From positions 187,893 to 251,892 of the forward strand of contig NMRA01000153.1 in NCBI GenBank assembly GCA_002633005.1: a stretch of DNA of 64,000 bases, written 5' to 3'. This stretch comes from Phoronis australis (Eukaryota > Animalia > Phoronida). Under the pieces are notes generated by a model that saw nothing but the letters and a program-made list of their open reading frames with translations, did not search any database and was not told the DNA's origin. The position numbers and the translations under genes were made by a program. How positions within the stretch are numbered: position 1 is the first letter of the stretch; every line of letters starts with the position of its first letter. Below are positions 1-64,000 of the stretch, piece by piece.

Positions 1-126
1 AAAAGATAAGTTTTTGGTGGCAAACGGTTTTATAGCACGTTTATGAGGAAGAGTAGAAGGACTAAAAATGCTCTTTCCAAATTAATACCATTGTTCTGTT
101 TGTAGCTCTTGGTCATTTTGTTTCAG

Positions 127-250
127 AAAAAATCCAGCAGACGGTGAAGATCGATGCTTCCACAGTTGAGATTGAGGAAAGAGGTGTCAAGCTACGGCTG
201 ACAGTAGTTGATACGCCAGGCTTCGGCGATTCTATAAATAATGGCGACTG
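127..250 (+). CDS. SEPT2: SEPT2-like septin (gene 1), internal exon with switch I and G3 motif; upstream exons lie outside the window
   Basis: tttcag acceptor, gtatgt donor; translates [42 protein letters not shown] (septin DTPGFGD). Confidence 0.95.
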
Positions 251-710
251 GTATGTGTTTGTGCCCCAATTATCGTCTGGTGGATCCGAGAATTGCTTTC
301 AGTACCTTTAATTTCTCTTGAGCTAAATTACCTTTCATGGTGTCCTTACCTCCATCAACCAAGGTTGGTGTAACACATCATCTAGGATCTTCAGTGTTTT
401 TTTTGCATTTAGTGAATTTTTTCATGGTTTTACTATAGTTGCTTGGGCAATATGCCAGTTGCCTCATCTGTTACATTGATTGACAAGTGTTATTTTACTC
501 TTATTTCTCTGTTAAACTCTTATTCTTTGCCTCTGAGGATAAAACTAATAGATAGTTATGTCTCATCAGTGGCATTCTCCTGTTCAATCCTGATCAGTTT
601 GACCAATTTACAGACTAAAAGTGTGGTATCCTGGTGAAGTCGGGCATCTGTTAGTTGTTCAGCAGTTGTGACTCGGTTAATCTCATTTGTCTTGTCTGGT
701 ATATTTTCAG

Positions 711-845
711 TTTTAAAACCATCATCCAATACATTGATGATCAGTACGAGAGGTATCTCCATGATGAGAGTGGCCTCAACCGGCGCAACATAACTGACAA
801 TAGGGTGCACTGCTGTTTTTATTTCATCAACCCAGCCGGCCATGG
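711..845 (+). CDS. SEPT2: SEPT2-like septin (gene 1) exon
   Basis: ttttcag/gtatgt; [45 protein letters not shown]; phase-compatible with flanking exons. Confidence 0.96.
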
Positions 846-854
846 GTATGTACA

Positions 855-914
855 AACATAACTGACAATAGGGTGCTCTGCTGTTTTTCTTTCATCAACC
901 CAGGCAGCAGTGGA
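855..914 (+). repeat. Intronic tandem duplicate of the 3' end of exon 711-845
   Basis: aacataactgacaatagggtgc...ttcatcaacccag repeated with 68-bp period (787 vs 855). Confidence 0.9.
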
Positions 915-1311
915 TACAAACATGTCCTAACACGGGTCAGGCATCAAAACTATTTGAACTTGCCATGAATTGCTGGTTGTCATGCCAGATGTTAAATTTA
1001 AGTTGTTGTCATTGGGTATAGAGTTAAAAATCAACTTCTACAGTTTCTACTTTCAGACAATATGTACTTTCAATACTTTGTTGATATTTGACTAAATGCT
1101 CGGACTTGTCGATATGGTCTTACATAATCTTAATGATTGTTTTTTTACTTTGTTTTCAGTAGCATAACTGCAAGCAGTCATAGTCAAAAGTTAGTTTTTT
1201 CTTCCACGGGTTTATAGAAGATTTGAGGTCATGTGACTTGTTTTTTCCATGGCCATATCGAGGGCCCAAAACACTTGTACCTGTATGTTTAAATGGTGTA
1301 CTGTGTTGTAG

Positions 1312-1429
1312 CATGAAGCCATTAGACGTTCAGTTTATGAAGGCTATTCACCACAAGGTCAATGTTGTCCCTGTCATCGCCAAGGCTGACACGCTCACAA
1401 AAACCGAGGTGCTGAAACTGAAGAGAAGG
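1312..1429 (+). CDS. SEPT2: SEPT2-like septin (gene 1) exon with G4 motif
   Basis: ttgtag/gtaagt; [39 protein letters not shown] (AKAD = G4). Confidence 0.96.
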
Positions 1430-2143
1430 GTAAGTGTGTCTGTCCAAAAGGTGGCAGTGTCTACCTTTACACCATTCATTCCAATAGTTGCGTATTGGCC
1501 ACCAAAAGGTATGTTTTGTTTTGAGCTAGTTTATAGCCCAACTAAAGATTTCAATGGCGAGCGATGTTTGAGAATTGAGGTTTGATTTTACATTTTGAGC
1601 TGGTTCTTCATTTCTGCATCTTGAACAAATACGTTGGTATGGTGTTTAAAGAAACTAGGGTGTTCCCTTGAGTTTCAGATGGTAGACGGTCTCCAAAGTA
1701 AAACTGTTTACAACCATTGTCACAAATCTGTGCAAATTTCTGTACGAGTACCTGTCAAAGTTAAAAAGTGTCGTTTCCGATGAATTGGGTATTATTGGTA
1801 TTAAACTTGTGCCAACTGTCACTCACCTATCATCTCGTGAACTTTCTGCTGCTTAGTATATTGCACTAAATGTTGCAGAGAGGCAGACTCGGGCGAATAC
1901 TGATATAAAACAACTATAAACCCACTTTCCGCCACGAAGACCAATTTTTTGTTTAGACCACCTACCTTCATGAAATTGTCTCAAAATTTTCCTTAACGAA
2001 AATAGGTGTGATTTCCGGGCATGGAAATAACCGACAGTCTTTTGTAGCTCGATAGCAGGCTGTAAAGGTTAACCTGCCACAGTGTGTTGTCACTGCGTGC
2101 CGTTTGTTTCTCCGGACATGGTCTTCAGGAATGACGATCTGGC

Positions 2144-2321
2144 AATTGACCTATCACCAGGATTTTAAATGAAGGCTTAACTGACCAATCAGAACGCAGC
2201 ATTCTTGACACACCTTCGTTTCCAAGCCGCCATTTTACCCGACAAACAACAGGTTGCCGGGTAAAACTTATTGTTTGTCTGTCAACATTGCGCAAGGGGT
2301 GGAGCTTGCAATAGGTCAATT
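2144..2321. mobile_element. Small unclassified MITE-like element
   Basis: 11-bp perfect TIR AATTGACCTAT/ATAGGTCAATT around a CpG-richer interior. Confidence 0.4.
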
Positions 2322-2519
2322 CTTTGCTAGACTAAAAATCTTGGTTTCTTTGATGGAGAGCGAGTTTATAGCTGTTCTAAATCACTTTTATTGAGTATTG
2401 TTTACCAGAATTGTTAATGTTACACTACGCTTCATTAGGCTGCATAAAGCAGATTTTTTATTCTTACGTGGTCTGAAATGCTTTATAATATGATTTTGCT
2501 TGTTTTCGGCATTTCATAG

Positions 2520-2621
2520 ATACTAGATGAGATAGGCGACCATGGAATACAGATCTACACTTTACCTGAGTGTGATGATGATGAAGATGAAGAATTTAAA
2601 GAGCAGTGTCAACAGCTAAAG
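2520..2621 (+). CDS. SEPT2: SEPT2-like septin (gene 1) exon
   Basis: ttcatag/gtaaga; [34 protein letters not shown]. Confidence 0.95.
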
Positions 2622-3236
2622 GTAAGAAATTAGTGTAATATAAATGACAATATAAAAATATCTTAAAACGGACAATCACCGCACAAATGAAAAAATTCAT
2701 ATTGATTCAACGTTTCGTCTATTCATTAGACATCATCAGGTTATAAACAATAAGACATCAAATTTCGATATACCAGCCATGTTACATCCATGAAGTGAAA
2801 TGAGTGAGGCAAAAAACTGATGTAATTATAAATATCTTGTCTCTTAAAGTAAAGGCTTAAGCGGAGGCATTTTTGATAGTATGTTAAGTAAAAATACAAA
2901 TCATATCCGATCATGTAAGATACATTTGTCTGTGTTAATTGGTCTATTGAGGGTAAAACGTTAGTTTTCCCCAACAACGTTCTAATTTGTCGTGCTGCAA
3001 CTACAAGGTTTTGCTTAAAAAATTCATTAGATTGCAAGTTAGCTTAATATTGTGTCGTGTACAGATAGGACAGTCAAGAAAGAACGAAGTGCCTCTATAA
3101 AGCAAACAAAGGCAGGCAACTAAAATCGATCACTTGATGTTATACAAACCATGATGTGGCTAGATTACTTAGTTATTCCTTGTGTCACAGCTCCAGTCTA
3201 GACCTAGTAGTGATGGATCCATATTCTGTTGTATAT

Positions 3237-3319
3237 TGTGCAACTCATGACCAGCTCCTGGTTGTGATGTGATGTTTATTAACACAATAACACAATCAGG
3301 AGCCAGAAATTAGAACACA
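3237..3319 (-). ncRNA. Singleton pre-miRNA-like hairpin at the distal end of the cluster
   Basis: CUGGCUCCUGAUUGUG/CACAACCAGGAGCUGG long stem with basal AAUUU/GAGUU and UGUGU/GCACA pairs. Confidence 0.5.
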
Positions 3320-3323
3320 GGCT

Positions 3324-3400
3324 GACGCCAAGGGACTGAAATTAAAGGGAGCTAATTATAATGTAGACATTAACTCAGCGAACACTTCAATACTAGCGAC
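3324..3400 (-). ncRNA. Diverged family-2-like hairpin d
   Basis: GAGUUAAU/AUUAGCUC and AUUGAAGU/AUUUCAGU stems; flanking similarity to copies a-c. Confidence 0.35.
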
Positions 3401-3512
3401 ACCTATTGCGAGTTACTCATCAGGTGCAAAGTAAACAGATACACTTATTTGTGGAATTGTTAAGTCTAGAAGCCGTTTTCCAATGAATGTGAACACAGAA
3501 CTCAGGTGATAT

Positions 3513-3596
3513 TGGGTGCACCTATTTTTGGAACTGTCAACACTAGAATCTGTCCTAACTAGTGCTTGGCAGTTGCCAAATACAAGTGAACAACTA
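3513..3596 (-). ncRNA. Family-1 pre-miRNA-like hairpin A; 5p UUUGGCAACUGCCAAGCACUAG (3580-3559)
   Basis: Stem UUUGG-C-AACUGCCAA-G-CACUAG / CUAGUG-UUGACAGUU-CCAAA, 12-nt loop, lower stem, CNNC (CACC) about 17 nt after predicted 3' cut. Confidence 0.6.
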
Positions 3597-3660
3597 AACA
3601 TCGTTATAAACAGTTAATAACTTTCAGCAACCAATATGAACTTAGAAATACCGTGATCAC

Positions 3661-3735
3661 TGAGTGTTTGGAACTGCCAAAGGTAGAATCAATATCACTA
3701 GCAATTGACCATTGCCAAATTAAACTGGACATCCA
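3661..3735 (-). ncRNA. Family-1 hairpin B (degenerate lower stem); 5p UUUGGCAAUGGUCAAUUGCUAG (3719-3698)
   Basis: Paralogue of A; first 12 nt identical to vertebrate miR-182-5p; deletion in the basal stem. Confidence 0.4.
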
Positions 3736-3829
3736 GACTTCATGTCATGGTCATTCGACTTATAAACAGATACAACTATCTACAAACTTGTACTGCGAAT
3801 TCAAACAAACATAGAAATACTGTGATCAT

Positions 3830-3912
3830 AGAATGCACTTGTGTTTGGAACAGTTAAGGCCAGAAGCTATTTAACTTGTGGTTGGCAGTTGCCAAATTAA
3901 AGTGAACACCCA
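3830..3912 (-). ncRNA. Family-1 hairpin C; 5p UUUGGCAACUGCCAACCACAAG (3896-3875)
   Basis: Paralogue of A with a weaker upper stem. Confidence 0.45.
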
Positions 3913-4043
3913 TACGTCCCAGTTTGATTTTATTATAAAATAGTTGAATTTGATGTGCTTTCATAGCTTCGTAAAAACTGGAGAGTTCGTTATTGCTTAA
4001 TATCAATAGTACTGATACTTGATGAGAATTGTGAAAGCGAAAC

Positions 4044-4116
4044 ATGGCAGTACCATCAAAATGAACAGTGCTAATTACAATCTCATCAGCACTGAAGCCT
4101 TTAACACTACAACCAC
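4044..4116 (-). ncRNA. Family-2 pre-miRNA-like hairpin a; conserved 3p arm AUUAGCACUGUUCAUUUUGAU (4075-4055)
   Basis: CAGUGCUGAU/AUUAGCACUG upper stem plus G:U-rich lower stem. Confidence 0.55.
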
Positions 4117-4159
4117 ACTATTGAGATTGAGAGTCATTGTAACAGTAATACCTAAACAT

Positions 4160-4380
4160 CAGGGCTTGGAATGACCAATGACAAAAAACGCGGAAACTTT
4201 GAAACTTTTACGGCCCAAATCATGCCCGATAACCATCCTTGAAATGGTCAATGTGACAAAAAACCGGGAGGACTAAAAAAAAAAAAAAACGTTACCACCA
4301 TCAGTAGCATGCGTCTGCGTCCTTTTAGCTCGCCCGTCCACTCCCAACCCACACATTTTTGGCTGCAGAGCGGTAGTATT
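4160..4380 (-). mobile_element. hAT-like MITE, inverted partial copy of 11506-12014, truncated at the assembly gap
   Basis: Near-identical reverse complement of about 11783-12014, starting with TIR CAGGGCTTGGAAT. Confidence 0.9.
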
Positions 4381-4387
4381 TGTCACT

Positions 4388-4541
4388 NNNNNNNNNNNNN
4401 NNNNNNNNNNNNNNNNNNNNNNNNNNNNNNNNNNNNNNNNNNNNNNNNNNNNNNNNNNNNNNNNNNNNNNNNNNNNNNNNNNNNNNNNNNNNNNNNNNNN
4501 NNNNNNNNNNNNNNNNNNNNNNNNNNNNNNNNNNNNNNNNN
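4388..4541. other. Assembly gap (N run)
   Basis: 154 Ns. Confidence 1.
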
Positions 4542-4644
4542 CTTCTCATGATGGTAATTCGATTCGTGAGGAGATCAACAACTCTCTAAAATTGTATAGC
4601 AACTACAACCGTAAAAATATGACAATCATTGAGGATTCTTAAGT

Positions 4645-4714
4645 GCTTGGCACCAGTAATATTGATAAGCGATGAGAAGTGTGAAAGCTACTCATCACAC
4701 CGGATTGTGCTAGC
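4645..4714 (-). ncRNA. Family-3 weak hairpin (near-identical copy at 5877-5946)
   Basis: GUGAUGAG/CUCAUCGC stem; the gtgaaagc motif (plus strand) recurs near 4031, 4884 and, as atgaaagc, 5357. Confidence 0.3.
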
Positions 4715-4936
4715 CTGTTTTTTATCAGCTATCCACAACCTTGTGTAATGAACAGAGTCCACTAGTTAAGAAAAGATGGCAATAAGGTATTGCTTAAATG
4801 AAGACTAATTATGAATGATGAGATTAATAGCCTGTCAAGCCTAAAAATTAACATCCACAGAACTCATGAGGGTCATGGTGTGGTGTGAAAGCTATAACTT
4901 CTACATTAAACACAAGCATAGGAATACGATGGTCAT

Positions 4937-5016
4937 TGATTGCACTTGTGTTTGGAATTGTCAAGGCTAGAATCTATTTAACTAGCTTTTAACAATGCCA
5001 AATTAAAGTGAACGTA
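4937..5016 (-). ncRNA. Family-1 hairpin D; 5p UUUGGCAUUGUUAAAAGCUAGU (5002-4981)
   Basis: AUUGUUAA/UUGACAAU and GCUAG/CUAGC pairing; CNNC (CAUC) about 18 nt downstream. Confidence 0.55.
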
Positions 5017-5062
5017 CACTTCCCATGATGGTCATTCCATTCATAAGCAGATAAGGTGATCA

Positions 5063-5147
5063 TTGGGTGCACCTATTTTTGGAACTGTCAAGACTAGAAT
5101 CTGTTCAACGAGTTCTTGGCAGTTGCCAAATCTAAATGAACACCCAA
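5063..5147 (-). ncRNA. Family-1 hairpin E; 5p UUUGGCAACUGCCAAGAACUCG (5130-5109)
   Basis: UUGGGUG/CACCCAA and CAUUUA/UAGGUG basal stem; AACUGCCAAGA/UCUUGACAGUU upper stem; CNNC (CACC) about 18 nt downstream. Confidence 0.6.
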
Positions 5148-5208
5148 ACTTGCCACGATGGTCATCATTTTTAACAGATAATTACTATGAACAAGTTGAA
5201 AAAACATG

Positions 5209-5275
5209 CCAGTATTATCAAAATGAACAGTGCTAATTACAATCTCATCAGCATTGAACATTTCAACAATACCAC
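5209..5275 (-). ncRNA. Family-2 hairpin b; 3p arm identical to copy a (5237-5217)
   Basis: 14 consecutive pairs GUAUUGUUGAAAUG/CAUUUUGAUAAUAC (3 G:U), then CAAUGCUGAU/AUUAGCACUG. Confidence 0.62.
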
Positions 5276-5521
5276 CAAGCTATTAAAATTGAGAATCATC
5301 GTAATATTATTTAAAAACTGAAACACTAATGATGACGATGCATGTTGAGCGCACCTATGAAAGCTACTTATTACTCTAGTTTTTGTTGCCACATGGTTAT
5401 TGACTATTTACTTTTACATCCAATTTCCGAAATAAGTTAACTGTCAAAGTACTAGTGATATCACTGCAAAAACTGTCCAAGAATTTCTGCATTGAATACG
5501 AATATGGAATACAATGGTTAT

Positions 5522-5603
5522 TGTGTGCACTTGTGTTTGGAAATGTCAAGGCCAGATTCCATTTAACTGGCTCTTAACAATGCCAAATTAAAGTGAACAC
5601 ATA
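5522..5603 (-). ncRNA. Family-1 hairpin F; 5p UUUGGCAUUGUUAAGAGCCAGU (5587-5566)
   Basis: GCCAG/CUGGC is a compensatory change relative to GCUAG/CUAGC in D. Confidence 0.6.
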
Positions 5604-5687
5604 CACTTCTCATGGTGGTCATTGTATTTATAAGGAGACGACTACAAATTTGTACAGTGAATACGAACATAGAAATATAGTGATCAT

Positions 5688-5771
5688 TGAGTGCAGTTAT
5701 GTTTGGAACTGTCAAAGCTAGAATCTAATGTTAACCAGCTGTTAACAATGCCAAATCCAAATGAACACCCA
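5688..5771 (-). ncRNA. Family-1 hairpin G; 5p UUUGGCAUUGUUAACAGCUGGU (5755-5734)
   Basis: UUGUUAA/UUGACAG, AGCUGG/CUAGCU and GGGUG/CACUC pair fully only on the minus strand (G:U). Confidence 0.58.
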
Positions 5772-6015
5772 CACTTCTCATGATGGTAATTCGATTCGTG
5801 AGGAGATCAACAACTCTCTAAAATTGTATAGCAACTACAACCGTAAAAATATGACAATCGTTGAGGATTCTTAAGTGCTTGGCACCAGTAATATTGATGA
5901 GCGATGAGAAGTGTGAAAGCTACTCATCACACCGGATTGTGCTAGCCTGTTTTGTATCAGCTATCCACAACCTTGTGTAATGAAAAGAATTCACTAGTTC
6001 ACAGTTGACAAAACT

Positions 6016-6089
6016 TGACAATATTATTAAAGTGGGCAGTGCTAATTAGAGTATTATGACCACCACTGTACAGTTCAACACCACTGCCA
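6016..6089 (-). ncRNA. Family-2 hairpin c; 3p arm AUUAGCACUGCCCACUUUAAU
   Basis: UGGCAGUG/UAUUGUCA, UGUUGAA/UUUAAUA and CAGUG/CACUG pairing on the minus strand. Confidence 0.58.
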
Positions 6090-6262
6090 TGCTATTGAGA
6101 ATTAAATTTGTGGCTAGACATGTTTTGTTGGAATTATTAAGTCTAGAAACAATATCATTTACACTTGACAATTGACTTTTGAGTGATAAATCTACCATAT
6201 GAAATTCACGGAAAATTGACCGGTGTTCTTGTTGAGGTCAAGAAATTGTTGAGAATTTATTG

Positions 6263-6334
6263 TGCGTAGAACTACACTGGAGTGTGCCGACATTAAATCT
6301 CAGCCAGCACATCTTCAGTGCAATAAACTACACA
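6263..6334 (-). ncRNA. Hairpin e (family-2-like loop); 5p arm contains UAUUGCACUGAAGAUGUGCUGG
   Basis: About 20-bp upper stem plus UGUGUAG/CUACGCA basal stem; first hairpin after the donor at 6447. Confidence 0.58.
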
Positions 6335-6447
6335 ACTGCTGGTGCAATTAGAAACACCCCACAAGACTTAAAATTTCTGTCAAAGTTGCTGTTAAAGACC
6401 CATGACTGAAACTCAATAGTTTCGTTGGTGGACGCCGAGTTACTCAC

Positions 6448-6548
6448 CTTGACTACATTGGATCTCTGAGGAAGCTTGTGCATCATAATTCTCTGACCAG
6501 TTTTCCCACATAACTCTGAGTGTACATTGCTCAGGAAAAGAGGTGACT
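6448..6548 (-). ncRNA. Putative first exon of the antisense host (pri-miRNA) transcript
   Basis: Starts at Inr TCA(+1)GT (6548) and ends at AAG/GTGAGT donor (6447-6442); the ATGs it contains open only short frames. Confidence 0.55.
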
Positions 6549-6660
6549 GATTTTGGGGTATCATTGCAGTGTTTAAATAGCCCACCAGTGTAGGATCCCT
6601 CTCTGGAAGTAACCAATCAGCAAGCATATCACGTTGTCCAATCAAGCGAAAAATGATTGG
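6546..6660 (-). promoter_or_regulatory. Pol II core promoter: Inr TCAGT (6550-6546), TATA TATTTAAA (6579-6572), three CCAAT boxes (6613-6617, 6638-6642, 6656-6660)
   Basis: TATA starts exactly 31 nt upstream of the Inr A; CCAAT boxes at about -65 to -112. Confidence 0.65.
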
Positions 6661-6840
6661 TCACAGGCATCAGTCCTGGAGAGGGAGTTCAGGCCTATTC
6701 ATGGATTTAACTGGACAGGATTGCCTGGGGGATTAGTACCCACTGGGATTAACAATCAACATACAAACTGTTGGCATCTGTCTACCTCATACTGTAGCAC
6801 ACCTCATAATTACCTTAAATTTGTTGGGGGTAGTGTACTG
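6661..6840. promoter_or_regulatory. Repeated GGATTA module copy 1
   Basis: Core atggatttaactggacaggattgcctgggggattagtacccactgggattaac; GGATTA at 6730 and 6746. Confidence 0.5.
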
Positions 6841-7429
6841 AAAGTTTACTTTGAACTAGTAAATTTTCAAAAAATGACATGTTTGGTACAAATTCATGCA
6901 TCTTTGTAAGGTCTTAATACTGTAGGTTATCTTTTATGTGATGAATACAACAATAACAAGGTTTTTATGGACTTGTTCTATTTCCTTGGCCATAAATTAG
7001 TTTTGAAATATTAAAGATTTGATATTTTTTATTTCTCACTGTTTTCATTTTATTTTCAAATCTGTTGGTTAAAATAATCATGTAAGATACTTTTTCGTAA
7101 ATAAATTCTATCCTAAATGATTTAAACTACAGTAAATGCAAGTGTTGATTTTGCTTTTAGTAGCTTTTAAGCTAGTTAAATAGATTTATGTTTTGTGTGT
7201 CTAATAAATGAAGTTGGCATCCAAAAAGCATACATTTCATTTTAGAATAATAATCCAATCGTAATTTTCAATTTCAACATTTTTGTTCTGATCAGTATTG
7301 ATTTTAAGATCTAGTGCTTCCAAGTATTGTTAGATTTGTCTCTGTTTAAAACAAATAGATGTTGGTGTTTGTGTTTTTTTATCTTTATCTTTTGTAATTT
7401 TTTCTCGTACCACAGACTAAGAATGGTGC

Positions 7430-8550
7430 TGTGATTTGGGCGTAATATTCATTTAATTTCTGGGTAGGTTCTTTTAGACTAGATTGTTTGCTATCAAATT
7501 AATGAGTTAAAGACACTGTTGAACTGTCAAATATTCGTCTTCTTGGTTATTTTATATCTTTACTTGGTTTAACTAAAGCAATAAAAGTGCTTGAATATAT
7601 ATATATACAAATCAGTAATATTCGTATCGTGATATTTTTAATCTTTTGTTACTGGACATATTGTTATCAATTTTCAGGAAACAATGTATTTTTGAATATC
7701 TTGAGTACAGAATAAAATAGATGGTCTTCCATAATTGTTTTGTTTTCATAACCCAACTTGTTGCATCATATTTATTTGTTGTGTTCTCTTCACTTAATTA
7801 TATCTCGCAACTTATAAAATATGAACAAGTTCTGAACTATACTTAAAAATTATAAAATGTTATCACTGACAGTTTTTTAATTATAAATTGTAGTATTTTG
7901 TCTCTCGTTAAACTTTCACATGTTTTACTGCTGAATATAATTATTTTTATTTTCTGTTCCTATGTGGAAATGATTTTGTCCATGAAATTAGTCCTGCTTG
8001 TTTTTGTTACAAGATGCTTTCTGAATTTAATTTTTTGGTAATTCTCTTAAATCATGGCCTTGTATTTGTTGAGTGAATGGGTGTAATATTGTTTTAATTT
8101 CTGGATTGTTTTTTGGGCTATAATTGATAGCTATCAAAGTAACCAGTAAAAGACTGCTGGTTGGTCAAAATATATTTTTTCTTGGATTATTTTGGAAATA
8201 AAACCACCTAGAAATTCATAACTACTGTTTAAGATTTACAGATTTATAATATTCATGCCATTAATTTTAATCTTTTCCTACTGAATGTATAATTATCAAT
8301 TTACAGAAAACCCTATATCTTTAAATATCTCAGCACATGATAAAGTATATCATCTCCCGTGTTTTTATGCAAGTAACCCAACTTGCTGCATCATTGATAT
8401 TTATCTGTAGTGTTTTCTCCACTAAGTTATGTCATGGTATAAGTTTTTAAGGTGTAAATTTATGTTGTTAAACTTTCACATGTTTCACTACTGAATGTAA
8501 TTTATGTTTATTTTCTGTTGGTTGTAAGATGTTTTCTGAATTTAACATTT
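7430..8550. repeat. Old direct duplication (about 7430-7960 vs 8080-8550)
   Basis: Shared blocks gtaatatt..ttaatttctgg, gctatcaaa, taacccaacttg..gcatcat, gttaaactttcacatgttt..ctgaat. Confidence 0.7.
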
Positions 8551-8822
8551 TCCTACATTACAGTGTGAAACAAAAAGAAACAACATGCCTAAAAAGCAAT
8601 TAGTAAAGCACATTTTTTTTCTTTTCAATTATACTGGGCAATCATATTTTGAAGACCCAGTGTTTTTGATTTAAGACAGTTAAACTGATGCATGATTTAA
8701 AAGATATTTTTTACCACAGCACTTTTACAATTTTTACCCTATCTCCCTTATCCAAATAACCCAATTCCCCTAACCATGTCTTTTCAAATTTGTTCCTTGT
8801 TGTTAAATTAAGGAGGTTCTCT

Positions 8823-9010
8823 ATAACCTGTTTGATCTATTGACTGGTATGGTGAGGGACATTATCCCACTCAGTGATTTAACTAGGCAGGGTTACCCAT
8901 GGGGATTAGTGCCTGCTGGGATAAACTGCCAACTGGTGGTGTGTAGTTGCAGCTGTCTATTTCATGCTGTTAACCTGAGAATAGTTTCTTTTCATTTAAA
9001 AAGGTGTAGT
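8823..9010. promoter_or_regulatory. Repeated GGATTA module copy 2
   Basis: gtgatttaactaggcagggttacccatggggattagtgcctgctgggataaac; GGATTA at 8903. Confidence 0.5.
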
Positions 9011-10740
9011 TAACAGCACCTTGACTAATAAACAAGCTATTGTTAAGAATTGTTTGGTGTTTATATACATGTCAAGATCACTCTTATGTTTATTATGTTT
9101 GTATGGGTATGGTATCCTGATGATTGTGGCCTGTTGTACTGGACATCCAAGTATCAATATTCAACAGGAAATTTTAAATGGGCAAAAGAATTAATTTGGT
9201 TTATCATGTTGCCCTAGTGACGTAGTTGTAGGTTTTTGTGTGCTTATCTTGGCAGAGTGTAATTTCTAAACTGAAAAATTATTAAATCCGTCTAGTATAT
9301 CAGCTCCTATTTGAATACCAAGTTCAGTGAGATGGCTTCAGTATCAGTATCTTATTAGAACCATTGCAACAAATTTATTTTAGTAAAACATATTATCTCT
9401 AGTACATGTTTTTGTGCATTTAGTAAAGGGCAAGTGAAACTTAGACTTATTTTTTGTCAGTGCACTATGGGGACACCTATTTCTATGGATTAAGCAATTT
9501 TTTGGTTTTAATATTTTAGGTTACATATTGGTGAAAGATCTACTTTTTAGTTTTGTTTATTGCTCACAGAGTATCACGCATGTAGTATTGTTTTTATTTA
9601 AATTTCTTGAATATTTGAAAAATATGTATTTGTGATTATTGAGCTATAAGTATGTATTCTAGTAAAATTCATGCTGAGAAAAATACCTTGGAACAGTAGG
9701 GCAAATTAACTTTATTTGTAAATATTAATTGAATAAGCTGCATTATTTTGCAAACACTCACATTGTATATCTATCCCTAATAACTAAACAATAAATAACA
9801 AAAAGATTTTAAATTGTAATGTAACTCTGATACACCTTATTTTTCATATTATTGATTTGCTCTCCATAGTGTATAAAAAATTCCCCACGATTCTTAAGTT
9901 CTGAGTTTGCTTTTAATGCAAGTTGTTTGTTACACTGTATCAGGGCACACAAAATTGGAAACAATTTTTTTTAAAATAGGAATTCAGTTAAAAGCCTGTC
10001 TTTTCAGTGGTATTAATCAAATTAATCTCGTTTTGAAGGCCTAGCTTGTGCGTTGCAGCAGTTACTTGGATTTTTATTATTCATTTCCATCCTATTTCAG
10101 TGGTTAAGTGTTAAAGATATGTAGGACTTTATTGACATGTCTTTAAATTTAGCTAAATATCTACAATTAAAGTATAGCATTTAATTCAGAAAAAGTGATA
10201 TTTTCTGTAAGCAGAAATTCATTAGGATTTAATTGTTGACTTTATACAAATATATGCTTATTGTTATTGTCTCTCCATAGTCATTCAAAAGTGGGTGAGA
10301 AACATTCCTTATAGTTTCTTGAAATGCATAACAGGTAGTATTCATTTTAAAGCTTTGTATGAATCCATTCAGCCATTTCCGAGATATGATCTTCAGAAGT
10401 GCCAATTTTTTACATTTTTTATGTAGTTTTACATTACCTTAGTATTGGGCATCCTCTTTGATTTGGTTGCCAGATCAAGGTAATTTTGTAAATGTTTAGT
10501 ACAACAAGTTTAATGTCTAATACTTGGATTTAAGTCCAGAAAATGCTATTTCAGGGGGTAAAACTCCGTATTTGATTGAAGACAAATGCCTTTTTCTTAT
10601 GACAATTTAGGGATTATTTTAAACTATTTTCCCAATAACTTGTATTGAAAATTATTAACTGGACCCCAATTTTTACATAGTTTTTTATCTATATTGGAAA
10701 CTGAAGAAATTTTGCTGTAATTTGTTTGCTTGATAAAGTT

Positions 10741-10880
10741 TTGCCCCATCCCTGGATTCAGCTAAGCAAGGTTACCTGTGGTGGATTATCCCCTGCTATG
10801 ATGAACTGTGACTAATTGACAGGTGACATACTGACAACTCCTGGGAATTACCCTTCAGTTGAAGAAGGTGTTGTATATTA
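10741..10880. promoter_or_regulatory. Repeated GGATTA module copy 3
   Basis: ctggattcagctaagcaaggttacctgtggtggattatcccctgctatgatgaac; GGATTA at 10783. Confidence 0.45.
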
Positions 10881-10989
10881 AAAATTGACATTGAAACAAC
10901 AAACTAAACAAGAATGACAGGTTCCCTGTCAACCTGTAAATCATATTCTTCTTTATTTTTCTTTGGAATGACTAAGTGTCCTAGTTTTC

Positions 10990-11066
10990 AATGATTATCT
11001 TGTCATTATGCAAGATTATTACAAAGATAATGATTATCTTGTCATTATGCAAGATTATTACAAAGA
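10990..11066. repeat. Perfect 39-bp tandem duplication
   Basis: aatgattatcttgtcattatgcaagattattacaaaga x2. Confidence 0.9.
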
Positions 11067-11505
11067 CAATTGGCTAATGTGTGTAGTTAAGTGGCAAATA
11101 TTATTTGTCAGAAACCTCTTCTCTTACAGTATATTTTTCTTGTTCATTAACCTATCATATAATCACTAACCATTATTTTTTGTATGAAATTTACAAAGTC
11201 TATTTTTATTCTACTGGCTACAAAAGCATGTCTGTAATTTTCTAAGGTCTTTTAGCTAATAACTCCACTGTCAAAAATGAAGTTGTCATAATTCTTTGAC
11301 AAAAAGCAGTCTTAATTTTTGACAATTAAACTGTTGGGCTGGAAGGACTTAAAAGAAAACTCCAGATACTGTTTTGTAAGTAATGAAATAAGGAACTAGA
11401 ATTTACAAGTTCGGTGTGAAAAAAATGTTTTAAAAATTCAGCATCTAAATGAAAAATCCTGTTTTTATAAAAAATGTATAAAAATGGAATTCATTGCACA
11501 TAATA

Positions 11506-12014
11506 CAGGGCTTGGAATTTTCCGCGGAAACGCGGATTTCCGCTTTTTTCAAATGTGCTTTCCGCTTTTTTTTATTTTTTCGAGTAAAAAAATCGGATTT
11601 GATGTAAAATTTCCGTGGCAAATTCCTTTCTTACCACGGCGTTGCAGACGACGTTCACCTTGAAAAGCGGAAGTTGCTCTTTATGTTTCGGAGGAACGTA
11701 AATTGTCAACATTGCCGGGGCACCTGGGACAGCGTGGTGGGATTTTCAATGGCGTCTCGTGTTATTGTTAAGCGCGGCACCAATACTACCGCTCTGCAGC
11801 CAGAAAGTGTGTGGGTTGGGAGTGGACGGGCGAGCTAAAGGGACGCAGACGCATGCTACTGATGGTGGTAACGTTTTTTTTTTTTTTTAGTCCTCCCGAT
11901 TTTTGTCGGGGAAAGGTTCACATTGACCATTTCAAGGATGGTTATCGGGCATGATTTGGGCGGTAAAAGTTTCAAAGTTTCCGCGTTTTTTGTCATTGGT
12001 CATTCCAAGCCCTG
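11506..12014 (+). mobile_element. hAT-like MITE with 6-bp TSD
   Basis: 13-bp perfect TIR CAGGGCTTGGAAT/ATTCCAAGCCCTG; ATAATA on both flanks. Confidence 0.88.
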
Positions 12015-12058
12015 ATAATAAGATCCTGCGGGTTATTTAAGAAATCTGATAGTTTGTG

Positions 12059-12287
12059 CAAGACTTGGAATTTTCCTCTTTTTTAAAAGGATTTCCTCTT
12101 GTTTGATTTCCAATTTCTTCTTTTTGGCTCTTTATCATTATTTTGACTTGATTCATGCAAAAATGTTTATTTCAGTTAAATTTTACGACACAAAATATGT
12201 ATCTTTCACACAAGCCCATTTATTTGTGGAGCGATACATCACCCGGGAGATTTTCCTCTTTTTTGTCATTGGTCATTCCAAGCCTTG
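12059..12287 (+). mobile_element. Older, shorter relative of the same hAT-like MITE
   Basis: Ends CAAGACTTGGAATTTTCC and TTGGTCATTCCAAGCCTTG match the neighbouring element's termini. Confidence 0.65.
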
Positions 12288-12778
12288 TTGGTATGTTAAA
12301 TATACTATTATCTTGAATGGGTTTACGCTCGAGCTTCTGAAAAATTATGAAAAATATTCCAGTCATCAGCTGTGAAACCGAACTCAAAGGGAGAGGGGTA
12401 GCCAATATTAGAAATATCTGTGGGCATTGTTGAAAATTTATGTATTAATATTTCAAAAATATTGATTGTTAACTCAATTAAAAAGAATGGAATGCTCTTG
12501 TTTTTCCTGCATTTAACCTGATGTAACAGTATGGTTTGGAATACAAAAGGACAAAAATGTGTCAGTGCTACTGACATATAATCAATGTTATCTTTTTTGA
12601 AGAGCTTGTGTCTTCCACCATTTTTTAAACACAGTCTATTCTAAAGTCCCAGTTTGCTGATTCATTGTTACACCATGTTGAGGAGATACAACTCTTGGCC
12701 TTGTCATTGTTAATTCTAAGTCATTGCTAAAACTTCACTGCAAGATAATATGAGATGCACGTGCGGCACAGAGGTCTG

Positions 12779-13179
12779 TGCTGGGTTGCATGAAACAGTC
12801 CCAAATAGGGACTCGACTAAGTTGCCTAAATCTTTGACCTATCTGTGTCTTTGTTAACTCTCAGATGGAATCTTTTTCTACCATTTCATCTTTAATATGA
12901 CCTCCTCATCCTGAGCCCTGAATTCAATGAAAACAAATAGGGACTTAGTCCTTAAGTTAGGAGTGTTGCATGAAAAGATCCCCAAATAGTTTCATTAATA
13001 ATGCCAATTCAGTGTTGAGTTCACTCTCAATTTTTTTATCAAAGTCAAAAGTTGACTACATAATGAAACTAAAATAGCAGAAGAAATGACAATCGGTGTT
13101 TTCACAAGTCCACAAATATGCAGTAGATTTAGGGAACTTAGTTGAGTCCCTATTTGGGACTCTTTCATGCCACCGGGCA
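12779..13179. mobile_element. Harbinger-like MITE (partial relative at about 42950-43335)
   Basis: About 55-bp imperfect TIRs (..gcatgaaacagtcccaaatagggactc..); CTG on both flanks. Confidence 0.7.
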
Positions 13180-13866
13180 CTGATGAGTAATATGAGTGTA
13201 GATACTGATGAGGGATACATGTGTTTCTTTTTCCTGTTTTTGCTGTAGCTTAACCTTGCTTTGTCTCTGCTGCAAGCCAGAATTAACTATATCTCAACTG
13301 TTGACATGGACATTGCGAAGCACGCTTTTTACTGTAATTTTCTACCTATTTAACTCACATTCATGTATAGCTGTCAAGAGATTTTTTGTTCAATGTCTCA
13401 AGAAAATTAAATATAAAATTTTGTCCAATTATTGGCTTGGTTTTTACAATGTAGATATTTAAAACAAAATTTTTCTCAGCGAGTTGTGCGCCCATATTTC
13501 TTGTTAAATAGCCTCAAAATCGTGCCCAATGCAATCTTAGAAGGGTTGGCCTTCCTGTTGAGTTGGCGACATTTCGACATTGCTTTTTATTTGCCAATGC
13601 CCTCGTCAGTTTGAGAGAGGAATAACTTTTCTGTCAGGAAATGGAAAATTTGCGTCGCTCAGTAACCCAGTTTAGAATTTGTGTTTTAGAGCAGCTTTAA
13701 GGGATAATTTTCCTTTAATTTTCTTAAGGAAAATATTAAAAAGTCTGACTCCTAAAAGTGCTTTCATAATCTTAGACAACTTGGTTCTTACAAAATTGTG
13801 AAGTGGACCAAAGTCTGGAGGGTACTGTATGCTGTCTGGTGTGGGAAGCTACAGAAAGTTCCACTG

Positions 13867-14050
13867 ATAAACCTGTTTGATCTATTCACTGGTATTGTCA
13901 GGGGGTTATTAACCCATTCATGGATTTACCTGAGCAGGGTTGCCTGTGTGGATTAGTACCTGCTGGGATAAATTAGCCTCAGTCTAGGTGTTGGCACTGC
14001 ACATTTCATGCTACTAAGCACTGGGTAATTGATTATCTTACACTTCAACA
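13867..14050. promoter_or_regulatory. Repeated GGATTA module copy 4
   Basis: atggatttacctgagcagggttgcctgtgtggattagtacctgctgggataaat; GGATTA at 13950; 5' flank closely matches copy 2. Confidence 0.5.
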
Positions 14051-15599
14051 GCTCTGCTTAATGATGGTTGGCTTTAATAATGGGCCAATGAAACTTACTG
14101 TAATGAGGCTTAGAATTACATGTCAACTCAGTCATAGCTCATTGTTGTAGCTTGCCTGTGTTTTCTTGGAGTTTTCACAAGGTTATTAAGGACTTTGGAA
14201 AAATTGACCAATTTTGGCCAACTTCAGAACATGATATCTCAGATACAGCTGGTTGAAGCCTTCAGATACTATAATTTATGCACTGTTCTTTAAAATGTTT
14301 GTGGGCATTAGGGGCTATAAAGAAATAGGACTTTAAGGATTTTATGAAAGAACTAAAAAGTTGCATAAAACCAAAATTTTACAGCATTTTAGAAATCCAT
14401 TACGGCATTTTTGAAATTTCATCTGGACATTTATTTCAAATAAAATTTGGTCGTGTTAGGGATACCAGTGTTTTACTTAGATTATATTCCTTGTGTTAAG
14501 TTTTACTAAATAGACATGGTGAGATGAATCGGGTAATGTATTACTGGTGTTAAGTAGAAAATGCTATGTTGAAGGGCTTTCTACTTTCTGAATATGTGTT
14601 CTTTTACTTAATTAAAATTGCTGATATTGTCTATATACACACACTTGTTGATAAGGTCCAAAGAATGTTGATATACTCAATTTTGTTGTTTTTTGATAAA
14701 GCTACTGTTTCTCACAACAATTGTTCATTAAAACAAATAAAACAAAGTAAAACAAAAGGAATCTGTGAGACTCCTGGTAACGACAATTTTACCTTTTCTT
14801 GATCTCTGTCTCACAACAAACTGGGCCAAATTTTTGTAATTTCGCGAGAACAGCAGTCGATTATTAATGTTGTTACTGTTAATGTTGATCTGTATTATTA
14901 TTGTTACTTCCGTGTGGCGTCTCAGTTTTATCATTTTGAAATGTCTAAATTTGTTATTTCATGGGTCTTGTTTTATTTGCTCACTGTACATATTTATGCT
15001 CGAATTTATTGTATTTTATATTTCACCTAATATGTATCATATAATTAAATGTTGTTTTTGTTCGAGATAAAAATTGTTCCTGTTGTGACATTTCTTTTTG
15101 GCCCAGCAAACATAATAAATCTTAAATAAACAAATAAAAAAATAGTTACAAAATTTAGTAGTCAACAGTGAGGACTATTTGCTGTTGTGAACATCATATA
15201 CTTCTTTATTTGACTAGTCATCTATTGTCTGTGAATCTGTTGTGATATTGAAGCCTTTTCTGTTTGTTTAATGGTATCTTCATATGGCTTCACCATGTTA
15301 CTTACAATGTAGATATGTTGGGCCTTAATAAGTCTTGGCATCACCCAGTTACATACAGTGGATGGAAATTTGTATGTTTGTTACACGAGTTAAATCTTGG
15401 CTTCATCTAGACTTACACTAGAGGACAATTAGTGTGTTATGTTATAGGTAAATCTTAATTTAATATGGATATCTAACATGTATTTTTCTTTACAAAAGCA
15501 TTTTCATGATTTCAAACAGGTGATTTCTCCTGCTTGTTTGGTAAAGTTGTGGATACAACCCCCAAGTTTCTAACAAAATAATTTCAGCATGCATGAGCT

Positions 15600-15790
15600 G
15601 TTTCCCTATTCAGTGTCATCATAAGGTGCTGTATCCCAATTTCTGATTTAACTATGCATGGTTACCCATAGGGGATTAGTTCCTACTGTGATAACTGGCC
15701 AACAGATTAGGTCCTCAGGGGAGCATTTGATGTTGTGAACTATGGATTAATTGTCTGTCACTTAAAGAAAGTTGGTTTACTGAATGCTGG
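15600..15790. promoter_or_regulatory. Repeated GGATTA module copy 5
   Basis: ctgatttaactatgcatggttacccataggggattagttcctactgtgataac; GGATTA at 15673 and 15744. Confidence 0.45.
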
Positions 15791-17397
15791 CCTTTGAAGC
15801 AATAAATTAACCAGTGTGGAATATAATTTTGATTTTATTCTTCTGTGGATGGGGTAAAATCTCTAGTCTGGGGCAGTCCCTAAAATTTGGGACACCGAAA
15901 ATCAAGCCGTAATTGAATCTCATTGATTCTGAAAATTGGGACATAGTAAATTTTTCAGTTTTCTCAAATATTACACACACGCTTTGTGTCAATAAAATTT
16001 GGTAATTGACTGCAGGTCACAAAATTGTTGAAAATAGTAGCCAATGTCACATATTCCTGGATCCCCATATAGTGTGTAACAACATCCAGTTGGATGATTG
16101 TGTGTCGGCGAGTGTAATTCTTGGAAAAGATGATATTGGCTATTTCTAAAATTTGGAAACTGCTCGACCTTAAGCCAAATAGGAAATTTTTGACTGTACC
16201 GACTCACTCTGTACGAAAAATAAAGAAAGTGACATTTCAATGCATGTTAAATAAAAAGTCTTCCTTTTTTGTTTGAGTCATACCTGTTGCCCGCTCACTT
16301 ATTTCACATAGCAGTAAGTGAAAAAATAACATCAGGTTTCTATTTTTCAAAGACAGATTGCTCAGCGCGAACCAAGCCAGTAATAAAATAACATTTTCTT
16401 AATGTTTTAGTTTTGTTGGAATTTGATAAAAGAGATTTTCCGCTTATCTGCCATATTGTATGCTAAACATATGAAGAATTATCATATCAATAATTGAAAA
16501 TAAAACTGATATCCTGTAAAACTCATGCATAATGAAATCACAATTTGGCAGTGAATTGACTGTTTATGTTTTTTGTGAACAGTGTGTTTTCTCTAAGCTA
16601 AGGACAATGTCTTGATGAGCCTGGCTGGTGACCGACAGACGGAAGCAGGCGACTTGTTCTAACCCATGCCTCGATTGTGTCCCTGTCCTTACGATTCTTA
16701 ACCAGATTGAACAACAGTTAGTCGGTTCCCACTTGTTTTTTCTCCCGTTTTGTGTTCGTACTGAGAACTGCCTTGGTGTGACATGGCAATTGAAGCACGG
16801 GTTACTGAAAAGAGATTGACAACAAACTGATAGAATGAAATTGATATTTTTTATTTTTCGATTACCGTAATTCTTCACTTATTTTAAAGGCTGAATACTT
16901 TGCTTCAAATGATAATTTTGACAAAATAAAATTTCACCCCTACCATATTGTGGGCTAAGTAGCTGAAGAATTACGGTTTCTGTACGTTGTTTCAAATAAT
17001 CAAACTTTTGTTTGAGTTTGCTTTATGTCCAGAATGAGTTCAAAGTAAGATAAAATAAGAATGAGCCAGTTTATTCATCTAAAAAGTAACACCTATGAGT
17101 GCCATTTCTATAACAGTGTTAACCATAGAAAACAGAAAGCGTTGATTTGCCCTATTTCATGACTCAGTTTTCTATGATGCGTCGTAAAATTAAATCAACA
17201 ATTGACATTCGCCCTCTTCTGAAGCCTGATGTCCCGAATTGATGCCTGTACTGTATTACAAAAACAGCGATGACATTAACTAAGAACTACACAGTTCAGA
17301 ACATTCACTTTACTACTTTCAGGAAGTGCTTTGATATGCACAAGTTGTTTATATAAATGACATTGCCATTAAATGAAGTTCATTATATAAATTGCAG

Positions 17398-17543
17398 GAG
17401 TCGATACCCTTTGCGGTGGTTGGCTCGAACCAAATCATTGAGGTTAAAGGTCGTAAGGTGCGAGGTCGCATGTACCCTTGGGGTGTGGTTGAGGTTGAGA
17501 ACCCTGACCACTGTGACTTCATCAAGCTGAGGACGATGCTGAT
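17398..17543 (+). CDS. SEPT2: SEPT2-like septin (gene 1) exon, septin unique element
   Basis: ttgcag/gtaagt; [49 protein letters not shown]. Confidence 0.97.
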
Positions 17544-18822
17544 GTAAGTATGATATGTCGACAGCTGTCTTCATCGGACCACTTGTGTAAAACCTGTAAT
17601 GTAGTTGTGTACAACATTAATACTATAGCACCAAATCAAATGTATTTCCATGTTCAAATTTTGTTCCACAGCTCCCTCTGCAGACAAAAGTTTTGAAAAG
17701 TTGTGGGCATTCGCAGTGATGTTAGAGGTCCTTGAAAATGAAATGTGTCTTTGGCAATTGTTTTTGTACAGAATCGGTGAGATTTACCGTACTCTTGTTA
17801 TGTCAGTGGGAGCTTGAAATCCATGAGGTGCCGCAAATAAAGTTAGAGAAATGCCTGCATTCAGGAAAGAACATGGGTCCCTTATCACACAACACCCCTG
17901 TGGTGATGAACTACTTTCTGATCTCAATCTATTCATCAGATGTCAAGTAAAGGGACGTTGGTGAATATAGAGTCACCCATTGTACATTTGACCTTGAACT
18001 TGGCAGTGTAAGAGACATTCATTAATCTTGAAGGCTCTGACACACCAATCTTTTTCTCAGAACGTGTGCAAGCCCATCATAATAGTTTGATGAAATGGGT
18101 TGGAGACGGGCAAAAATGTCCAACTTTGCCCAAAAGCTTGCCTCAAGTAGCGCATGGTTTTTATTCTGAGATTGAACTGCACTTAGTTGGTTGCAACTAT
18201 GTTCACAAGATTGTGCTGAGAACTACCTTGGTGTGACGGGGACCCTAAGTGGTTTCACCATCTAGCATCACTGTAAAACCTCCCCACTTTAAGACCCGAT
18301 GTGGCCTACAGCTGAATTTTTTTTCGTTTTTTTGTTGTAAAATATATCGGCAAATGAATACTTAACTGTGTTCAAATTTTTTGTGAAGTCTACAATGATG
18401 CTAGAAAATGTTTGAAAAACTAATGGGCACTCAAGACAATGTAAGAAGACCTTGAACTATGAGAAAGTGGTAGTTTTGGCAATTATATTTGTCCGAAATT
18501 GGTTACGTTTAACTGTATTTTTTGTGGTTATGATCGCATAACCTGTACAATTAGCGGAAAATTTTGTTTCTAATTCCTTGTTCCACTCTGCTGATTTCAA
18601 TGATTATATTCAGTAGTTATAATTTACTTCTTGCATTGAATTCTGCGCATGTTGACTTAATTGAAACAAAGTAAAAAGTTTGAAGGTAATTTTACAAGCT
18701 GTTAGCGTAGTCGGAAATTAAAAAAGGCTTCTGTCGTAGAATGTTTTAAACCAGTAGTGAACCACTCAAAGTTGAACTTTCCTGTTTAGTTGCAGTGCCA
18801 CCTGATGGTGTTACAATATTAA

Positions 18823-20335
18823 CCCTCTTGCTGCCAGAGCCCATGGTGACCCACATAACCTCCAGTGCCAGGCATTATAAAGCACCTTCTAGTGGCCATG
18901 TTACGAACTACTAACTTGTGCTTTAATTAATCATTTTTCAAGTGATGATCATTATTTTTCAAGTTACCATTGATACTGTGAGTAGAGCATAGATTTATCT
19001 TGTTGAGTACATTTCAGTTATCTAAAACATATTTGTTTTTTCAGAGTAGGGGCCTTGGAATCAAAAGACCCGTGGATAAAAATCTAAACATGCGTGTATT
19101 TTGGTGACAAAAATCAATTTATATGCTTCATTAACTATTTTACAAGGTCTTAACTTGTTTTTCTTACGATTCAGAAAGTATCTGTGGACCTGGACAAGAA
19201 CTAACAATTTTTTTCTAGGTTTAACACCAATAAACGATATTGATAAAATCAAGGTCTAATTGAAGAAAATCATTGAACTCTCAGTCTCTCACATACTTTT
19301 ACATGTTTATTATTTGAAAAACTGAATCAACAAATTCATTTTATGAACATATATACATGTTTACAAAATTAACAAGAAGTTAGAGTATAAGAATAAACAA
19401 GTTATTTTAATAAAGTAACTGATTTAGACACAAGTAACAAGTTCAGTCCTTTTTTCACAAGTGTTCAGTTCAGTCCTTATTACTCAACATTGTTTACAAA
19501 ATGTAACAAACCATTGATCAACAGAAACTTATTTTGTGACATAACTAATAAAACAAAATCGTTTGAAATATCGTGGAAGTGTTCTAATGATAATGTACAA
19601 ATGGTTTTCACAAGTCCGATAGATATTTGAAAGGCCGTCACAGCACGGATATCGTCCGGTGACACGGGAGCCCAGCCTTGCAAACACGAGTGTCACGATA
19701 ACGGCTGGCTTTTCGCGAGTATTGATCCGCGAAAATGTTCGTCTGGGTGCAAATCATCCTCATAAAATCCTTATTGAAGAAAAGTTTGAAGTAGTTAACA
19801 GGTTTAGTACCCACTAAAATCACGCGAATCCCTGGATCTTCAGTGAACTCAGACACTACGATCGAACAGGTAAGTTACTTGTGTCAGCCACCCATTCCTC
19901 GGGTAAAACGTCGCCACCGTTCTCAAGAACGGCATCCAAGTCAGCGTCCCTCATAAATCTTCTGAAGTAAAGCCTTCATACTCCTTGTCTCTATCAAAAT
20001 CGTTCGTAAAAATCGTATAAACCGCATCTAAATAACTATCGTCAAACTCGTTCGCCATGTTTACTATCTCAATACGCGTGGTTTTTAACTCGCGAATCAC
20101 GTGCGCTTTGACATCGTTGGAAGCCAAATTTTTCACTGAATGCTTAGTAAAACTAAATTTGATTGGCTTAGCCACATTTTCTTGTGGGTGTGCCTTCAAA
20201 ACCGACGCCAATTGGCTAAAATCTGAAGGGTACCTTGAGGCTGTTTTCTGGGTCACATGGTCGCAAATATGCGACTACGGCACTGGCAAGGGATAAAGTT
20301 GTTGTCGCAGAATTGCGACCACGGCAGTAAGAGGG
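18823..20335 (-). mobile_element. Internally deleted piggyBac element
   Basis: TTAA TSDs; TIR CCCTCTT(G/A)CTGCC; subterminal repeats; transposase remnant inside. Confidence 0.92.
19600..19860 (-). pseudogene. Frameshifted piggyBac transposase N-terminal fragment
   Basis: PVNYFKLFFNKDFMRMICTQTNIFADQY, then in another frame GWAPVSPDDIRAVTAFQISIGLVK, typical of the PGBD region before the DDD core. Confidence 0.8.
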
Positions 20336-20601
20336 TTAACATGAAGAGTCAGTTAGTTGTCCACAGAAAACAAAAGCGATATCATTTTGTTCTTTTACTC
20401 CACGGGTACTAAGGATTCATGCGAGACATTTTAATTTAGGCCATATCCTTATAGGTGAAGTGTAGGACTATGTGCCTATATTTGAGACAAATCGGTAAAC
20501 ATTTTCTTTGAAAATACGCGTTATCATGAATTCAACTGAATGGGTCTAAATACATGAATACACTGTTGTATAATATTGTGCTCTATGTTATTGAAATTCA
20601 G

Positions 20602-20727
20602 CACGCACATGCAAGATCTGCAGGAGGTCACTCAAGAGATCCACTATGAGAACTTCCGCTCAGACAAACTGGCTGGTGGTGCTGGCGGCGGCGGCGGCGG
20701 CGGTGGTGGCGCCACTCGCAAGGCAGG
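20602..20727 (+). CDS. SEPT2: SEPT2-like septin (gene 1) exon with poly-Gly tract
   Basis: attcag/gtgggt; [42 protein letters not shown]. Confidence 0.93.
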
Positions 20728-23075
20728 GTGGGTACCATTCTGTGTGACTCATTGTGTAGTGTATGTGCAGTAATATAGAGGTCTCTGCCGCTGTGTTGTC
20801 TGTGATAGGCTAATCCGTGGTGTCAGATAACCATGTGAAATTGTTACCATAGCTTGATGTTTCATCTGCAGCCAGCTTATATATACTTTTCAATTTTAAT
20901 TCTGCTGTTTTGCAATACTTTCCGTGTTCACTTGGTTAATTTCCATGCTGCGGTGGTACTATAGTACTTAATGCTTCAAATCTGTTATTTGTATTAATAT
21001 ACGCTGTTACATTTCTGCTTGAATGCACTTGAAGTTCTGTTCATAAGTAATGCACGACCCAACTGTTTTGAACACACTATTTCACTCACCAATGCTTCCA
21101 AACGGCCACACACCTGCGTCACATACCTTGATGGTCTGCTGACTGACTCAAAGTGCATGAAGTACACAGCTTTTCAATCCACCCTGTAAGTGCTTTTTCG
21201 CTTGGAGCTCTTGTTGCTGATGCCAAGTCAAACTGATGTAAAGGATATTTCAAAGAAAGTTGTTTCCCACCTTTGCAGTAATGTGTAATCAAATTCTGCC
21301 GTTGGTTATTGGCCCAATGCTTTCTTCTTCTTTTGGTGTTAATTTTGATTATTTGAGATTTCTATTTCTGCTTTTTATTTAATCTTTTTAACTGATGGTA
21401 ATTGAGAGTCTTGGAAGCTAGGCGACAGTTTATACATTGTGACAATCAAAGCTCTGCCCTCTCTAATGGTTTTGTTTTGTTTTCTTTTTCCCACCCTGTA
21501 CTGCGCTGAATTCTAAAATAATTTGGTAAGCTCTTTTTAATTTTGTCTTTTTCCTTATTGGTGATGTTTGAGTAGCGTTTGTTGTACTTAATATTAATTT
21601 GTGAATGGATTTTAAGTATGTTAATACTTCAATTATTTTGCACACAAATGATTGACAAAGTTGACATTTTTCTATTTTTCAAAACCTAATTATCTTGCTG
21701 CAAACCTGTTTTATGGTATCTTTACTGCACAAACAAAGTTACTAAAATCTCGTGATCTTCATTTTTGTTTGTACAATTTCACAAAATAGATAATTTCACG
21801 TCTGTCATTTTGTGTGCTAAATAAGGTGAAGACTTACAGCCCTAGGGAGTCATTCAACTGAAAGAGTGTCTCTGCTTGTTACAGCAAAAAGTCCAAATGT
21901 CTACCATTCTGTTTTTCTACAAACCAAACAAAGTCTAATCACCAGTTTCTGCTGCGTATGTCTGCTCGGCATTTATTCAAATTTAAATTGCTTTTGCGGT
22001 ACACATGGACCCAGTGTCCTGTGGAACTATTGTTCAGAAAGAACCATTACATTTTTACCAGTTCTGCAATGAGTCTTTTCTGAGAGAAAAAGAAAGGCGG
22101 ATTTTTGTCCCGGTGTCCTTGGCGTCGCCTCTCACTGTACAGTGTAAGTTTGGCTGAGGTTTGTAAGATTTCATGCCTGCCCAGAATATCAGATAGTTCT
22201 GGTCTGTTCCTCGACTCATTTTGAGAACTACACTCATCAATTAAAATATACTTGCCCACATCAATTTCAGCCAAGCTATGGTGTTCTTTTTGAAAAGCTT
22301 CACAAAGGCACATAAGTAACAGTTGAGTTGCCATGATTTGCCAAAGAAACAAAACAAATCCTTCATCATTTTTGCTGGCAGATTTTCTTTTTTTGAAAAG
22401 TGAACAGCTATAAAATACGGCATCATCGCCTTATTTTCAAAAAAGCAGACTAGAAACAACTACGCTTTTTTGGCCTTGCAGACCTTATCTGAGAGTATGC
22501 GCCAAAAAGCCACTTATCTCATAAATTTGGAAATTCGCAAGTGGTCTAATGCTACTCAGAACAGCAACATCTTGTGCCGGACATAACAGTCGAATGGCTC
22601 TGAGGTTGAGGACTAAATGATGATGACACTTATGCACTGTAGACTAGAGATCCCCCAAACTGATAATTTACTCTCGTCCTTCATGTTGGTCTACCAAACG
22701 TAGCACCCTGCTTACCTCTTCTTGTTCCATCCTTGTGAGACAGCATCATTTGATAATTAAATGTGTCAGAGGACAAATGTGTTAATGTGATCAATACGCA
22801 GATTTTTTTGTAATTAACAGTATGAACTTCTGCTCAACATTATTTTTTAAGGCAATTGTCTGCATTGGTTACCAAGGATAAAATTTGTGAAATGATATTT
22901 TAAGCATTAATTGTAGACTCATAAAACTGTTAAGTGCTTGATTACCACAGAAAGTTACTATGTGCACTGAAATGATGCCCAGGTGACCAATTTTTTCAGC
23001 AAGAACCTAACTTGCAAATTATATTTCTTTATTCTACTGGGTTATGGTTTAACATATTTTTGATTTTCATTTTAA

Positions 23076-23187
23076 AAGGCCTTACAGCTCGTGAATTTCG
23101 CTGTCAAAAAGGAAGATATCAATATTTCTTGAAAAAGACGGAAGTCTTGAATTTTGACAGTCGAGCTCTCCAGCTATAAGGCCTTCA
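23076..23187. repeat. Palindromic dispersed repeat (older copy at about 11243-11410)
   Basis: aaggccttacagct...agctataaggcctt with internal ctgtcaaaa/ttttgacag. Confidence 0.55.
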
Positions 23188-23947
23188 AAGAAAATTCTAG
23201 ACACGCTTTGGTAGTGAGCAGAATAAGGAAACAGAATTTGTACGGTTTCATGTTTGTGGAAAATACGGCGATCTCCATGAAAAATTGTGACTTGTAAGAA
23301 AGCACAAAATCATGTGATTGAGAACTCTGGACATTGCTTTTGTGTGCATAGTAAGATTCCGTCTGTGATCATCAAGGATTTCAAAAATACAGTTTAACTG
23401 TTAATATGTAGTGATTAAGAAATTCTATCCTTAATAACGAAGGTAAACTACAACCTTAAACTCCTTTTCAAGGGTGTTCCAGAGTGATTCAAACTTCTTG
23501 AGATATGATATATGGACTTGTCAGTGAGCTGTTCATTGTTCTTTCATGTTGTGGCACTCTTTTTTGTCCCTGAAAGAGGAAAACATGTGTTACTTTTATT
23601 TTTTCTTCTAGAATAACCATTTTACCCTTGTACCCTGGTAATTGATTTTTCGTGCATATTTACGCAGATTGACAGTTTTTGAATTCTTAATGCACTTTTC
23701 ATAAGATAGTAACCATAGTAACCCTGCTACTTAATTATTTGTTGCATATTTTAGTTGAATATTCCATTGAAAAAGAGTCTGTTCAAACACAGTCTCCTAT
23801 AAGTTTGAGCCTCTTCATAGTTACACTGTTTGTTCAGTTTATGCGTATTAGTTGACTAAGCCTGCATGACGTAGTGCATGTTAGATTTGCATGTCAGTAA
23901 TTCCCAGTAACTTGGATTATATAATGTGATGTATTGTGTTTTTGCAG

Positions 23948-24026
23948 TAAACGCAGATCTGAGAACTTGGACAAGGAAGAGAAACTGAGTGAAAAGGAGA
24001 GACAGCTGAAGGAGAAAGAGGAGGAG
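23948..24026 (+). CDS. SEPT2: SEPT2-like septin (gene 1) exon, start of C-terminal coiled coil
   Basis: tttgcag/gtaggt; KRRSENLDKEEKLSEKERQLKEKEEE; phase 2 in, phase 0 out. Confidence 0.88.
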
Positions 24027-24059
24027 GTAGGTTGAATGGGGGGGGGCAAGGTGTAAGAA

Positions 24060-24241
24060 ATGAGGGTCCTGGCATTGGACTTGTTGGTGCTCGTGTTATG
24101 AAGTGGGGGTCCCTACATTGGACTTGTTAGTTCTTGTGTTATGAAGTGGGGGCCCCTACACTGGACTTGTTAGTTCTTGTGTTATGAAGTGGGGGTCCCT
24201 ACATTGGACTTTTTAGTGCTTGTGTTGTGAAGTGGGGGTCC
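24060..24241. repeat. 43-bp minisatellite (resumes at 25565-25700 after an insertion)
   Basis: Unit tgaagtgggggtccctacattggacttgttagttcttgtgtta. Confidence 0.9.
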
Positions 24242-25564
24242 TTTTTGGCCCCGCCACTCGTAAATCATACTCAAATTGGCCACCACACACCTAATCATGA
24301 CGGGGAAACTTCACTGCCACACAAAAATCGCTACTAAAAATGATCGCTAGTAAAAATGATCGCTAGTAAAAATGATCGCTACTAAAAATTATCGCTAGTA
24401 AAAATGATCGCTATTAAAAATGATCGCTAGTAAAAATGTTCGCTAGTAAAAATGATCGCTAGTAAAAATGATCGCTAGTAAAAATTATCGCAGGTAAATT
24501 GATTGCAGGTAAAATGAATCGCAAGCAAAATGAATTGCAAGTAAAAATGATCGCTAGTAAAAATGATCGCTAGTAATTATGAATAATTACAAGTCACACG
24601 GCACCTTTCGCCGTTTGTAGATCGAAAGGGAAAAATAATAATTTTACAATGGGATCTTGCATTGTGCCCCCTGTCAAACATATTATTCAATCCCCAACCC
24701 CATTTCGTACCCTGTTTCTGCCTTGTTATTCGACAATGCATATAAACTTAATACAGCCGGGGACCAGGCAGCGACCTCGATACGAATTTCCTAAAATGGG
24801 AAAGTGCCAGGGCTTGCTAATGAAGTAAGAAACAATAAGATTTCTGCTTCATTCATTTTATCGTGTCCGAATTTACAAAAGACATTGTGAATTATACTGT
24901 AGGGCGTGACATCCAACTGTTTAATCAACCATAGCCCTGCGCCAACATGACGGTATTGAATGTTAACCAGTCTCAGATTCGTCTGCATGGACTGGATTAT
25001 ACATCGTCTGCTACGCCGGCCAACGCCAATCCACTATCACTGATTTATGTTTAGGAAGACGATATCAAAGGAAGTTTTGTTACACGAATTAGTTTATTAC
25101 GTCTAAAAATTTCACATATTTTTTGTTCTATGTTTGTTACTTTGAGGATAATTGAATTTTAACACTGTTTTTTTGTACTCAAGTGCGACAGAGATCACAC
25201 TATGCCGGACACTTCATTGCCAATTTGTCTTGCGAATTGTCCTTTACCCAGATACTTCCACTACATCATGCTAGGGTTAGGGTCTTGTCTATAATGAGCA
25301 AACTGCAACCAATTACATGTAATTTCCAAATTTTGCCTGGGGAATGTCTCCCAACCCCCCCCCCTGATGGGAGGATCTCACTTCATCCCATGCTCGCATG
25401 TGGCACCAGGTTCCACATCCGCGTCGAATGTTCACCACCACGCTCCTTTCGAAACCCAGACAATAGGGGGATCCCACTTCTCATATTCACGTGTGGCAAC
25501 GGGCTTTGCACCCCATTTTGGCCATTTACCACCACGCTCCTTTCAAAACCCAGGGGAAACACTG
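24242..25564. mobile_element. Truncated insertion interrupting the 43-bp minisatellite
   Basis: hAT-like end caggggaaacactg on the right; no matching left TIR seen. Confidence 0.45.
24323..24574. repeat. 16-bp tandem repeat
   Basis: Unit aaaaatgatcgctagt, about 15 copies with variants. Confidence 0.92.
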
Positions 25565-26422
25565 CATTGGATTTGTTAGTGCTTGTGCTGTGAAGTGGGG
25601 GTCCTGACGTTGGGCTTGTTAGTGCTTGTGTTGTGACGTGGAGGTCCCGACGTTCGGCTTGTTTGTGCTCTAGTGGGAGGAGGTTATAAAGTGGGGTTCC
25701 CAGGTGTCACAACATGACATTATGTGATACTCTTGGACTCTTGGCTCCTGGCGACGGCAAGAAGGAAAGCATGACAGGTTGCTGTGATGGCGGTATGAAT
25801 TTCTGTAGATTCCAATGAGGACTCCATTTTCTTTGTTGGCGTTGAAATTTCTTATTTTGTTTTTGTTACTTAATGACAACAAACTTTCTAACCAATTTCC
25901 TCAGTCCCTGCAGCATGTGTGCGATATCTGTCCAAACTGTAAACAGTTCTTGAGTCACTTACTTGATAAATGCATAACACTTATGTTTCTGAACCATTTC
26001 TTGGGAATTCCCCTAAGTGTCACCTCATACTCCCTTTCATATTCGTGCAAATTCTCTCCTTTACATGGCTATACACACGAAACCAAGTTTTTTGAACAAT
26101 CAAGTCAGATAAGCATGCAGCGCATGAGTCAGAATATGATTCACAAAAACCTTTACATTACATGAGCACTGAAGTTTTTAATATGATCAGACATGGCATA
26201 AAATTACTTTTGATTTGTACTAGGGTTCTGTGTAAAATCTTTGTGTTAGGTTGTAATACCTCATAAACTAATGACTTGGGCTTTTTAACGTGGCATTAAT
26301 AAGCAGAATTATCACGTTGTGACTTAAGTTCTCATGACCTGTGAATATTATATGCTCTTTATCAAAGTATGCTGGTTGATCACAAACTTCAGTATTTAGT
26401 GTATTTGTCTGCCTCTCCCTAG

Positions 26423-26533
26423 ATCCGCCGAATGCAGGAGATGTTGGCCAAAATGCAGCGTGACATGCAGGGTCCACAGAAACGAGGAGCTCCCCCTGGT
26501 GCTCCGCAGCAGAATGGAGTCAAGTCTCACAAT
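26423..26533 (+). CDS. SEPT2: SEPT2-like septin (gene 1) exon, coiled coil and tail
   Basis: ctccctag/gtacgt; IRRMQEMLAKMQRDMQGPQKRGAPPGAPQQNGVKSHN (resembles the SEPT2-group ELRRMQEM motif). Confidence 0.9.
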
Positions 26534-27042
26534 GTACGTATGTTGCAAGTGAAGTACTACACTGTATCAGTCCATATGTACACTTCTTTCTAGCATGCCT
26601 TCGATGTTCTAATTTACTCACATGTATTGCATATTTATTATTTGTTTTGAATATCATCTGAAATAAAACACACCAACTGCTAATACTAGTAAAGTAATTC
26701 TCCAATCAATTGGGCCACAAGTAAGTGGAAAAATTACCAAAAGTTGCAAAAAAAAAATCTACACATTCCAAAGCATGCCAGTAACTTACTAAGATTTTCT
26801 TGATCTTTATTTTTGTGATCAAGTTTGACAAAACAGAACTTCACTTTTCCACCACATTGTGTACTAAATCAGTGAAGAATTACCTACTACCACATTTTAA
26901 TGTTCGCACTATACTTCTTAAAGTTGGAACTTGCCACAACTTGGGTTTAAACACGAGGCAATGTTTTAGCATTTCCCTGTTTGGTCGAGCTTTGTCTGTG
27001 ACTGTAAACCTGCTTTCCAGTCAAGAAGCGATCTTCTGATTT

Positions 27043-27276
27043 AGACCACTTGCTGCTATAAAATTGGTCTCAAGTTATTCTTTACTTAAATGAGAAGTGA
27101 TTTCTAAGTATGCAGGCTGTTTAGTATTCGAGACAAGCTCAGTGCATAAAATGAGGCTATGTGACTAGTCAGCTTGTAGAGCCTAATCTCGAGCTGTAAC
27201 AATGTGTCAGTTTTTTCAAAGCCTCCAATTTGACTAAAGAACAATTTGAGACCAATATCATAACAGCGAGTAGTCT
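27043..27276. mobile_element. MITE with about 50-bp imperfect TIRs; family fragments near 31400, 35880, 48970 and 53050
   Basis: agaccacttgctgctat..attggtctcaagttattcttta vs taaagaacaatttgagaccaat..aacagcgagtagtct. Confidence 0.55.
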
Positions 27277-27516
27277 TAATCAAAACTTAAGAGCTGTATT
27301 GATGTGTGATATGGGTACTTAACATCACCTCTGACTTTTATCAAGATATTATTTGTTGGAAGATATTTGAGAAGTTCATAAAGCTTGAAGCCATTCTAGG
27401 TATTGCAAAACATGAAACTATTCACAAATCGGCCTTTCACAAAATGCCATAATTCCTGTTCATAGACTGTTGCATAGCTAGTGAAACTGACTGGGTATTT
27501 CTTTATTCTTTTCCAG

Positions 27517-27522
27517 ATTTAG
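27517..27522 (+). CDS. SEPT2: SEPT2-like septin (gene 1) terminal coding exon (Ile + stop), followed by 3' UTR
   Basis: strong pyrimidine tract ttctttattcttttccag then ATT TAG in phase 0. Confidence 0.75.
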   Translation: M

Positions 27523-27767
27523 GTCCATTTGCTACTGGTGGTAATGAAAAGTATTAAGAATGATGAAGTCAGAAGCAAAGGATTTCCTTTATTGGTCACC
27601 ATGGATCAGACAGCCAACCTTATATTAGAAACCAAATTCTGGCCGTGATTATCAATTTGCCTGTAGGCATAATATGTACCATTTTCTTAAATTTTGCAAA
27701 ACTAAAAGAGTTTTTATACCTGTCGAAAGGAGTATCATGCGAAGTAGTGGGAAAGTTGAAAACCCCA

Positions 27768-27773
27768 AATAAA
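27768..27773 (+). terminator. Candidate polyadenylation signal of gene 1 (alternative AATAAA at 28524-28529)
   Basis: AATAAA about 250 nt after the stop codon. Confidence 0.35.
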
Positions 27774-28586
27774 TGCATGTTTTACAAAACTTTGTACATT
27801 TACGGCAGTGTTACATGTTGTTGACTCTCACTTACCTTTGATTTGAATTGTACTCTTTGCTTTTTGATTGATGTCGGTAAATTGAGATTCACTGCACAAC
27901 TGTCACACTCTGCCTTCTGGGCATGTAACAGATTTTGGTGGTCCTTGCAAAGTATGCACACATTTGTCCATGACTAATGAAGCGCCCAAATCTTTATGAA
28001 ATGTTTTGAAGTTAATAGGATTTTGACCCACTTACTGCAACATCAAAACGAACATGTATTTCATTCTATTGAACTTTTAGTGTTTGTCTCAGTGATGCCA
28101 AGTTGCTAATTCTCTTGTCATAAATAGTTATGTACTATATTCAGTTATAGTAGCTTATGCCTGTCTTTATTACTGTTGTTTTTATAATGCATAAAGCTGG
28201 TACCCATATTGAAGTTGCTGGACTTGACAAGTTTAACAAAAATAAGACGTTTATAATTCCAGTTGCTTTGTATGAAATACATCTAAACAAATCATGATCT
28301 TTGATTCAGATACAAAGAAATCCAAACAGCCACGTGCCCTTGCATTTTGTCACAATAGCCGTACAAAACTTTAATGTGGGTTCCTAGAAAAGCCGTGGTC
28401 ATAACACCGCCTATGTTTGTCAAATTTTATGTATCAATTAAAAACAGACATGTTAGTTGAAAAAAATTTAAACCTTTGTGAAAACTCATAAAATCAAACA
28501 AGTCAAAACTAATCAAAGATGGTAATAAAACATGGATTCATCAAGTTTAGTAACCAGAGTTATGATCTTATCTATGCTTGCTGTTA

Positions 28587-29741
28587 AGGGCCTTTCATAC
28601 TAATGTCGATGGTTTGGGGAGTTGTGGTCAGTATGAACGCTTAATTTCGGTCCTGGATCGAAGTTGACAGCTCTAATTATCGTCGCAGTTAAAAGGTGGA
28701 TTTAACAGCGCAACGTCGACGCTGTGGTGCAGTATGAACGGTCAACTTCGGTTCCATCGAAGTTATCGCCAGGTGCTACTGTTATTGTCTACAATTTAAG
28801 GGTAGTGTAGTCGCTAATAGTTGCTTATATTTTGCTTGAATAATCACCAATTGAATTAAAAATAAGTTTCATTGTCAGTTAGCACATGTAAATGTTCCCA
28901 AATTGTCACATTAAAAAAGATCTTAGCATGCAGCGCTACCTTGCGATTACTTCGATGACAACAACGTTACCTGCCGTTTACTTTATGTTCCTTAACCCTT
29001 ATCCTGCGCTAGGCGAGGTCAGCCGACAAGCCAATTATCCTACTAAAATGCGTTGGGTGTACTCAATCGCCTATAATAAGCTACGGCTAGACTGCGCAAG
29101 GAGGGTGTACTCACCCCAGGACACTGGTGTTTTTCATTCAGAAATTGTGAAAGCCCCGTATGCTGTTTATATATGTGAGCATGCGCATTCCACAGTCCAT
29201 AGTTTCCTGTACATTTTTCTGATTTACAACATATGGCTGTGGTGAGTTGTTGCCGAGATATTTGAAAGTTTACGCAAGTTTTATCTTGGCTGGTGCCAAA
29301 CGTGGTAAGATGACTGTTGACCAGTTTCTTGAGGAAGTGTTCATGGACTCAGATANTTTAACAGCGCAACGTCGACGCTGTGGTGCAGTATGAACGGTCA
29401 ACTTCGGTTCCATCGAAGTTATCGCCAGGTGCCACTGTTATTGTCTACAATTTAAGGGTAGTGTAGTCGCTAATAGTTGCTTATATTTTGCTTGAATAAT
29501 CACCAATTTAATTAAAAATAAGTTTCATTGTCAGTTAGCACATGTAAATGTTCCCAAATTGTCACATTAAAAAAGATCTTAGCATGCAGCGCTACCTTGC
29601 GATTACTTCGATGACAACAACGTTACCTGCCGTTTACTTTATGTTCCTTAACTACCGAAGCCAGTATGAACAGTTTAGTTAATTTCACAGTTAACGTCGA
29701 CGCTCCGCTTAAACTGGAGTTAAGTCAGTATGAAAAGGCCT
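28587..29741. mobile_element. PIF/Harbinger-like MITE (contains an assembly-duplicated segment)
   Basis: TIR agggcctttcatact / agtatgaaaaggcct; TTA on both flanks. Confidence 0.75.
28996..29355 (+). mobile_element. Left end of a piggyBac-like element nested in the Harbinger-like MITE, cut at an N
   Basis: Starts TTAA/CCCTT; ends with MTVDQFLEEVFMDSD, resembling a piggyBac transposase start. Confidence 0.6.
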
Positions 29742-32700
29742 TTAAAGTACCTATGAACCTGCCTTACATCACGAAATAGCACTTTTGATTTTGGCAACTT
29801 ACTATAATGAAATTGGTCTGATATTGTTTTTTAGTTAAAATTTGAGATGATATCGGGGCTTTGAAAGAACTTCAGCTTGTTATTGCTTGAGACCAGGGTC
29901 TACAAGTTGGCTTGTCATGGCATGTCATTTTGTGGGCCAAGTATGGTCTCGATGAATAATAAACAGTCAGTTCCTAGCAAATTCAGAAGTCACTTCTCGT
30001 CTGTGTAAGAGAAAAGTGGAGACCAATATTATAGGGGTAAGTTGTTTAAATCAAAAGTGCACTTCTTTTTATTAGGGCTTAAAACTAGAAACTTGTCATG
30101 GCTGACTGTTTGATGAAAAAGATAGCTAGGGACTTTGATGCTTTGTATAATTTAGTTGAACCATATTTAATGGTAGAAATTGCAAGTGTATGTCGTTTGT
30201 TATCTAATAATGTGGTGCTGTTGAACATAACTTCCAACTCAGAATTGGTGATTATTTTGTGACTCTTCTCCTTTACTAAAGTTTTCTTCCTTAAAATGCT
30301 ATCTATTGCCATGTCACGCGGAAAAGGTAAACTCAAATGGGTTTCAACCTTAACTGATTTTGAAATTTTGAATTATGTCAACTTGTGTTGTGTTTGTGTA
30401 TTTTAAAAGCTTTTAGTCTTTGACTTCAAATTTAATTTTCTTAATAAAAATACATCAGAAATACTCATCTAAGATATTGCTTCCTAAGTACATAGTTTAA
30501 ACTTACCAGTTGTTACATATTCTTTCTATAAATGTTATTGGGAACAGACAAATGCATGGGGGTAAGCGCCATCTATAGAAGAATATGTAAAATAAACTTA
30601 AACTATTTCAAAACAGTTATGTTTCCTGAAATCTTCACTTTAACTTAACCGAGCCATAAATTGAAAATAGGATAGTAGCAGGCTAGAACAAATGTTAGAT
30701 TTTAATAACATGTAGTCTACCTATTGTCTTCTTCATTATATTATTGACATTGACATTAGTAGATTTTGTAAGTAGCTGTTGCAAAAGCTTTTTGTATGAT
30801 CTGACTACTACTATTGTAATAAATAATAAAATTTATACATTTAGTTCTGTTGTTCTTTTCTGTGGCTTTGGACCTTCATTGTCTTTCGCGTTCATTTTCA
30901 CTAAAAAAGCACTGAGCTTGATTACCGTAGTTCCTCTCATAGCAACAGTATAGTTCCCGGGAGATGGCTCCTATTACCCCTTCCTAAGATTGATGTATCA
31001 GTGTTTGTTTTAAAGTCTCATCGATGTAGCACACAATTTGACAAACCAAATAAATATTTTATTTTTTTCATGATGGACCAATAGTGCCAAACTGGTGCTT
31101 TTTGCATTTGTAACTTTTTACTGCTACTTGCCATCAGGAATTCATGTGGGGACTCACATGAATGTTAGAAGCTTCTAAAAATTGAAAAATCTTTTTTGAC
31201 AATAATTTTTGTCTGAATTAATTAGGTGAGAATTTACAATAGTATTGCATCAGTGAGTGTCTTTAATTTTAAACTTAAAATTCTCAAGTAAATGGGAATT
31301 GACTGAGGATTGCTTGTTAGTGATTGGTTTTAGCCACTTTAAGAAGTGGCTTAAGACGAGCCTTCCAACTCGAAAATCAATGTTTTGACTTGAACCATTA
31401 TGAAAATGGTCTCAAATTGTTCCTTTGTCAAATTGGCAGTGATTTCAGGGCTTCAAATATTGCTCGAGATCAAGCTTGACAAAAACGGTCATTGATGTCT
31501 GCCTATAATGAGTTGCCAGTTCTTTACAGAAATCACTTAATAGGGAACAAGTCGAGACAAATGGTACGTAGTCTAAAACAAAGGTTCGCTTATTCAGAAC
31601 TCCTGTTTATGGCTGCTTTAAGTTCACCAATAATATTACTGCTTAATAACAGTTCCTGTGTAAGTTCTGAAGTTTCATCGAAAAACATTTACGGCAAAAT
31701 ATCCTGAATTTAGGTTCCCAGCCGCTTTGGCTTTGAACTTTGAAAATTGTTAGAAGGTGGTTTTTGTTCTCACATTTTGGTTGACAAGAAATGCAAAAGA
31801 CTTTTCCTGATATAAACATGCACTGTAAGCCAATTGTACAGGTTTCGAAAACGAGTTACACATGCATATTTGGTCTTTAAACACATCATTATGAGTTACA
31901 ATAAAGTGCTAGGAATAGGACGGTACCTTCCTTGCTAGGAAAACTTGTAGTCATTGGCCTTGTTTTAGAAATGTTGGGGTGATTCTAGGAATCGTGTTGT
32001 TAAATATCAGGTCCACAGATTCTCCACAATTTTATTCAACTTTCTGCCAATGGAGCTGTAACCATCAGCACAGCAGTAAAACTTTGCTGTTATTGAAAGG
32101 TCGAATATAGTTAATGCAGGCGAGAAAAAACTTACTGAAAGGACGGCTTCAACAAATAACATGAGAAACTGCAATGGCAAGAAAATAAGACTAGAGAACT
32201 GCTTGACCAATGTTGCAACATTGTGAATAAATAGAGCGAGATTCAAGTGTCCTGTGTAATCCAGGACTTACCTGACGGCCATAGTAGTTTGGCGGGTGAA
32301 ATTAACCCACAATGACAAACTATTATAATGAGCATCGTGTGAAGAATTAATGACAAAACTGTCAATAGTTCTCTATTCTAGAAATCGTTTCTCATGTATG
32401 GAACAAGACGAGGCAGGTTTTTTAACTACAAGTGGCCTTAATCAAAAGTTGTTTTAATAGAGGCTGCATGTTTATTACGAATGTTATTTTCAACCGTGTG
32501 GAGTTTGCTCTTGTTTTATCAAAGAACATTTAAGGTTATGTAGGAGCTTAGAAAATATGCAAATTTGGCCAAATTTGGTACATCACTATTTCAAAATGGC
32601 TCGTCAGATTCTTATGAAACCTCGACATACTATGCATTATGCACTGTTCTCTAAAGTACTTTTGCATCAGTGGCTATCAAAAAAAATTTTTTATAATTTT

Positions 32701-35258
32701 TAAAAAGTTCCATTTAATAAAAATAAAATGATGTAAAAATGTAACTGGGTATTTGAGATTTGATTTACTGAACATTTAATATTTCAAATTAATTTAGTTG
32801 TATACTAATATCATTGTTTTGGAATGGAGATGTGTTTTCTTTGTTAAATTTCACTAAAAAACATGGTCACACGACCCAATTGATTGGACTTTGGTATGAA
32901 GTCTCAACAATCGAATTTTAAGAAGTTTCTAGTCTGGGAAATAAATAAATATTGAGGTCTATGTTGTATATATGTTTAGCTAAGTACACAGTATACATTG
33001 CCGTCTTAGAAACCAGAATAATTTCTCAAAATACAATATTGAAAATCTGAATTCATGCCTTAAATGGACAATTTTTTGTTATCACATTACCACCATTTGT
33101 TCGTGAAAGATGTCATCTTTGTTTTGGAAATGAGTTTCCATTGATCATAAATTACTGGGAACTGGTATTTAAACTTATCGCTTTACAAACTCAAAGCATT
33201 TTTCATTTCGTTCACTCTTTGTGAGTATTTCCTAGACATTTTTTTATGGCTGTCTGGGACTGGTTCCCCTAACAAGTAAAATAAGCACGGAAGTTATGCA
33301 AAACTACCAGCATCCTCATGAAAAGTTCATGCTTAAAATTTCGAATAGCATCAATAATCAAAATTCTTTGAAAATGACAATGTTGTTTGTTGCAGTGGTT
33401 TCCAACAACGTGCCATGGTTGGCTCATAAAATGATTTTAAAATTGCCAAGGGTAGCAATGAAAGCAGTCAGATATCGAGTCACGAATTGTGCATGTACTG
33501 CATTTTAAAAAATCCACCGAAGTTGATAGTTGGTTTGAGGAATTCTTACGACGATTTCAAGCCTGCTCTTTGGAACCAGTTTCTGACATCCCTGAGTTGA
33601 TGTCCCAATGTTTTTCACATGAAATCCTTTTGCTATATTTGTGTAATTTAGAGCGTTTTAAAAAAAACTTTTATTCAAATAAAAGATCTCCCTGTGAAGG
33701 GTATTTGCTTTTATCACTAAAAACTACCACCAGTCTTATCAGTCTCCAGAGCTCCAGTTACAGTCATTGTATAAACTATTTTTATCACATCAGACACTGG
33801 AACACTACAAGAAGCAGGAAGTCTCTGGCACCAACTAATTATGTTGAACACATCTGGAAAAGTTCAACTGTTTTGATGTGAACACTTATGCATGTGCCCA
33901 AGATATTTTTTAGTTGTTGGTTTAAACCAATTAAGTGGTGACATCTCTGTATTAACGGACATCAGTGACTTGGTGAAAATGGTTGGAGAAGGCGCTAATT
34001 AATTGGTAAGACTCATTTTTTCAGTCTTTCATAATTAACTCTTGAAGTCTCAGTCCAGCTTGTTTTCTTGTGTAAGTGACAAATGTGTGGACTCGCCAGG
34101 TATCTAGCAGTCAAGGAAATTTCAGGCTGCTGACTTCTGTGATTCAATTCGTTAATTAGAACAGGAGATTAATTTCCATGGAGCTTACTGATAAACCTTC
34201 GTTAAAGACACTTCATTATTCTCTGTTTGAGCATATTTCATTTGTTGTCCTGACATTGCAGAGGGTGCCGATTCATCTTTATTAGTTAAGACTAGTGAAT
34301 GATGTCTTCACCAAGGACAACTCATAGATTCAGATATGGTATGTATAGTAAAGGTTCTTAGAACACAAGATTCTTACTCAATGGATAGTGCACCTGGTTG
34401 TACTCAGATGTTGCTTTTTGTGGTGTACAGTACATTTGTATATATTACTTACTCGCTCTTTTAACGCACGGGAATGATGAAGTTTTTTCAAAAGAGTTAG
34501 TATATTTTTATTTGTAAGCCCGTGTACTATGTTTATTGAATCAAATCAATGTAATATAGGGACATTCTGTATAGGTTGACATTTATGTTTTAATGAATTT
34601 TTCTTTGAGGGTCCAGTATTGCGAAAGATCTCTATTGAGGTCATGTTTTGAAAGGGTACATTTCAAAAGGGTGAAGTTTTGCAGTTTGGTCTGTGGACAG
34701 TTGAACTCTGGAATGGTGCCAATAGGTCTTCATCTTATGTCCCTAAATGTCCAACTAGTTGCGTTGTATGAAATGTGTTTTCAATGAAAAAATTGCTCAC
34801 TTTTGATAATGTATTATTGGAAAATGTGGGAAAAAGAACTGGCCATAAAGATGATGTGGTAGAAAATTTTGACATTGGTAACTAAACAAACTCCACAAAT
34901 GTGCGAAATTTTAGGACTGTCACACAACTCTGAGCACTGGTATACATGTAGCCTTGGGAGGTTTTTGAAAACTTAAACAGTCCATTAACATTGTTCTTGC
35001 TTTTGATTGAAATGCTGCTTCTTCAAGAATTCACTCTCAAACACTGTTTCATTTTTTATGGTAAGGTGACAGTAATTAGTGGCATTTTTTGTTGTTTTCT
35101 TTAGAAATATTCATTGAGGAATGGAATGTATTTTAGGGCCCCATTGTGTTCGCAGACTGGCAAAGAAGTCAGGCCCCGGACAATGTATATCATAAGAGCG
35201 CAGTATATTTAAGAATTGTGTTAATTGTGACCTCATCACAGTTCATTTACTATGACAG

Positions 35259-35308
35259 GCCTAACACACAGTCCTCAACTTGAAAAGAGGCATGGAGAAG
35301 AGACAGAG
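35259..35308 (+). CDS. Possible upstream exon of septin gene 2
   Basis: tatgacag acceptor, gag/gtgaga donor; open frame LTHSPQLEKRHGEETE ends in phase 0, matching exon 55631; no homology support. Confidence 0.25.
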
Positions 35309-38300
35309 GTGAGAATTATTAGTGTTGTATTGAATTTGGTATAAAGTTACATTTTGCCCCATTTAACTGGCTAAAAATGAAAATGGAATTGGGCCTTTTA
35401 CTCTCATGAATTAGTTTACGGTAATAACATTCCTTACTGTAATAGGATTATGTGTCCATTATAAACAAGAGCATCTAAACCATTGCGAATTCAAAAATAG
35501 GGCATGTATGCATTTCCTGTCACTTAAGTTACTGGCTTATTCAGCAAAAATTCAAGCTTGGTGGAGTGTGATAATATTTTAAACCCCGAAGCAGTTGGGT
35601 TTAATATTTAACATTGGCAGCTAAATATCATGCGTTATGCAGCTTTGATTTTGAATACTAGATTGGAAGAATTTTTTAGAACTGTTATTATTATATGCCT
35701 GTATCCAGGCCCATGTACCTATATTCTGAATTGGTTGTATGCATCTACATAGAGAACACTTGAGTTAAACCAAGGATTAATTTTTGAAGTAAGAGGCAGG
35801 TTGACTTGATGTGGCTGTATAACAGCATTCCGTCCAAGATGCAAACTTTTGATATACGTACCTCTTACTGTTGTAAAAGTGATCTCAATTTGCTCCTTAC
35901 TCAGACAAGAAGGGGTTTCTGAGTTGGCAAAAAATTGACAGTTTGTTATTCCTTGAGATCTTGTTCAGTGCATATAATAACACGCTGTGGAGCATCAACT
36001 AGAGATGCCATGGAGCGTCAACTTGTAGAGACTTGTCTCTAGCAATAACGAACTGAATTCACATCCAATTTTACTAAAAACAGTTGAAATCAACTTCCTA
36101 AAGGTATCATTTCTTAATCAAAAGTAAGGTTTCTTGTGTTGGAGGGTGGGTTTTATGCTGCTTGAATCATTCCAAAACGTATAGATCTGATGTTGACCTG
36201 CTGTCAACTTGACATTCATCATTGTATGGATAAATTAAGTACTGAGAATGGAAGGCACACGAAAAACAAGAATAAGAATTGCACACTTACAAGGGATAAC
36301 CCCCTTTGCCTATAACTGAAGTCCGCCACATGACTGTGCGTGAAATACTTCATCAAAAAATATTTTTTTTTAAAAAACATTACTTCAGGTATTGGCACAA
36401 AGGCTTAATCACTGACATATACAGTATGCTCTTTGGCTATGATATGCTGATAATTGTCTAGAAATGTGATATGGATTGATACATTAAGCATTTTGTCTTG
36501 AATTGTTTGCTTTACAAAATAACTGAAAGCTATCACTTTTGATGGGAAGTGATTGACTTCAGCTTATTTCACATACTTTCGAAATTTTGATTGTGTTAAT
36601 GTTTAAACAATGGCTATGGTACCGTAGTCATAATTTCCTCAGCAAGTTTGGCCATCAAAAGTGTGAAGCAAATCAGAACAAATAACTGCAAATTCATGTA
36701 AAGATACAGTTAGGAGTCGTTCTGTTAAATCCATTTTTACATTGAAGCTTAGATGAGGGGAATTAAAAATATTGTTTTGTGAGGTTGTCCTCAGTTTTTG
36801 GTCTAAGGCTTCCCGATGATCAGTTGAATATTTTGTATTGGTAAGGTGTATGTTTTGAACAAGAGCAAGAAATACAGCATATGGTGACTTTCCTTCTGTG
36901 GATGATAGTTGGCCGCTCGATGGAATGTTCAGGTGGTCCCTTTGCTCTACCTTTGGTTCTGCTGTCAGCTTGAATTCAGTTGTTTAATGTGGGTGGCTGT
37001 GTTAGATTTTGTGTGCATGTACCTTAATATTTGATAGACTTGTGGGTATTTACATCTTTTGTTGATTGAAACTCAAACATAAAAAGGAAATGTGTTCAAG
37101 GAGTTTTATTCCATTTTCTACCAAAAAAAAGAAAAATCCAGAAATAATTTGTGTAATGAATTTTTCTCGATTATATAACAAATTTTTGAGGGTGTTTGTA
37201 AGGCAAAAACTTGTCAATCTTGTTAGACTTGAAAACCCCATATATTTATTTGTGTAATATCTGGCACTTTGACAGAACAAACACTTGAAAACACAGGGAA
37301 AGGTGACACCAGAGGGACAGGGATGCTGATTGTGTTGACAAAACAAAGATAAACAATAGTGGTTTTGAATTTGTTCACAGGAAGCCTCGGTTAATTACTC
37401 TTCCAATCTTTGTCAATAAACAATACAGTGTGAGTTGCCACTTTTTAATCACCGGTGACATTTCGATTAATGCTAGAACTGTTTTGTATACTGTTGCTCT
37501 TCTCTGTCAACTAGATCAGAGAGCAATTATAGTCAATGGAAAATAATTAATGGAAGCTAACAAAGCCTGTAGGTTTTTGGTTCTTCAGTATGTTTTTTTC
37601 TTATTTTGTGGTCTATGGGGTGCTTGAATGTTCAGCCACTCACCCNCCCCCCCGCCTCTGGGCAGTATTTATGCATTTTTCAGTTACTAATGCTATGTGG
37701 AATAATTGTACCACTACTAATTTTGGACAAAACTACTGGCAATTGCCAGAATCACCCTTTTTTCATTGTTGTGAATGGCCTGTGTTTCAACAAATTGGTA
37801 GATAGCAGCTATGCTACACAAGTTGAGACTGTAAAATGCTTGTTTTTCATGAAAAAATAAAAAATTGAATTTCACTTGTCCACCACACTGCGTCCTAAAT
37901 TGGGGTGATTTTGTGGTAGATTGAGCGCCGTTACGAAATCCTTAATCTTTCCATTTTTATGCAGGTACTTAACTACAATTGGTCAGGCTGAACAGGCTTT
38001 TAAGCTCGTTTGTAGGTTGGTTGAAGTTGAGCATCATGCTAACTCTTGTTTTTCTAATGAAACTGGTTAAGTGTGGTTTAATGCATTAGCTAAGTATTTT
38101 AGGTTCATCAGGGGTCAATATCGCAGTTAGGGGTGAGAAATTACTCCTATGGGACCTAAAATACTCTGACCAGTCAGCTTAATTGGACTTGAATGATTTG
38201 TGAAGGTCATAATTGATGTTCTATGTCAATTTTATTAAAATTAAGTTGTTATGAAAGCATAACATTAAAACTTGACACAATTGGTTAGTTTGTGGACATC

Positions 38301-38880
38301 AATTCACTTTATTGCTGCAATAATTGCATAAATATATCTTATTCAGTGAGGCGTGGAATATATTGCAAGCAGTTTATCCCGTTCAATCCGCCATGTGACC
38401 AAAAAGATGGCAAATTGAATGGGATAAACTGCTAACTGTAAGTATTGTAGACAATTTTTATCAAGAAATTCATTTGTTACTTATTGGTTTTAGGATTTAT
38501 TTTTTCTTCATATTGGTCAAATGTTTATTAATTGAAAAGTATGTGGCCTCGCTTGTGCTTAAAAGCCTACCAGAGGTCTCCATCAAGATAAAAAGCAAAA
38601 TTTGTAATAACAGTAGTTTCTTCATATTAGAACACAATGTGGCGAAACAGTAAAATTTCATTTCATGGAAAATTTCAACAAGAGTAAGCAAGAAGACAAG
38701 TTTTCACCACCAATTAACTCACACTGAAATTTTGAAATTTTTGAAACGTATTAAAAATGTACACTGAACATTTGAAAAATGAAAAAATGACAACTTGTAT
38801 TTTGGTTCGACTTTAAGGCAATTTCACCAAATAAATTCTTCTGTTTACTACCACTATGGTAATAACAAATCAGTGAAAAT

Positions 38881-39520
38881 CATAGGCGGATTTAGGGAGG
38901 GGGGCCCAGGGCCCCCCTTGGCTGCCGCAAAAAATAAAACGGCAAGAGCGTAGGGAAATGTTGATTAACCCCGGTAATTAAAATTATACCGATGAAACAA
39001 GATTTAAATGTGTGAAGTTTTGGTGTTTGGGGGGTGGGCTCAGATCCAATTTCAAGTGTCAAATTCAGAACACGGCGCATTCGTAACGGAACTATGGCTA
39101 AGTACAGGCTCTCCCGCGATATCCCAGGCAACCGGCAGTGATGCTGTGCACTACGACTCCGTTTCCGTCGTCTGCTCCACTGTGCAATGAAGAAAATGGA
39201 ACCTGAGTAATGATGAAAAAACAGAAGCTGCTGGTAAGATGTGAATTTTAATCGAAGCCTTAGTGAATCACTCAGAAACTCATAATTCTCTCTTTGTCAA
39301 ATCTTAACTTAAGACGATTTCCAAAGCAATCCCATCATTATTGCCCACACGAACAACGGATTTGGTCTTTTGGGCATTTGAAGACTATTGTGAATACAAC
39401 AAATTTGCTAAGAACCCATTGCACAAAATATAAAACATGTAATAAGCATTACAAAAAGAAGTAGGTTTTGCGCGCAAACACTGTGGACCATAANCTTGTG
39501 ATATCCTAGATCCGCCACTG
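38881..39520. mobile_element. hAT-like MITE with 5-bp TSD
   Basis: TIR CATAGGCGGATTTAGG / CCTAGATCCGCCACTG; AAAAT on both flanks. Confidence 0.72.
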
Positions 39521-42500
39521 AAAATTTTGAAAAGTTATAGTACCAGCCAATTGAAACGGGGTCCAGGCCTTTGTCTTATCCATTTGCGTCACTCTATTAT
39601 TGCATGGACGGTGAACACAAGCCAGGCGTGCAGTTGCAGAAAAGTGTCTCCGAGATAACGTGGGATCTGTGTTTTTAGTGAAAGAAATAGCAAAATTAGT
39701 TGCTTTTGCTTTTGCTTTTGGTTTTGAGCTTACTTAAAGTGATACTAAACCCTATTTTGGTGATTTCAACTAATCCTGTCACCTGATAATGCATCATTGG
39801 GTCACTGTCAAGTTCGTCTAGTGTCAGACAATTTCTCAAGACACAAAACAGAACAATTTAACAATAAATTATATATATTACCTCTCAGACACACACACAC
39901 ACACACACAAAACACAAACTCATAATAATGATTCCCGATACTAGAATTGCTATAGTTCACAATTAGGGTTTCAGTGTCTCTTTACGGTCCTACTCGTGCC
40001 ACAACTTAGGCTTCTCAGCATCAGAGATATTCGCCGCTTGACAAATATTACTGCGCCCAGCTTGACCAGCCTCCTGCAGATAAATATTACGCCGCTCAGC
40101 TTGACCAGCCTCCTGCACCAAGGTTCAGCTGCTTGGTGATAAAACTTAAGGGTCACCTAGAAATTACATAGGTACAGTAATAAGTCAACCAACTCAATAA
40201 CCAGCCATGACATAAACGTATTTTCGAATTACATCTAGAAAGAATGCTAAGGCACATAACGCTCAGGTAAATTAAACTGACTAGCACAGCGTATTATAAG
40301 TACCTGTACTAACAAATATTCGATACAAAACACACTTACATGTTCCAAAGCGTTTTGACTGGTAAGAGCACCATGTGCTTCAAATATAAAGCAAAAGCGT
40401 GGCAAAGAACAACTGCTCTCCGTCCAAACTATCAGTAGACTGCCCAGTAACACGTGTATACCAGCATAATCGTGACTGCTACCTGCACTTGCAAAACGAG
40501 CACATTTGCATAACAATACAAAGGGGTTGGCTCTACATAGAGCAACTAACAACAGGAATCTCTTGATATTCAAATCATATACAAGTCAGACCAAATTGTG
40601 ACAGTCACAAATTGTACAACATGGTCCTTGGTGGGTGGTCTTTTCCCACATTTGCCACCTAATTGGCTTTTGCTTTTAGCATAGGTCACCTTGCCTGTTT
40701 AAGAGACTTTGAAGGAATTTTCAAATTTTCCCACAAACTTCAGGAGTCAGTGTCGAGGGTTATAGAGCATTATTTCATTTCAGACAACAAGACGAGGAAA
40801 GTCTGTTTTAGTATCTGTTAATAGGCAAAAACTAGGTTTGGTATCCTTAGCACAGTTTAGTTAGTAACAAAATTCTTTTTATCGTATGTTCATAACTGTA
40901 GTCATTTCATGTAACAGTCGGTTTACTAGTTTTTTACTTTTTCGTCTATAGACTATTTCGAGAACAAATATTCCTGGACACTGTGAACAAAGTTGCAATT
41001 GAAAGAGGGCGATGTCATTACCATCACATGTTACATGCATTTATAAAATTCAATGATAAGAGCCAGTGGGTTTTGAGGAACATAACCGAATAGTCATCTC
41101 CTGTTAAGAGTTAGCACAAAAACTATTGTTGTGCACCGCAGTAGACTGTTGTTTTTATCTTACTGTGAGATAGGGGATCACCCCTCTGAATGACTTCATT
41201 AACAAATATTTTCCCAGTTATTAGCATAGATGTGTTATTCTTTGGATTCACTGCATAGTAAGAGACGTTGTTTTTACGTTGGTGTGTTGCTTAATAGGTT
41301 TGCACTTGTATTCCTTGATGGATCTAGGTTGTGTTAAGGGTGGAACTCAACCACAGTTTTCGAAACAAAAATGACGGTCCGCATAGCCCCAAAAACGGTA
41401 TACCAACAGTGCTTTTTGGTTGCGTCTGTTGGGGGACTCGGGCCCTACCGCACCCTTTAATCCACTTTAAGGTTATGTAGGACCTTATCGTCAAGGTCGG
41501 TCTAACAATGACAAAAAAGTTTTCCTAAATTTTGTCGCTCGTTGACACCTGTCCAGCAAATTAAGGTTATGTTGGACTGTATTGACAAGTCTCTGCATTT
41601 GGCTGAATATCAACGCAACTATAGTTTTTAACTAAATAAAAGTATATATTTTCTGAAAGTAGAAAACTTCTAGAATTTGAATTTTCACTTTAAACCAATC
41701 CGTTATTGATTTGGTCATATGACTATGTCTTTTTAATAAATTTTATCAATAAAGAAAGGTATGGCATAACAACTGTATCATGACATGACCAAGTTTCATT
41801 TGATATAAATGTACAAGATGAAATCTCAAAAATGCTGTTCCAGTTTTCTCAATTATTTTGTTTTCATTTTATGCAAATCATAAAAGTTGTGTTTTTGATA
41901 GGCCCTCATGCAAAAGTGGAACACTTTTTTAAAACAATCCATAACAAGATTTTGGTGAACAATACATAAAGCATAGCAGCTGAAAGTTTCGTCTCATGTT
42001 TGGAAGTAGGCCAAATTTCGGCATTTTCCTAGGGTTCTACATAGGTAACACTAATGGTGTTCAGTTATATTGAGTACCAGTGTATGTCAACTTGTTTATT
42101 ACAGTAATTACCTCATTTTCCAAAGCATTAAACATGGGAATGCATGAACAGAAATATGATAGATATGTGTGAGTCACTGTTTTCATCCATGGCATTTTTT
42201 TCCTTGTCACATTTTGCTAGCTGAGATGACTAATGCGCTTCAAAACTATTTTATACATGTTGCGGTGCAAACCTTTTTGATAGAAAACGCTGTCTCATAT
42301 ATTCTTGAGCTTTAGTACAAGCCATAAGTAATCTGACCAATAACCATTTCACTGTTATGATGGTTAGTTATGTTCAAAGCGAAAATGACTGATAATATCT
42401 TTGAAGGTGGCAAAATTCTTATTGCATAACTTATCCACCTTACTAACTTTTCTGTTAATTCACCTTAGTTTTCAGTCATTATTTAACACTGCTGCGATGA

Positions 42501-44574
42501 TGAATTCACCTTCCACCCAGCCGTCATGACCGGGAATTCTGGGTCATTTCGTCTGAATGCTTTTGACACATCTGTAACTTTAAAGCCTTGTTTTGCCCCT
42601 TATTTATGTATTATGATTTCAATCCGATATATATTCCATCGAGTTGTGTTAATTTATTTTATATTATCCTTGTTTAGCCTTGTGAATCACTAAATAATTC
42701 TTATCAATGGTGTCATCTTTTAACTCATTCAAAAGTGCATATCTAATGTGTTATTAGATATCCTGCATTAGATATCCAAACATAAAGCCACTTTTATGCT
42801 AACAATCTTTTTTAGCTGACATTTAAGTGTGTCTAAGTGTCGTTTTATGTGCTTGACGGTTTTTATGAGACAATTTTAACGCGTTTTGTTACCGATAACA
42901 GAGCTGTCATCAGGTATTCCAGGGAGCATTCATTTTGAGTGTAATTTGGACACCGGTGCCGTATGCATGGAACAGTCCCACAGAGGGACTCAACTAAGGC
43001 TCCCTAAATCTTCTGGACACTTGTGTCTTTGTTTACTCACAGGTGATGTTTTTCTATCGTTTTATCTTTATTATGAGCTCCTCCTTTAGTAATGACACTT
43101 TCTTATAAAATAAAGTGAGGCCTTATTTCAATGAAACTAGGGAATTAGTCCTTACATTAGGGGTGTTGCATGGAAAAATGGAAAAATCCCTGTGTGTTTT
43201 CGGTAATATTGAGAATTTTATAGTAGAGCTTACACTCAGTCTGTATAAAAGCCAAAAATTGACTAAATGATCAATGTAAAACTACAGAAGAAAGCTCCAC
43301 GCAGTCAATGTTTTCACAAGCCCACAAATACTGTGAAAAGTTAAGGTTATCTCTAACCTTATACACAAAAAATAGTCATTTTTACAATATTTCACGTGTT
43401 TAGTAAAATACCTTATCATCATTCTAGGGGAACTTCAAATACAAAATATATACTGTGTTTCGAGAAAAAGAGATTTAACAGAACTACTTGGGAACAGCAC
43501 AATCCCGTGGATATTTGTTTACTACTTTTCCGAGGTCAAAGTTTAAAGGGCTTTCAATCAAATCAAATCTCCCGCCAGGTACAGAACAGCTTCGCATACC
43601 CTCAGTCCATTCATTCACAAAATCGCCATAACATTTAGTAAACGAGGTGTACTTATGGTGGAATGGTGCCGGGGAAAATACAGACAAAACGTAACTTTGA
43701 TCCTAAGGGAGTTGTGCGTCTACATGCATACGACCGTTGGCGTTGAGAACGAATGCTACTGTCGCCTCAAGCCTCTGCGGTCATCAACACAGCAAATTAT
43801 GAAAAGAGATAAATCGTCACCCTAATTCCTTTAATCAATTAATAAATTGACATTTCAATGTTTCGATCTCATGCTAACGACATGCTTTAACCACTGATTC
43901 GATTTTTGTTATCCATTTCTTATTTTGTTTCGTGCTCAGTCTCCCAGCACGTGACGTGTACAGGCTACGTGTATAACAATGAACTGTGACCTATTTATAA
44001 AAGTAGGTCAAATGGTCGCAAATAACAGTAACAGTTAGCTGGGAACGGTACGTTTTAATGATAATTAAGTTAATTACGCCACTGCATAATCAGTTGACAT
44101 TGCAAGTGAATGTTGAAATAGCGAACATGTTTAAGGCTTGTATAGGTTATGTGTACCGAAAACAAGCTTTCACCGAATAACAAACCGAAGACTTTGAGAT
44201 TTTCAGTCTTCCCAGTTTAATCAGCTTTATCTTGGCTTCTGCAAATCAACTTCATTTGAACTTAGGAACATGAGTTCTCGAAAACGGCTTGGTGGATTTC
44301 GCTGAAACTTTCCAAATTTAATATTTAGTCATCAGTCTCAAAAACTCTTAGGATTTCCGATATAAAGACCTATTTTTTGCGTAATGTAACAAAGACGAAT
44401 ACGACTTCCGTTTTTTGCAAAGATACCTTGCGTTTTGCACGTTGATTTGTTATGAAAACCTTGGGACTGTTTCATGCAACTTGGCACAGGCTGGTGAAAT
44501 TCTGCATTCTCTCCCTTGCCTTTCAGAGAAGGCTCCCCAATCCCTGGCTATGAACCTGGGTAATAATGTTATTA

Positions 44575-44844
44575 CCGTAAGCTCGCGATTTAACGCCCTG
44601 GTCGCTTAAATTGAAAAACCCTGAAACAGGACAGTGAGCGATTACCCAAGCAGTGGGCGCTTAAACCAAAATTTGGCAAAAAGCCGGGGATGGGCGATTA
44701 CCCGAGAGGTGGGTGCTTACGTGGAAATTTGCACAAAGTAGGGGATGGGCGATTATCCAAGCAGTGGGCGCTTAAACCGAAAATTGACAAGAAGTCGGGG
44801 ATGGGCGGTTACCCAGGCATGGGCGATAAACTGCGAGTTTACAG
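44575..44844. mobile_element. Tc1/mariner-pogo-type MITE
   Basis: TA flanks; about 24-bp imperfect TIR ccgtaagctcgcgatttaacgccc; internal gggcgattaccc repeats. Confidence 0.65.
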
Positions 44845-45049
44845 TACAAATACACATTTAGCATTTCCCAACTGTTTTTGTAAGAAATGTTTGGTGTATG
44901 TCACAGTGTTCATCAGTGGCTCATCATGATCTACTGTTAAATTTAGAAGAATTGCCACCTCTTCTGTTTTGAAATTACTGAGGAGTTAAGTTGTCAAAGA
45001 AATAAGAATAAAAAAGAACTAATTTCATTCTGTCATTTATTTACAACTA

Positions 45050-46435
45050 CCGTATTCGCCGTAATAACTGCCCATGCCCCTATAAGCGCCCCCCCACGCG
45101 TTTTCAGACTTTGCTGAAATAAGCGCCCAGTCCATGAACGTGTACATGCGAACAATGACGTACCTTCAGTCCTAAAACTCGGCTACAGTAACGTCTTCAA
45201 TTTATCAAAAAAAGTTTTGTACGGGTCTTCTAGACCACCAGCGGCACTGCTGCGTTTGTATTTAGCCGTGACTATACACTTCAAAGTAACACAGCGCTTC
45301 AAAAAGAACGCAACAGCATTGCTGCTTTCGCGACGACCGTGTCCCACTATGGTCTGACCGTTCAGTAGACATATCGACTGTCTCATGAATAATAATAACT
45401 CGGTGTTGAACGTACGTGGCCAGAAAGCGCGCGCTACATATATGAACCTAGCTGTCATCAAAGACATTAGTCGGGAACTATCCATTCATAGCATCGGTAA
45501 GAAATGAATGTTGGCCTTAATTTCCGACAATTTCTAATACTATAAAACATGTTTGCGTTATTTTTTAGATGGATTGTTTGATTAACCATAATTGGTAAGC
45601 CGAATATCCGATAAAATGACAACTGACAGTGAATGCTTACACATCCTTACACTGAAAAATAACTGTCAGACAGTTACGTATGCATCCAGCTACACGGCGA
45701 CTAATATGGGCCTTACCGAAACAAATGTCGAACGTTTTTAGCACGAGACCGGCAAGTGCTGAATGAAACACGCTCTGGCTTAGGCCTACTGCTTGTACAA
45801 ATTTCTTTAGACACAATGCACATCTAGCTCGTTAGATTGCGTGGATCTGGCCAAAAGACGGTCTCTGCTTTGGCAAATGAACTCTGGTTACACGCACGCG
45901 CTCGCTTACTCGCAGACGAACTTCAAAACAAACGTCACGTGACAACAACATGTGTGTTCGTCCAGACATTTTTCTCGCTGTGTTGCCGATCATACATGTA
46001 GATGGCACGATGTTGCGCAGATTTGTACTTAAAACTGCCATAAATCCAGACTCCACGGGAACTTAAAAAAGTCTTACGGACACTACTTAGAAAACTTAAT
46101 GAGGATTTCAGGTAATTTGCTTGAGTCGAAGCTATTATCGAAGACGGCAATTTTGAGGCAGTCAGTCGGCGAGTTTTCGCCCTGGGATTTCAGCACAATT
46201 TTCTGTAAAATGATCGTAATTTAGCAGCAAAGTTTGATAGCAATGCACCACAGTTTTGTTGGAAGTCTTTCATAGATTACAGATACGTCACAGAACGTAA
46301 ATTTGATGAATCTTACAACTTCCGATTTCACCAGTTTCGGAGACCGGGTTTCAACCGCCCTGGGTTATAATAAGGGCCCCTCCCCTTGAACCGAATTTTT
46401 CTAAGCGCCCTGGGCGGTTATTACGGTGAATACGG
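45050..46435. mobile_element. Tc1/mariner-pogo-type non-autonomous element, copy 1
   Basis: TA TSD; 25-bp TIR CCGTATTC(G/A)CCGTAATAAC(T/C)GCCCA; collinear with 58465-59952. Confidence 0.9.
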
Positions 46436-49400
46436 TAGGTGTATACTCACCATGAGACAGAGTGTTCTGGATCACTTTTCCGAAAAATCTAATCTTATTT
46501 TTGAAGTAATCTAAGCATGTAAAATTTTGATTTTCACTCAAAACAAAATGGTTATTGAAAAATATGATTGAAAGTTGAAGGAACTATACAAAACATAAAA
46601 CTGAACTTCAGGCTTTCTAATGTGTCAGTCGCGTATGTGCAAGTGGTCTTGAGGTGAACGTTCACAACCTGGAAGTTTCCATGTTCTCGTCACTGTGCCT
46701 GGTTGTAACCTGTAGAGAAATATGAATGTTAACAAATCAAAATATGAACAATAATTAAGTAAGGCAAATGACCAACATGGCTGTTTTTAAAATAGAAAAG
46801 TAAATCAAAGCCATGACTGCTTTTAAAATTGAAAAGTAAATCGTAGTCGTCTTTGAATTTTTAAAATTGATGTATTATAAGAAAAATTAGGGAATAGGTT
46901 TTCTTCAGCATCGTGGCTAAGCCAGGAGCATTATTTTGTGAATCGTTTAGGATGGGATAGGCTCGCTAAGACATTGAGGTAACAAAACCCCAGATGTTAG
47001 CGTAGTAGTTGTCTCATGAAAAACACCTATGCTGTGTGATACCACAATATTCAAGTGGGATAACTGTACTGAGATATTTTAATCTGATTTATCTAAGCTT
47101 TGTGTTATAAAACAAACTCCGTTTAAAATTTTTTTCAAAGTATCTGAATATTCAAAATAACAAGAAATGATGTACGGTAAAATCTCACCAATTTTGGGTG
47201 AAAGTATTTCCTAGAATTATCATTTATTCATTTCTCAAAAGCTTCTAACATTCTTGTGAATACCAGCCTGTTATGATTGTCTGATGGTAACTGTGGTAAG
47301 GACACGAAAATGGCAAAGTAATGCTTTGGTGTTACTTATTGTGAAATATCACTTGTCCAACATATTGCGTAGTAAACTGGTGACATTTTACTGTACTTGT
47401 CGCGTAAGTGATACTCACATTTTGTATTACACTCCTTGATGACGAGTGTAATTGTGGTCTTTAGGGAGTACTCCCATACAAGATGTACACGGAGGTGCTG
47501 TTTAGATGATTCCGTATGAAAGGGTTCAATTTAGTAATTTGAAACTCTACAGAATGTTCCTTTTGTCAATTACAAAGAATTTACAAGTTTTCAATATTAT
47601 TTAATGCGTGCAACACTGATTGGAAGATATGTGCTTATTGATGAGTGGGATTACCGCCTACAATAAGGTAGACGTGCTTCTGGAACAAACTCCTCCGTAA
47701 CTTTGAGCTTTTCACTGAGGCTCCCTACCCATGCGTCTTGTTTTTCGAGTTCATTCCATGTGTGTAGCCAGCTATTGCAAGGGGAGATAGGAAACTGTGG
47801 TTTGCAAGCATTTTGTTTTTCTTTCCACTCCTCCCCCTAGGACTCAGACGTCCCTCGCTCCCTCCTTGACTACAGGCATATATTCTCTATATGTATGGGT
47901 ATCCTAACTTTCCAGCTGCACACACTGGTTTGGCTACCTAGTGCAGTCCCCATTCATTAAGAGCTCGTTTTACTGACATGTTCAGTATCTCTAGTAATCT
48001 TTTGTTGGAATGTTTTTTCCCTTTCACCCTTCAGTAACCTTACAGAAGTGTCAAGCTATTGACATTCTTTTCTGCTCTCTTTGTTGACATTTATAATATA
48101 ACTAGTGATGCCTTCCATTGATTCTTAGTGGATGGGAGATATAACACTAGTTGTAGCTGTACTGAACAGACTACATTACTTGACGTCTGTGTATGCTGAC
48201 ACCCATTTATCCAAGTTTAAGACCAGCTAAAGATGTCAACTATTAAGGTAAGGCCAGGCTGCACAAAAAACATGACTTAGTAAACTTTTAGCAAAAAACG
48301 TAGTTGCATAATTTAATGACGGAACTTGACCTATCATATAACTTTGATGAATGCTAAGGACCACTATGCGTAGATAGTTCTCATTTTAGGCCAAATTAAC
48401 ACAAGAAAACAAATAACAAGCGCTGTAGGGAACAATGGCGTATTTACAACACTGTATAAAGTCCAGATGTTTTTGTTCCCTTAACTTGAAATACATAGCT
48501 AGAGAAGCTAAAAATATTTATTTAATATCATAAATTAATGATTTGTTGATAACTTGCCCACTTTTTGACGTGTTTGAATTGTATATAATGTGTGGAGGCT
48601 TATGCAAAGTAAGATTGCTTGTGTATTGAAAGGTATATTTGTGTCCTATGATGTATATCTTGGGGTCTCCTGGATGACCTATTCCCATATCATCGTCCTA
48701 TTCATCTTCTTTGTCAGATTGAAGATGAACAAAAATAATGCCAGTTCTTCACCAGGTGGTCAAAAATGAACAAAGAGTGTCCTACCCTTTACCTCGATAA
48801 CTGCTATTGTATTGAATTGTTGCACATTTTGGTTTCTGAAGTATTTCCTGGTTCCGTTTGGTTTCTTTCCATGAGTCTTACAACTTGGCCCGACAGAACA
48901 ACATTCATAAAATGGTTATAAACCCACCTTCCATCACAAAAAAAAACTTAATTCGTACACTGTTTGGAAATTGATCTCAACTTGTTCCTCACTCAGATCG
49001 GAGGTGGTTGCAAGGATTTGGAAAATGACATTTCTTTTTGTTAGACCAGACCCACTTAATTGGCTTGTCACAGTGGCTCAGAGATTTTTGTGCTGAACAC
49101 GGCCTGCAGCAACAGCCAACTGTCAGTTCTTTCCAAGCTCAGAGACCTCTTTTGATCTGAGTATGATCAAGCTATCAACTGCTTAAAAATCAAAAGTTTG
49201 TTTCTTTGACAGAACCGAACGCGAACGCTTGTGTTTGCAGGCGCTTTAGGTAACAGGAAGTATTTAGCCTCTGTTTAAAGTTGTTAACCTACCGGCTATG
49301 TGATTTCTGTTGTCTGCTGTTTGATTGCTGTTTTAGTACATAATCATTTCTAAGAGTAAGTACAGCCAGATGGAGTAAGCCAGGTATTGATCTTTTGCAG

Positions 49401-50539
49401 TGCTGAACCTAATGTCCAGTGATATTGTGATTAATTGAGTTTCCTAATCAGATGTTATGTTAATGTCTTTAACATTGATGACATTTAGTATGCCATTCAA
49501 CTCTTGACTGTGGAAGGGTGGCTCTGAATATTGATTATTGTTCACACAAAATATTGGTGATCACATTTTGCCATTATTTTTTTGAGGGCATGAGAACATG
49601 TCTATTGTCAATATATAGGCAATCAGCTGTTGGCATGTAACCAGCATATTTCATTGATAACATTCATATCCAGTGCAGATCAACTTGTCAAAATTCAGTA
49701 TTAGTGCAATAGCAAAACTTGTCATTCAACATTTGACATGTGAACCCTTATAAAGTGTGAAATATTGTTGAAAATGATGGTTGTGTATTTACATATTGAC
49801 TTGGGTGACTTTTAGTATTTTCCACTGGTCTGTCAGGGAAACCTTAACTAGTGTGCACCTAATGAAAATACTTGAGTAAACTGCAGTTTTTGAAGAAGTG
49901 GTGAGAGGTTTGCCTCAACATACCAAATTGAATTTTTGCAATTAGAGATCTGCTAGAAATTTTGCACTTCCAAAATAAAAGGTTTGGTCAATAGTAAACA
50001 TGGCCTAGAGTTGTCCCCAGGTGTTACACATTGGACTTTTTGTTTGCATAAGGTGTCTGCCTGCATGAGTTGTGTTTGTTATGTCATTGAAATCTATTGT
50101 TGAAGAGCTTTCACTGTAGTCAGTGAAGTGGTTATTTGTGGTTAAATCACATGTTATATAATTTACCTGCTAACACCTTGGTGTTACCTGTTGGTTATTA
50201 GAATTATGACTGATGAGAACACTGCTGGATTTCTGTGGCTATAAAACCATCCCACATAGCAATTCCACCAGTTCCTAAATATTCCTAGCGTTTGTGGACT
50301 TTGCTTACTCACTAATTTTATTTTATCTTTAACTTCATATTGATTGCGAACTCCTTTTTTCTTCTGAATTTTCTGAATACCATATCTGAAAAGTGAACCA
50401 TCATTCCAGTGAAAATAAATAGAGCATTTAGTCCTTAAATTTGATAGCAATTTATTTTCAATAGTATCAAGAATTCGACCTTGAGTGTACTCTGGCTATG
50501 TATCAATGAAAGCTAAAAATTTTCTTAGTTATGAAGATA

Positions 50540-50670
50540 CCGTATTCACCCAAATAACTGCCCAGGGTGCATAGAAAAATTTGTTTCAGCGGGGCGCTTA
50601 TTTTAGCAAAATCTGAAAACGCGTGGGGGGGCGTTTATAGGGGTATGGGCGGTTATAAGGGCGAATACGG
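50540..50670. mobile_element. 131-bp MITE derivative of the same family, inverted orientation
   Basis: TA TSD; same TIRs and subterminal sequence, interior deleted. Confidence 0.85.
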
Positions 50671-52336
50671 TAAGCTAACTCTTCACTTATTTAGCACACA
50701 TCAATGTGATGGTCAAAAGATATTTGTTTAGTACTGACAAGTTGTTAAGGAAAGATATAGAATTTAAGAATTTTTAATCTCTTGTCAGCTTACTTTGCGC
50801 TGTGATGAGGTCATGAAACAACATTTGAAGGTTCAATAGTTTGCAACAAGGTTGTCAACCTTTGAAAAATGACTAATTTGGCAATTATTTTTGTGATGTA
50901 TAGGTGAAGATTTGGCATAAAATAGCATAAGACTAAGGGATAATATGTGTTAACCCAAATACACAAATGTGCAGAAAAATTAGTGAACACAGATGAGACC
51001 CAACGGACTGGTGATATTTTGACTTTTGAAAGGTGTTCAAAATAACGGAATCATCAACTTCTAGTTCAGTGTTTCAATGTTTTTTTATAAATTGATCAGC
51101 TCATGACTGTTGATCCTAAGGGTACTTGTACTTCTCATAAAATATCAAAAAATTGCTCTGTTCTTAGAAGATTGGCAATTTTAGAGAATATACATCAATG
51201 AGTTTTAACAAATAAAAATTTGCATGGGACGTGTGCTGCAGTTCCAAACTATTCTCATATGGCCAAAAAGTATATTTGGTTCTATTGACCACATCATTTT
51301 GACGGAAGTCATGCATTTTGTATTGGTTTGTAATCGCAGCTTCAATCACTTCTTTAAATGCTAACTGTGAATTAGGGATTTTCCTTTAATGAGGGGAGGG
51401 GGTGTGAGAAAAGAAAATGTGATCCTCCAGCTGACAACTGCACAGGCAATTGTGCCAGGTACGGTAATTTCGCACACCAATATATGAACTATTTTTCCCT
51501 TGAGAGCTTCCTGTTCCAATTAATAGAGACAAAACCATTTTCTCGGTTGTCCAGGTATTGCGTTGGCATGGAATTTGAGTGTGCCACGCCTCCCCAGCCT
51601 GTGTCCAGATACATGGATGAGAACCCCCCAAGTTGATGAACTGCACAGGATGTGAATTGCAAGTAAGGTTATCCCTTGAAATCAAGTCCTGTTTTGTTTG
51701 CAAACATTTTTACTTTCAGCTTTTTATCAGCCATGGCCTATTGTCTGTTATAGAACTGGGACTTTACAATGGGAAAATCATCGATACCATTATTGTTATT
51801 AAGGTTTCATAATTTGAGGTCAGTGCCTGAGTTCAAATCGACTGCGGTATACAGTCAAGTGCCATTGAGTGTTCATCGTAAGCCTTATAACAAGACGTGT
51901 GATACCAGACAAGTCATTGGAGGTTGTCTTGGTAGGAAAATGAGCATTAAGAAAGTCCAGGTAGGCAAATGTTTACCTGTATTGTAGGTCACTCAAGGCA
52001 CCAGCTGTGTGTGTTCTTTGGACCAGGTCAGAAATACTACTGTAAATTTGTTGTCTGTCAGTATATTTGATCGCTGTTTTTGTAACGTCTTCAGTATTAA
52101 AATTAGTAATTCTCAATGGCAGCACACTGTCAAAATGAACCTTATAAGATGAATTGTGTGATCCAGCTTCTTTGGCGTCATGAGAAGGGTTGTGTTGGAT
52201 GTATTTTAGCTGAGAGTGTTTTTATTATGATGGTTGCCAGTTTGTGTATTGACATTTATTCACAACTCTGTAGAGAAGTTGTGTAGTCACACCATGTCTT
52301 GGGTTTTGTATGAGAGATACTGACAAACATTTGCAT

Positions 52337-52346
52337 ACACACAGAC

Positions 52347-52381
<35 letters not shown>

Positions 52382-52415
52382 CACACACACACACACACAG
52401 ACACACACACACACA
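52337..52415. repeat. (CA)n/(CAGA)n microsatellite
   Basis: Seen directly. Confidence 0.95.
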
Positions 52416-55400
52416 TGTATGTACACACATACATAACATAAGTACTAACTTACAGTCTATACATTGTACATACACACATATCTTCTTACAAGCATGCTAA
52501 CAAACATAGATACATTCATACATGCATACATATAATCTTTTTAATTTGCATACACAAGCGCAAAATTCAGATCACATTTGTGATGATTAAGCAGTACAGT
52601 TAAGAAATTTTTATCTCATAGTGTATAAAAAAATTATGGGCCTACATAGTCATTTAAGTTCACTTCAAATATGAATTAATGTTCAGACAGATGTTCTTAT
52701 TGTGACAATGCTCTCATAGACAGGGCATACTAACGGATCTATTGCTTGTTGAAACTGAGGTCAGGTGGCAGTTCCTTTACTTTGGTTACGAACTTGAGAC
52801 TGTTGGAAATACATTATTCATATATGTTTGTTTAAGTTGCTCAACTAGATATGAGATTTCCATATTTTATTGCTGCACCTGCTAAATCCTACATGAGTGT
52901 CCAAAGAACATAGGTTGATTGTACTCACAACAGGTTACTCATCAAAAGATTCCGTTTTAAGACGGGCGACATCTTCAGCATTCGGCGTTCCCATTTTCAC
53001 CTAGAATGAAACCTGTGTTTAAGAAAGAAGTTTAAACCAGAGCCTGCCATGAAATTGGTACCAAAGTGTTCCTTAGTCAAATTGGAGATGAAAAAATAAA
53101 CAGTCCGTTTTTGCTTGAGATCAGGCATTACAAAGTGGCTGGTTATGGTGTGTCATTTTAGGTGCTGAGTGTAGTTTCAAGAAATAACAAGCCATTAATT
53201 CTTTGTAAATCCAGACATCACTTGTCGTCTGAGTTTCAAGTTGAGACCAACTTCACTGCTTTTAGTAGTGACCGCAATCAAATGTTCGCTTCTTGTACGG
53301 AACATGGGTTTATAACTCCTTCATTAAGAAAACTAAGAAGAATCTCCGCAAGCAGTCTTGGGAACAACCGATGACAAAGTGAACCCACAAGCCCCCTTTC
53401 CTGTACATTTAGTGCTTTGATTGCCACCTCTGAACCACCGAGAGCTGGATTGCCACTGTATGTGAGTCACATACCGTCTATTGATCCAAGCATGTGAAAA
53501 TGTTGAGACTTCCCCCTTATTGCCTGTAACTGCCAATTTCCACAAGACATTATTGATCTCTGTGTTAAGTGGTGTACTGTTTGGTGTGTAGACAAAGTGT
53601 ACTGGACTTGAATGCATGAGGTGACTTAGTTTAACATTTAATCTCATTTGTGAATATTGGACACTTGAAGTTTTTGTGCGTGGGTTAATTAAAACGTAAA
53701 GAGAGTCTGAGAATCACAAGTTTATTGTCAAGTCTTAAAGTGGCTGTGTTCACTAACTAATTTTTTTAAAAACGTCCACCCCCATCAATTTCAACCAAGC
53801 TGGTGTTTTTTTTTTGAAAAGCTGCTCAAGGCATAGGCACATAAGCATAAAGTTTGGAATGCCATGATTTGCCAAGTGATAATTAAACAAATAAATCGTT
53901 CAGTCTATTAACCCTTTGAATTATGAACCCTTCAGTCACCAGGTCTATGATCCAAAACTAGTCTATTGGGTCACGTGTTCGAAATAAAACCAATGACTGA
54001 ACCTATGGTATGGTTTTACTTATTCGTAAAATTACAGTAAATGAAATTTAGAAGAAGTTACTCATTGAAAACACTGTGTTGTTAGTCAGTTCTGGATTAC
54101 CATAAGGCTTCTGGGAACTCCCCTTGATTGGCAAGAAAATTCACCCCTTCATGGCCAAAATTTTCACCCTCCTTGATAGAGCTTTTGATGGGGCCCCAGT
54201 GACGATGAGACTGTGACCCTTAAGTTTGTGCGGGACCCTAATCTGCAGCTTATGAAGCTTAACATATAATCCGTCATTGTTGTAAATTCATTTTCCACTT
54301 GTAAAAGCTTTTTTATTTTTCTTTTCTTGTCTTGGTTAAGTTGTCTCCCTGTTGGTGGAATTGTATGTACAAGAAACTCGCCAATTTAGGACGCAATATG
54401 GCGGACATAAGAAATTTCACGTTTTCATTTGTTTATAGAAATATACTGTTATGTAGGGTCCAACAAATTCTTTGTCATTTTCAAGTTCCACACCTTAGAT
54501 CGTCACGCAGTTTTTTTGCAAAGTTGTTGGTAATAACAACAGCCCTTCAAAATTATCCAAAGTTTGCAAGATCCTATTACATATTTTGTTTCTTTTGGTA
54601 AACCTTAAACTATTCCACTTTACCCTGTAACAGCACTCAAGTAGACAGTGTCTTGTAATCAACAGCTAATTATTGTAAGCAGAAATAAGAGAATGAATTC
54701 TTAGCAAATTAATTATTGATTGATAGTTCATTAATAATGTATAAAATAGCTTCAAACTAAGATATTGGTAACTTGAGTAATTCTTTGTATATAGCGCAAT
54801 ATTTCTCATTACTACATATGATCCTCCGTAGTTGTACACGACCTATGTCGTGTATTGACTGGTTATGAGATAGTCTGTAACACATTGCACAGTTTATTGT
54901 AGTGCCTTATGAGGTTTTGGTGTTGGAGTAATCTTGTATCATTTTTCCCTGCCTTATTCAGTTAGTGATGTAATTTGACTTTGGATATCCCTGGCCTCTG
55001 ATCCATCAACAAAACAATAATTAAATGCCACATCTAAAGATCACTGACGTTCTAATAACTTCTTTGGTTGCTACCGATGAGGTTTGCATATACAATAGGA
55101 TTTTCTTATGGTTACTATGGATCAGACGTTGAATACTTGTGCCTGCCTTAAAGGGTCCACTCCAGATCAAGTTGTCTATATGCCTTTTACCAGGTAACTG
55201 TGCGTGTTCAGTACTAAGGTGATTCTTCGCTTCAGTATGACGGAGGAATGCAGTTTTATTTTGTCATATTTCTCAACTGGAATGGATATTAGAAAACTTT
55301 ATTCTGTTGTTAACGGAGTTTGTAGCATGCAGATATAAAACAACATTTGATAAGGTTTCTGTAGTTTGCAACTTAAGTAATCAGCCTTTGACAAATGGAA

Positions 55401-55630
55401 ACAACAATTTGGTCAATGATTTTGTGCGAAATATGTTAAGAATTACCATATCTTGGCTCCTGTACAAATTCCAAATTTGTGCATGATTGGTGATTGCCCT
55501 CAGTTAGTTGAAGGGCAGTTTGTCATCATCAAGCAGCAGGCAAATTATTTTATTGCGGTGTAACGCTACTGGTGGTATATGTGCTTAATCCCCTGGTAAC
55601 CAACTCATGTTGTCATACTGTATATTTCAG

Positions 55631-55724
55631 CATGACGAAGAGTGCATTGGGTTTGCCACTCTTCCTGACCAGATACACAGAAAGGCTGTCAAGAAAGGGT
55701 TCGACTTTACCTTAATGGTAGTCG
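55631..55724 (+). CDS. SEPT4/SEPT5-like septin (gene 2) exon, polybasic region
   Basis: atttcag/gtaagt; [31 protein letters not shown]. Confidence 0.93.
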
Positions 55725-58464
55725 GTAAGTGCTATGTTCTAGGACTGGTTGTTCGAAATATCAAAATTGCTTTGTCACTGCCAAAAATTTGGTTATATTT
55801 CGCCCTTCTATGTGACTAAATCTTGCAGCTTTATCTGCATTGGAATGCTGGGCAAATTTGTGTTGTGACAAATTGTTTTGTTTGCAAAAGTTAAAATCCT
55901 ATGAGTAATTATTGTGGTTAGCTGATGGTGACCATACATTTTATGTGGTAAAGAACGACAGACCATTTCCCAACACTGTTGACCCTCCCCGCACTATCGA
56001 AGCTTCGGTTAGCTGCAAAGTTAAGCATCAGTGTTCCCATCAGCTTCTGAATTACCGGTAGACGTAAAACTAGTTCAGAGAAGTTATCGCAAGGGGGCGC
56101 TAACTGGATCTTTGGTCGTATGCCTGGGAGTTATTGTCCTTTTCATCAAAAATGGCAAGAACCTCTCCCTCTACGAAATATAAAATAGAATGTCAACTTG
56201 ATAAGGCAGTTGCCATGGTGCACAAGAAGATGACATAATAGAAAGTTGACTCTTGAATAGGCTAACAGTTGATCTGGTATGGTTGGAACTCAATAGCGGA
56301 GTTGCAACCGAATCGATTTAACGATTGCGCATGTCCGGAAATTAGGGTGCGCAAAGGCTACTGGGATTGTTGATGGTAAACGGGATGGCCGACTGGTTTG
56401 CACGACGTGTAATTTGTGTGCATTAAACTACGCTGCTGTATGTAATTCTGCCGCTANGAGATTTTTTTAATTTAATTAAGTGTAGTACATGAGAGTTTAT
56501 TTCAGTGACCAACTAATACACGTGTGAAAATAAGAATGTCGGAAACTGGAAGTGTGACCTCATACAATATAATAGCATAAAGAATCCAGAAAGTACATGG
56601 ATAAATTGAAACGTAATTCTTATGCTGACAAAATAATGTATACTATACAAAATATTGACAATTGTTGCCCAGGCAACGTCCTTGTTCTGTCACCTGCTTA
56701 TGTATCATTGCATCATCAGTCTTGAAAGATAAAAACAGTAATCAACTAAAAACTCACACTCCCTGTGTCACAGATTGATGGTTCTTGGAGCGTAGTTTTC
56801 ACCCAAAGTTCAGGCCCTGTAGTTCACTTCAAAAGGAGTTTACAAATTTCCCTCCAAACCCGCCTTTGGGTTGTCAAGGGTTACAGAGTATTATTTTGTT
56901 TCAGGGAATTGTATGGGAAAGCCGTGTTTAATATCTGTTAATGGAGTAAAACCAGATTTGGTATTCTTTTAAGAAGTAAAAGTAGACTTCATCAGCAGTG
57001 ACAGATATCTGATTTTGTTGACAAGGGGGAGAGGGTTTATTCATGTTGATGATGCCGTTTTGTGCTTGTGGGGTACTTTTTTGACTGTGTTCCCTAAGCA
57101 GGTGTTCAACCCTATTTCCAAAACAATAAGAAAATATCAGTTCCTTGCAAACTCAAAAAACACTTCTCCTCTGAGTAAATAACAAGTTGAGAAAATTTTA
57201 TAAAGTGTCTAAATTAAAAGTGCACTTCTGGGACGGAACATTGGTTTACAACCGCTTTAAACCGTGCACCCTTTCCTGCCACTGTTCAGTTATTTCAGAA
57301 TCAGAACTGTTTATTGTATGTAGGTCTTGGCTTCATAATACAGTTATTTGCACTCTCATGATTGCAAGTTTAGTCTTCGTAGCTGCTGTAGGTGCAAGGT
57401 GAGCGGACCAAATAACGAGATGTCCCACCATACATCAGTTTGGCTGTATGAAGCAGTCACATATACTCAGACATAACTAAAAATACAAATAGTGTGAGGA
57501 AGACACTTTTAATGTTGTGAGAGTTTACTGAAGTGTGCACTTCAGGTGCAATGCCCATGTTTGACTGAAATGCCCATCCACGAAATCTTCAAATTTTCAC
57601 CTTTTTAAAGTTAATTTTCGACTTAACGCCCACCCACAGTTTATCTGACCGAGACTTTCAAGCTTTCTCGTCCACTGGATTGCAAATCGTGGTAGCGTAA
57701 GAGTTGCCTAATGTAGGGATCTTTACTTACTTCCCAGGTCTTTAAAATCTTAGTTGATGTCAACTAAAATTTTCTGTCACTCTACATAATTGGCCTACTT
57801 CCGTGCTCTGTGGTCTGTTTCTCAGTCTATTGGTTTTTGCCTTTCAACTTTTTACTAAAAACCAGTCTAGAGATGGCTAAAAAATAGTTTGCTTCACAAA
57901 AATCACACTGAAGCTGAAAGTCAGAAAATCTGTTGACAAATCAAAGTTAAAAGACAAGAATCCATAGTCTGCTGGAATAAATTGCTGACAAAACGTTTTG
58001 AGAAATGCAAAAGACAAAAAATCAACTTTTGACTATTCATTGTCAGATTTTTTAATCATGTTTGGCTAAATGCCAAATGTCACTTAAGTTGTTTTGTTAA
58101 AGCATGATAGGAAATATGGAGATGAAACTTAAGTGGGAATTTTGTGTGACATTTTAGCCAGTTACCACGAACCACTCGCAAATGTGGACCAAAAGATGGC
58201 TCTGTCAGGCTGAACAGGTTGGTAGTCAAGGGTCCTTCATTTGTCAGTCGGTCAAAAACATTTCTTACGTGCTGCAAAGATAATATAAAATAGCTCTTAT
58301 AACCAAGAAACGAGAACATTGGTTTACATAAAATTCAAAAAGATTATGCTAGTAAATGACGGACGATAAAAATGGAACAAATAAAATTAACCAAGTCTGA
58401 AACTAATCAAAAAGAAATGAAAAATGGAAAAAGAGAGCAGGGGAAGAGGGAAGTTATTGAAGTA

Positions 58465-59952
58465 CCGTGTTTGCCGTAATAACCGCCCATGCCCCTATAA
58501 CCGCCCCCCCCACACGTTTTCAGACTTTGCTAAAATAAGCGCCCAGTCCATGAACGTGTACGTGCGAAAAATGCCTTACCTACAGTCCTAAAATTGTACA
58601 GTAACGTCATCAATTTATCAATAATATCCGACAGTCCTGAAAAAAATTGTGCGCAGAATTTGTAGACCACGAGCCTCGCCGCTATGTCGGTATTTAGCCG
58701 TGACTATACACTTCAACTTTCCACCATGCCTCAAAACGAACACAAAAGTTTTGCTGATCTTGCGAGGACCAATGGTCTGGCCTTTCAGAACAGACATAGT
58801 GTACTTGTCTACGGGATTGCTTTGTAGATATTTCCCGCTTTCAATAGGAATCCAAATTTCTTTGTACATGTGAAAACCACCAATGGAAGACTAATAAAAA
58901 GCTTGGCCAGTGTTAAAAGCACGTGGCCAGGAAGTGCGCGCTACATACATGAACCTATCATCAAAGACATTAGTCGGGAACTATCCATTCATGAAACGGG
59001 TAGCAAAAGCATCGATAAGAAATGAATATTGGCACTAATTTCCGACAGTTTCTAATACTATAAAAATGTTTGGGTTATTTTTAAGATGAATTGTTTGATT
59101 AACCATAATTGGTGTTTTTAAGCCAAATATCCGATAAAATGACCACTGACAGTGAACACTTAGACACCCTTACACCACAAAATAACTGTCACGTACACAT
59201 CCAGCCACACGGCGACTAATATGGGCCTTACTGATAAATGTCGAACGTTTTTAGCACATGAGACCAGCAAGTGCTGAATGAAACACGCTCTGGTTTAGGC
59301 CTACTGCTTGTGCAAATTTCTTTAAATACAATGCACATCTAGTAGCTCATTAGATTGCGTGGCTCTGGCCAAAAGACGGTCTCTAGTTGCTCTGGCAAAT
59401 GAACTCTGGTGAAACGCACGCGCTCGCTTACTCAATGCAGATGAACTTCAGAACAAACATCACGTGACAACAACATGTTTGTTCGTCCAGACATTTTTCT
59501 TGTTGCCGATCATGTAGATGGCACGATGTAGCACAGATTTGTACTTAAACCTGCTGTTAAACCAGACTCCATGGGAACTTAAAAAACTTAGCGACGCTAC
59601 TTGGAAAACTTAAGGAGGATTTCAGGTAATTTGCTTGAGTTGAATCTGTATTTTTATTCGAGCATTCAAGTTGCCATATCGACGATTGCGAGGCAGTCAG
59701 TGCGGGGATTTCAGCACAATTTTTTGTAAAATGATGGTAATTTAACAGCAAAGTTTGATAGAAATGCAACACGGTTTTATAGTAAGTCTTTCATAGATTA
59801 CAGATACGTCACAGAGCGTAAATGTGATGAATCTTAGCTTCCGATTTCACCCGTTTCGGGGACCGGGTTTCAACGGCCTTGGGTTATAATAAGTGCCCCC
59901 CACTGAAACGAACTTTTCTAAGTGCCCTGGGCGGTTATTACGGCGAATACGG
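58465..59952. mobile_element. Tc1/mariner-pogo-type non-autonomous element, copy 2, in an intron of gene 2
   Basis: TA TSD; same TIRs; collinear with 45050-46435. Confidence 0.9.
58618..58890 (-). pseudogene. Degenerate HIRAN-like domain ORF carried by the transposon (remnant also at 45183-45365)
   Basis: SSIGGFHMYKEIWIP..G..L..NPVDKYTMSV.KGQTIG.PRKISK..VLRHGGKLKCIVT..GL; copy 1 keeps IVGH..R..S..FFL..C.VT..GGLE.P. Confidence 0.55.
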
Positions 59953-60265
59953 TAGTCCCTGATAAGAAAAATAATTGTTAAAGAAAGTATGCAGAATAGA
60001 AAAATTAGTAAAGTTACTGCTTCCATGCAGTAAATTTATACAATCTGCACTTTTTTAAAATTTGAATGTCGTAGTTCAATCCTCTCTTCACAAAGGGCCT
60101 CTTTGATTTTTCTTGACCTATCACCCGTTGTACAACGGAAATATGACAAAATGGTTCTAGTAAGTTGAAGCTACTTTTAATTGGCATTTGACTTTTAAGG
60201 TAAAAGCACCCAACCATCAGTATTTATGTTTTCCCAACTGTAAACAGCAAGTTGCTTTTTTTCAG

Positions 60266-60352
60266 GTGAATCTGGACTAGGGAAGTCAACACTCATCAAC
60301 AGTTTGTTTCTCACAGATCTTTACAAAGATCGCAAAGTACCAAGTGTTGAAG
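60266..60352 (+). CDS. SEPT4/SEPT5-like septin (gene 2) exon, P-loop; GC donor
   Basis: tttttcag acceptor; [29 protein letters not shown]; donor AAG/gcaagt. Confidence 0.93.
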
Positions 60353-61080
60353 GCAAGTTTTGTTAGATTAACTGTATATTTGTTACTATTTCTACGTATG
60401 GTAAACACAATCAAATTTTTGTTTGTGCTGTGCAAATTCTGGGGAGTAAATCCTGCTGCCTAGACTTTCTTTATGTGAAGATTATTGGCTTTAAAATTTT
60501 GGTTCAGCATTTAAAGGTTGCTGATTCTCTGTTTTATCATTTTTGATTGGTTGGGAATTGTTTGGAATTGAAATGACAAGGTTTTATGAGATTTTGCAAA
60601 GATTTATTGTTTTCAATAATCATGCCACTCTATTTTAATTAAGCAATAAAATATACTTTGCAAAAGTAGGCAATCTTATGATCATTGGTGGCTTTTCTGG
60701 GGATACCAATTCAATTTTTTACAGTTGTTTGAGACGTGCAATTTTGGGTATTTTTTGTATTCAGATCAATAATCGTGATTTGTTTTGATGTGTCTCATCG
60801 ATTTAGTTTGCGTTTTAACGTCTTTGCCAAGCTCAAGTCCATCAACTTTCAATTTGCTTGATTAGATTCAGTTTAGTATCATCTGTTGTTGCCAATGCTT
60901 GAACATAGATTTGCCTTAGTCTAAAAAGGAGGAACATCTCAAACTGCCCTAATTTGTGAATGTATTTTGGTTTCTATGCTGACAAATGCCACCTGCCTAC
61001 AGTGTAAAGCCATGGTTTTCCTTGATCTGTATGTATAAAGCTGTCCCCGTTAGAAGTATTATTTAACTATGGTTTTGCAG

Positions 61081-61207
61081 AAAAATTACAAAAGACTTTA
61101 GAAATAGAAAAGAAACATCTGGAAATCACAGAAGGGGGCGTGCGACTTCGTTTAACCATTGTTGACACTCCGGGATTCAATGATGGCCTGGACTCGGAAA
61201 ATGAGAG
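61081..61207 (+). CDS. SEPT4/SEPT5-like septin (gene 2) exon, G3 motif
   Basis: ttttgcag/gtatga; EKLQKTLEIEKKHLEITEGGVRLRLTIVDTPGFNDGLDSENES; homologous to exon 127-250. Confidence 0.93.
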
Positions 61208-63054
61208 GTATGATGTCTTAATTTCGTAGTTGGAATTATTCTATTGGTCCATGACCCAGTGTCCAGTACTGAAGTCGCCTAAATGTTTATATAGGTTACC
61301 ATTCTGTCACAAAATCACATCTCCTTTGTTATTGTTTAAGTGCATTTATTTAATGGTCAATTCAAGTGGGCAGCTTACTTGATCTGCAAGCTTAATTACA
61401 TCTGTAAACAAGAATTTTTATCGTGGTGATGAACCATGGCTTCGGAATGAAGTGAATGACCAGTCTTTGAAAGTCTTCACTGCTCTTGAACTGGGAAAGT
61501 AGTCCCTTGTGAACTCTGGCCTAAATTCTTCAAGCTGGTTCAGAGAAAAATTGCTAAAATTTTATTTTTCAACAACTTTCCAATCTCCAAAAATTTACCA
61601 AGTGTTGGGTGACAGCGGTAGCTACATATCAAACCAAGTAAAACTTGCCTACTGTTTTATTTGAAAAGTATAGACTATTCGATTTTCTTGTTTTTCAAAG
61701 ACTGCAAGCTGTGATATTTAAGAACAGACATTTTGTTGAAATGAAATAAATTTTGTTCCTATAATAGAGGCCACATTTCTGTCCTACAAAAAACATTTAA
61801 ATATTAAGTTGAAAGCCTGAGAAAACATTAAAAAAATTAACAAATTATTCATTATCATTTTTGACATCAGCTTAATGAATTTGAATATGGNAAAGCTAAA
61901 CTTTGAAGTGTCTAAAAAGTAGGTCACACCAGTGCAGTGTGCAGTTTTAAACCATATATAAATACCTCCAGCATGACCATCCTTATGATAAGACACAAGA
62001 CAATGTCAATAACTGACATTCAACATTTGCGTGGAGTTTGGAGTTTATAATGTGGATAACACTGGGAACTGTCTGCCTACTTCAAGTGACATTTTCTGAC
62101 TTATTATAAACCATTATTGGAGTTTTCTGCTGTCATAGGCGGGGGCATTTATGCAGAAAATATCAGTTTAGGGACCTGAAGTCTGGTGACAAATAAATGC
62201 TTGTATGTTTCAACTCCGCATGCAAATTGAAACTGGAAGACAGTTACACAACACATCAATGTATGATTGTTGCCAGTGGTAGGGTTTCATTGTTGAAAAT
62301 TCCCTTTGGTTTTGGTTTTGCTGTCCATTTCTCATGATACTGGGGAAAGTTTTGGGATTCAAGCTTGCATCCCCTATTGAAATATTTTAATCATCATTCT
62401 ATTCACTGTCATATTTATTACACTGGAGCTTATAAATGGCATTTTGAATAAGGGTGTGTAAAACAATTATGACTGGTGTGGAGTTCTGTAATAATCAACA
62501 ATGAATCACCATTTGTAACTTGTGACCAAGAAACTGAATGCTCATGTTTTTTATTTTGTTTACATGCCCCCTGAATACTAGGGCTGGAGCTTTTAAAATT
62601 GAAGGGTATTGTATAAATATCATGAGCAAGGGATTTCCTATATTCCTATCTTTAGTAAGGAAACTGCAGTAGTTGATGTCTATTTCTAGTTTTCATATCC
62701 ATGACTCTTATTGCCTGGCATTGCTATTGTGACTACCCATCCACAGAGAAACACTCCACTTTCACCTGCCACTGACAAACAAAGCATTCATTATCTAATA
62801 GTCTGTTAATGTTTTGTTAGACTTTAGTTTATGTATGTGAAACAGATGAAATCAGTGGTACAGTCTATGTTATGGATATTGATTTTTCAGGTAATTGCTG
62901 ATCTCACATTTCTACCAAATTCCTTTTTATAATCTTGTGCTTGTTTTATCGCCTACCCCCTGATTTTTTAGTTTCCCAATTTAAAGGCTGTGTTCCTTAA
63001 CTGGGATGTGGTTAGGTATGCTTAAGGCATTAATTTTTTATTTTAATTACGCAG

Positions 63055-63189
63055 TTTCAAGCCTGTAGACGATTACATAAATCAACAGTTTGACCAGTAC
63101 TATAAAGATGAGTCGGGGATCAACAGGCGTAACATAGTGGACAACAGAGTGCATTGTTGTTTGTACTTTGTCTCACCGCTCGGCCACGG
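63055..63189 (+). CDS. SEPT4/SEPT5-like septin (gene 2) exon; gene continues beyond the window
   Basis: tacgcag/gtaagt; [45 protein letters not shown]; same 135-bp size and phases as exon 711-845. Confidence 0.95.
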
Positions 63190-63725
63190 GTAAGTGCTCG
63201 CATATTTCAGATAAAATATGATGGACATGTGAAATTGTATTTTTTTAAATTTTTATAAAAATAGATAACACCAAACAAGTGCTTATTGTTTTAAAGTTTT
63301 AGATCGTACTATCAGTCCATGCTTTGAGAAATTGTAGGCATTCACAATATTATAATAGCATGTGAAACATGAACACAGATCAAATTTTGTTGTTGTCCGA
63401 AATTTGGTGAAGTTTTACCACAGTATTATTTTCATTCACTTTTCGAAAACTCTTCACTCATCATTGTTTCGCTATAATTTTTGAAAAGCTGATTACGTAC
63501 ATTGCTGCGCAGAATGGAAACTTTTAACAAATGTTTTTATGACCTTTACGTGGACTGTGTAAATCAAGTTAATCATACTAAGCTAAAATTTTTATCTGCT
63601 TCTGTTGAGAAATTTGGCAAGTAAAATTTCCCATCTACATCTCAATCGTGTGCTGTGTTTTTGTTCATGTTTTTTTGATTTAACTCTTTGTTTTTGATTG
63701 TTAGTACGCTAAGTTAACATTCCTA

Positions 63726-64000
63726 ATTACTCATGATAACGTGATCAAGTCATTGATTACTCATGATAATGTGATCAAGTCATTGATTACGCATGATAAT
63801 GTGATCAAGTCATTGATTACTCATGATAATGTGATCAAGTCATTGATTACGCATGATAATGTGATCAAGTCATTGATTACGCATGATAATGTAATCAAGT
63901 CATTGATTACGCATGATAATGTGATCAAGTCATTGATTACTCATGATAATGTGATCAAGTCATTGATTACGCATGATAATGTGATCAAGTCATTGATTAC
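63726..64000. repeat. 30-bp tandem repeat running off the window
   Basis: Unit cattgattac(g/t)catgataatgtgatcaagt, about 9 near-identical copies. Confidence 0.97.

Follow-up and report, generated by a model that had tools for sequence, protein, structure and literature searches.

In vertebrates and flies, amplified and early-transcribed miRNA clusters clear maternal mRNA. Xenopus miR-427 is a cluster of repeated precursors similar to miR-430, while the Drosophila miR-309 and miR-310 clusters are compact polycistrons that use Zelda sites and whose seeds are akin to those of ancient families, K-box and MIR-92-type seeds among them. In zebrafish, whole units of promoter plus precursor triplet are repeated hundreds of times at the miR-430 locus, and miR-430 shares sharp TATA promoters with minor-wave zygotic genes (10.1101/2021.08.09.455629, as far as available). 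Platynereis dumerilii carries large tandem arrays with the UAGCACC seed on scaffolds 13, 15 and 24; they belong to a single family with the true MIR-29 seed, at roughly 70 loci (144 occurrences, at two to each row inspected), are covered by mature and star reads from pooled 24–144 hpf samples, and are flagged by the authors as a possible prediction or assembly artefact (PMC12257675). A search of the open-access literature found no paper naming an amplified, early-transcribed miRNA cluster in spiralians.

Here, we describe a cluster of pre-miRNA-like hairpins that lies antisense in an intron of a septin-2-like gene of Phoronis australis, within a 64-kb window (the whole stretch of DNA analysed). 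Tandem amplification under a predicted TATA-type promoter, as in clusters of the miR-430/427/309 type, is found in the septin intron as well. Like the Drosophila miR-309 and miR-310 clusters, this one is compact and mixes seeds related to ancient families, but the seeds are different ones, the phylum is another, and the associated modules are of the K50 type. The likeness to miR-430 lies in the repeated precursor units, the TATA promoter, the copy-number dose and a possible under-representation of the locus in the assembly (10.1101/2021.08.09.455629); unlike miR-430, the phoronid cluster has five modules upstream of a single promoter, its 14 hairpins fall into three or more seed classes, it lies antisense within an intron, and it has no Rfam match. 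The window holds a complete candidate, from the start site and the enhancer modules to the hairpins and their predicted seeds. An earlier, sequence-only reading had proposed an independently promoted, tandemly amplified, miRNA-like cluster on the minus strand, and promoter grammar, strand bias, hairpin families and profile searches all support this at the level of sequence; the locus is very likely a polycistronic pri-miRNA gene that is lineage-specific and has a promoter of its own.

The hairpin cluster and its host intron

The host intron has a GT..AG joint at which 14,776 bases are skipped by 18, 26 and 31 spliced reads in runs X1, X2 and X3, respectively; one contig of X4 spans the same joint, and the flanking exons are septin-2-like. 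The antisense unit extends over 12.6 of the 14.8 kb, but the statement that it accounts for most of the intron length was overstated, as its own elements occupy less than one-third of the intron (hairpin cluster, 3.1 kb; promoter and exon, approximately 0.4 kb; five module cores of approximately 100 nt each). Dispersed repeats are located at 10.1–10.4, 11.5–12.3, 12.8–13.6 and 14.2–14.6 kb. Where about 15 hairpins within 3.1 kb had been counted, the dense minus-strand cluster holds up, while the number comes to 14 intact hairpins plus a decayed copy and a half copy. Seven paralogues have a 5p arm starting with AUUUGGCA (family A), five have a 3p arm starting with UAGCAC (families B and C), and two are singletons (H and K). 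The Drosha registers underlying the coordinates below are predictions, and a length of 58 nt was imposed on the seven non-A hairpins; z denotes the folding score.

2622–17397, plus: host intron of the septin-2-like gene (spliced reads and one contig; exons match septins)
6268–6325, minus: hairpin H, singleton, 5p arm holding AUUGCAC, 3p arm with a weak likeness to family C; CNNC; z −5.7
6121–6174, minus: decayed family A copy lacking AUUUGGCA
6023–6080, minus: hairpin B1, 3p UAGCACUG; CNNC; weak fold, z −1.8
5923–5980, minus: hairpin C1, 3p UAGCACAA, MIR-2-like body; CNNC; z −6.3
5699–5756, minus: hairpin A1, 5p AUUUGGCA; z −3.6
5533–5588, minus: hairpin A2; z −4.9
5214–5271, minus: hairpin B2; CNNC; z −5.4
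5075–5131, minus: hairpin A3; CNNC; z −3.9
4948–5003, minus: hairpin A4; CNNC; z −3.5
4691–4748, minus: hairpin C2; CNNC; z −4.8
4388–4541: assembly gap of 154 N within the cluster
4158–4387: one end of a dispersed repeat that interrupts the cluster as an insertion, outside the miRNA unit (inverted copy at 11779–12016)
4052–4109, minus: hairpin B3; z −4.2
3841–3897, minus: hairpin A5; weak fold, possibly decaying; z −0.7
3664–3720, minus: hairpin A6; part of the lower stem deleted, probably decaying; z −0.4
3524–3581, minus: hairpin A7; CNNC; z −4.1
3440–3479, minus: relic of a family A hairpin (3′ half)
3248–3305, minus: hairpin K, 3p CAUCACAACC; K-box/MIR-2-like or MIR-67-like, weakly akin to family C; CNNC; z −4.6

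Folding of 17 candidate windows gave z ≤ −3.5 on the minus strand for 11, corresponding to 11 of the 14 hairpins; the family members at 6080, 3897 and 3720 (z −1.8 or weaker) and three non-members fell short of this value. A scan of the whole window found nine minus-strand hairpins in the bin 3201–6400, one of them inside a dispersed repeat, compared with zero to three in each of the 19 other bins. The hairpins have the canonical shape, for which two arms near 22 nt and some 19 pairs are expected, with 19–29 Watson–Crick pairs including the lower stem, and family A precursors measure 56–58 nt, close to the mean of 60 nt for animal miRNA precursors. Two processing motifs described by MirGeneDB 3.0 (PMC11701709, in the part available) recur: CNNC at +16/+17 past the predicted Drosha cut in 9/14 hairpins versus 2/14 in the plus-strand mirror (background 0.09 per three-position slot), and GHG, as GUG at +3 to +5, in five of the seven family A copies. 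The basal UG has no consistent placement at −14/−13 in the hairpins.

The claimed G:U bias was confirmed and points in the same direction as the promoter: on the minus strand, G:U exceeds A:C oppositions by 58 to 23 (p 0.002 relative to base composition, with paralogues counted that are not independent). Alternatively, the hairpins could be processed as ordinary intronic miRNAs from the plus-strand septin pre-mRNA. Several family A hairpins do fold about equally well on that strand (for instance z −4.5, −3.9, −3.7 and −3.4), and the sole reads over the cluster, a few in number, run in the septin direction; however, B and H fold poorly there, and the G:U bias, the CNNC placement and the facing of the promoter all favour the minus strand, making this explanation exceedingly improbable. 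We are highly confident that the minus-strand hairpins form a genuine pri-miRNA cluster.

Within family A, bases 1–8 are the same in all seven intact copies, while positions 9–22 are 41% alike without gaps. The invariance of AUUUGGCA, on which the region table was anchored, is equalled by that of its paired UUCCAAA and could therefore be explained by stem constraint or recent duplication. In the family A alignment 94% of cells remain paired, and covariation is no higher than in shuffles (133 of 500 attain the score; both sides change in 3 of 24 pairs).

Probable promoter, TAATCC modules and RNA-seq reads

The three CCAAT boxes, the TATA element at −31, the Inr, the 101-nt exon and its donor are all found at the positions first claimed, and the five homologous GGATTA/TAATCC modules were likewise borne out on the minus strand, with TAATCC invariant at 6735, 8908, 10788, 13955 and 15678.

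15625–15694, minus: TAATCC module 5, core; weaker homology continues approximately 100 nt further upstream
13903–13972, minus: TAATCC module 4
10736–10805, minus: TAATCC module 3, the most diverged
8856–8925, minus: TAATCC module 2
6683–6752, minus: TAATCC module 1, the nearest to the promoter, carrying exact TAATCC twice (6751 and 6735)
6613–6660, minus: three CCAAT boxes (CCAAT at 6660 forward; ATTGG at 6642 and 6617 reverse)
6545–6579, minus: TATA-like TATTTAAA at 6579 (−31 relative to the Inr A, 6548) and Inr TCAGTC at 6550–6545; predicted start 6548
6448–6548, minus: predicted 101-nt non-coding first exon, followed by the GTGAGT donor at 6447–6442
3095–3115, minus: candidate splice acceptor (pyrimidine tract and TAG) beyond the last hairpin, from sequence only

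The promoter composite occurs once in the window and points toward the hairpin cluster. Together with the donor it was found in none of 60 simulated windows, the pattern having been defined after the site had been seen. If the candidate acceptor is used, all hairpins lie inside intron 1 of the antisense transcript. That the cluster has its own promoter at 6548 is likely.

The module cores are 0.78 and 0.67 identical over two blocks of 25 columns, compared with at most 0.66 for the best block of 20 random five-piece alignments, and a profile built from the five modules finds only these five in 64 kb below E 3.4. Three of the five read TAATCCCC, and of 16 minus-strand TAATCC occurrences across the window, 10 fall within 6.7–15.8 kb. 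In Xenopus, maternal Otx1 binds TAATCCCY at genome activation (PMC6610736, as far as available); TAATCC is also a common hexamer in repeats (PMC9978639, as far as available). Control of the modules by a K50 homeodomain factor has roughly even chances.

Runs X1–X3 (stage or tissue unstated; not small-RNA; 18–19% of each read) contain no minus-strand read over the predicted exon or promoter, and the septin exon at 17502 reaches depths of 16, 22 and 53. X3 gave a faint signal in the minus direction (0.04, bin 5898–6411), which did not recur on a second mapping of the reads. The lack of a transcript in X1–X3 would fit a local duplication, active at one time or never processed, or a nest of MITEs or satellites, in either case without present function, as would the true dispersed repeats in the same intron and the non-significant covariation. 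Such dispersed elements are recognizable by their copies: the repeats at 10.1–10.4 kb do collect reads from other loci at 80% likeness, whereas hairpins and modules in 4545–11030 (the hairpins from 4545 upward and three of the five modules) collect none, and the hairpin and module profiles find no further copy in 64 kb, in line with the initial view that the units are not a dispersed family. Moreover, every unit faces one way, and the CNNC and G:U biases are strand-specific. A functionless duplication or nest is very unlikely.

Predicted seeds and ancient miRNA families

The predicted seeds are UUUGGCA in the seven family A hairpins, AGCACUG in three (B) and AGCACAA in two (C); the two singletons add others. 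They resemble those of MIR-96-P1b, MIR-29 and MIR-2, a likeness that for the most part stops at the seed, and an Rfam search of the cluster returned no family match, with mir-2 and mir-11 among the top matches below gathering. For MIR-2 the precursor likeness amounts to 23.4 and 19.3 bits versus gathering thresholds of 45–45.5 (RF00047, RF00813); compared by eye, the 3p arm of C1 agrees with Platynereis Mir-2-oCc at 16 of 23 positions, and that of K with Mir-2-oD2 in 16 of 24 columns with one gap. The MIR-2 seed AUCACAG itself is absent (K has AUCACAA and C has AGCACAA), and, with MIR-2 clusters as the comparison, the Rfam search gave no Mir-71 match. Hairpin K also has a 10-nt stretch in common with the Mir-67 precursor. 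Membership in MIR-29 was rejected since the seeds are AGCACUG and AGCACAA rather than AGCACCA and no Rfam mir-29 match was obtained; membership in MIR-92 was rejected since AUUGCAC is located on the 5p arm of hairpin H rather than on the 3p arm, again with no Rfam match.

The MIR-96 family 5p core UUGGCA is present in 7/7 family A copies in the predicted register. The likeness to Platynereis Mir-96-P1b/P1d comprises the 5p arm, the first eight bases and the predicted seed UUUGGCA; lophotrochozoan Mir-96-P1b/P1d occurs in one or two copies in the part of the source available, whereas family A has seven in a mixed cluster (PMC12257675). The eight shared bases raise the possibility that Otx drives this miRNA gene in sensory cells or anterior neural cells, where it would reinforce a programme of the MIR-96/182/183 type. 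Sensory-cell expression of the miR-183 family is conserved among animals (PMC3145563, as far as available), and a rare cell type would also account for the missing reads. However, family A has no MIR-96/182/183 precursor match in Rfam at E up to 10, A2 matches Mir-96-P1bx at 3 of 14 positions beyond the first eight bases (by eye), and the miR-183 cluster, as far as that source describes it, consists of three conserved genes and not of a fast-changing array with relics (PMC3145563). A sensory role is consequently unlikely.

Proposed activity in early embryos

By analogy with the described clusters, early embryos are the most likely site of activity, at about an even chance. In the proposed mechanism, a K50 homeodomain factor (Otx/Gsc/Pitx type) would bind the TAATCC modules and, together with NF-Y at the CCAAT boxes, set off a burst of transcription from 6548. 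The TATA/Inr/CCAAT promoter would yield one non-coding RNA, whose short exon would splice out the hairpin-holding intron, and Microprocessor and Dicer would cut the hairpins into microRNAs. Copy number would raise the dose against a few classes of target site, as expected for the clearing of maternal or early transcripts. We lean slightly towards the account as a whole, i.e. an antisense miRNA array with its own promoter acting in early embryos.

Germline miRNA clusters undergo rapid duplication, decay and seed change, and genes of the germline and the cell cycle often have CCAAT-rich promoters. A fast-evolving germline- or gonad-specific cluster would thus fit the duplication, the decay (6121–6174, 3440–3479 and A6), the seed change and the CCAAT-rich promoter observed here. 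Against this, the combination of TATA/Inr and K50-type sites matches published examples of zygotic activation (10.1101/2021.08.09.455629; PMC6610736, both as far as available), and we consider a germline cluster distinctly improbable.

A still more specific version of the early-embryo account, in which the cluster is a maternal-mRNA-clearing spiralian counterpart of miR-430 and miR-309, built from offshoots of MIR-96, MIR-29 and MIR-2 that kept or shifted their seeds, and switched on by K50 factors via an amplified enhancer array at genome activation, is tentative and rather doubtful. If true, the locus and the uncharacterised Platynereis UAGCACC arrays would together hint at a class of early-embryo arrays in spiralians whose seeds have a GCAC/GGCA core. 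As in families B and C, the 3p start UAGCAC in the Platynereis arrays stands behind a 5p end GCUGAU or GCUGGU (PMC12257675, in the part available); unlike those arrays, the phoronid cluster has the seeds AGCACUG and AGCACAA and mixes them with family A. Loci of this kind escape Rfam, and catalogues made without the right stage may not contain them. The cluster illustrates how new miRNA families may rise by tandem duplication, with old seeds kept or shifted; C2 lies within a 226-nt duplicate (4542–4767 versus 5774–5999) that has six differences, none of them in the two predicted arms.

Hairpin families in a septin intron

The antisense unit is most likely a polycistronic pri-miRNA gene with its own promoter, nested antisense in a septin intron. 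An independent promoter would drive the polycistronic pri-miRNA antisense to the intron, and local duplication would have amplified the hairpins so that a few seeds reach a higher dose. The cluster itself, 14 pre-miRNA-shaped hairpins on the minus strand within 3.1 kb, is real and well-formed. When the window was scanned blind for single hairpins, the bin 3201-6400 yielded nine on the minus strand, of which one sits inside a dispersed repeat; each of the remaining 19 bins yielded 0-3. Compared with dinucleotide shuffles, 11 of 17 folded candidate windows have z <= -3.5 on the minus strand; three of the 14 hairpins are weak folds. The candidates 5366-5455 (z 0.4), 4828-4917 (z -1.5) and 3356-3445 (z 0.0) were dropped. 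The most stable hairpin of the window, at about 38365-38435 (-41 kcal/mol, both strands), is isolated.

Pairwise comparison sorts the 14 hairpins into families A (seven copies), B (three) and C (two) and the singletons K and H, and adds two relics of family A. Singleton K shows weak kinship with family C (pairwise z 4.3-4.9), and the placement of H is uncertain: its z reaches 3.9, where the cross-family background reaches 3.7. Merging B and C finds no support past the GCUGAU-loop-UAGCAC core that they have in common, with pairwise z of 0.2-2.2 against the same background. The window's minus strand has eight copies of ATTTGGCA, seven of which start family A hairpins; TTAGCACTG (3/3) and CTAGCACAA (2/2) are confined to the cluster within the window.

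The array is broken by a gap of 154 N (4388-4541) and by a repeat end, and the true hairpin count may therefore exceed 14. Hundreds of reads link position 4384 with 11778 on opposite strands, so the repeat copy beside the gap probably extends into it. A 226-nt duplicate also adjoins the gap (4542-4767, matching 5774-5999; the copies carry the two family C hairpins); it is unlikely to be a mere allele, because the upstream neighbours of the two copies differ.

Several features bear on Microprocessor recognition. With the arms aligned symmetrically, the minus strand shows 58 G:U and 23 A:C oppositions (p 0.002 relative to composition, from paralogues that are not independent). Relative to Drosha cut sites predicted in this analysis, a CNNC motif starts at +16 or +17 in 9/14 hairpins and at none of the positions +13 to +15 or +18 to +23, compared with 2/14 at +16 to +18 in the plus-strand mirror (background 0.09); GUG occupies +3 to +5 in five of the seven family A copies. 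CNNC and GHG-type motifs and a mean precursor length of 60 nt are described in PMC11701709. Covariation within family A is no better than in shuffles, 133 of 500 of which reach its score.

Predicted promoter, TAATCC modules and RNA reads

The sequence-only reading had proposed a minus-strand promoter, first exon, splice donor and repeated modules, and every element was found where it had been placed. The combination of TATA box, Inr, three CCAAT boxes and donor, a pattern fitted post hoc, has a single occurrence in the window and none in 60 simulated windows; the CCAAT boxes are presumably served by NF-Y. In all five modules (6.7-15.8 kb) TAATCC is invariant, preceded at 16 bases by a related site and followed downstream by conserved blocks; the promoter-proximal module adjoins the CCAAT boxes. 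The window holds no sixth copy, and the modules were ruled out as RNA structures, being without a common fold. By analogy, they may bind a K50 factor: TAATCCCY is preferred by maternal Otx1 of Xenopus (PMC6610736), and a second K50 factor, LEUTX, is known from preimplantation embryos in a study that also finds the TAATCC hexamer in 31% of the repeat consensus sequences in Dfam (PMC9978639). A candidate acceptor for the predicted exon's donor lies near 3095. From the last hairpin to the septin exon, the minus strand contains no AATAAA. Between modules 1 and 2 lies an old local duplication (7437-7958 and 8078-8519; 68% over 380 bases, 91% over 53).

Three RNA-seq runs were mapped on the window, with read direction inferred from spliced septin reads. 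No minus-direction read covers the predicted promoter or exon (6448-6548) in the 18-19% of each run that was read, none being a small-RNA library, and the antisense locus is therefore not strongly expressed in these samples, which are of unspecified stage and tissue. A few septin-direction reads lie over the cluster, in two of the runs only.

The alternative that the units belong to a dispersed MITE or satellite family, named by the sequence-only reading as what would overturn it, runs counter to the distribution of off-locus reads. At 80% likeness over 4545-11030, none falls on a hairpin or on any of the three modules of that span, unlike the intron's repeats at 4.2-4.4, 10.1-10.4, 11.5-12.3, 12.8-13.6 and 14.2-14.6 kb, on which such reads accumulate; the comparison detects transcribed copies only. 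The family A pattern has 0 matches in metagenome contigs.

Among the repeats, the dispersed element at 11506-12290 and 4158-4387 attracts heavy off-locus RNA reads, and 12775-13183, with 125-nt inverted ends (73%), is MITE-like and kin to 42964-43330. By eye, an element of roughly 1.4 kb that has terminal inverted repeats but lacks a long ORF recurs at about 45050-46435 and 58465-59955, with a short form at about 50540-50672; it is a likely non-autonomous DNA transposon. Two nearly identical direct copies of some 290 bases (about 28700-28995 and 29357-29650, by eye), the second beginning right after a single N, are possibly assembly redundancy.

Relation to known miRNAs and possible roles

At gathering thresholds, Rfam has 0 matches in the whole window; E-value scans of the hairpins returned mir-392, mir-2, mir-11, mir-147 and similar families, all sub-threshold, and family A returned nothing at E up to 10. 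Family A shares its start and the seed UUUGGCA with Platynereis Mir-96-P1b/d but differs in the sequence that follows; the same source reports this seed in molluscs (PMC12257675). Families B and C share the UAGCAC start of MIR-29 but diverge from seed position 7. By eye, MIR-2 bodies resemble C (16/23 columns) and K (16/24), which score 19-23 bits against MIR-2 (gathering score 45.5), and a MIR-2 ancestry of C and K is plausible. Because Rfam is null and the likenesses are partial, none of the hairpin families is assigned to a known family. MirGeneDB 3.0 includes several spiralian phyla and novel families restricted to single species, and the families of the cluster may already be catalogued as species-specific.

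The nearest spiralian analogue is a set of tandem UAGCACC arrays in Platynereis, left uninvestigated by their authors (PMC12257675). They comprise about 70 loci, backed by mature and star reads from pooled 24-144 hpf material. In supplement 2 these loci, which have the MIR-29 seed, lie on scaffolds 13, 15 and 24, and the examined parts of the curated list hold no annotation for them. These arrays are a candidate early-embryo array.

For the Phoronis cluster, comparison clusters are miR-309, miR-310 and miR-427. By analogy, a role in the early embryo is the preferred one, because miR-430 and the zygotic genes of the minor wave are marked by TATA promoters (10.1101/2021.08.09.455629). The cluster may instead serve a sensory role, for which the miR-183 family is a precedent (PMC3145563), or a germline one. 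Searches of mostly open-access literature turned up neither a septin-intron antisense miRNA cluster nor a spiralian zygotic miRNA cluster. As a candidate for the early-embryo role, the cluster can be linked, in a precise and testable way, to the clearance of maternal mRNA in spiralians.

The host septin gene and its neighbourhood

The unit lies within an intron of 14,776 bases (2622-17397), and its host is a septin-2-like gene on the plus strand. The exons on either side of the intron are joined by 18, 26 and 31 reads in the three RNA-seq runs and by one contig. Searching with the septin exons gave 90 septins. Those with names that matched best come from bryozoans, nemerteans, a brachiopod, an annelid and molluscs; none of the named matches is from an echinoderm or hemichordate, which leaves a probable spiralian placement tentative. 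A quick 26-row tree, built from the window septin with 21 named and four unnamed proteins (from 91 fetched), puts it closest to Owenia (77% over 299 columns) and in no well-supported clade.

At 55631-63190 (+), in tandem after the first, lies another septin gene of greater divergence; a search with one of its exons gave a single, unnamed match (73%). The last 62 bases of one septin exon (787-848) recur with 89% identity at 855-916, just within the next intron, and the septin exon at 20603-20725 ends in a glycine run. The window also contains three tandem arrays:

24073-24241, tandem array with a 43-base unit
24327-24576, tandem array with a 16-base unit
63726-64000, tandem array with a 30-base unit

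Follow-up and report, generated by a model that had tools for sequence, protein, structure and literature searches.

An antisense cluster of predicted microRNA hairpins, seven with a shared MIR-96-type seed, in a septin intron

The 64-kb stretch of DNA analysed here, referred to as the window, contains 14 compact, co-oriented and tandemly duplicated hairpins, which occupy 3.1 kb of the minus strand within an intron of a plus-strand SEPT2-like septin gene. They fall into five families in which the seeds are conserved and the remainder has diverged, and seven of them, A–G, carry an invariant 8-mer, AUUUGGCA. Taking all microRNA (miRNA) readings together, it is very likely that the array is a lineage-specific miRNA cluster; the particular reading that we prefer, a cluster transcribed from the minus strand whose A–G members have 5p arms beginning with this A and share a MIR-96-type seed, is reasonably probable.

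The hairpin array and its host gene

The first-pass annotation had described seven repeat copies and the exact positions of the minus-strand U that opens UUUGGCA in each. The copies are real, AUUUGGCA is present in every one of them on the minus strand, and the seven U positions (3580, 3719, 3896, 5002, 5130, 5587 and 5755) are exact. TGCCAAAT, which is AUUUGGCA read on the minus strand, occurs at seven sites in 3574-5756 and at one other same-strand site in the window. Pairwise identity among the units is 60-88%, and a covariance model of the seven found no further intact copy in the 64-kb window, its next-best minus-strand match scoring 18 bits against 68-95 for the seven. That annotation had, however, set the extent of the cluster too small, as a further seven hairpins on the minus strand, from four additional families, bring the total to 14 in 3238-6334 (Table 1). 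In minus-strand order, the array reads 92-type, AGCACUG, AGCACAA, G, F, AGCACUG, E, D, AGCACAA and an assembly gap, followed by a repeat element, AGCACUG, C, B, A and 67-type. The sequence next to the gap, 4542-4767, is a duplicate of 5774-5999 (226 nt, 97%) and, because this duplicate ends where the 5' flank of G begins, an eighth copy of the A–G type may be hidden in the gap. From this arrangement, the array looks like the product of repeated duplication of a mixed module.

Table 1. Positions and properties of the host intron, the predicted hairpins and their decayed relatives
Feature	Position	Strand	Predicted product	Remarks
Host intron, SEPT2-like gene	2622..17397	+		Flanked by Pfam Septin profile 166-198, then 200-247
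Hairpin, MIR-67-identical seed	3238..3318	-	3p UCACAACC..., 3267-3246	z -5.4; CNNC +15; compared with Pdu-Mir-67 3p
Decayed relative of A–G	3412..3510	-		3' arm kept; without AUUUGGCA or fold; 15 bits with the covariance model
Copy A, predicted pre-miRNA, type I	3524..3581	-	5p AUUUGGCAACUGCCAAGCACUA, 3581-3560	z -3.4; CNNC +16 in A-start register
Copy B, weak hairpin, possibly decaying	3664..3720	-	5p AUUUGGCAAUGGUCAAUUGCUA	z +0.3; 8-nt deletion in 3' lower stem
Copy C, weak hairpin, possibly decaying	3841..3897	-		z -0.3; seed pair probability 0.08
Hairpin, MIR-29-like seed variant	4044..4116	-	3p UAGCACUG..., 4073-4052	z -4.2; minus -29.6 vs plus -11.1
Assembly gap, 154 N	4388..4541	.		Between AGCACAA hairpin 4681-4762 and repeat element
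Hairpin	4681..4762	-	3p UAGCACAA..., 4712-4691	z -5.2; CNNC +17; in 226-nt 97% duplicate of 5774-5999
Copy D, predicted pre-miRNA, type II	4948..5003	-	5p AUUUGGCAUUGUUAAAAGCUAG	z -4.5; CNNC +17
Copy E, predicted pre-miRNA, type I	5075..5131	-	5p AUUUGGCAACUGCCAAGAACUC	z -3.1; CNNC +17
Hairpin	5203..5281	-	3p UAGCACUG..., 5235-5214	z -5.5; CNNC +16; minus -29.6 vs plus -11.4
Copy F, predicted pre-miRNA, type II	5533..5588	-	5p AUUUGGCAUUGUUAAGAGCCAG	z -5.7
Copy G, predicted pre-miRNA, type II	5699..5756	-	5p AUUUGGCAUUGUUAACAGCUGG	z -2.3; minus -27.0 vs plus -11.9 kcal/mol
Hairpin	5913..5994	-	3p UAGCACAA..., 5944-5923	z -5.7; CNNC +17
Hairpin	6012..6093	-	3p UAGCACUG..., 6044-6023	z -2.0; CNNC +16
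Second decayed relative of A–G	6100..6200	-		3' arm only
Hairpin, MIR-92 seed on 5p arm	6263..6334	-	5p UAUUGCAC..., 6325-6304	z -5.3; CNNC +16; Rfam mir-2076 weak, E 0.24

Each copy of A–G had been said to fold back, and a comparison with dinucleotide-shuffled sequences had been named as a check. When 90-nt windows were compared with 300 such shuffles each, the statement held for A, D, E, F and G (z -2.3 to -5.7), the five of the seven that were more stable, but not for B and C, which were no better than their shuffles; in copy C, the seed-arm G:C pair has a probability of 0.08. The predicted precursors of A–G measure 56-58 nt. Across the cluster, 12 of 14 hairpins beat their shuffles, B and C being the two that do not, in keeping with the stable, unbranched hairpin of about 55-60 nt with a lower stem that is typical of canonical animal miRNAs; all seven hairpins of the other families are among the 12 (z -2.0 to -5.7). 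In a blind scan for minus-strand hairpins of at least 24 bp with z <= -3, ten lay in 3200-6400 against six in the other 60.8 kb, that is, 3.1 versus 0.1 per kb, with those in the cluster coming from only five families. The compensatory change reported between D and F, from GCUAG:CUAGC to GCCAG:CUGGC, is present (pair 34-52), and the family structure of A–G pairs 83% of cells, compared with 27-46% in slid controls. The covariation of A–G is nevertheless not significant, being within the range of the shuffles: seven cells show a two-sided change, a number that 72 of 500 shuffles reach, and the five pairs changed on both sides are far above slid controls but are equalled by 186 of 500 shuffles.

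The remainder of the 5p arm had been described as divergent, which is half right: it differs between groups, but the members of A/C/E agree with one another throughout nt 1-15, as do those of D/F/G, so that the seven comprise three 5p types, A/C/E (type I), D/F/G (type II) and B. Nucleotides 1-16 of the 5p arm of C equal those of A and E, and its 3p arm has diverged. A and E share 88% identity over the unit, yet their flanks can barely be aligned. The longest invariant run in A–G has a p value of only 0.02, and over all seven copies, read on the minus strand, conservation is higher in 3p nt 9-22 (85%) than in 5p nt 9-22 (66%). The tree of the seven copies has no starred branch and gives no firm branching order.

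The septin exons lie near 129-249, 710-844, 1311-1428, 2519-2621 and 17398-17544, with more further 3', and five match Pfam Septin in order. RNA reads confirm the GT-AG splice junctions of exons one to four, and the same reads calibrate the strand of the libraries. Summed over the exons, scores against 231 septins, a set biased by the use of Owenia as the query in one of its two source searches, were 1236/1598 for Owenia, 1206 for Lingula and 1117-1125 for hemichordates. With the first two ranked highest, the host is probably a lophotrochozoan, either annelid or lophophorate, that corresponds to neither of these species, and a deuterostome host was rejected on account of the lower hemichordate scores. 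In 18-19% of each of three stranded RNA-seq runs carrying the same species label, of unspecified tissue and selection, no minus-strand reads were found in 3001-6500 when the repeat element at 4158-4386 was set aside; the few reads over the cluster in these runs are septin-sense, with a depth of up to 2.4-fold. Primary miRNAs are short-lived and often limited to a stage, and the absence of minus-strand reads thus counts only weakly against the cluster.

Strand, register and alternative readings

In the predicted register on the minus strand, AUUUGGCA opens the 5p arm in all seven copies, where the upper stem begins. If the 5p arm of F starts at the A, its lower stem comprises 13 nt in the 5' strand and 11 nt in the 3' strand, and only with an A-start does GUG stand at +3..+5, as it does in five of seven copies. 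Rules for a 13/11-nt lower stem and for GHG come from vertebrate work. Since the 13/11-nt geometry and GUG at +3..+5 fit only there, the modelled 5' end is probably at the A, one base upstream of the register of the first-pass annotation. With this start, nt 1-8 coincide exactly with the invariant block, and all seven would have the seed UUUGGCA. The family had been proposed to have a MIR-96 seed with variation at position 8; a MIR-96-type seed is still the best reading, but the A/U variation would probably fall at nt 9, outside the seed. Were the guides instead to begin one base later, as UUUGGCA, the seed would be UUGGCA followed by either A or U at nt 8, giving two classes of targets. Such a U-start is used by Pdu-Mir-96-P1 (PMC12257675, available in part) and the Rfam mir-182 consensus, and the CNNC that had been reported 17-18 nt downstream of A, D and E, and is found at +17/+18 in these copies only, fits it equally. 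We consider the U-start unlikely, given that it offers no explanation for the invariant A just upstream, changes the lower stem to 14/12 nt and displaces GUG by one base.

About equally unlikely is plus-strand processing of the seven, which would make them ordinary miRNAs from an intron of the septin pre-mRNA with 5p guides UUUGGAA..., either alone or mirroring minus-strand products. CNNC occurs in A–G at one fixed plus-strand offset (+17, with varying NN) in five of seven copies, A, B, C, F and G, against three of seven on the minus strand, and UG at -14 on the plus strand in A, D, E, F and G (U-start register), but these motifs possibly reflect one inherited event. The first 14 nt of the plus-strand 5p arm are 85% conserved, the plus strand is the only one seen transcribed by RNA-seq, and its folds match those of the minus strand in stability for six of seven copies, with consensus energies of -12.4 for the minus strand and -11.1 for the plus strand; copy G, which has no plus-strand fold, alone shows a clear preference for the minus strand. 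MirGeneDB recognises antisense loci as a category (PMC6943042, seen in part), and in Platynereis both strands have an entry for Mir-1990, but a UUUGGAA mature was not found in the available part of the Platynereis miRDeep2 table (both PMC12257675). Plus-strand processing would furthermore imply a star arm without any change over 15 nt and a guide that varies at nt 8. Within A/C/E and within D/F/G, nt 1-15 of the minus-strand 5p arm show no changes, compared with five in their 15 partner bases, as expected if the minus-strand 5p arm is the guide. From this pattern of change within subfamilies, the minus-strand orientation of all seven interleaved neighbours and the match to known seeds, we infer that the minus strand is favoured for A–G. 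G·U and A·C combinations number 17 and 11, respectively, on the minus strand in A–G alone, and 39 and 9 in the arms of the seven other hairpins. Duplex-end energies of A–G did not point to loading of the 5p arm, and U is the first base of each of the seven predicted 3p arms. A degenerate tandem repeat, decayed and unprocessed fold-back elements, or a dead cluster would account for the Tandem Repeats Finder periods of 127 and 168 nt here, the two copies without a fold and two more that have decayed, the lack of any Rfam family at threshold and the lack of visible minus-strand RNA. Such an origin seems improbable, as it does not predict five unrelated hairpin families with Drosha-like dimensions on one strand, the conservation of seeds, the retention of hairpins between diverged flanks or the confinement of copies to the cluster within 64 kb.

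Relation to MIR-96 and other known families

The closest counterparts of A–G are Mir-96-P1bx/P1dx and P1by/P1dy of Platynereis dumerilii (PMC12257675, available in part), the 5p matures of which, known from sequenced reads, also start with AUUUGGCA (8/8 letters). Like A–G, Mir-96-P1b/d are tandem paralogues with the first A unpaired and, as is probable here, a lophotrochozoan host, and seed shifting is described in the same source. They differ in that they continue with C and carry GGAAU, as none of the seven does, and in forming two copies 1.7 kb apart rather than seven at 130-1100 nt among other families. A C after GGCA and a GAAU core occur in all five Platynereis Mir-96 paralogues and in none of the seven predicted 5p arms of A–G. 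In a comparison by hand with P1bx over nt 9-22, A matches at 3/14 and D at 4/14 positions; copy B matches Pdu-Mir-96-P2 at 7/14 nt after GGCA (all Platynereis data from the available part of PMC12257675). The motif GAUUCUAG lies in the 3' arms of A, D, E and G, as in the Pdu-P2 star (same source), but about 6 nt out of register; this match was dropped as a sign of descent, having about a 10% chance over five paralogues.

The first-pass annotation was correct that copy B matches miR-182 over 12 nt, namely nt 1-12 of the mature sequence in the Rfam mir-182 consensus (RF00702). The comparison with vertebrate miR-182 is nonetheless weak because the host is probably lophotrochozoan and the match sits in B, the worst-folding copy; as a hint of a tie to P2/miR-182, it is no more significant than the GAUUCUAG motif. 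No Rfam family reached its gathering threshold in the 64-kb window; at E <= 10 there were only sub-threshold hairpin matches (mir-392, mir-2, mir-11, mir-2076, mir-2012 and mir-182), and the best mir-182 score, for copy D, was 14.7 bits against a threshold of 71 (E 5.4), with none for A-C. Beyond the seed, the likeness of A–G to MIR-96 is mostly at the level of chance, and descent from MIR-96 is unproven on present sequence comparisons. We lean slightly towards convergence as the source of the seed and regard its inheritance from MIR-96 as a serious, if somewhat doubtful, possibility. Judged from the predicted seed, A–G would act like MIR-96, but they are not filed as members of that family because seed and arm fit whereas the remainder and the Rfam models do not.

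Among the other families, the predicted seeds are identical to that of MIR-92 in one and to that of MIR-67 in another, and two are MIR-29-like; the mature starts were chosen by reference to the folds and to resemblance with known seeds. In three of the five families, the predicted seed is that of a conserved family in the Platynereis table, for which the rough chance is 0.002 with registers chosen after the fact. CNNC stands at +15..+17 in six of the seven other hairpins and in all four of their families, the background being 0.10 per three offsets. MIR-92 carries its seed on the 3p arm, and the placement of this seed on the 5p arm of hairpin 6263-6334 therefore points to convergence for at least this hairpin, as judged from its predicted arms. 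The same hairpin has AUUGCAC near its 5p start, as does amphioxus MIR-2076 (Rfam RF04036), but the score against that family is 17.4 bits with a threshold of 90, and, given the distant phylum, this likeness is probably convergent. MIR-2076 is Branchiostoma-specific in table S1 of MirGeneDB 3.0 (PMC11701709, seen in part).

Fast-evolving clusters whose members share seeds are already known in flies and worms, and the present array is likely a lineage-specific instance with 14 predicted members. The miRDeep2 table of the lophotrochozoan Platynereis contains 48 occurrences of the Mir-29 same-seed label, and at least 15 non-canonical MIR-29-seed rows lie in tandem on two scaffolds, 13 and 24, sequenced from early stages (PMC12257675, available in part). 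These loci likewise form many tandem hairpins that have the seed of a conserved family and little else in common. They have an exact MIR-29 seed, small-RNA support and, among the rows listed, a single seed class, whereas the array here has five. The mir-309 and mir-310 clusters of Drosophila (PMC4238352, seen in part) are similarly compact, with ancient-family seeds and diverged non-seed parts, but differ in seeds and lineage, and their expression is known; the same source notes that descent and convergence of seed-sharing cluster members may not be easily separable by similarity. Drosophila miR-959-964 (10.1101/013243, seen in part) is also a compact cluster opposite an intron of a host gene, with six members in about 1.2 kb and demonstrated testis expression. 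In the full texts searched, we found no published description of this locus and no match to six predicted mature fragments; the listed matches to a 9-mer were all unrelated by title.

Proposed scenario and implications

Considering these results, we propose the following scenario. The 3.1-kb array opposite the septin intron would likely be transcribed as one primary RNA, from which cutting by Drosha and Dicer would release microRNAs. The seven A–G hairpins would yield 5p guides beginning with AUUUGGCA, with the seed of the A-shifted annelid MIR-96 paralogues. The array may have grown by repeated duplication of the mixed module, with selection keeping the seed as the 3' halves diverged by drift to give the three types A/C/E, D/F/G and B, and with B, C and the two decayed relatives representing dying copies. 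The cluster is predicted to repress mRNAs that contain UGCCAAA sites, at a high dose that would be confined to a stage or tissue, with the MIR-92-, MIR-67- and MIR-29-like seeds acting in parallel. No UGCCAAA site was found in the 2 kb past the last septin exon found. In annelids, these seed families show ciliary and sensory expression. By analogy with the fly and Platynereis clusters, the site of action of the present array would most likely be embryos or the gonad. A more far-reaching version, to which we give little credence, would have four ancient bilaterian seeds (MIR-96, -92, -67 and -29) rebuilt in one 3-kb transcript, the A-shifted MIR-96 seed amplified seven- to eight-fold, and the MIR-96-type hairpins read both ways, as antisense UUUGGCA guides and, from the septin intron, as mirror guides UUGGAA, for which separate CNNC and UG marks are present.

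Loci such as this one are missed entirely by annotation with covariance models, as the lack of a threshold Rfam match in the window illustrates. If expressed, the array would have expanded a MIR-96-type seed to an unusually large number of copies, compared with five paralogues in all in Platynereis (PMC12257675, available in part), and would offer a clean case for the question of descent versus convergence, stated as a hard one in the available part of PMC4238352. As live, dying and dead copies occur here together with three predicted mature types that share one seed, related genomes could date the steps by which the cluster evolved.

Self-complementary and fold-back sequences

The type I 5p sequence of copies A, C and E, which belong to the seven related hairpins with a miR-96-type seed, was self-complementary (UUGGC...GCCAA) and able to self-fold, and in copy C this self-fold was the preferred fold. 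A near-perfect inverted repeat (z, the fold energy against dinucleotide shuffles, -10.4) is probably a small fold-back element. An isolated stable hairpin (z -4.9) gave no match in an Rfam search at threshold.

Repeats within and outside the hairpin cluster

The assembly gap inside the cluster of predicted miRNA hairpins is adjoined by a 226-nt duplicate with six differences, representing either a recent duplication or a second haplotype. Also adjoining the gap, within the cluster, is one of two oppositely oriented copies of an abundant interspersed repeat, which share 92% identity across 238 nt; hundreds of RNA reads originating at other loci pile onto this in-cluster copy. Minisatellites and an old, degenerate duplication in the AT-rich host intron (offsets 515-629 nt) were also present.

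Positions of the features in the window
Feature	Position	Strand
Type I 5p	3566-3581, 3882-3897, 5116-5131	-
226-nt duplicate	4542-4767, 5774-5999	
Interspersed repeat	4158-4386, 11779-12016	
Old duplication	7633-8551	
Minisatellite, 43 nt	24073-24241	
Minisatellite, 16 nt	24327-24576	
Minisatellite, 56 nt	44638-44825	
Minisatellite, 30 nt	63726-64000	
Stable hairpin	29881-29958	+
Inverted repeat	38363-38441	
Septin exon 2, 3' end	787-848	
Intronic copy of exon 2 end	855-916	
Second septin gene	55646-63190	+
Exon of second septin gene	63053-63190	

Septin genes

The 3'-terminal 62 nt of exon 2 of the SEPT2-like host gene are repeated with 89% identity immediately 3' of the exon 2 donor site. 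A second septin gene lies in tandem downstream of the first, and the exon listed shows approximately 65% identity to septin-2 queries.

Follow-up and report, generated by a model that had tools for sequence, protein, structure and literature searches.

The 64,000-nucleotide window of the Phoronis australis genome analysed here carries a septin-2 gene on its plus strand. Three stranded RNA-seq runs confirmed splicing of the junctions 249–710, 844–1311 and 1428–2519 (14–36 reads each), and the next exon, located by tblastn, begins at 17398. The 14.8-kb intron between them (2623..17397, plus strand), defined upstream by RNA-seq splicing and downstream by tblastn, houses a hairpin array in antisense, with all of the reported array hairpins lying inside. 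A tree of the exon-encoded septin-2 protein, built with 46 of 120 listed homologues, placed it among the Lophotrochozoa (98/97) and separated it from the molluscs sampled (95/95); these 46 homologues gave no finer placement below Lophotrochozoa. Other features accompany the septin exons: a partial copy of the 3′ end of exon 2 directly after that exon (855–916; 89% identity over 62 nt), further high-copy repeats with reads on both strands in the introns (2145–2310 and 2670–2800), and a second, divergent septin gene downstream of septin-2, also on the plus strand, with exons across 55646–63190. The end of the window (63705–63998) consists of a 30-nt unit in tandem with one frame open.

The array comprises about 15 minus-strand hairpins in 3.1 kb, belonging to three families: family 2 (hairpins a–d), family 3 (e and f, with h and g added by eye) and family 1 (seven copies). 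A preliminary description of this DNA had reported three copies and one diverged copy of what we call family 2, and all four proved real, each site forming a single hairpin on the minus strand. Hairpin a (4044..4116) has a predicted mature 3p product at 4073–4052, beginning UAGCACUG, a star at 4106–4085 and an 11-nt loop. Hairpins b (5202..5281; predicted mature 3p 5235–5214) and c (6010..6098; predicted mature 3p 6044–6023) share this start (UAGCACUG), with the 3′ part of the product diverged in c. Copy d (3324..3400) has an altered seed (UAGCUCCC) and is likely decaying. The 12-mer core of the family occurs three times in the window at no more than one mismatch, against an expected mean of 0.6, and 3 of 100 shuffles reached three occurrences. 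Searched with a model of all four copies, the window contained no fifth one, and the next hit was unrelated (E 0.93).

The same description had begun the 3p arm at AUUAGC. Read-supported hairpins in oyster, Capitella and Platynereis instead suggest that the mature product starts 2 nt further in, at UAGCAC. We anchored the cut register on this motif, so the overhang geometry provides no independent test of processing.

Family 3 includes hairpin e (4681..4762, minus strand), whose predicted 3p product (4712–4691) begins UAGCACAA and which folds at z −5.3 with a CNNC motif at +17, and its near copy f (5913..5994, minus strand). The first hairpin of the array, h (6263..6334, minus strand; z −4.6, CNNC at +17), resembles family 3 by eye, and the last one, g (3237..3319, minus strand), carries a miR-2-like AUCACA in its 3p arm and folds on both strands. 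The blocks containing e and f differ at 6 positions over 226 nt, and the e block abuts an assembly gap; given this near identity and the adjoining gap, e and f may be uncollapsed alleles or else a recent duplicate. The seven family-1 hairpins (about 3508, 3655, 3826, 4932, 5060, 5518 and 5683, within 3508..5770 on the minus strand) have a predicted 5p arm beginning UUUGGCA, in which nt 2–7 equal the miR-96/182 seed as given in PMC3273822. Folding is good in five of the seven and poor at 3655 and 3826; two further remnants of this family lie at 3434–3476 and 6124–6183.

Like canonical animal microRNA precursors, which are unbranched, with two arms of ~22 nt, at least about 16 pairs and a loop of at least 8 nt, hairpins a, b and c form 17, 19 and 17 pairs in the predicted 22-nt duplex, with loops of 11–14 nt, compared with 14 pairs in d (predicted folds, in the register anchored on the motif). 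On the minus strand, a, b, c and d fold at −29.6, −29.6, −24.0 and −20.8 kcal/mol (z −3.4, −5.7, −1.8 and −2.3). The corresponding plus-strand folds are far worse, at −11.1, −11.4, −15.1 and −9.9 kcal/mol. This asymmetry bears on the notion that the small RNAs of the locus are intronic products cut from the septin pre-mRNA on the plus strand. The few RNA-seq reads over the array are indeed all plus-strand, and family 1 and g fold well in that orientation, but family 2 fails to do so (z −0.05 to −1.6, with d at +0.6) and similarly sparse plus-strand reads occur in other septin introns, which leaves this reading scarcely credible.

Under a loose criterion the array stood out little in its number of hairpins (10, versus at most 6 in real control segments and at most 6 in 30 shuffles), and a stricter z filter was used. 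At z ≤ −3, the minus strand contained 11 hairpins in 3.2–6.3 kb compared with 7 in the other ~61 kb of the window, the copies being non-independent; the plus strand contained 6 and 19, respectively. Outside the intron, the strongest hairpin of the window lies at 38363–38441 (−42.7 kcal/mol, z −8.9) and has 22 contiguous pairs; another occurs at 38085–38170 (z −4.8). Neither had an Rfam match at gathering score, and they represent either an inverted repeat or another small-RNA precursor.

Processing features were assessed with the CNNC and other motif criteria given in PMC11701709. Nine of the 15 hairpins carry a CNNC motif 16–18 nt past their predicted 3′ cut, the background being 0.092. Within family 2 it is present in b and c (at +16 in both) and absent from a and d. 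All four copies have U at position 1, and a, b and d have U at position 9. No basal UG was found at −14 in family 2, and CmR was inconsistent in a and b.

Strand-blind alignment of one arm against the other yielded 24 G·U versus 2 A·C oppositions in the family-2 stems, two classes that should be about equally frequent (P 2e-5, a value inflated by shared ancestry). Such a bias suggests that a minus-strand RNA has been under selection, with the reservation that many of the wobbles were inherited together. The family-2 consensus also shows double changes in 2 of 21 pairs, with a positive covariation term. Family-3 stems gave 14 G·U versus 5 A·C in the same kind of alignment; family 1 showed no strand bias (10 versus 10), and its covariation did not exceed that of shuffled controls (101–123 of 500).

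These numbers weigh directly on the view that the locus is a tandem or satellite repeat, or a set of palindromic relics of transposons, with hairpins that form incidentally and undergo no processing. The region is patched together from duplicated modules of 100–300 nt, duplicates inflate all counts, and the equal folding of family 1 on both strands without significant covariation would suit such an origin. A DNA palindrome, however, predicts no excess of G·U over A·C of the kind seen in family 2; the array combines three unrelated hairpin types with a common size and CNNC spacing, has no further copies in the 64 kb, and lacks the pile-up of foreign reads found over an actual transposable element. 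We therefore consider an incidental repeat very unlikely, and for family 2 in particular the identity of a MITE or palindromic repeat was rejected on the wobble ratio and the absence of copies elsewhere in the window. The element used for comparison is a high-copy MITE-like sequence inserted beside hairpin a at 4158–4387, outside the cluster proper, which runs into a 154-N assembly gap (4388–4541). It belongs to a ~510-nt element with terminal inverted repeats, likely a MITE, present in two opposite copies (11506–12014 and 4158–4387) and heavily covered by repeat-derived reads. A coding repeat was likewise discarded, as no ORF of at least 80 aa with septin or repeat character was found in the array.

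The preliminary description had argued for microRNA paralogues from a conserved 3p arm facing a drifting star arm. The identity of the 21-nt 3p arm in a and b was confirmed exactly (4075–4055 and 5237–5217, minus strand), with the corresponding segment of c (6046–6026) departing at 4 of 21 positions. The identical run, however, extends over 37 nt (permutation P 0.005), spanning the 3p arm and every position of the loop (11/11) and reaching into the 5p arm; it is thus not arm-specific and also fits recent conversion. In the comparison of the three paralogues a, b and c, the seed is invariant in 8 of 8 columns (P 0.04), the loop in 7 of 11 and nt 9–22 in 8 of 14, and the longest invariant run reaches P 0.12, so that the contrast between arms is a weak argument when taken alone. 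The star arm had also been said to keep its pairing through G:U. Across the family the wobble bias is indeed strong, but pair by pair this holds for only two of the five differences between a and b in the predicted 22-nt 5p arm; two others are paired only in b and one only in a.

Upstream of hairpin h on the minus strand lies a candidate promoter (6572..6660), with three CCAAT boxes (6613, 6638 and 6655) preceding a TATA-like box at 6579–6572. Among the 21 CCAAT sites of the window this is the only such triple, and one arose anywhere in the window in 0.3% of random placements. A consensus 5′ splice donor (6442..6449, minus strand), one of five such sites in the window, follows ~100 nt past the putative start, and at 6448 it may mark where a short non-coding first exon ends. 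The A/T skew is reversed across the array relative to the neighbouring intron (P 5e-12) and flips at 6767, just beyond the CCAAT triple; since these features were noticed after the fact, the probabilities given for skew, CCAAT boxes and donor are descriptive only. Boxes and donor are all positioned to serve a minus-strand transcript, and together they likely represent the promoter of the array. A reversed A/T skew is the trace expected from germ-line transcription.

In three stranded, unstaged RNA-seq runs (X1–X3, 18–19% of each read), minus-strand depth was zero in all bins of 3001–4000 and 4501–7500, while the bins of 4001–4500 were filled by MITE reads ending at 4158–4160. Primary microRNA transcripts are short-lived, and septin itself is thinly covered at its junctions; the absence of minus-strand reads is thus weak evidence against transcription of the array. 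In unstaged samples it is compatible with embryo-limited expression, without being proof of it. Elsewhere in the intron, around 14233 (window about 14137–14572), some 20 minus-strand reads were present in run X3 alone, from either a unique transcript or a repeat.

The missing minus-strand reads would also be expected of a former microRNA cluster that has fallen silent and is eroding. Turnover is apparent in the array: hairpin a is a chimeric copy with a 3′ flank of family-3 type and no CNNC at +16 to +18, d and the family-1 copies at 3655 and 3826 are decayed along with the remnants at 3434 and 6124, and the MITE-like element has inserted at 4158. Yet at least 10 copies still fold at z ≤ −3, the promoter-like motifs are intact, and the seed is preserved in a, b and c even though c differs at 4–6 of the 14 positions of nt 9–22. 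A dead or dying array is therefore unlikely.

Taken together, we consider it probable that a–d are microRNA paralogues within an array of about 15 hairpins which has its own minus-strand promoter in a septin intron and yields microRNAs with AGCAC- and UUGGCA-type seeds. What upholds this part of the preliminary description is the hairpin structure, the strand asymmetry, the CNNC position, the promoter-like element and the read-supported look-alikes of other lophotrochozoans. Under this reading, RNA polymerase II would start near 6545 on the minus strand and produce a transcript whose first exon is short; from this single polycistronic primary transcript, Drosha and Dicer would free 22-nt duplexes, and the family-2 3p products would carry the seed AGCACU. 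Families 2 (AGCACUG), 3 (AGCACAA) and 1 (UUGGCAA/U) could then act jointly as repressors of mRNAs that carry GUGCU- and UGCCAA-type sites. The array itself would have evolved by birth and death, of which the chimeric a, the decaying d, the remnants and the MITE insertion may be traces.

Database searches assigned the hairpins to no named family: nothing in the window reached an Rfam gathering score, in agreement with the earlier statement that family 2 could not be matched to a known one, although unnamed counterparts do exist in supplementary tables for oyster, Capitella and Platynereis. The mir-29 model gave no match to a or b at E ≤ 10. The mir-2 model gave none to a or b either and matched g and f weakly (23.4 and 19.3 bits, gathering 45.5); g also matched mir-11 at 21.8 bits (gathering 45). 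Matches to mir-392, mir-2012, mir-2574 and plant MIR models were rejected as weak, generic hairpin similarity, and a metagenome locus recovered by a 20-mer search was dismissed as chance, with a match of only 23–26 nt, no hairpin and a model E of 0.93.

A resemblance to miR-29 had been pointed out, and it does extend over nt 1–6 (UAGCAC) of a product that is likewise 3p. The seed of a, b and c, however, is AGCACUG, as opposed to AGCACCA in oyster and Platynereis miR-29, and the predicted mature a is identical to Pdu-Mir-29-P1 of Platynereis at 11 of 22 positions by eye. Over the full length miR-2, another 3p product, is closer: oyster miR-2a shares 15 of its 22 positions with a and 13 with b, by eye (binomial 7e-5 for a, before correction for the families compared). 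The Mir-2 seed is AUCACAG, from which a–c depart at nt 3 and 7, while g has AUCACAA; the main oyster mir-2 cluster sits in PPP4R1 rather than in a septin gene. With neither defining seed present, a–c were placed in neither Mir-29 nor Mir-2. By its predicted seed, family 2 would act like the AGCAC group, and it may descend from Mir-29 or have arisen from Mir-2. The locus may record how such a seed arises, one change from miR-2 leading from g through e/f to a/b/c and converging on the miR-29 seed.

Five hairpins of the array (a, b, c, e and f) have predicted AGCAC-core 3p products in tandem within 2 kb, the arrangement of a possible class of lophotrochozoan loci. In the oyster Crassostrea gigas, a 3p NAGCACU occurs in 4 of 19 novel precursors (m0214, m0314, m0317 and m0347; Table S5) and in at least five further candidates of Table S7 (m0316, m0341, m0342, m0345 and m0348) (PMC4138081). 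The reads of these nine hairpins fall between the blastula and D-larva stages; eggs gave no more than 3, and the 8 adult organs none (PMC4138081). The clusters on scaffold370 and scaffold392 resemble our array in the 3p NAGCACU, the tandem order and a spacing of a few hundred bases, and m0556 and m0558 are antisense, larval hairpins with a UUUGGCA 5p arm like family 1; oyster cluster 20, antisense in its host gene, also contains a hairpin whose 5p arm carries UUGGCA (PMC4138081). The oyster products differ in having U or A at nt 8 instead of G and 3′ halves unlike ours by eye, and reads are known for the oyster loci whereas the array here is known from sequence.

The larval expression of the nine oyster look-alikes, without a single 3p read from adult organs, female gonad among them (PMC4138081), also argues against a real microRNA cluster that is active in the germ line or adult tissue rather than in the embryo, in the manner of testis-specific fast-evolving clusters. 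Every structural point would fit such a cluster equally well, and the skew reversal over the array speaks for it, but on balance we regard it as improbable.

The annelid Capitella teleta has an embryo cluster on scaffold_488 that its authors likened to miR-430, and for which 9 of 15 rows, among those listed, yield UAAGCAC (PMC8915122). It shares with our array the tandem duplicated hairpins and the AGCAC core on the 3p arm, but its products are displaced by 1 nt (seed AAGCAC), so the seed is not identical. Closer starts are found elsewhere in the same source: Candidate-23e begins UAGCACUG and has nt 1–8 in common with a, b and c (12/21 identity over the whole length, by eye), and Candidate-23a–c begin UAGCACAC, with nt 1–7 common to e and f (PMC8915122).

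For Platynereis, the raw miRDeep2 list contains 48 rows with a Mir-29 seed label, and 13 of 15 rows among those listed are tandem UAGCACC hairpins on scaffolds 13 and 24 (PMC12257675). Their apical stem is of the type found in a and b (GUGCUGAU / AUUAGCAC), their mature start is the same, and the stars of two of them end in GUGCUGAU, as in a and b; in contrast to our array, the miR-29 seed is retained. These arrays consist of near-identical copies from 24–144 h samples (PMC12257675). As an observation in its own right, the raw list thus holds large miR-29-seed hairpin arrays with tens of thousands of reads that are not in the curated annotation: in the curated table, UAGCAC appears only in Mir-29-P1 and P2, and the tandem hairpins are absent (PMC12257675).

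Our searches found no study linking AGCAC arrays across phyla, with MirGeneDB, subscription papers and bioRxiv supplements, which may name some of the loci, outside their scope; a full-text search for six motifs listed 31 papers, with no lophotrochozoan microRNA study among them by title. Similar seeds in the four species could be convergent. We suggest, with considerable reservation, that they instead represent an ancient, unnamed class of embryo-specific tandem AGCAC-core microRNA arrays, often accompanied by UUGGCA seeds and common to molluscs, annelids and the present lineage, whose precursors outpace family models while the seed is kept and which would play in spiralians the role of miR-430 and miR-309 in clearing maternal mRNA. 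If true, family models, and one or more curated lists, have missed a class of microRNA arrays. If AGCAC arrays do recur across phyla, enrichment of GUGCU sites in the 3′ UTRs of decaying maternal messages becomes testable with existing oyster, Capitella and Platynereis data; should the link between phyla fail, the locus is an ordinary lineage-specific microRNA cluster. To our knowledge, no microRNA is known to clear maternal mRNA in spiralian embryos, and a literature search for a spiralian microRNA with this role found none.

By analogy with these systems, the array is likely a fast-evolving embryonic microRNA cluster. We lean towards embryonic timing of its expression, while clearance of maternal mRNA by its products is a more speculative extension. 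The predicted start matches that of tandem-array microRNAs from oyster and bristle-worm embryos and larvae, and on this ground the array may be kin to the clusters responsible for maternal mRNA clearance in embryos of fish and flies. Of these, the miR-309 cluster is embryo-limited and was assembled from the seeds of old families (PMC4238352). The array resembles Drosophila miR-309 and zebrafish miR-430 as a fast-evolving tandem cluster that mixes old-family seeds (PMC4238352); embryonic expression and maternal clearance are properties of those two clusters, to which the phoronid array is likened by analogy.

Follow-up and report, generated by a model that had tools for sequence, protein, structure and literature searches.

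A predicted TATA-initiator promoter antisense within a septin intron of Phoronis australis faces a tandem array of microRNA-like hairpins

A complete set of Pol II promoter motifs lies on the minus strand at position 6548 of the 64-kb stretch of Phoronis australis DNA that was analyzed here as a whole (the window), and these motifs make a transcription start at this site likely. We consider it probable that this is the active promoter of a polycistronic primary microRNA (pri-miRNA) whose hairpins form an array at 3.2–6.35 kb. Promoter and hairpins are enclosed in the 14.8-kb intron 2622–17397 of a septin-2-like gene, on the opposite strand (Table 1); the first-pass annotation had described an antisense promoter in mid-intron. 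A non-coding host that would drive the hairpins is well supported, as the promoter faces the array, its strand is also the one on which the stems fold, the base skew shifts at the promoter and no open reading frame is present.

Table 1 Predicted features of the septin intron and its surroundings, in window coordinates.
Feature	Position	Strand	Remarks
Host septin-2-like gene	127..26537	+	Eight coding exons, joined open frame
Two AATAAA candidates	2387..2462	-	At 2462 and 2392; first AATAAA past the hairpin cluster
Candidate 3' splice site	3094..3120	-	Exon 2 would begin at 3094
Last hairpin, H3278	3252..3303	-	z -4.6; near-palindromic
Diverged family A hairpin	3333..3391	-	Predicted 3p UAGCUCC; z -3.7
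Family C hairpin	3524..3581	-	z -3.6
Two decayed family C copies	3649..3897	-	z -0.7, -0.5; 5p start AUUUGGCA retained
Family A hairpin	4052..4106	-	Predicted 3p UAGCACU; z -4.4
MITE-like high-copy repeat inserted in cluster	4158..4541		Runs into N gap 4388-4541; second copy at 11779-12016
Family B hairpin	4691..4750	-	z -4.9; inside 226-nt block 97% identical to 5774-5999
Family C hairpin	4948..5003	-	z -3.7; slightly stabler fold on plus strand
Family C hairpin	5075..5131	-	z -4.9
Family A hairpin	5214..5268	-	Predicted 3p UAGCACU; z -4.7
Family C hairpin	5533..5588	-	z -4.2
Family C hairpin	5699..5756	-	Predicted 5p AUUUGGCA; z -2.9
Family B hairpin	5923..5982	-	Predicted 3p start UAGCACA; z -6.1
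Family A hairpin	6023..6080	-	Predicted 3p start UAGCACU; weak fold, z -1.9
Hairpin H6297	6268..6325	-	z -4.3; predicted 5p seed AUUGCAC (Mir-92-type); CNNC at +17
5' splice site AAG/GTGAGT	6442..6450	-	9/9 consensus, GT at 6447
Predicted non-coding exon 1	6448..6548	-	101 nt; five ATGs, short frames only
Initiator TCAGTC	6545..6550	-	Predicted TSS, A 6548
TATA box TATTTAAA	6572..6579	-	From 6579, at -31 relative to initiator A
Three CCAAT/ATTGG boxes	6656-6660, 6638-6642, 6613-6617	-	Span -112 to -65
Five-copy ~250-nt element	6633-6878, 8797-9052, 10692-10918, 13840-14100, 15572-15820	Same orientation	GGATT sub-repeats (TAATCC on minus)

The TATA-like box, TATTTAAA, departs from STATAWAWR at a single position, and its distance of 31 nt from the A of TCAGT, remarked upon in the first reading, is exact (6579 to 6548). 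The three CCAAT/ATTGG boxes that had been announced at -65 to -112 are found at 6613–6660, starting at -112 (6660–6656), -94 (6642–6638) and -69 (6617–6613), and are presumably NF-Y sites. The initiator TCAGTC fully matches the Inr consensus TCAKTY as defined in the consulted sections of PMC3743134. With a TATA-like box ~30 nt ahead of an Inr, the site has the layout of a focused TATA-Inr Pol II promoter, a class that is in itself ordinary. Chance expectations were estimated from 300 dinucleotide shuffles in 2-kb blocks, on both strands of the window. The strict TATA+Inr pair is expected 0.88 times per shuffled window and observed four times, so that the pair alone is unremarkable; the pair combined with three CCAAT boxes is expected 0.003 times (0.03 if the motifs are defined loosely) and observed once, at 6548, figures that are optimistic because the patterns were defined after the site had been seen. 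CCAAT triplets within 60 nt occur only twice in the window.

Past the predicted start, the consensus AAG/GTGAGT donor that had been noted about 100 nt beyond +1 is present with its GT at 6447, delimiting an exon of 101 nt; it is one of four perfect 9/9 donors across both strands of the window. The ATG frames of this exon are indeed short (1–52 aa unspliced, 1–39 aa when joined to 3094), but they start from five ATGs and not three as first counted, and a protein-coding first exon at 6448..6548 was rejected on the ground of these short frames. The proposal of a non-coding host with the hairpins in its first intron holds for the host, judged by its anatomy, while the first-intron placing follows solely from the acceptor at 3094, one among 17 candidates under a simple rule and the first beyond the last hairpin. 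We lean slightly toward splicing of the 6447 donor to this acceptor. A focused Pol II start at 6548 would yield one non-coding transcript of ~3.5–4 kb, in which the strong donor of the 101-nt exon 1 would be joined to ~3094, leaving all hairpins in the intron; this donor may also keep the AATAAA at 6261 from acting on the RNA. Microprocessor (Drosha) and then Dicer would cut the 12 intact hairpins into microRNAs bearing the seeds AGCAC[U/A] (families A and B, 3p), UUGGCA (family C, 5p) and AUUGCAC.

The predicted 3' end, at 2462 or 2392, would make the transcript overlap the septin exon 2520–2621 in antisense. These two AATAAA signals, the nearest ones beyond the hairpins, lie on the far side of a septin exon, as would suit a transcript that controls septin in antisense, by interference or through the exon overlap, or that serves as a piRNA or endo-siRNA precursor, with the hairpins secondary. 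We regard this as highly improbable, since bulged stems of ~55–60 nt, the seed conservation and the CNNC motifs described below fit miRNA biogenesis and the stems are unlike perfect duplexes or phased piRNAs.

The hairpins, which the first-pass annotation had mentioned, comprise families A (four copies), B (two copies) and C (seven aligned copies plus fragments) and two singletons, in units of ~0.75 kb once the young repeat 4158–4541 is discounted. Among the 20 candidate stems, 12 reach z <= -2.9 on the minus strand, as single stems of 55–60 nt stabler than their shuffles (precursors measure 52–60 nt), and the other eight fold poorly. In 11 of these 12 the minus strand folds better than the plus strand. 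A window-wide filter retains 39 pre-miRNA-like stems, and 9 of the 20 minus-strand ones lie within the array, which makes up 5% of the window. A CNNC at +16–18 past the 3' cut is a canonical feature of miRNA genes and occurs in 8 of 14 hairpins against a background of 9.5%, a count over paralogues that are not independent but that represents four of five hairpin types. The basal UG at -14, an optional motif of canonical miRNA genes, is found in 1 of 14 hairpins (background 8%).

The alignment of family C has 94% of its cells paired (slid controls, 25–50%) and 3 of 22 pairs are compensatory; this covariation does not exceed that of shuffles, 129 of 500 of which reach three pairs. Positions 1–8 of the 5p arm are the best-conserved segment of the family (0.95, against 0.68 for the loop), the 5p start AUUUGGCA being invariant in 7/7 copies while the loops diverge. 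Searches of the whole window and of the intron against Rfam returned no family at the gathering threshold, the best match being mir-392 (E 0.04); H3278 matched mir-2/mir-11 weakly, at E 1.2, far under gathering.

Both strands of family C and of H3278 can fold, as would be expected of a tandem repeat of palindromic, MITE-derived units devoid of RNA function, whose promoter motifs would be coincidental or repeat-borne; the post hoc nature of the motif statistics points the same way. This reading is distinctly improbable in view of families A and B, which fold far more strongly on one strand by means of G-U pairs (4–8 versus 0–2), of the CNNC spacing, and of the predicted seeds, which match sequenced annelid miRNAs. 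Moreover, the hairpins and the promoter attract no reads originating from copies elsewhere in the genome, whereas true repeats nearby draw hundreds.

Several repeats were observed in and around the cluster. The 226-nt block 4542–4767, 97% identical to 5774–5999, adjoins the N gap and either arose by recent duplication or is an artefact of the assembly. The young MITE-like repeat has a second copy within 11505–12016, in opposite orientation, and is plentiful in RNA-seq from other loci. A palindromic repeat of ~410 nt (foldback/MITE-like) occupies 12775–13183, with relatives at 42964–43330. Farther away, two near-identical ~300-nt blocks (28693–28992 and 29357–29653) flank a single N and, judged by eye, are probably a scaffolding duplication, and the strongest stem of the window, at 38360–38440 (~-41 kcal/mol on both strands), is palindromic and probably repeat-derived.

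An independent sign that the minus strand is transcribed comes from base composition. On the plus strand the septin introns have an excess of T, with AT skews of -0.06 to -0.16, which disappears over the hairpin stretch only: 3200–6447 is A-rich, with a skew of +0.079 versus -0.105 over 6661–17397, and among 217 windows of equal length taken from 6661 on, not one attains the value of 3200–6447. The cumulative skew curve peaks at 6767, with a plateau at 6083–6963, so that the boundary coincides with the promoter. With the hairpins masked, the skew of 3200–6447 is +0.053 (p 0.13), which limits the firm statement to the loss of the T-rich skew of the host.

RNA-seq was inspected in four runs bearing the same species label, three of them stranded, of unspecified tissue, with ~18–19% of each stranded run sampled. 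In all three stranded runs the minus-strand depth is zero at 6425–6585 and across the hairpins, the septin exon bin having a depth of 17–19, and a search of these runs for minus-strand reads spliced at 6447 found no joint. The fourth run has no contig at the promoter or the hairpins. Pri-miRNAs are short-lived, and with the tissue unspecified the lack of reads is weak counter-evidence. The arms and 5' ends given for the hairpins are predictions. Low septin-direction intronic reads were seen over part of the cluster (4976–5459) in run X1 only.

This lack of reads, the poor fold of 8 of the 20 candidate stems and the young repeat inserted in mid-cluster would also suit a decaying, once-active cluster in which some stems and promoter motifs persist and transcription has ceased or almost ceased. 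We hold this to be improbable: no promoter element is damaged and their spacing is canonical, twelve stems are preserved, and family C has kept its 5p start invariant with its loops diverging.

The host septin has its best protein match in Owenia. A 36-row tree, built with 35 of the 120 proteins retrieved and no phoronid sequence, puts it among the lophotrochozoans but outside the molluscs, and does not separate an annelid placement (Owenia) from a brachiopod one (Lingula). Two peculiarities of the gene were observed: the 3' end of an exon with its donor (787–848) is duplicated with 89% identity at 855–916 in the intron, creating a second donor-like site, and an exon encodes a poly-glycine tract (GGC repeat) at 20680–20715.

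Upstream of the predicted start, at 0.1 to 9 kb, the intron carries five elements of ~250 nt that are absent elsewhere in the window and that, like the kinship of the hairpins discussed below, had been left out of the first-pass annotation. Their mean identity is 62%, and GGATTA is invariant in all five, within a ladder of GGATT sub-repeats ~15 nt apart. The core promoter follows only the nearest copy (6633–6878). Folded on both strands, the five elements gave weak consensus folds and a positive covariation penalty, and RNA-seq shows no reads on four copies, while the bin containing the 13840 copy has no more than a trace (depth <1); with no conserved fold and essentially no reads, they were rejected as snoRNAs or miRNAs. 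We take GGATTA/TAATCC to be the site of a K50 homeodomain factor, and our guess is that the array could act as an enhancer for such a factor. TAATCC shows no enrichment over the whole window (23 versus 30 expected), and the elements could instead be dead, duplicated upstream regions. Between the first two elements lie duplicated AT-rich segments (7372–7804 and 8015–8433; 26–31% GC, 66% identical).

The nearest resemblances to the hairpin array are found in annelids. The consulted parts of PMC8915122 describe novel embryo-enriched miRNAs of Capitella teleta in tandem clusters, which the authors compare to miR-430 and also to Drosophila testis clusters; the cluster miRNAs are embryo-larva enriched and absent from the gravid female body. 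Clusters lie on scaffolds 488, 60, 324 and 6. Scaffold_488 carries at least 19 loci over 6.6 kb, nearly all of those listed starting with UAAGCA on 3p, and other scaffolds have 3p UAGCAC or UUAGCAC. The Phoronis array has in common with these clusters tandem hairpins of ~55–60 nt, 130–300 nt apart over a few kb, and a 3p start [U/A]AGCAC, here predicted, with drift at positions 6–8. It differs in that Capitella matures are mostly UAAGCAC[C/U] and those predicted here UAGCAC[U/A], in the sequence beyond seed and apical stem, and in the admixture of UUGGCA and AUUGCAC hairpins; the consulted parts of PMC8915122 mention no promoter for the Capitella clusters.

For Platynereis dumerilii, supplement 2 of PMC12257675 (miRDeep2 on pooled 24–144 hpf RNA) contains, on scaffolds 24 and 13, arrays that pair 3p UAGCACC with star strands ending in GUGCUG[A/G]U, among the 32 of 154 matches listed. 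These share with the present locus the 3p UAGCAC, the apical stem GCUG[A/G]U...UAGCAC, precursors of 60 nt and a dense tandem arrangement; positions 7–8 are CC in Platynereis (the Mir-29 seed) and CU/CA as predicted here, and the Platynereis arrays span ~27–37 kb. These highly expressed arrays appear uncurated: scaffold_24 has no match in the curated file 4, nor has "Mir-29" in the main text, as far as consulted (PMC12257675). The 3p starts of family C found no tandem counterpart among the matches listed from supplement 2 (PMC12257675). In our window the apical pattern occurs four times, always in families A and B on the minus strand, with 0.05 expected, the pattern having been written with knowledge of both sequence sets and the four matches being two near-identical pairs. 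On predicted arms, the tandem 3p [U/A]AGCAC start is found in 5 of 14 hairpins, and the kinship to the annelid AGCAC-core clusters was compared by seed and apical stem only.

Membership in the established families was rejected. MIR-29 requires AGCACC and a conserved 3' half, and the predicted arms have AGCACU or AGCACA, an unlike 3' half and no Rfam match. MIR-96 requires the 5p start UUUGGCAC and its remainder, and family C has AUUUGGCA followed by U/A, not C, with an unlike remainder. MIR-92 requires AUUGCAC on 3p, and in H6297 this seed sits on the predicted 5p arm. What the predicted arms share with MIR-29, MIR-96 and MIR-92 is the first 6–8 nt, their 3' halves being unrelated and without an Rfam match.

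The miR-430 seed differs from the predicted seeds of this cluster. In its organization, zebrafish miR-430 resembles it by tandem units of few hairpins, a TATA promoter, which is sharp, and a non-coding host (bioRxiv 2021.08.09.455629 and PMC7283388, in the portions consulted). It differs by having many promoters spread over a locus of 0.6 Mb, where a single promoter and ~12 hairpins are present here, and by a demonstrated function at the MZT (maternal-to-zygotic transition), a role proposed here by analogy. Drosophila mir-309~6 is likewise a single early unit that brings together rapidly evolving copies drawn from several ancient families of seeds (PMC4238352, in part), and it is listed among the pre-MBT genes, a TATA-enriched class, in PMC3743134; its seeds are K box, Brd box, mir-279 and mir-3, compared with Mir-29-like, Mir-96-like and Mir-92-like seeds lying antisense in an intron in Phoronis. 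Tandem miRNA clusters of embryos are already known, as is this class of promoter.

If the locus behaves as its counterparts in Capitella and Platynereis and as miR-430 and miR-309 do, it may fire as an embryonic burst and repress maternal or early mRNAs; we give even chances to such a burst with maternal mRNA targeting. TATA promoters mark pre-MBT genes of the fly, but TATA+Inr is also common in genes of adult tissues (PMC3743134, in part), and the same promoter and microRNA cluster could be active in the gonad (testis or ovary) or in one adult tissue, with no role in the embryo. The skew change, which requires transcription in cells reaching the germ line, or selection, would agree with this, as would the Drosophila testis clusters invoked in the Capitella paper itself (PMC8915122). 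We find this choice of tissue rather unlikely, given that the Capitella look-alikes are enriched in embryo and larva and absent from the gravid female body (PMC8915122) and that those of Platynereis come from 24–144 hpf pools (PMC12257675).

The literature search, which left MirGeneDB, subscription papers and bioRxiv supplements aside, found nothing on this locus and nothing that connects the Capitella arrays with those of Platynereis. A search of paper text with six predicted arm fragments gave no paper on these miRNAs by title or abstract, and queries about miRNA clusters in septin introns or about an miRNA family of the spiralian MZT led only to the Capitella and Platynereis reports. Given this scope, an earlier naming of the hairpin family is possible.

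A broader and tentative reading, to which we give somewhat less than even credence, is that the AGCAC-core clusters of Capitella, Platynereis and this locus would be one old, Mir-29-derived embryo system, re-amplified and relocated, a spiralian counterpart of miR-430 whose promoter would here be fed by the five-copy TAATCC enhancer array and which would have recruited Mir-96- and Mir-92-type seeds. Such a system would have been overlooked because nothing but the seed and the apical stem is retained. Whether other annelids possess their cluster is a question raised by the Capitella authors (PMC8915122), and this locus together with the uncurated Platynereis arrays suggests that they do. A paper from 2025 on the MZT in annelids (PMC12550047) places maternal decay at the ~16-cell stage; "miRNA" and "microRNA" have no match in its main text, nor in PMC12637686, in the portions covered. 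If the one-system reading is true, the locus reveals the wiring of that system, hidden antisense in a housekeeping intron. This locus and the uncurated Platynereis arrays predict GUGCU-type sites in the 3' UTRs of decaying maternal mRNAs, and a single compact promoter with its candidate enhancer array would offer a handle on the activation of the first zygotic genes.
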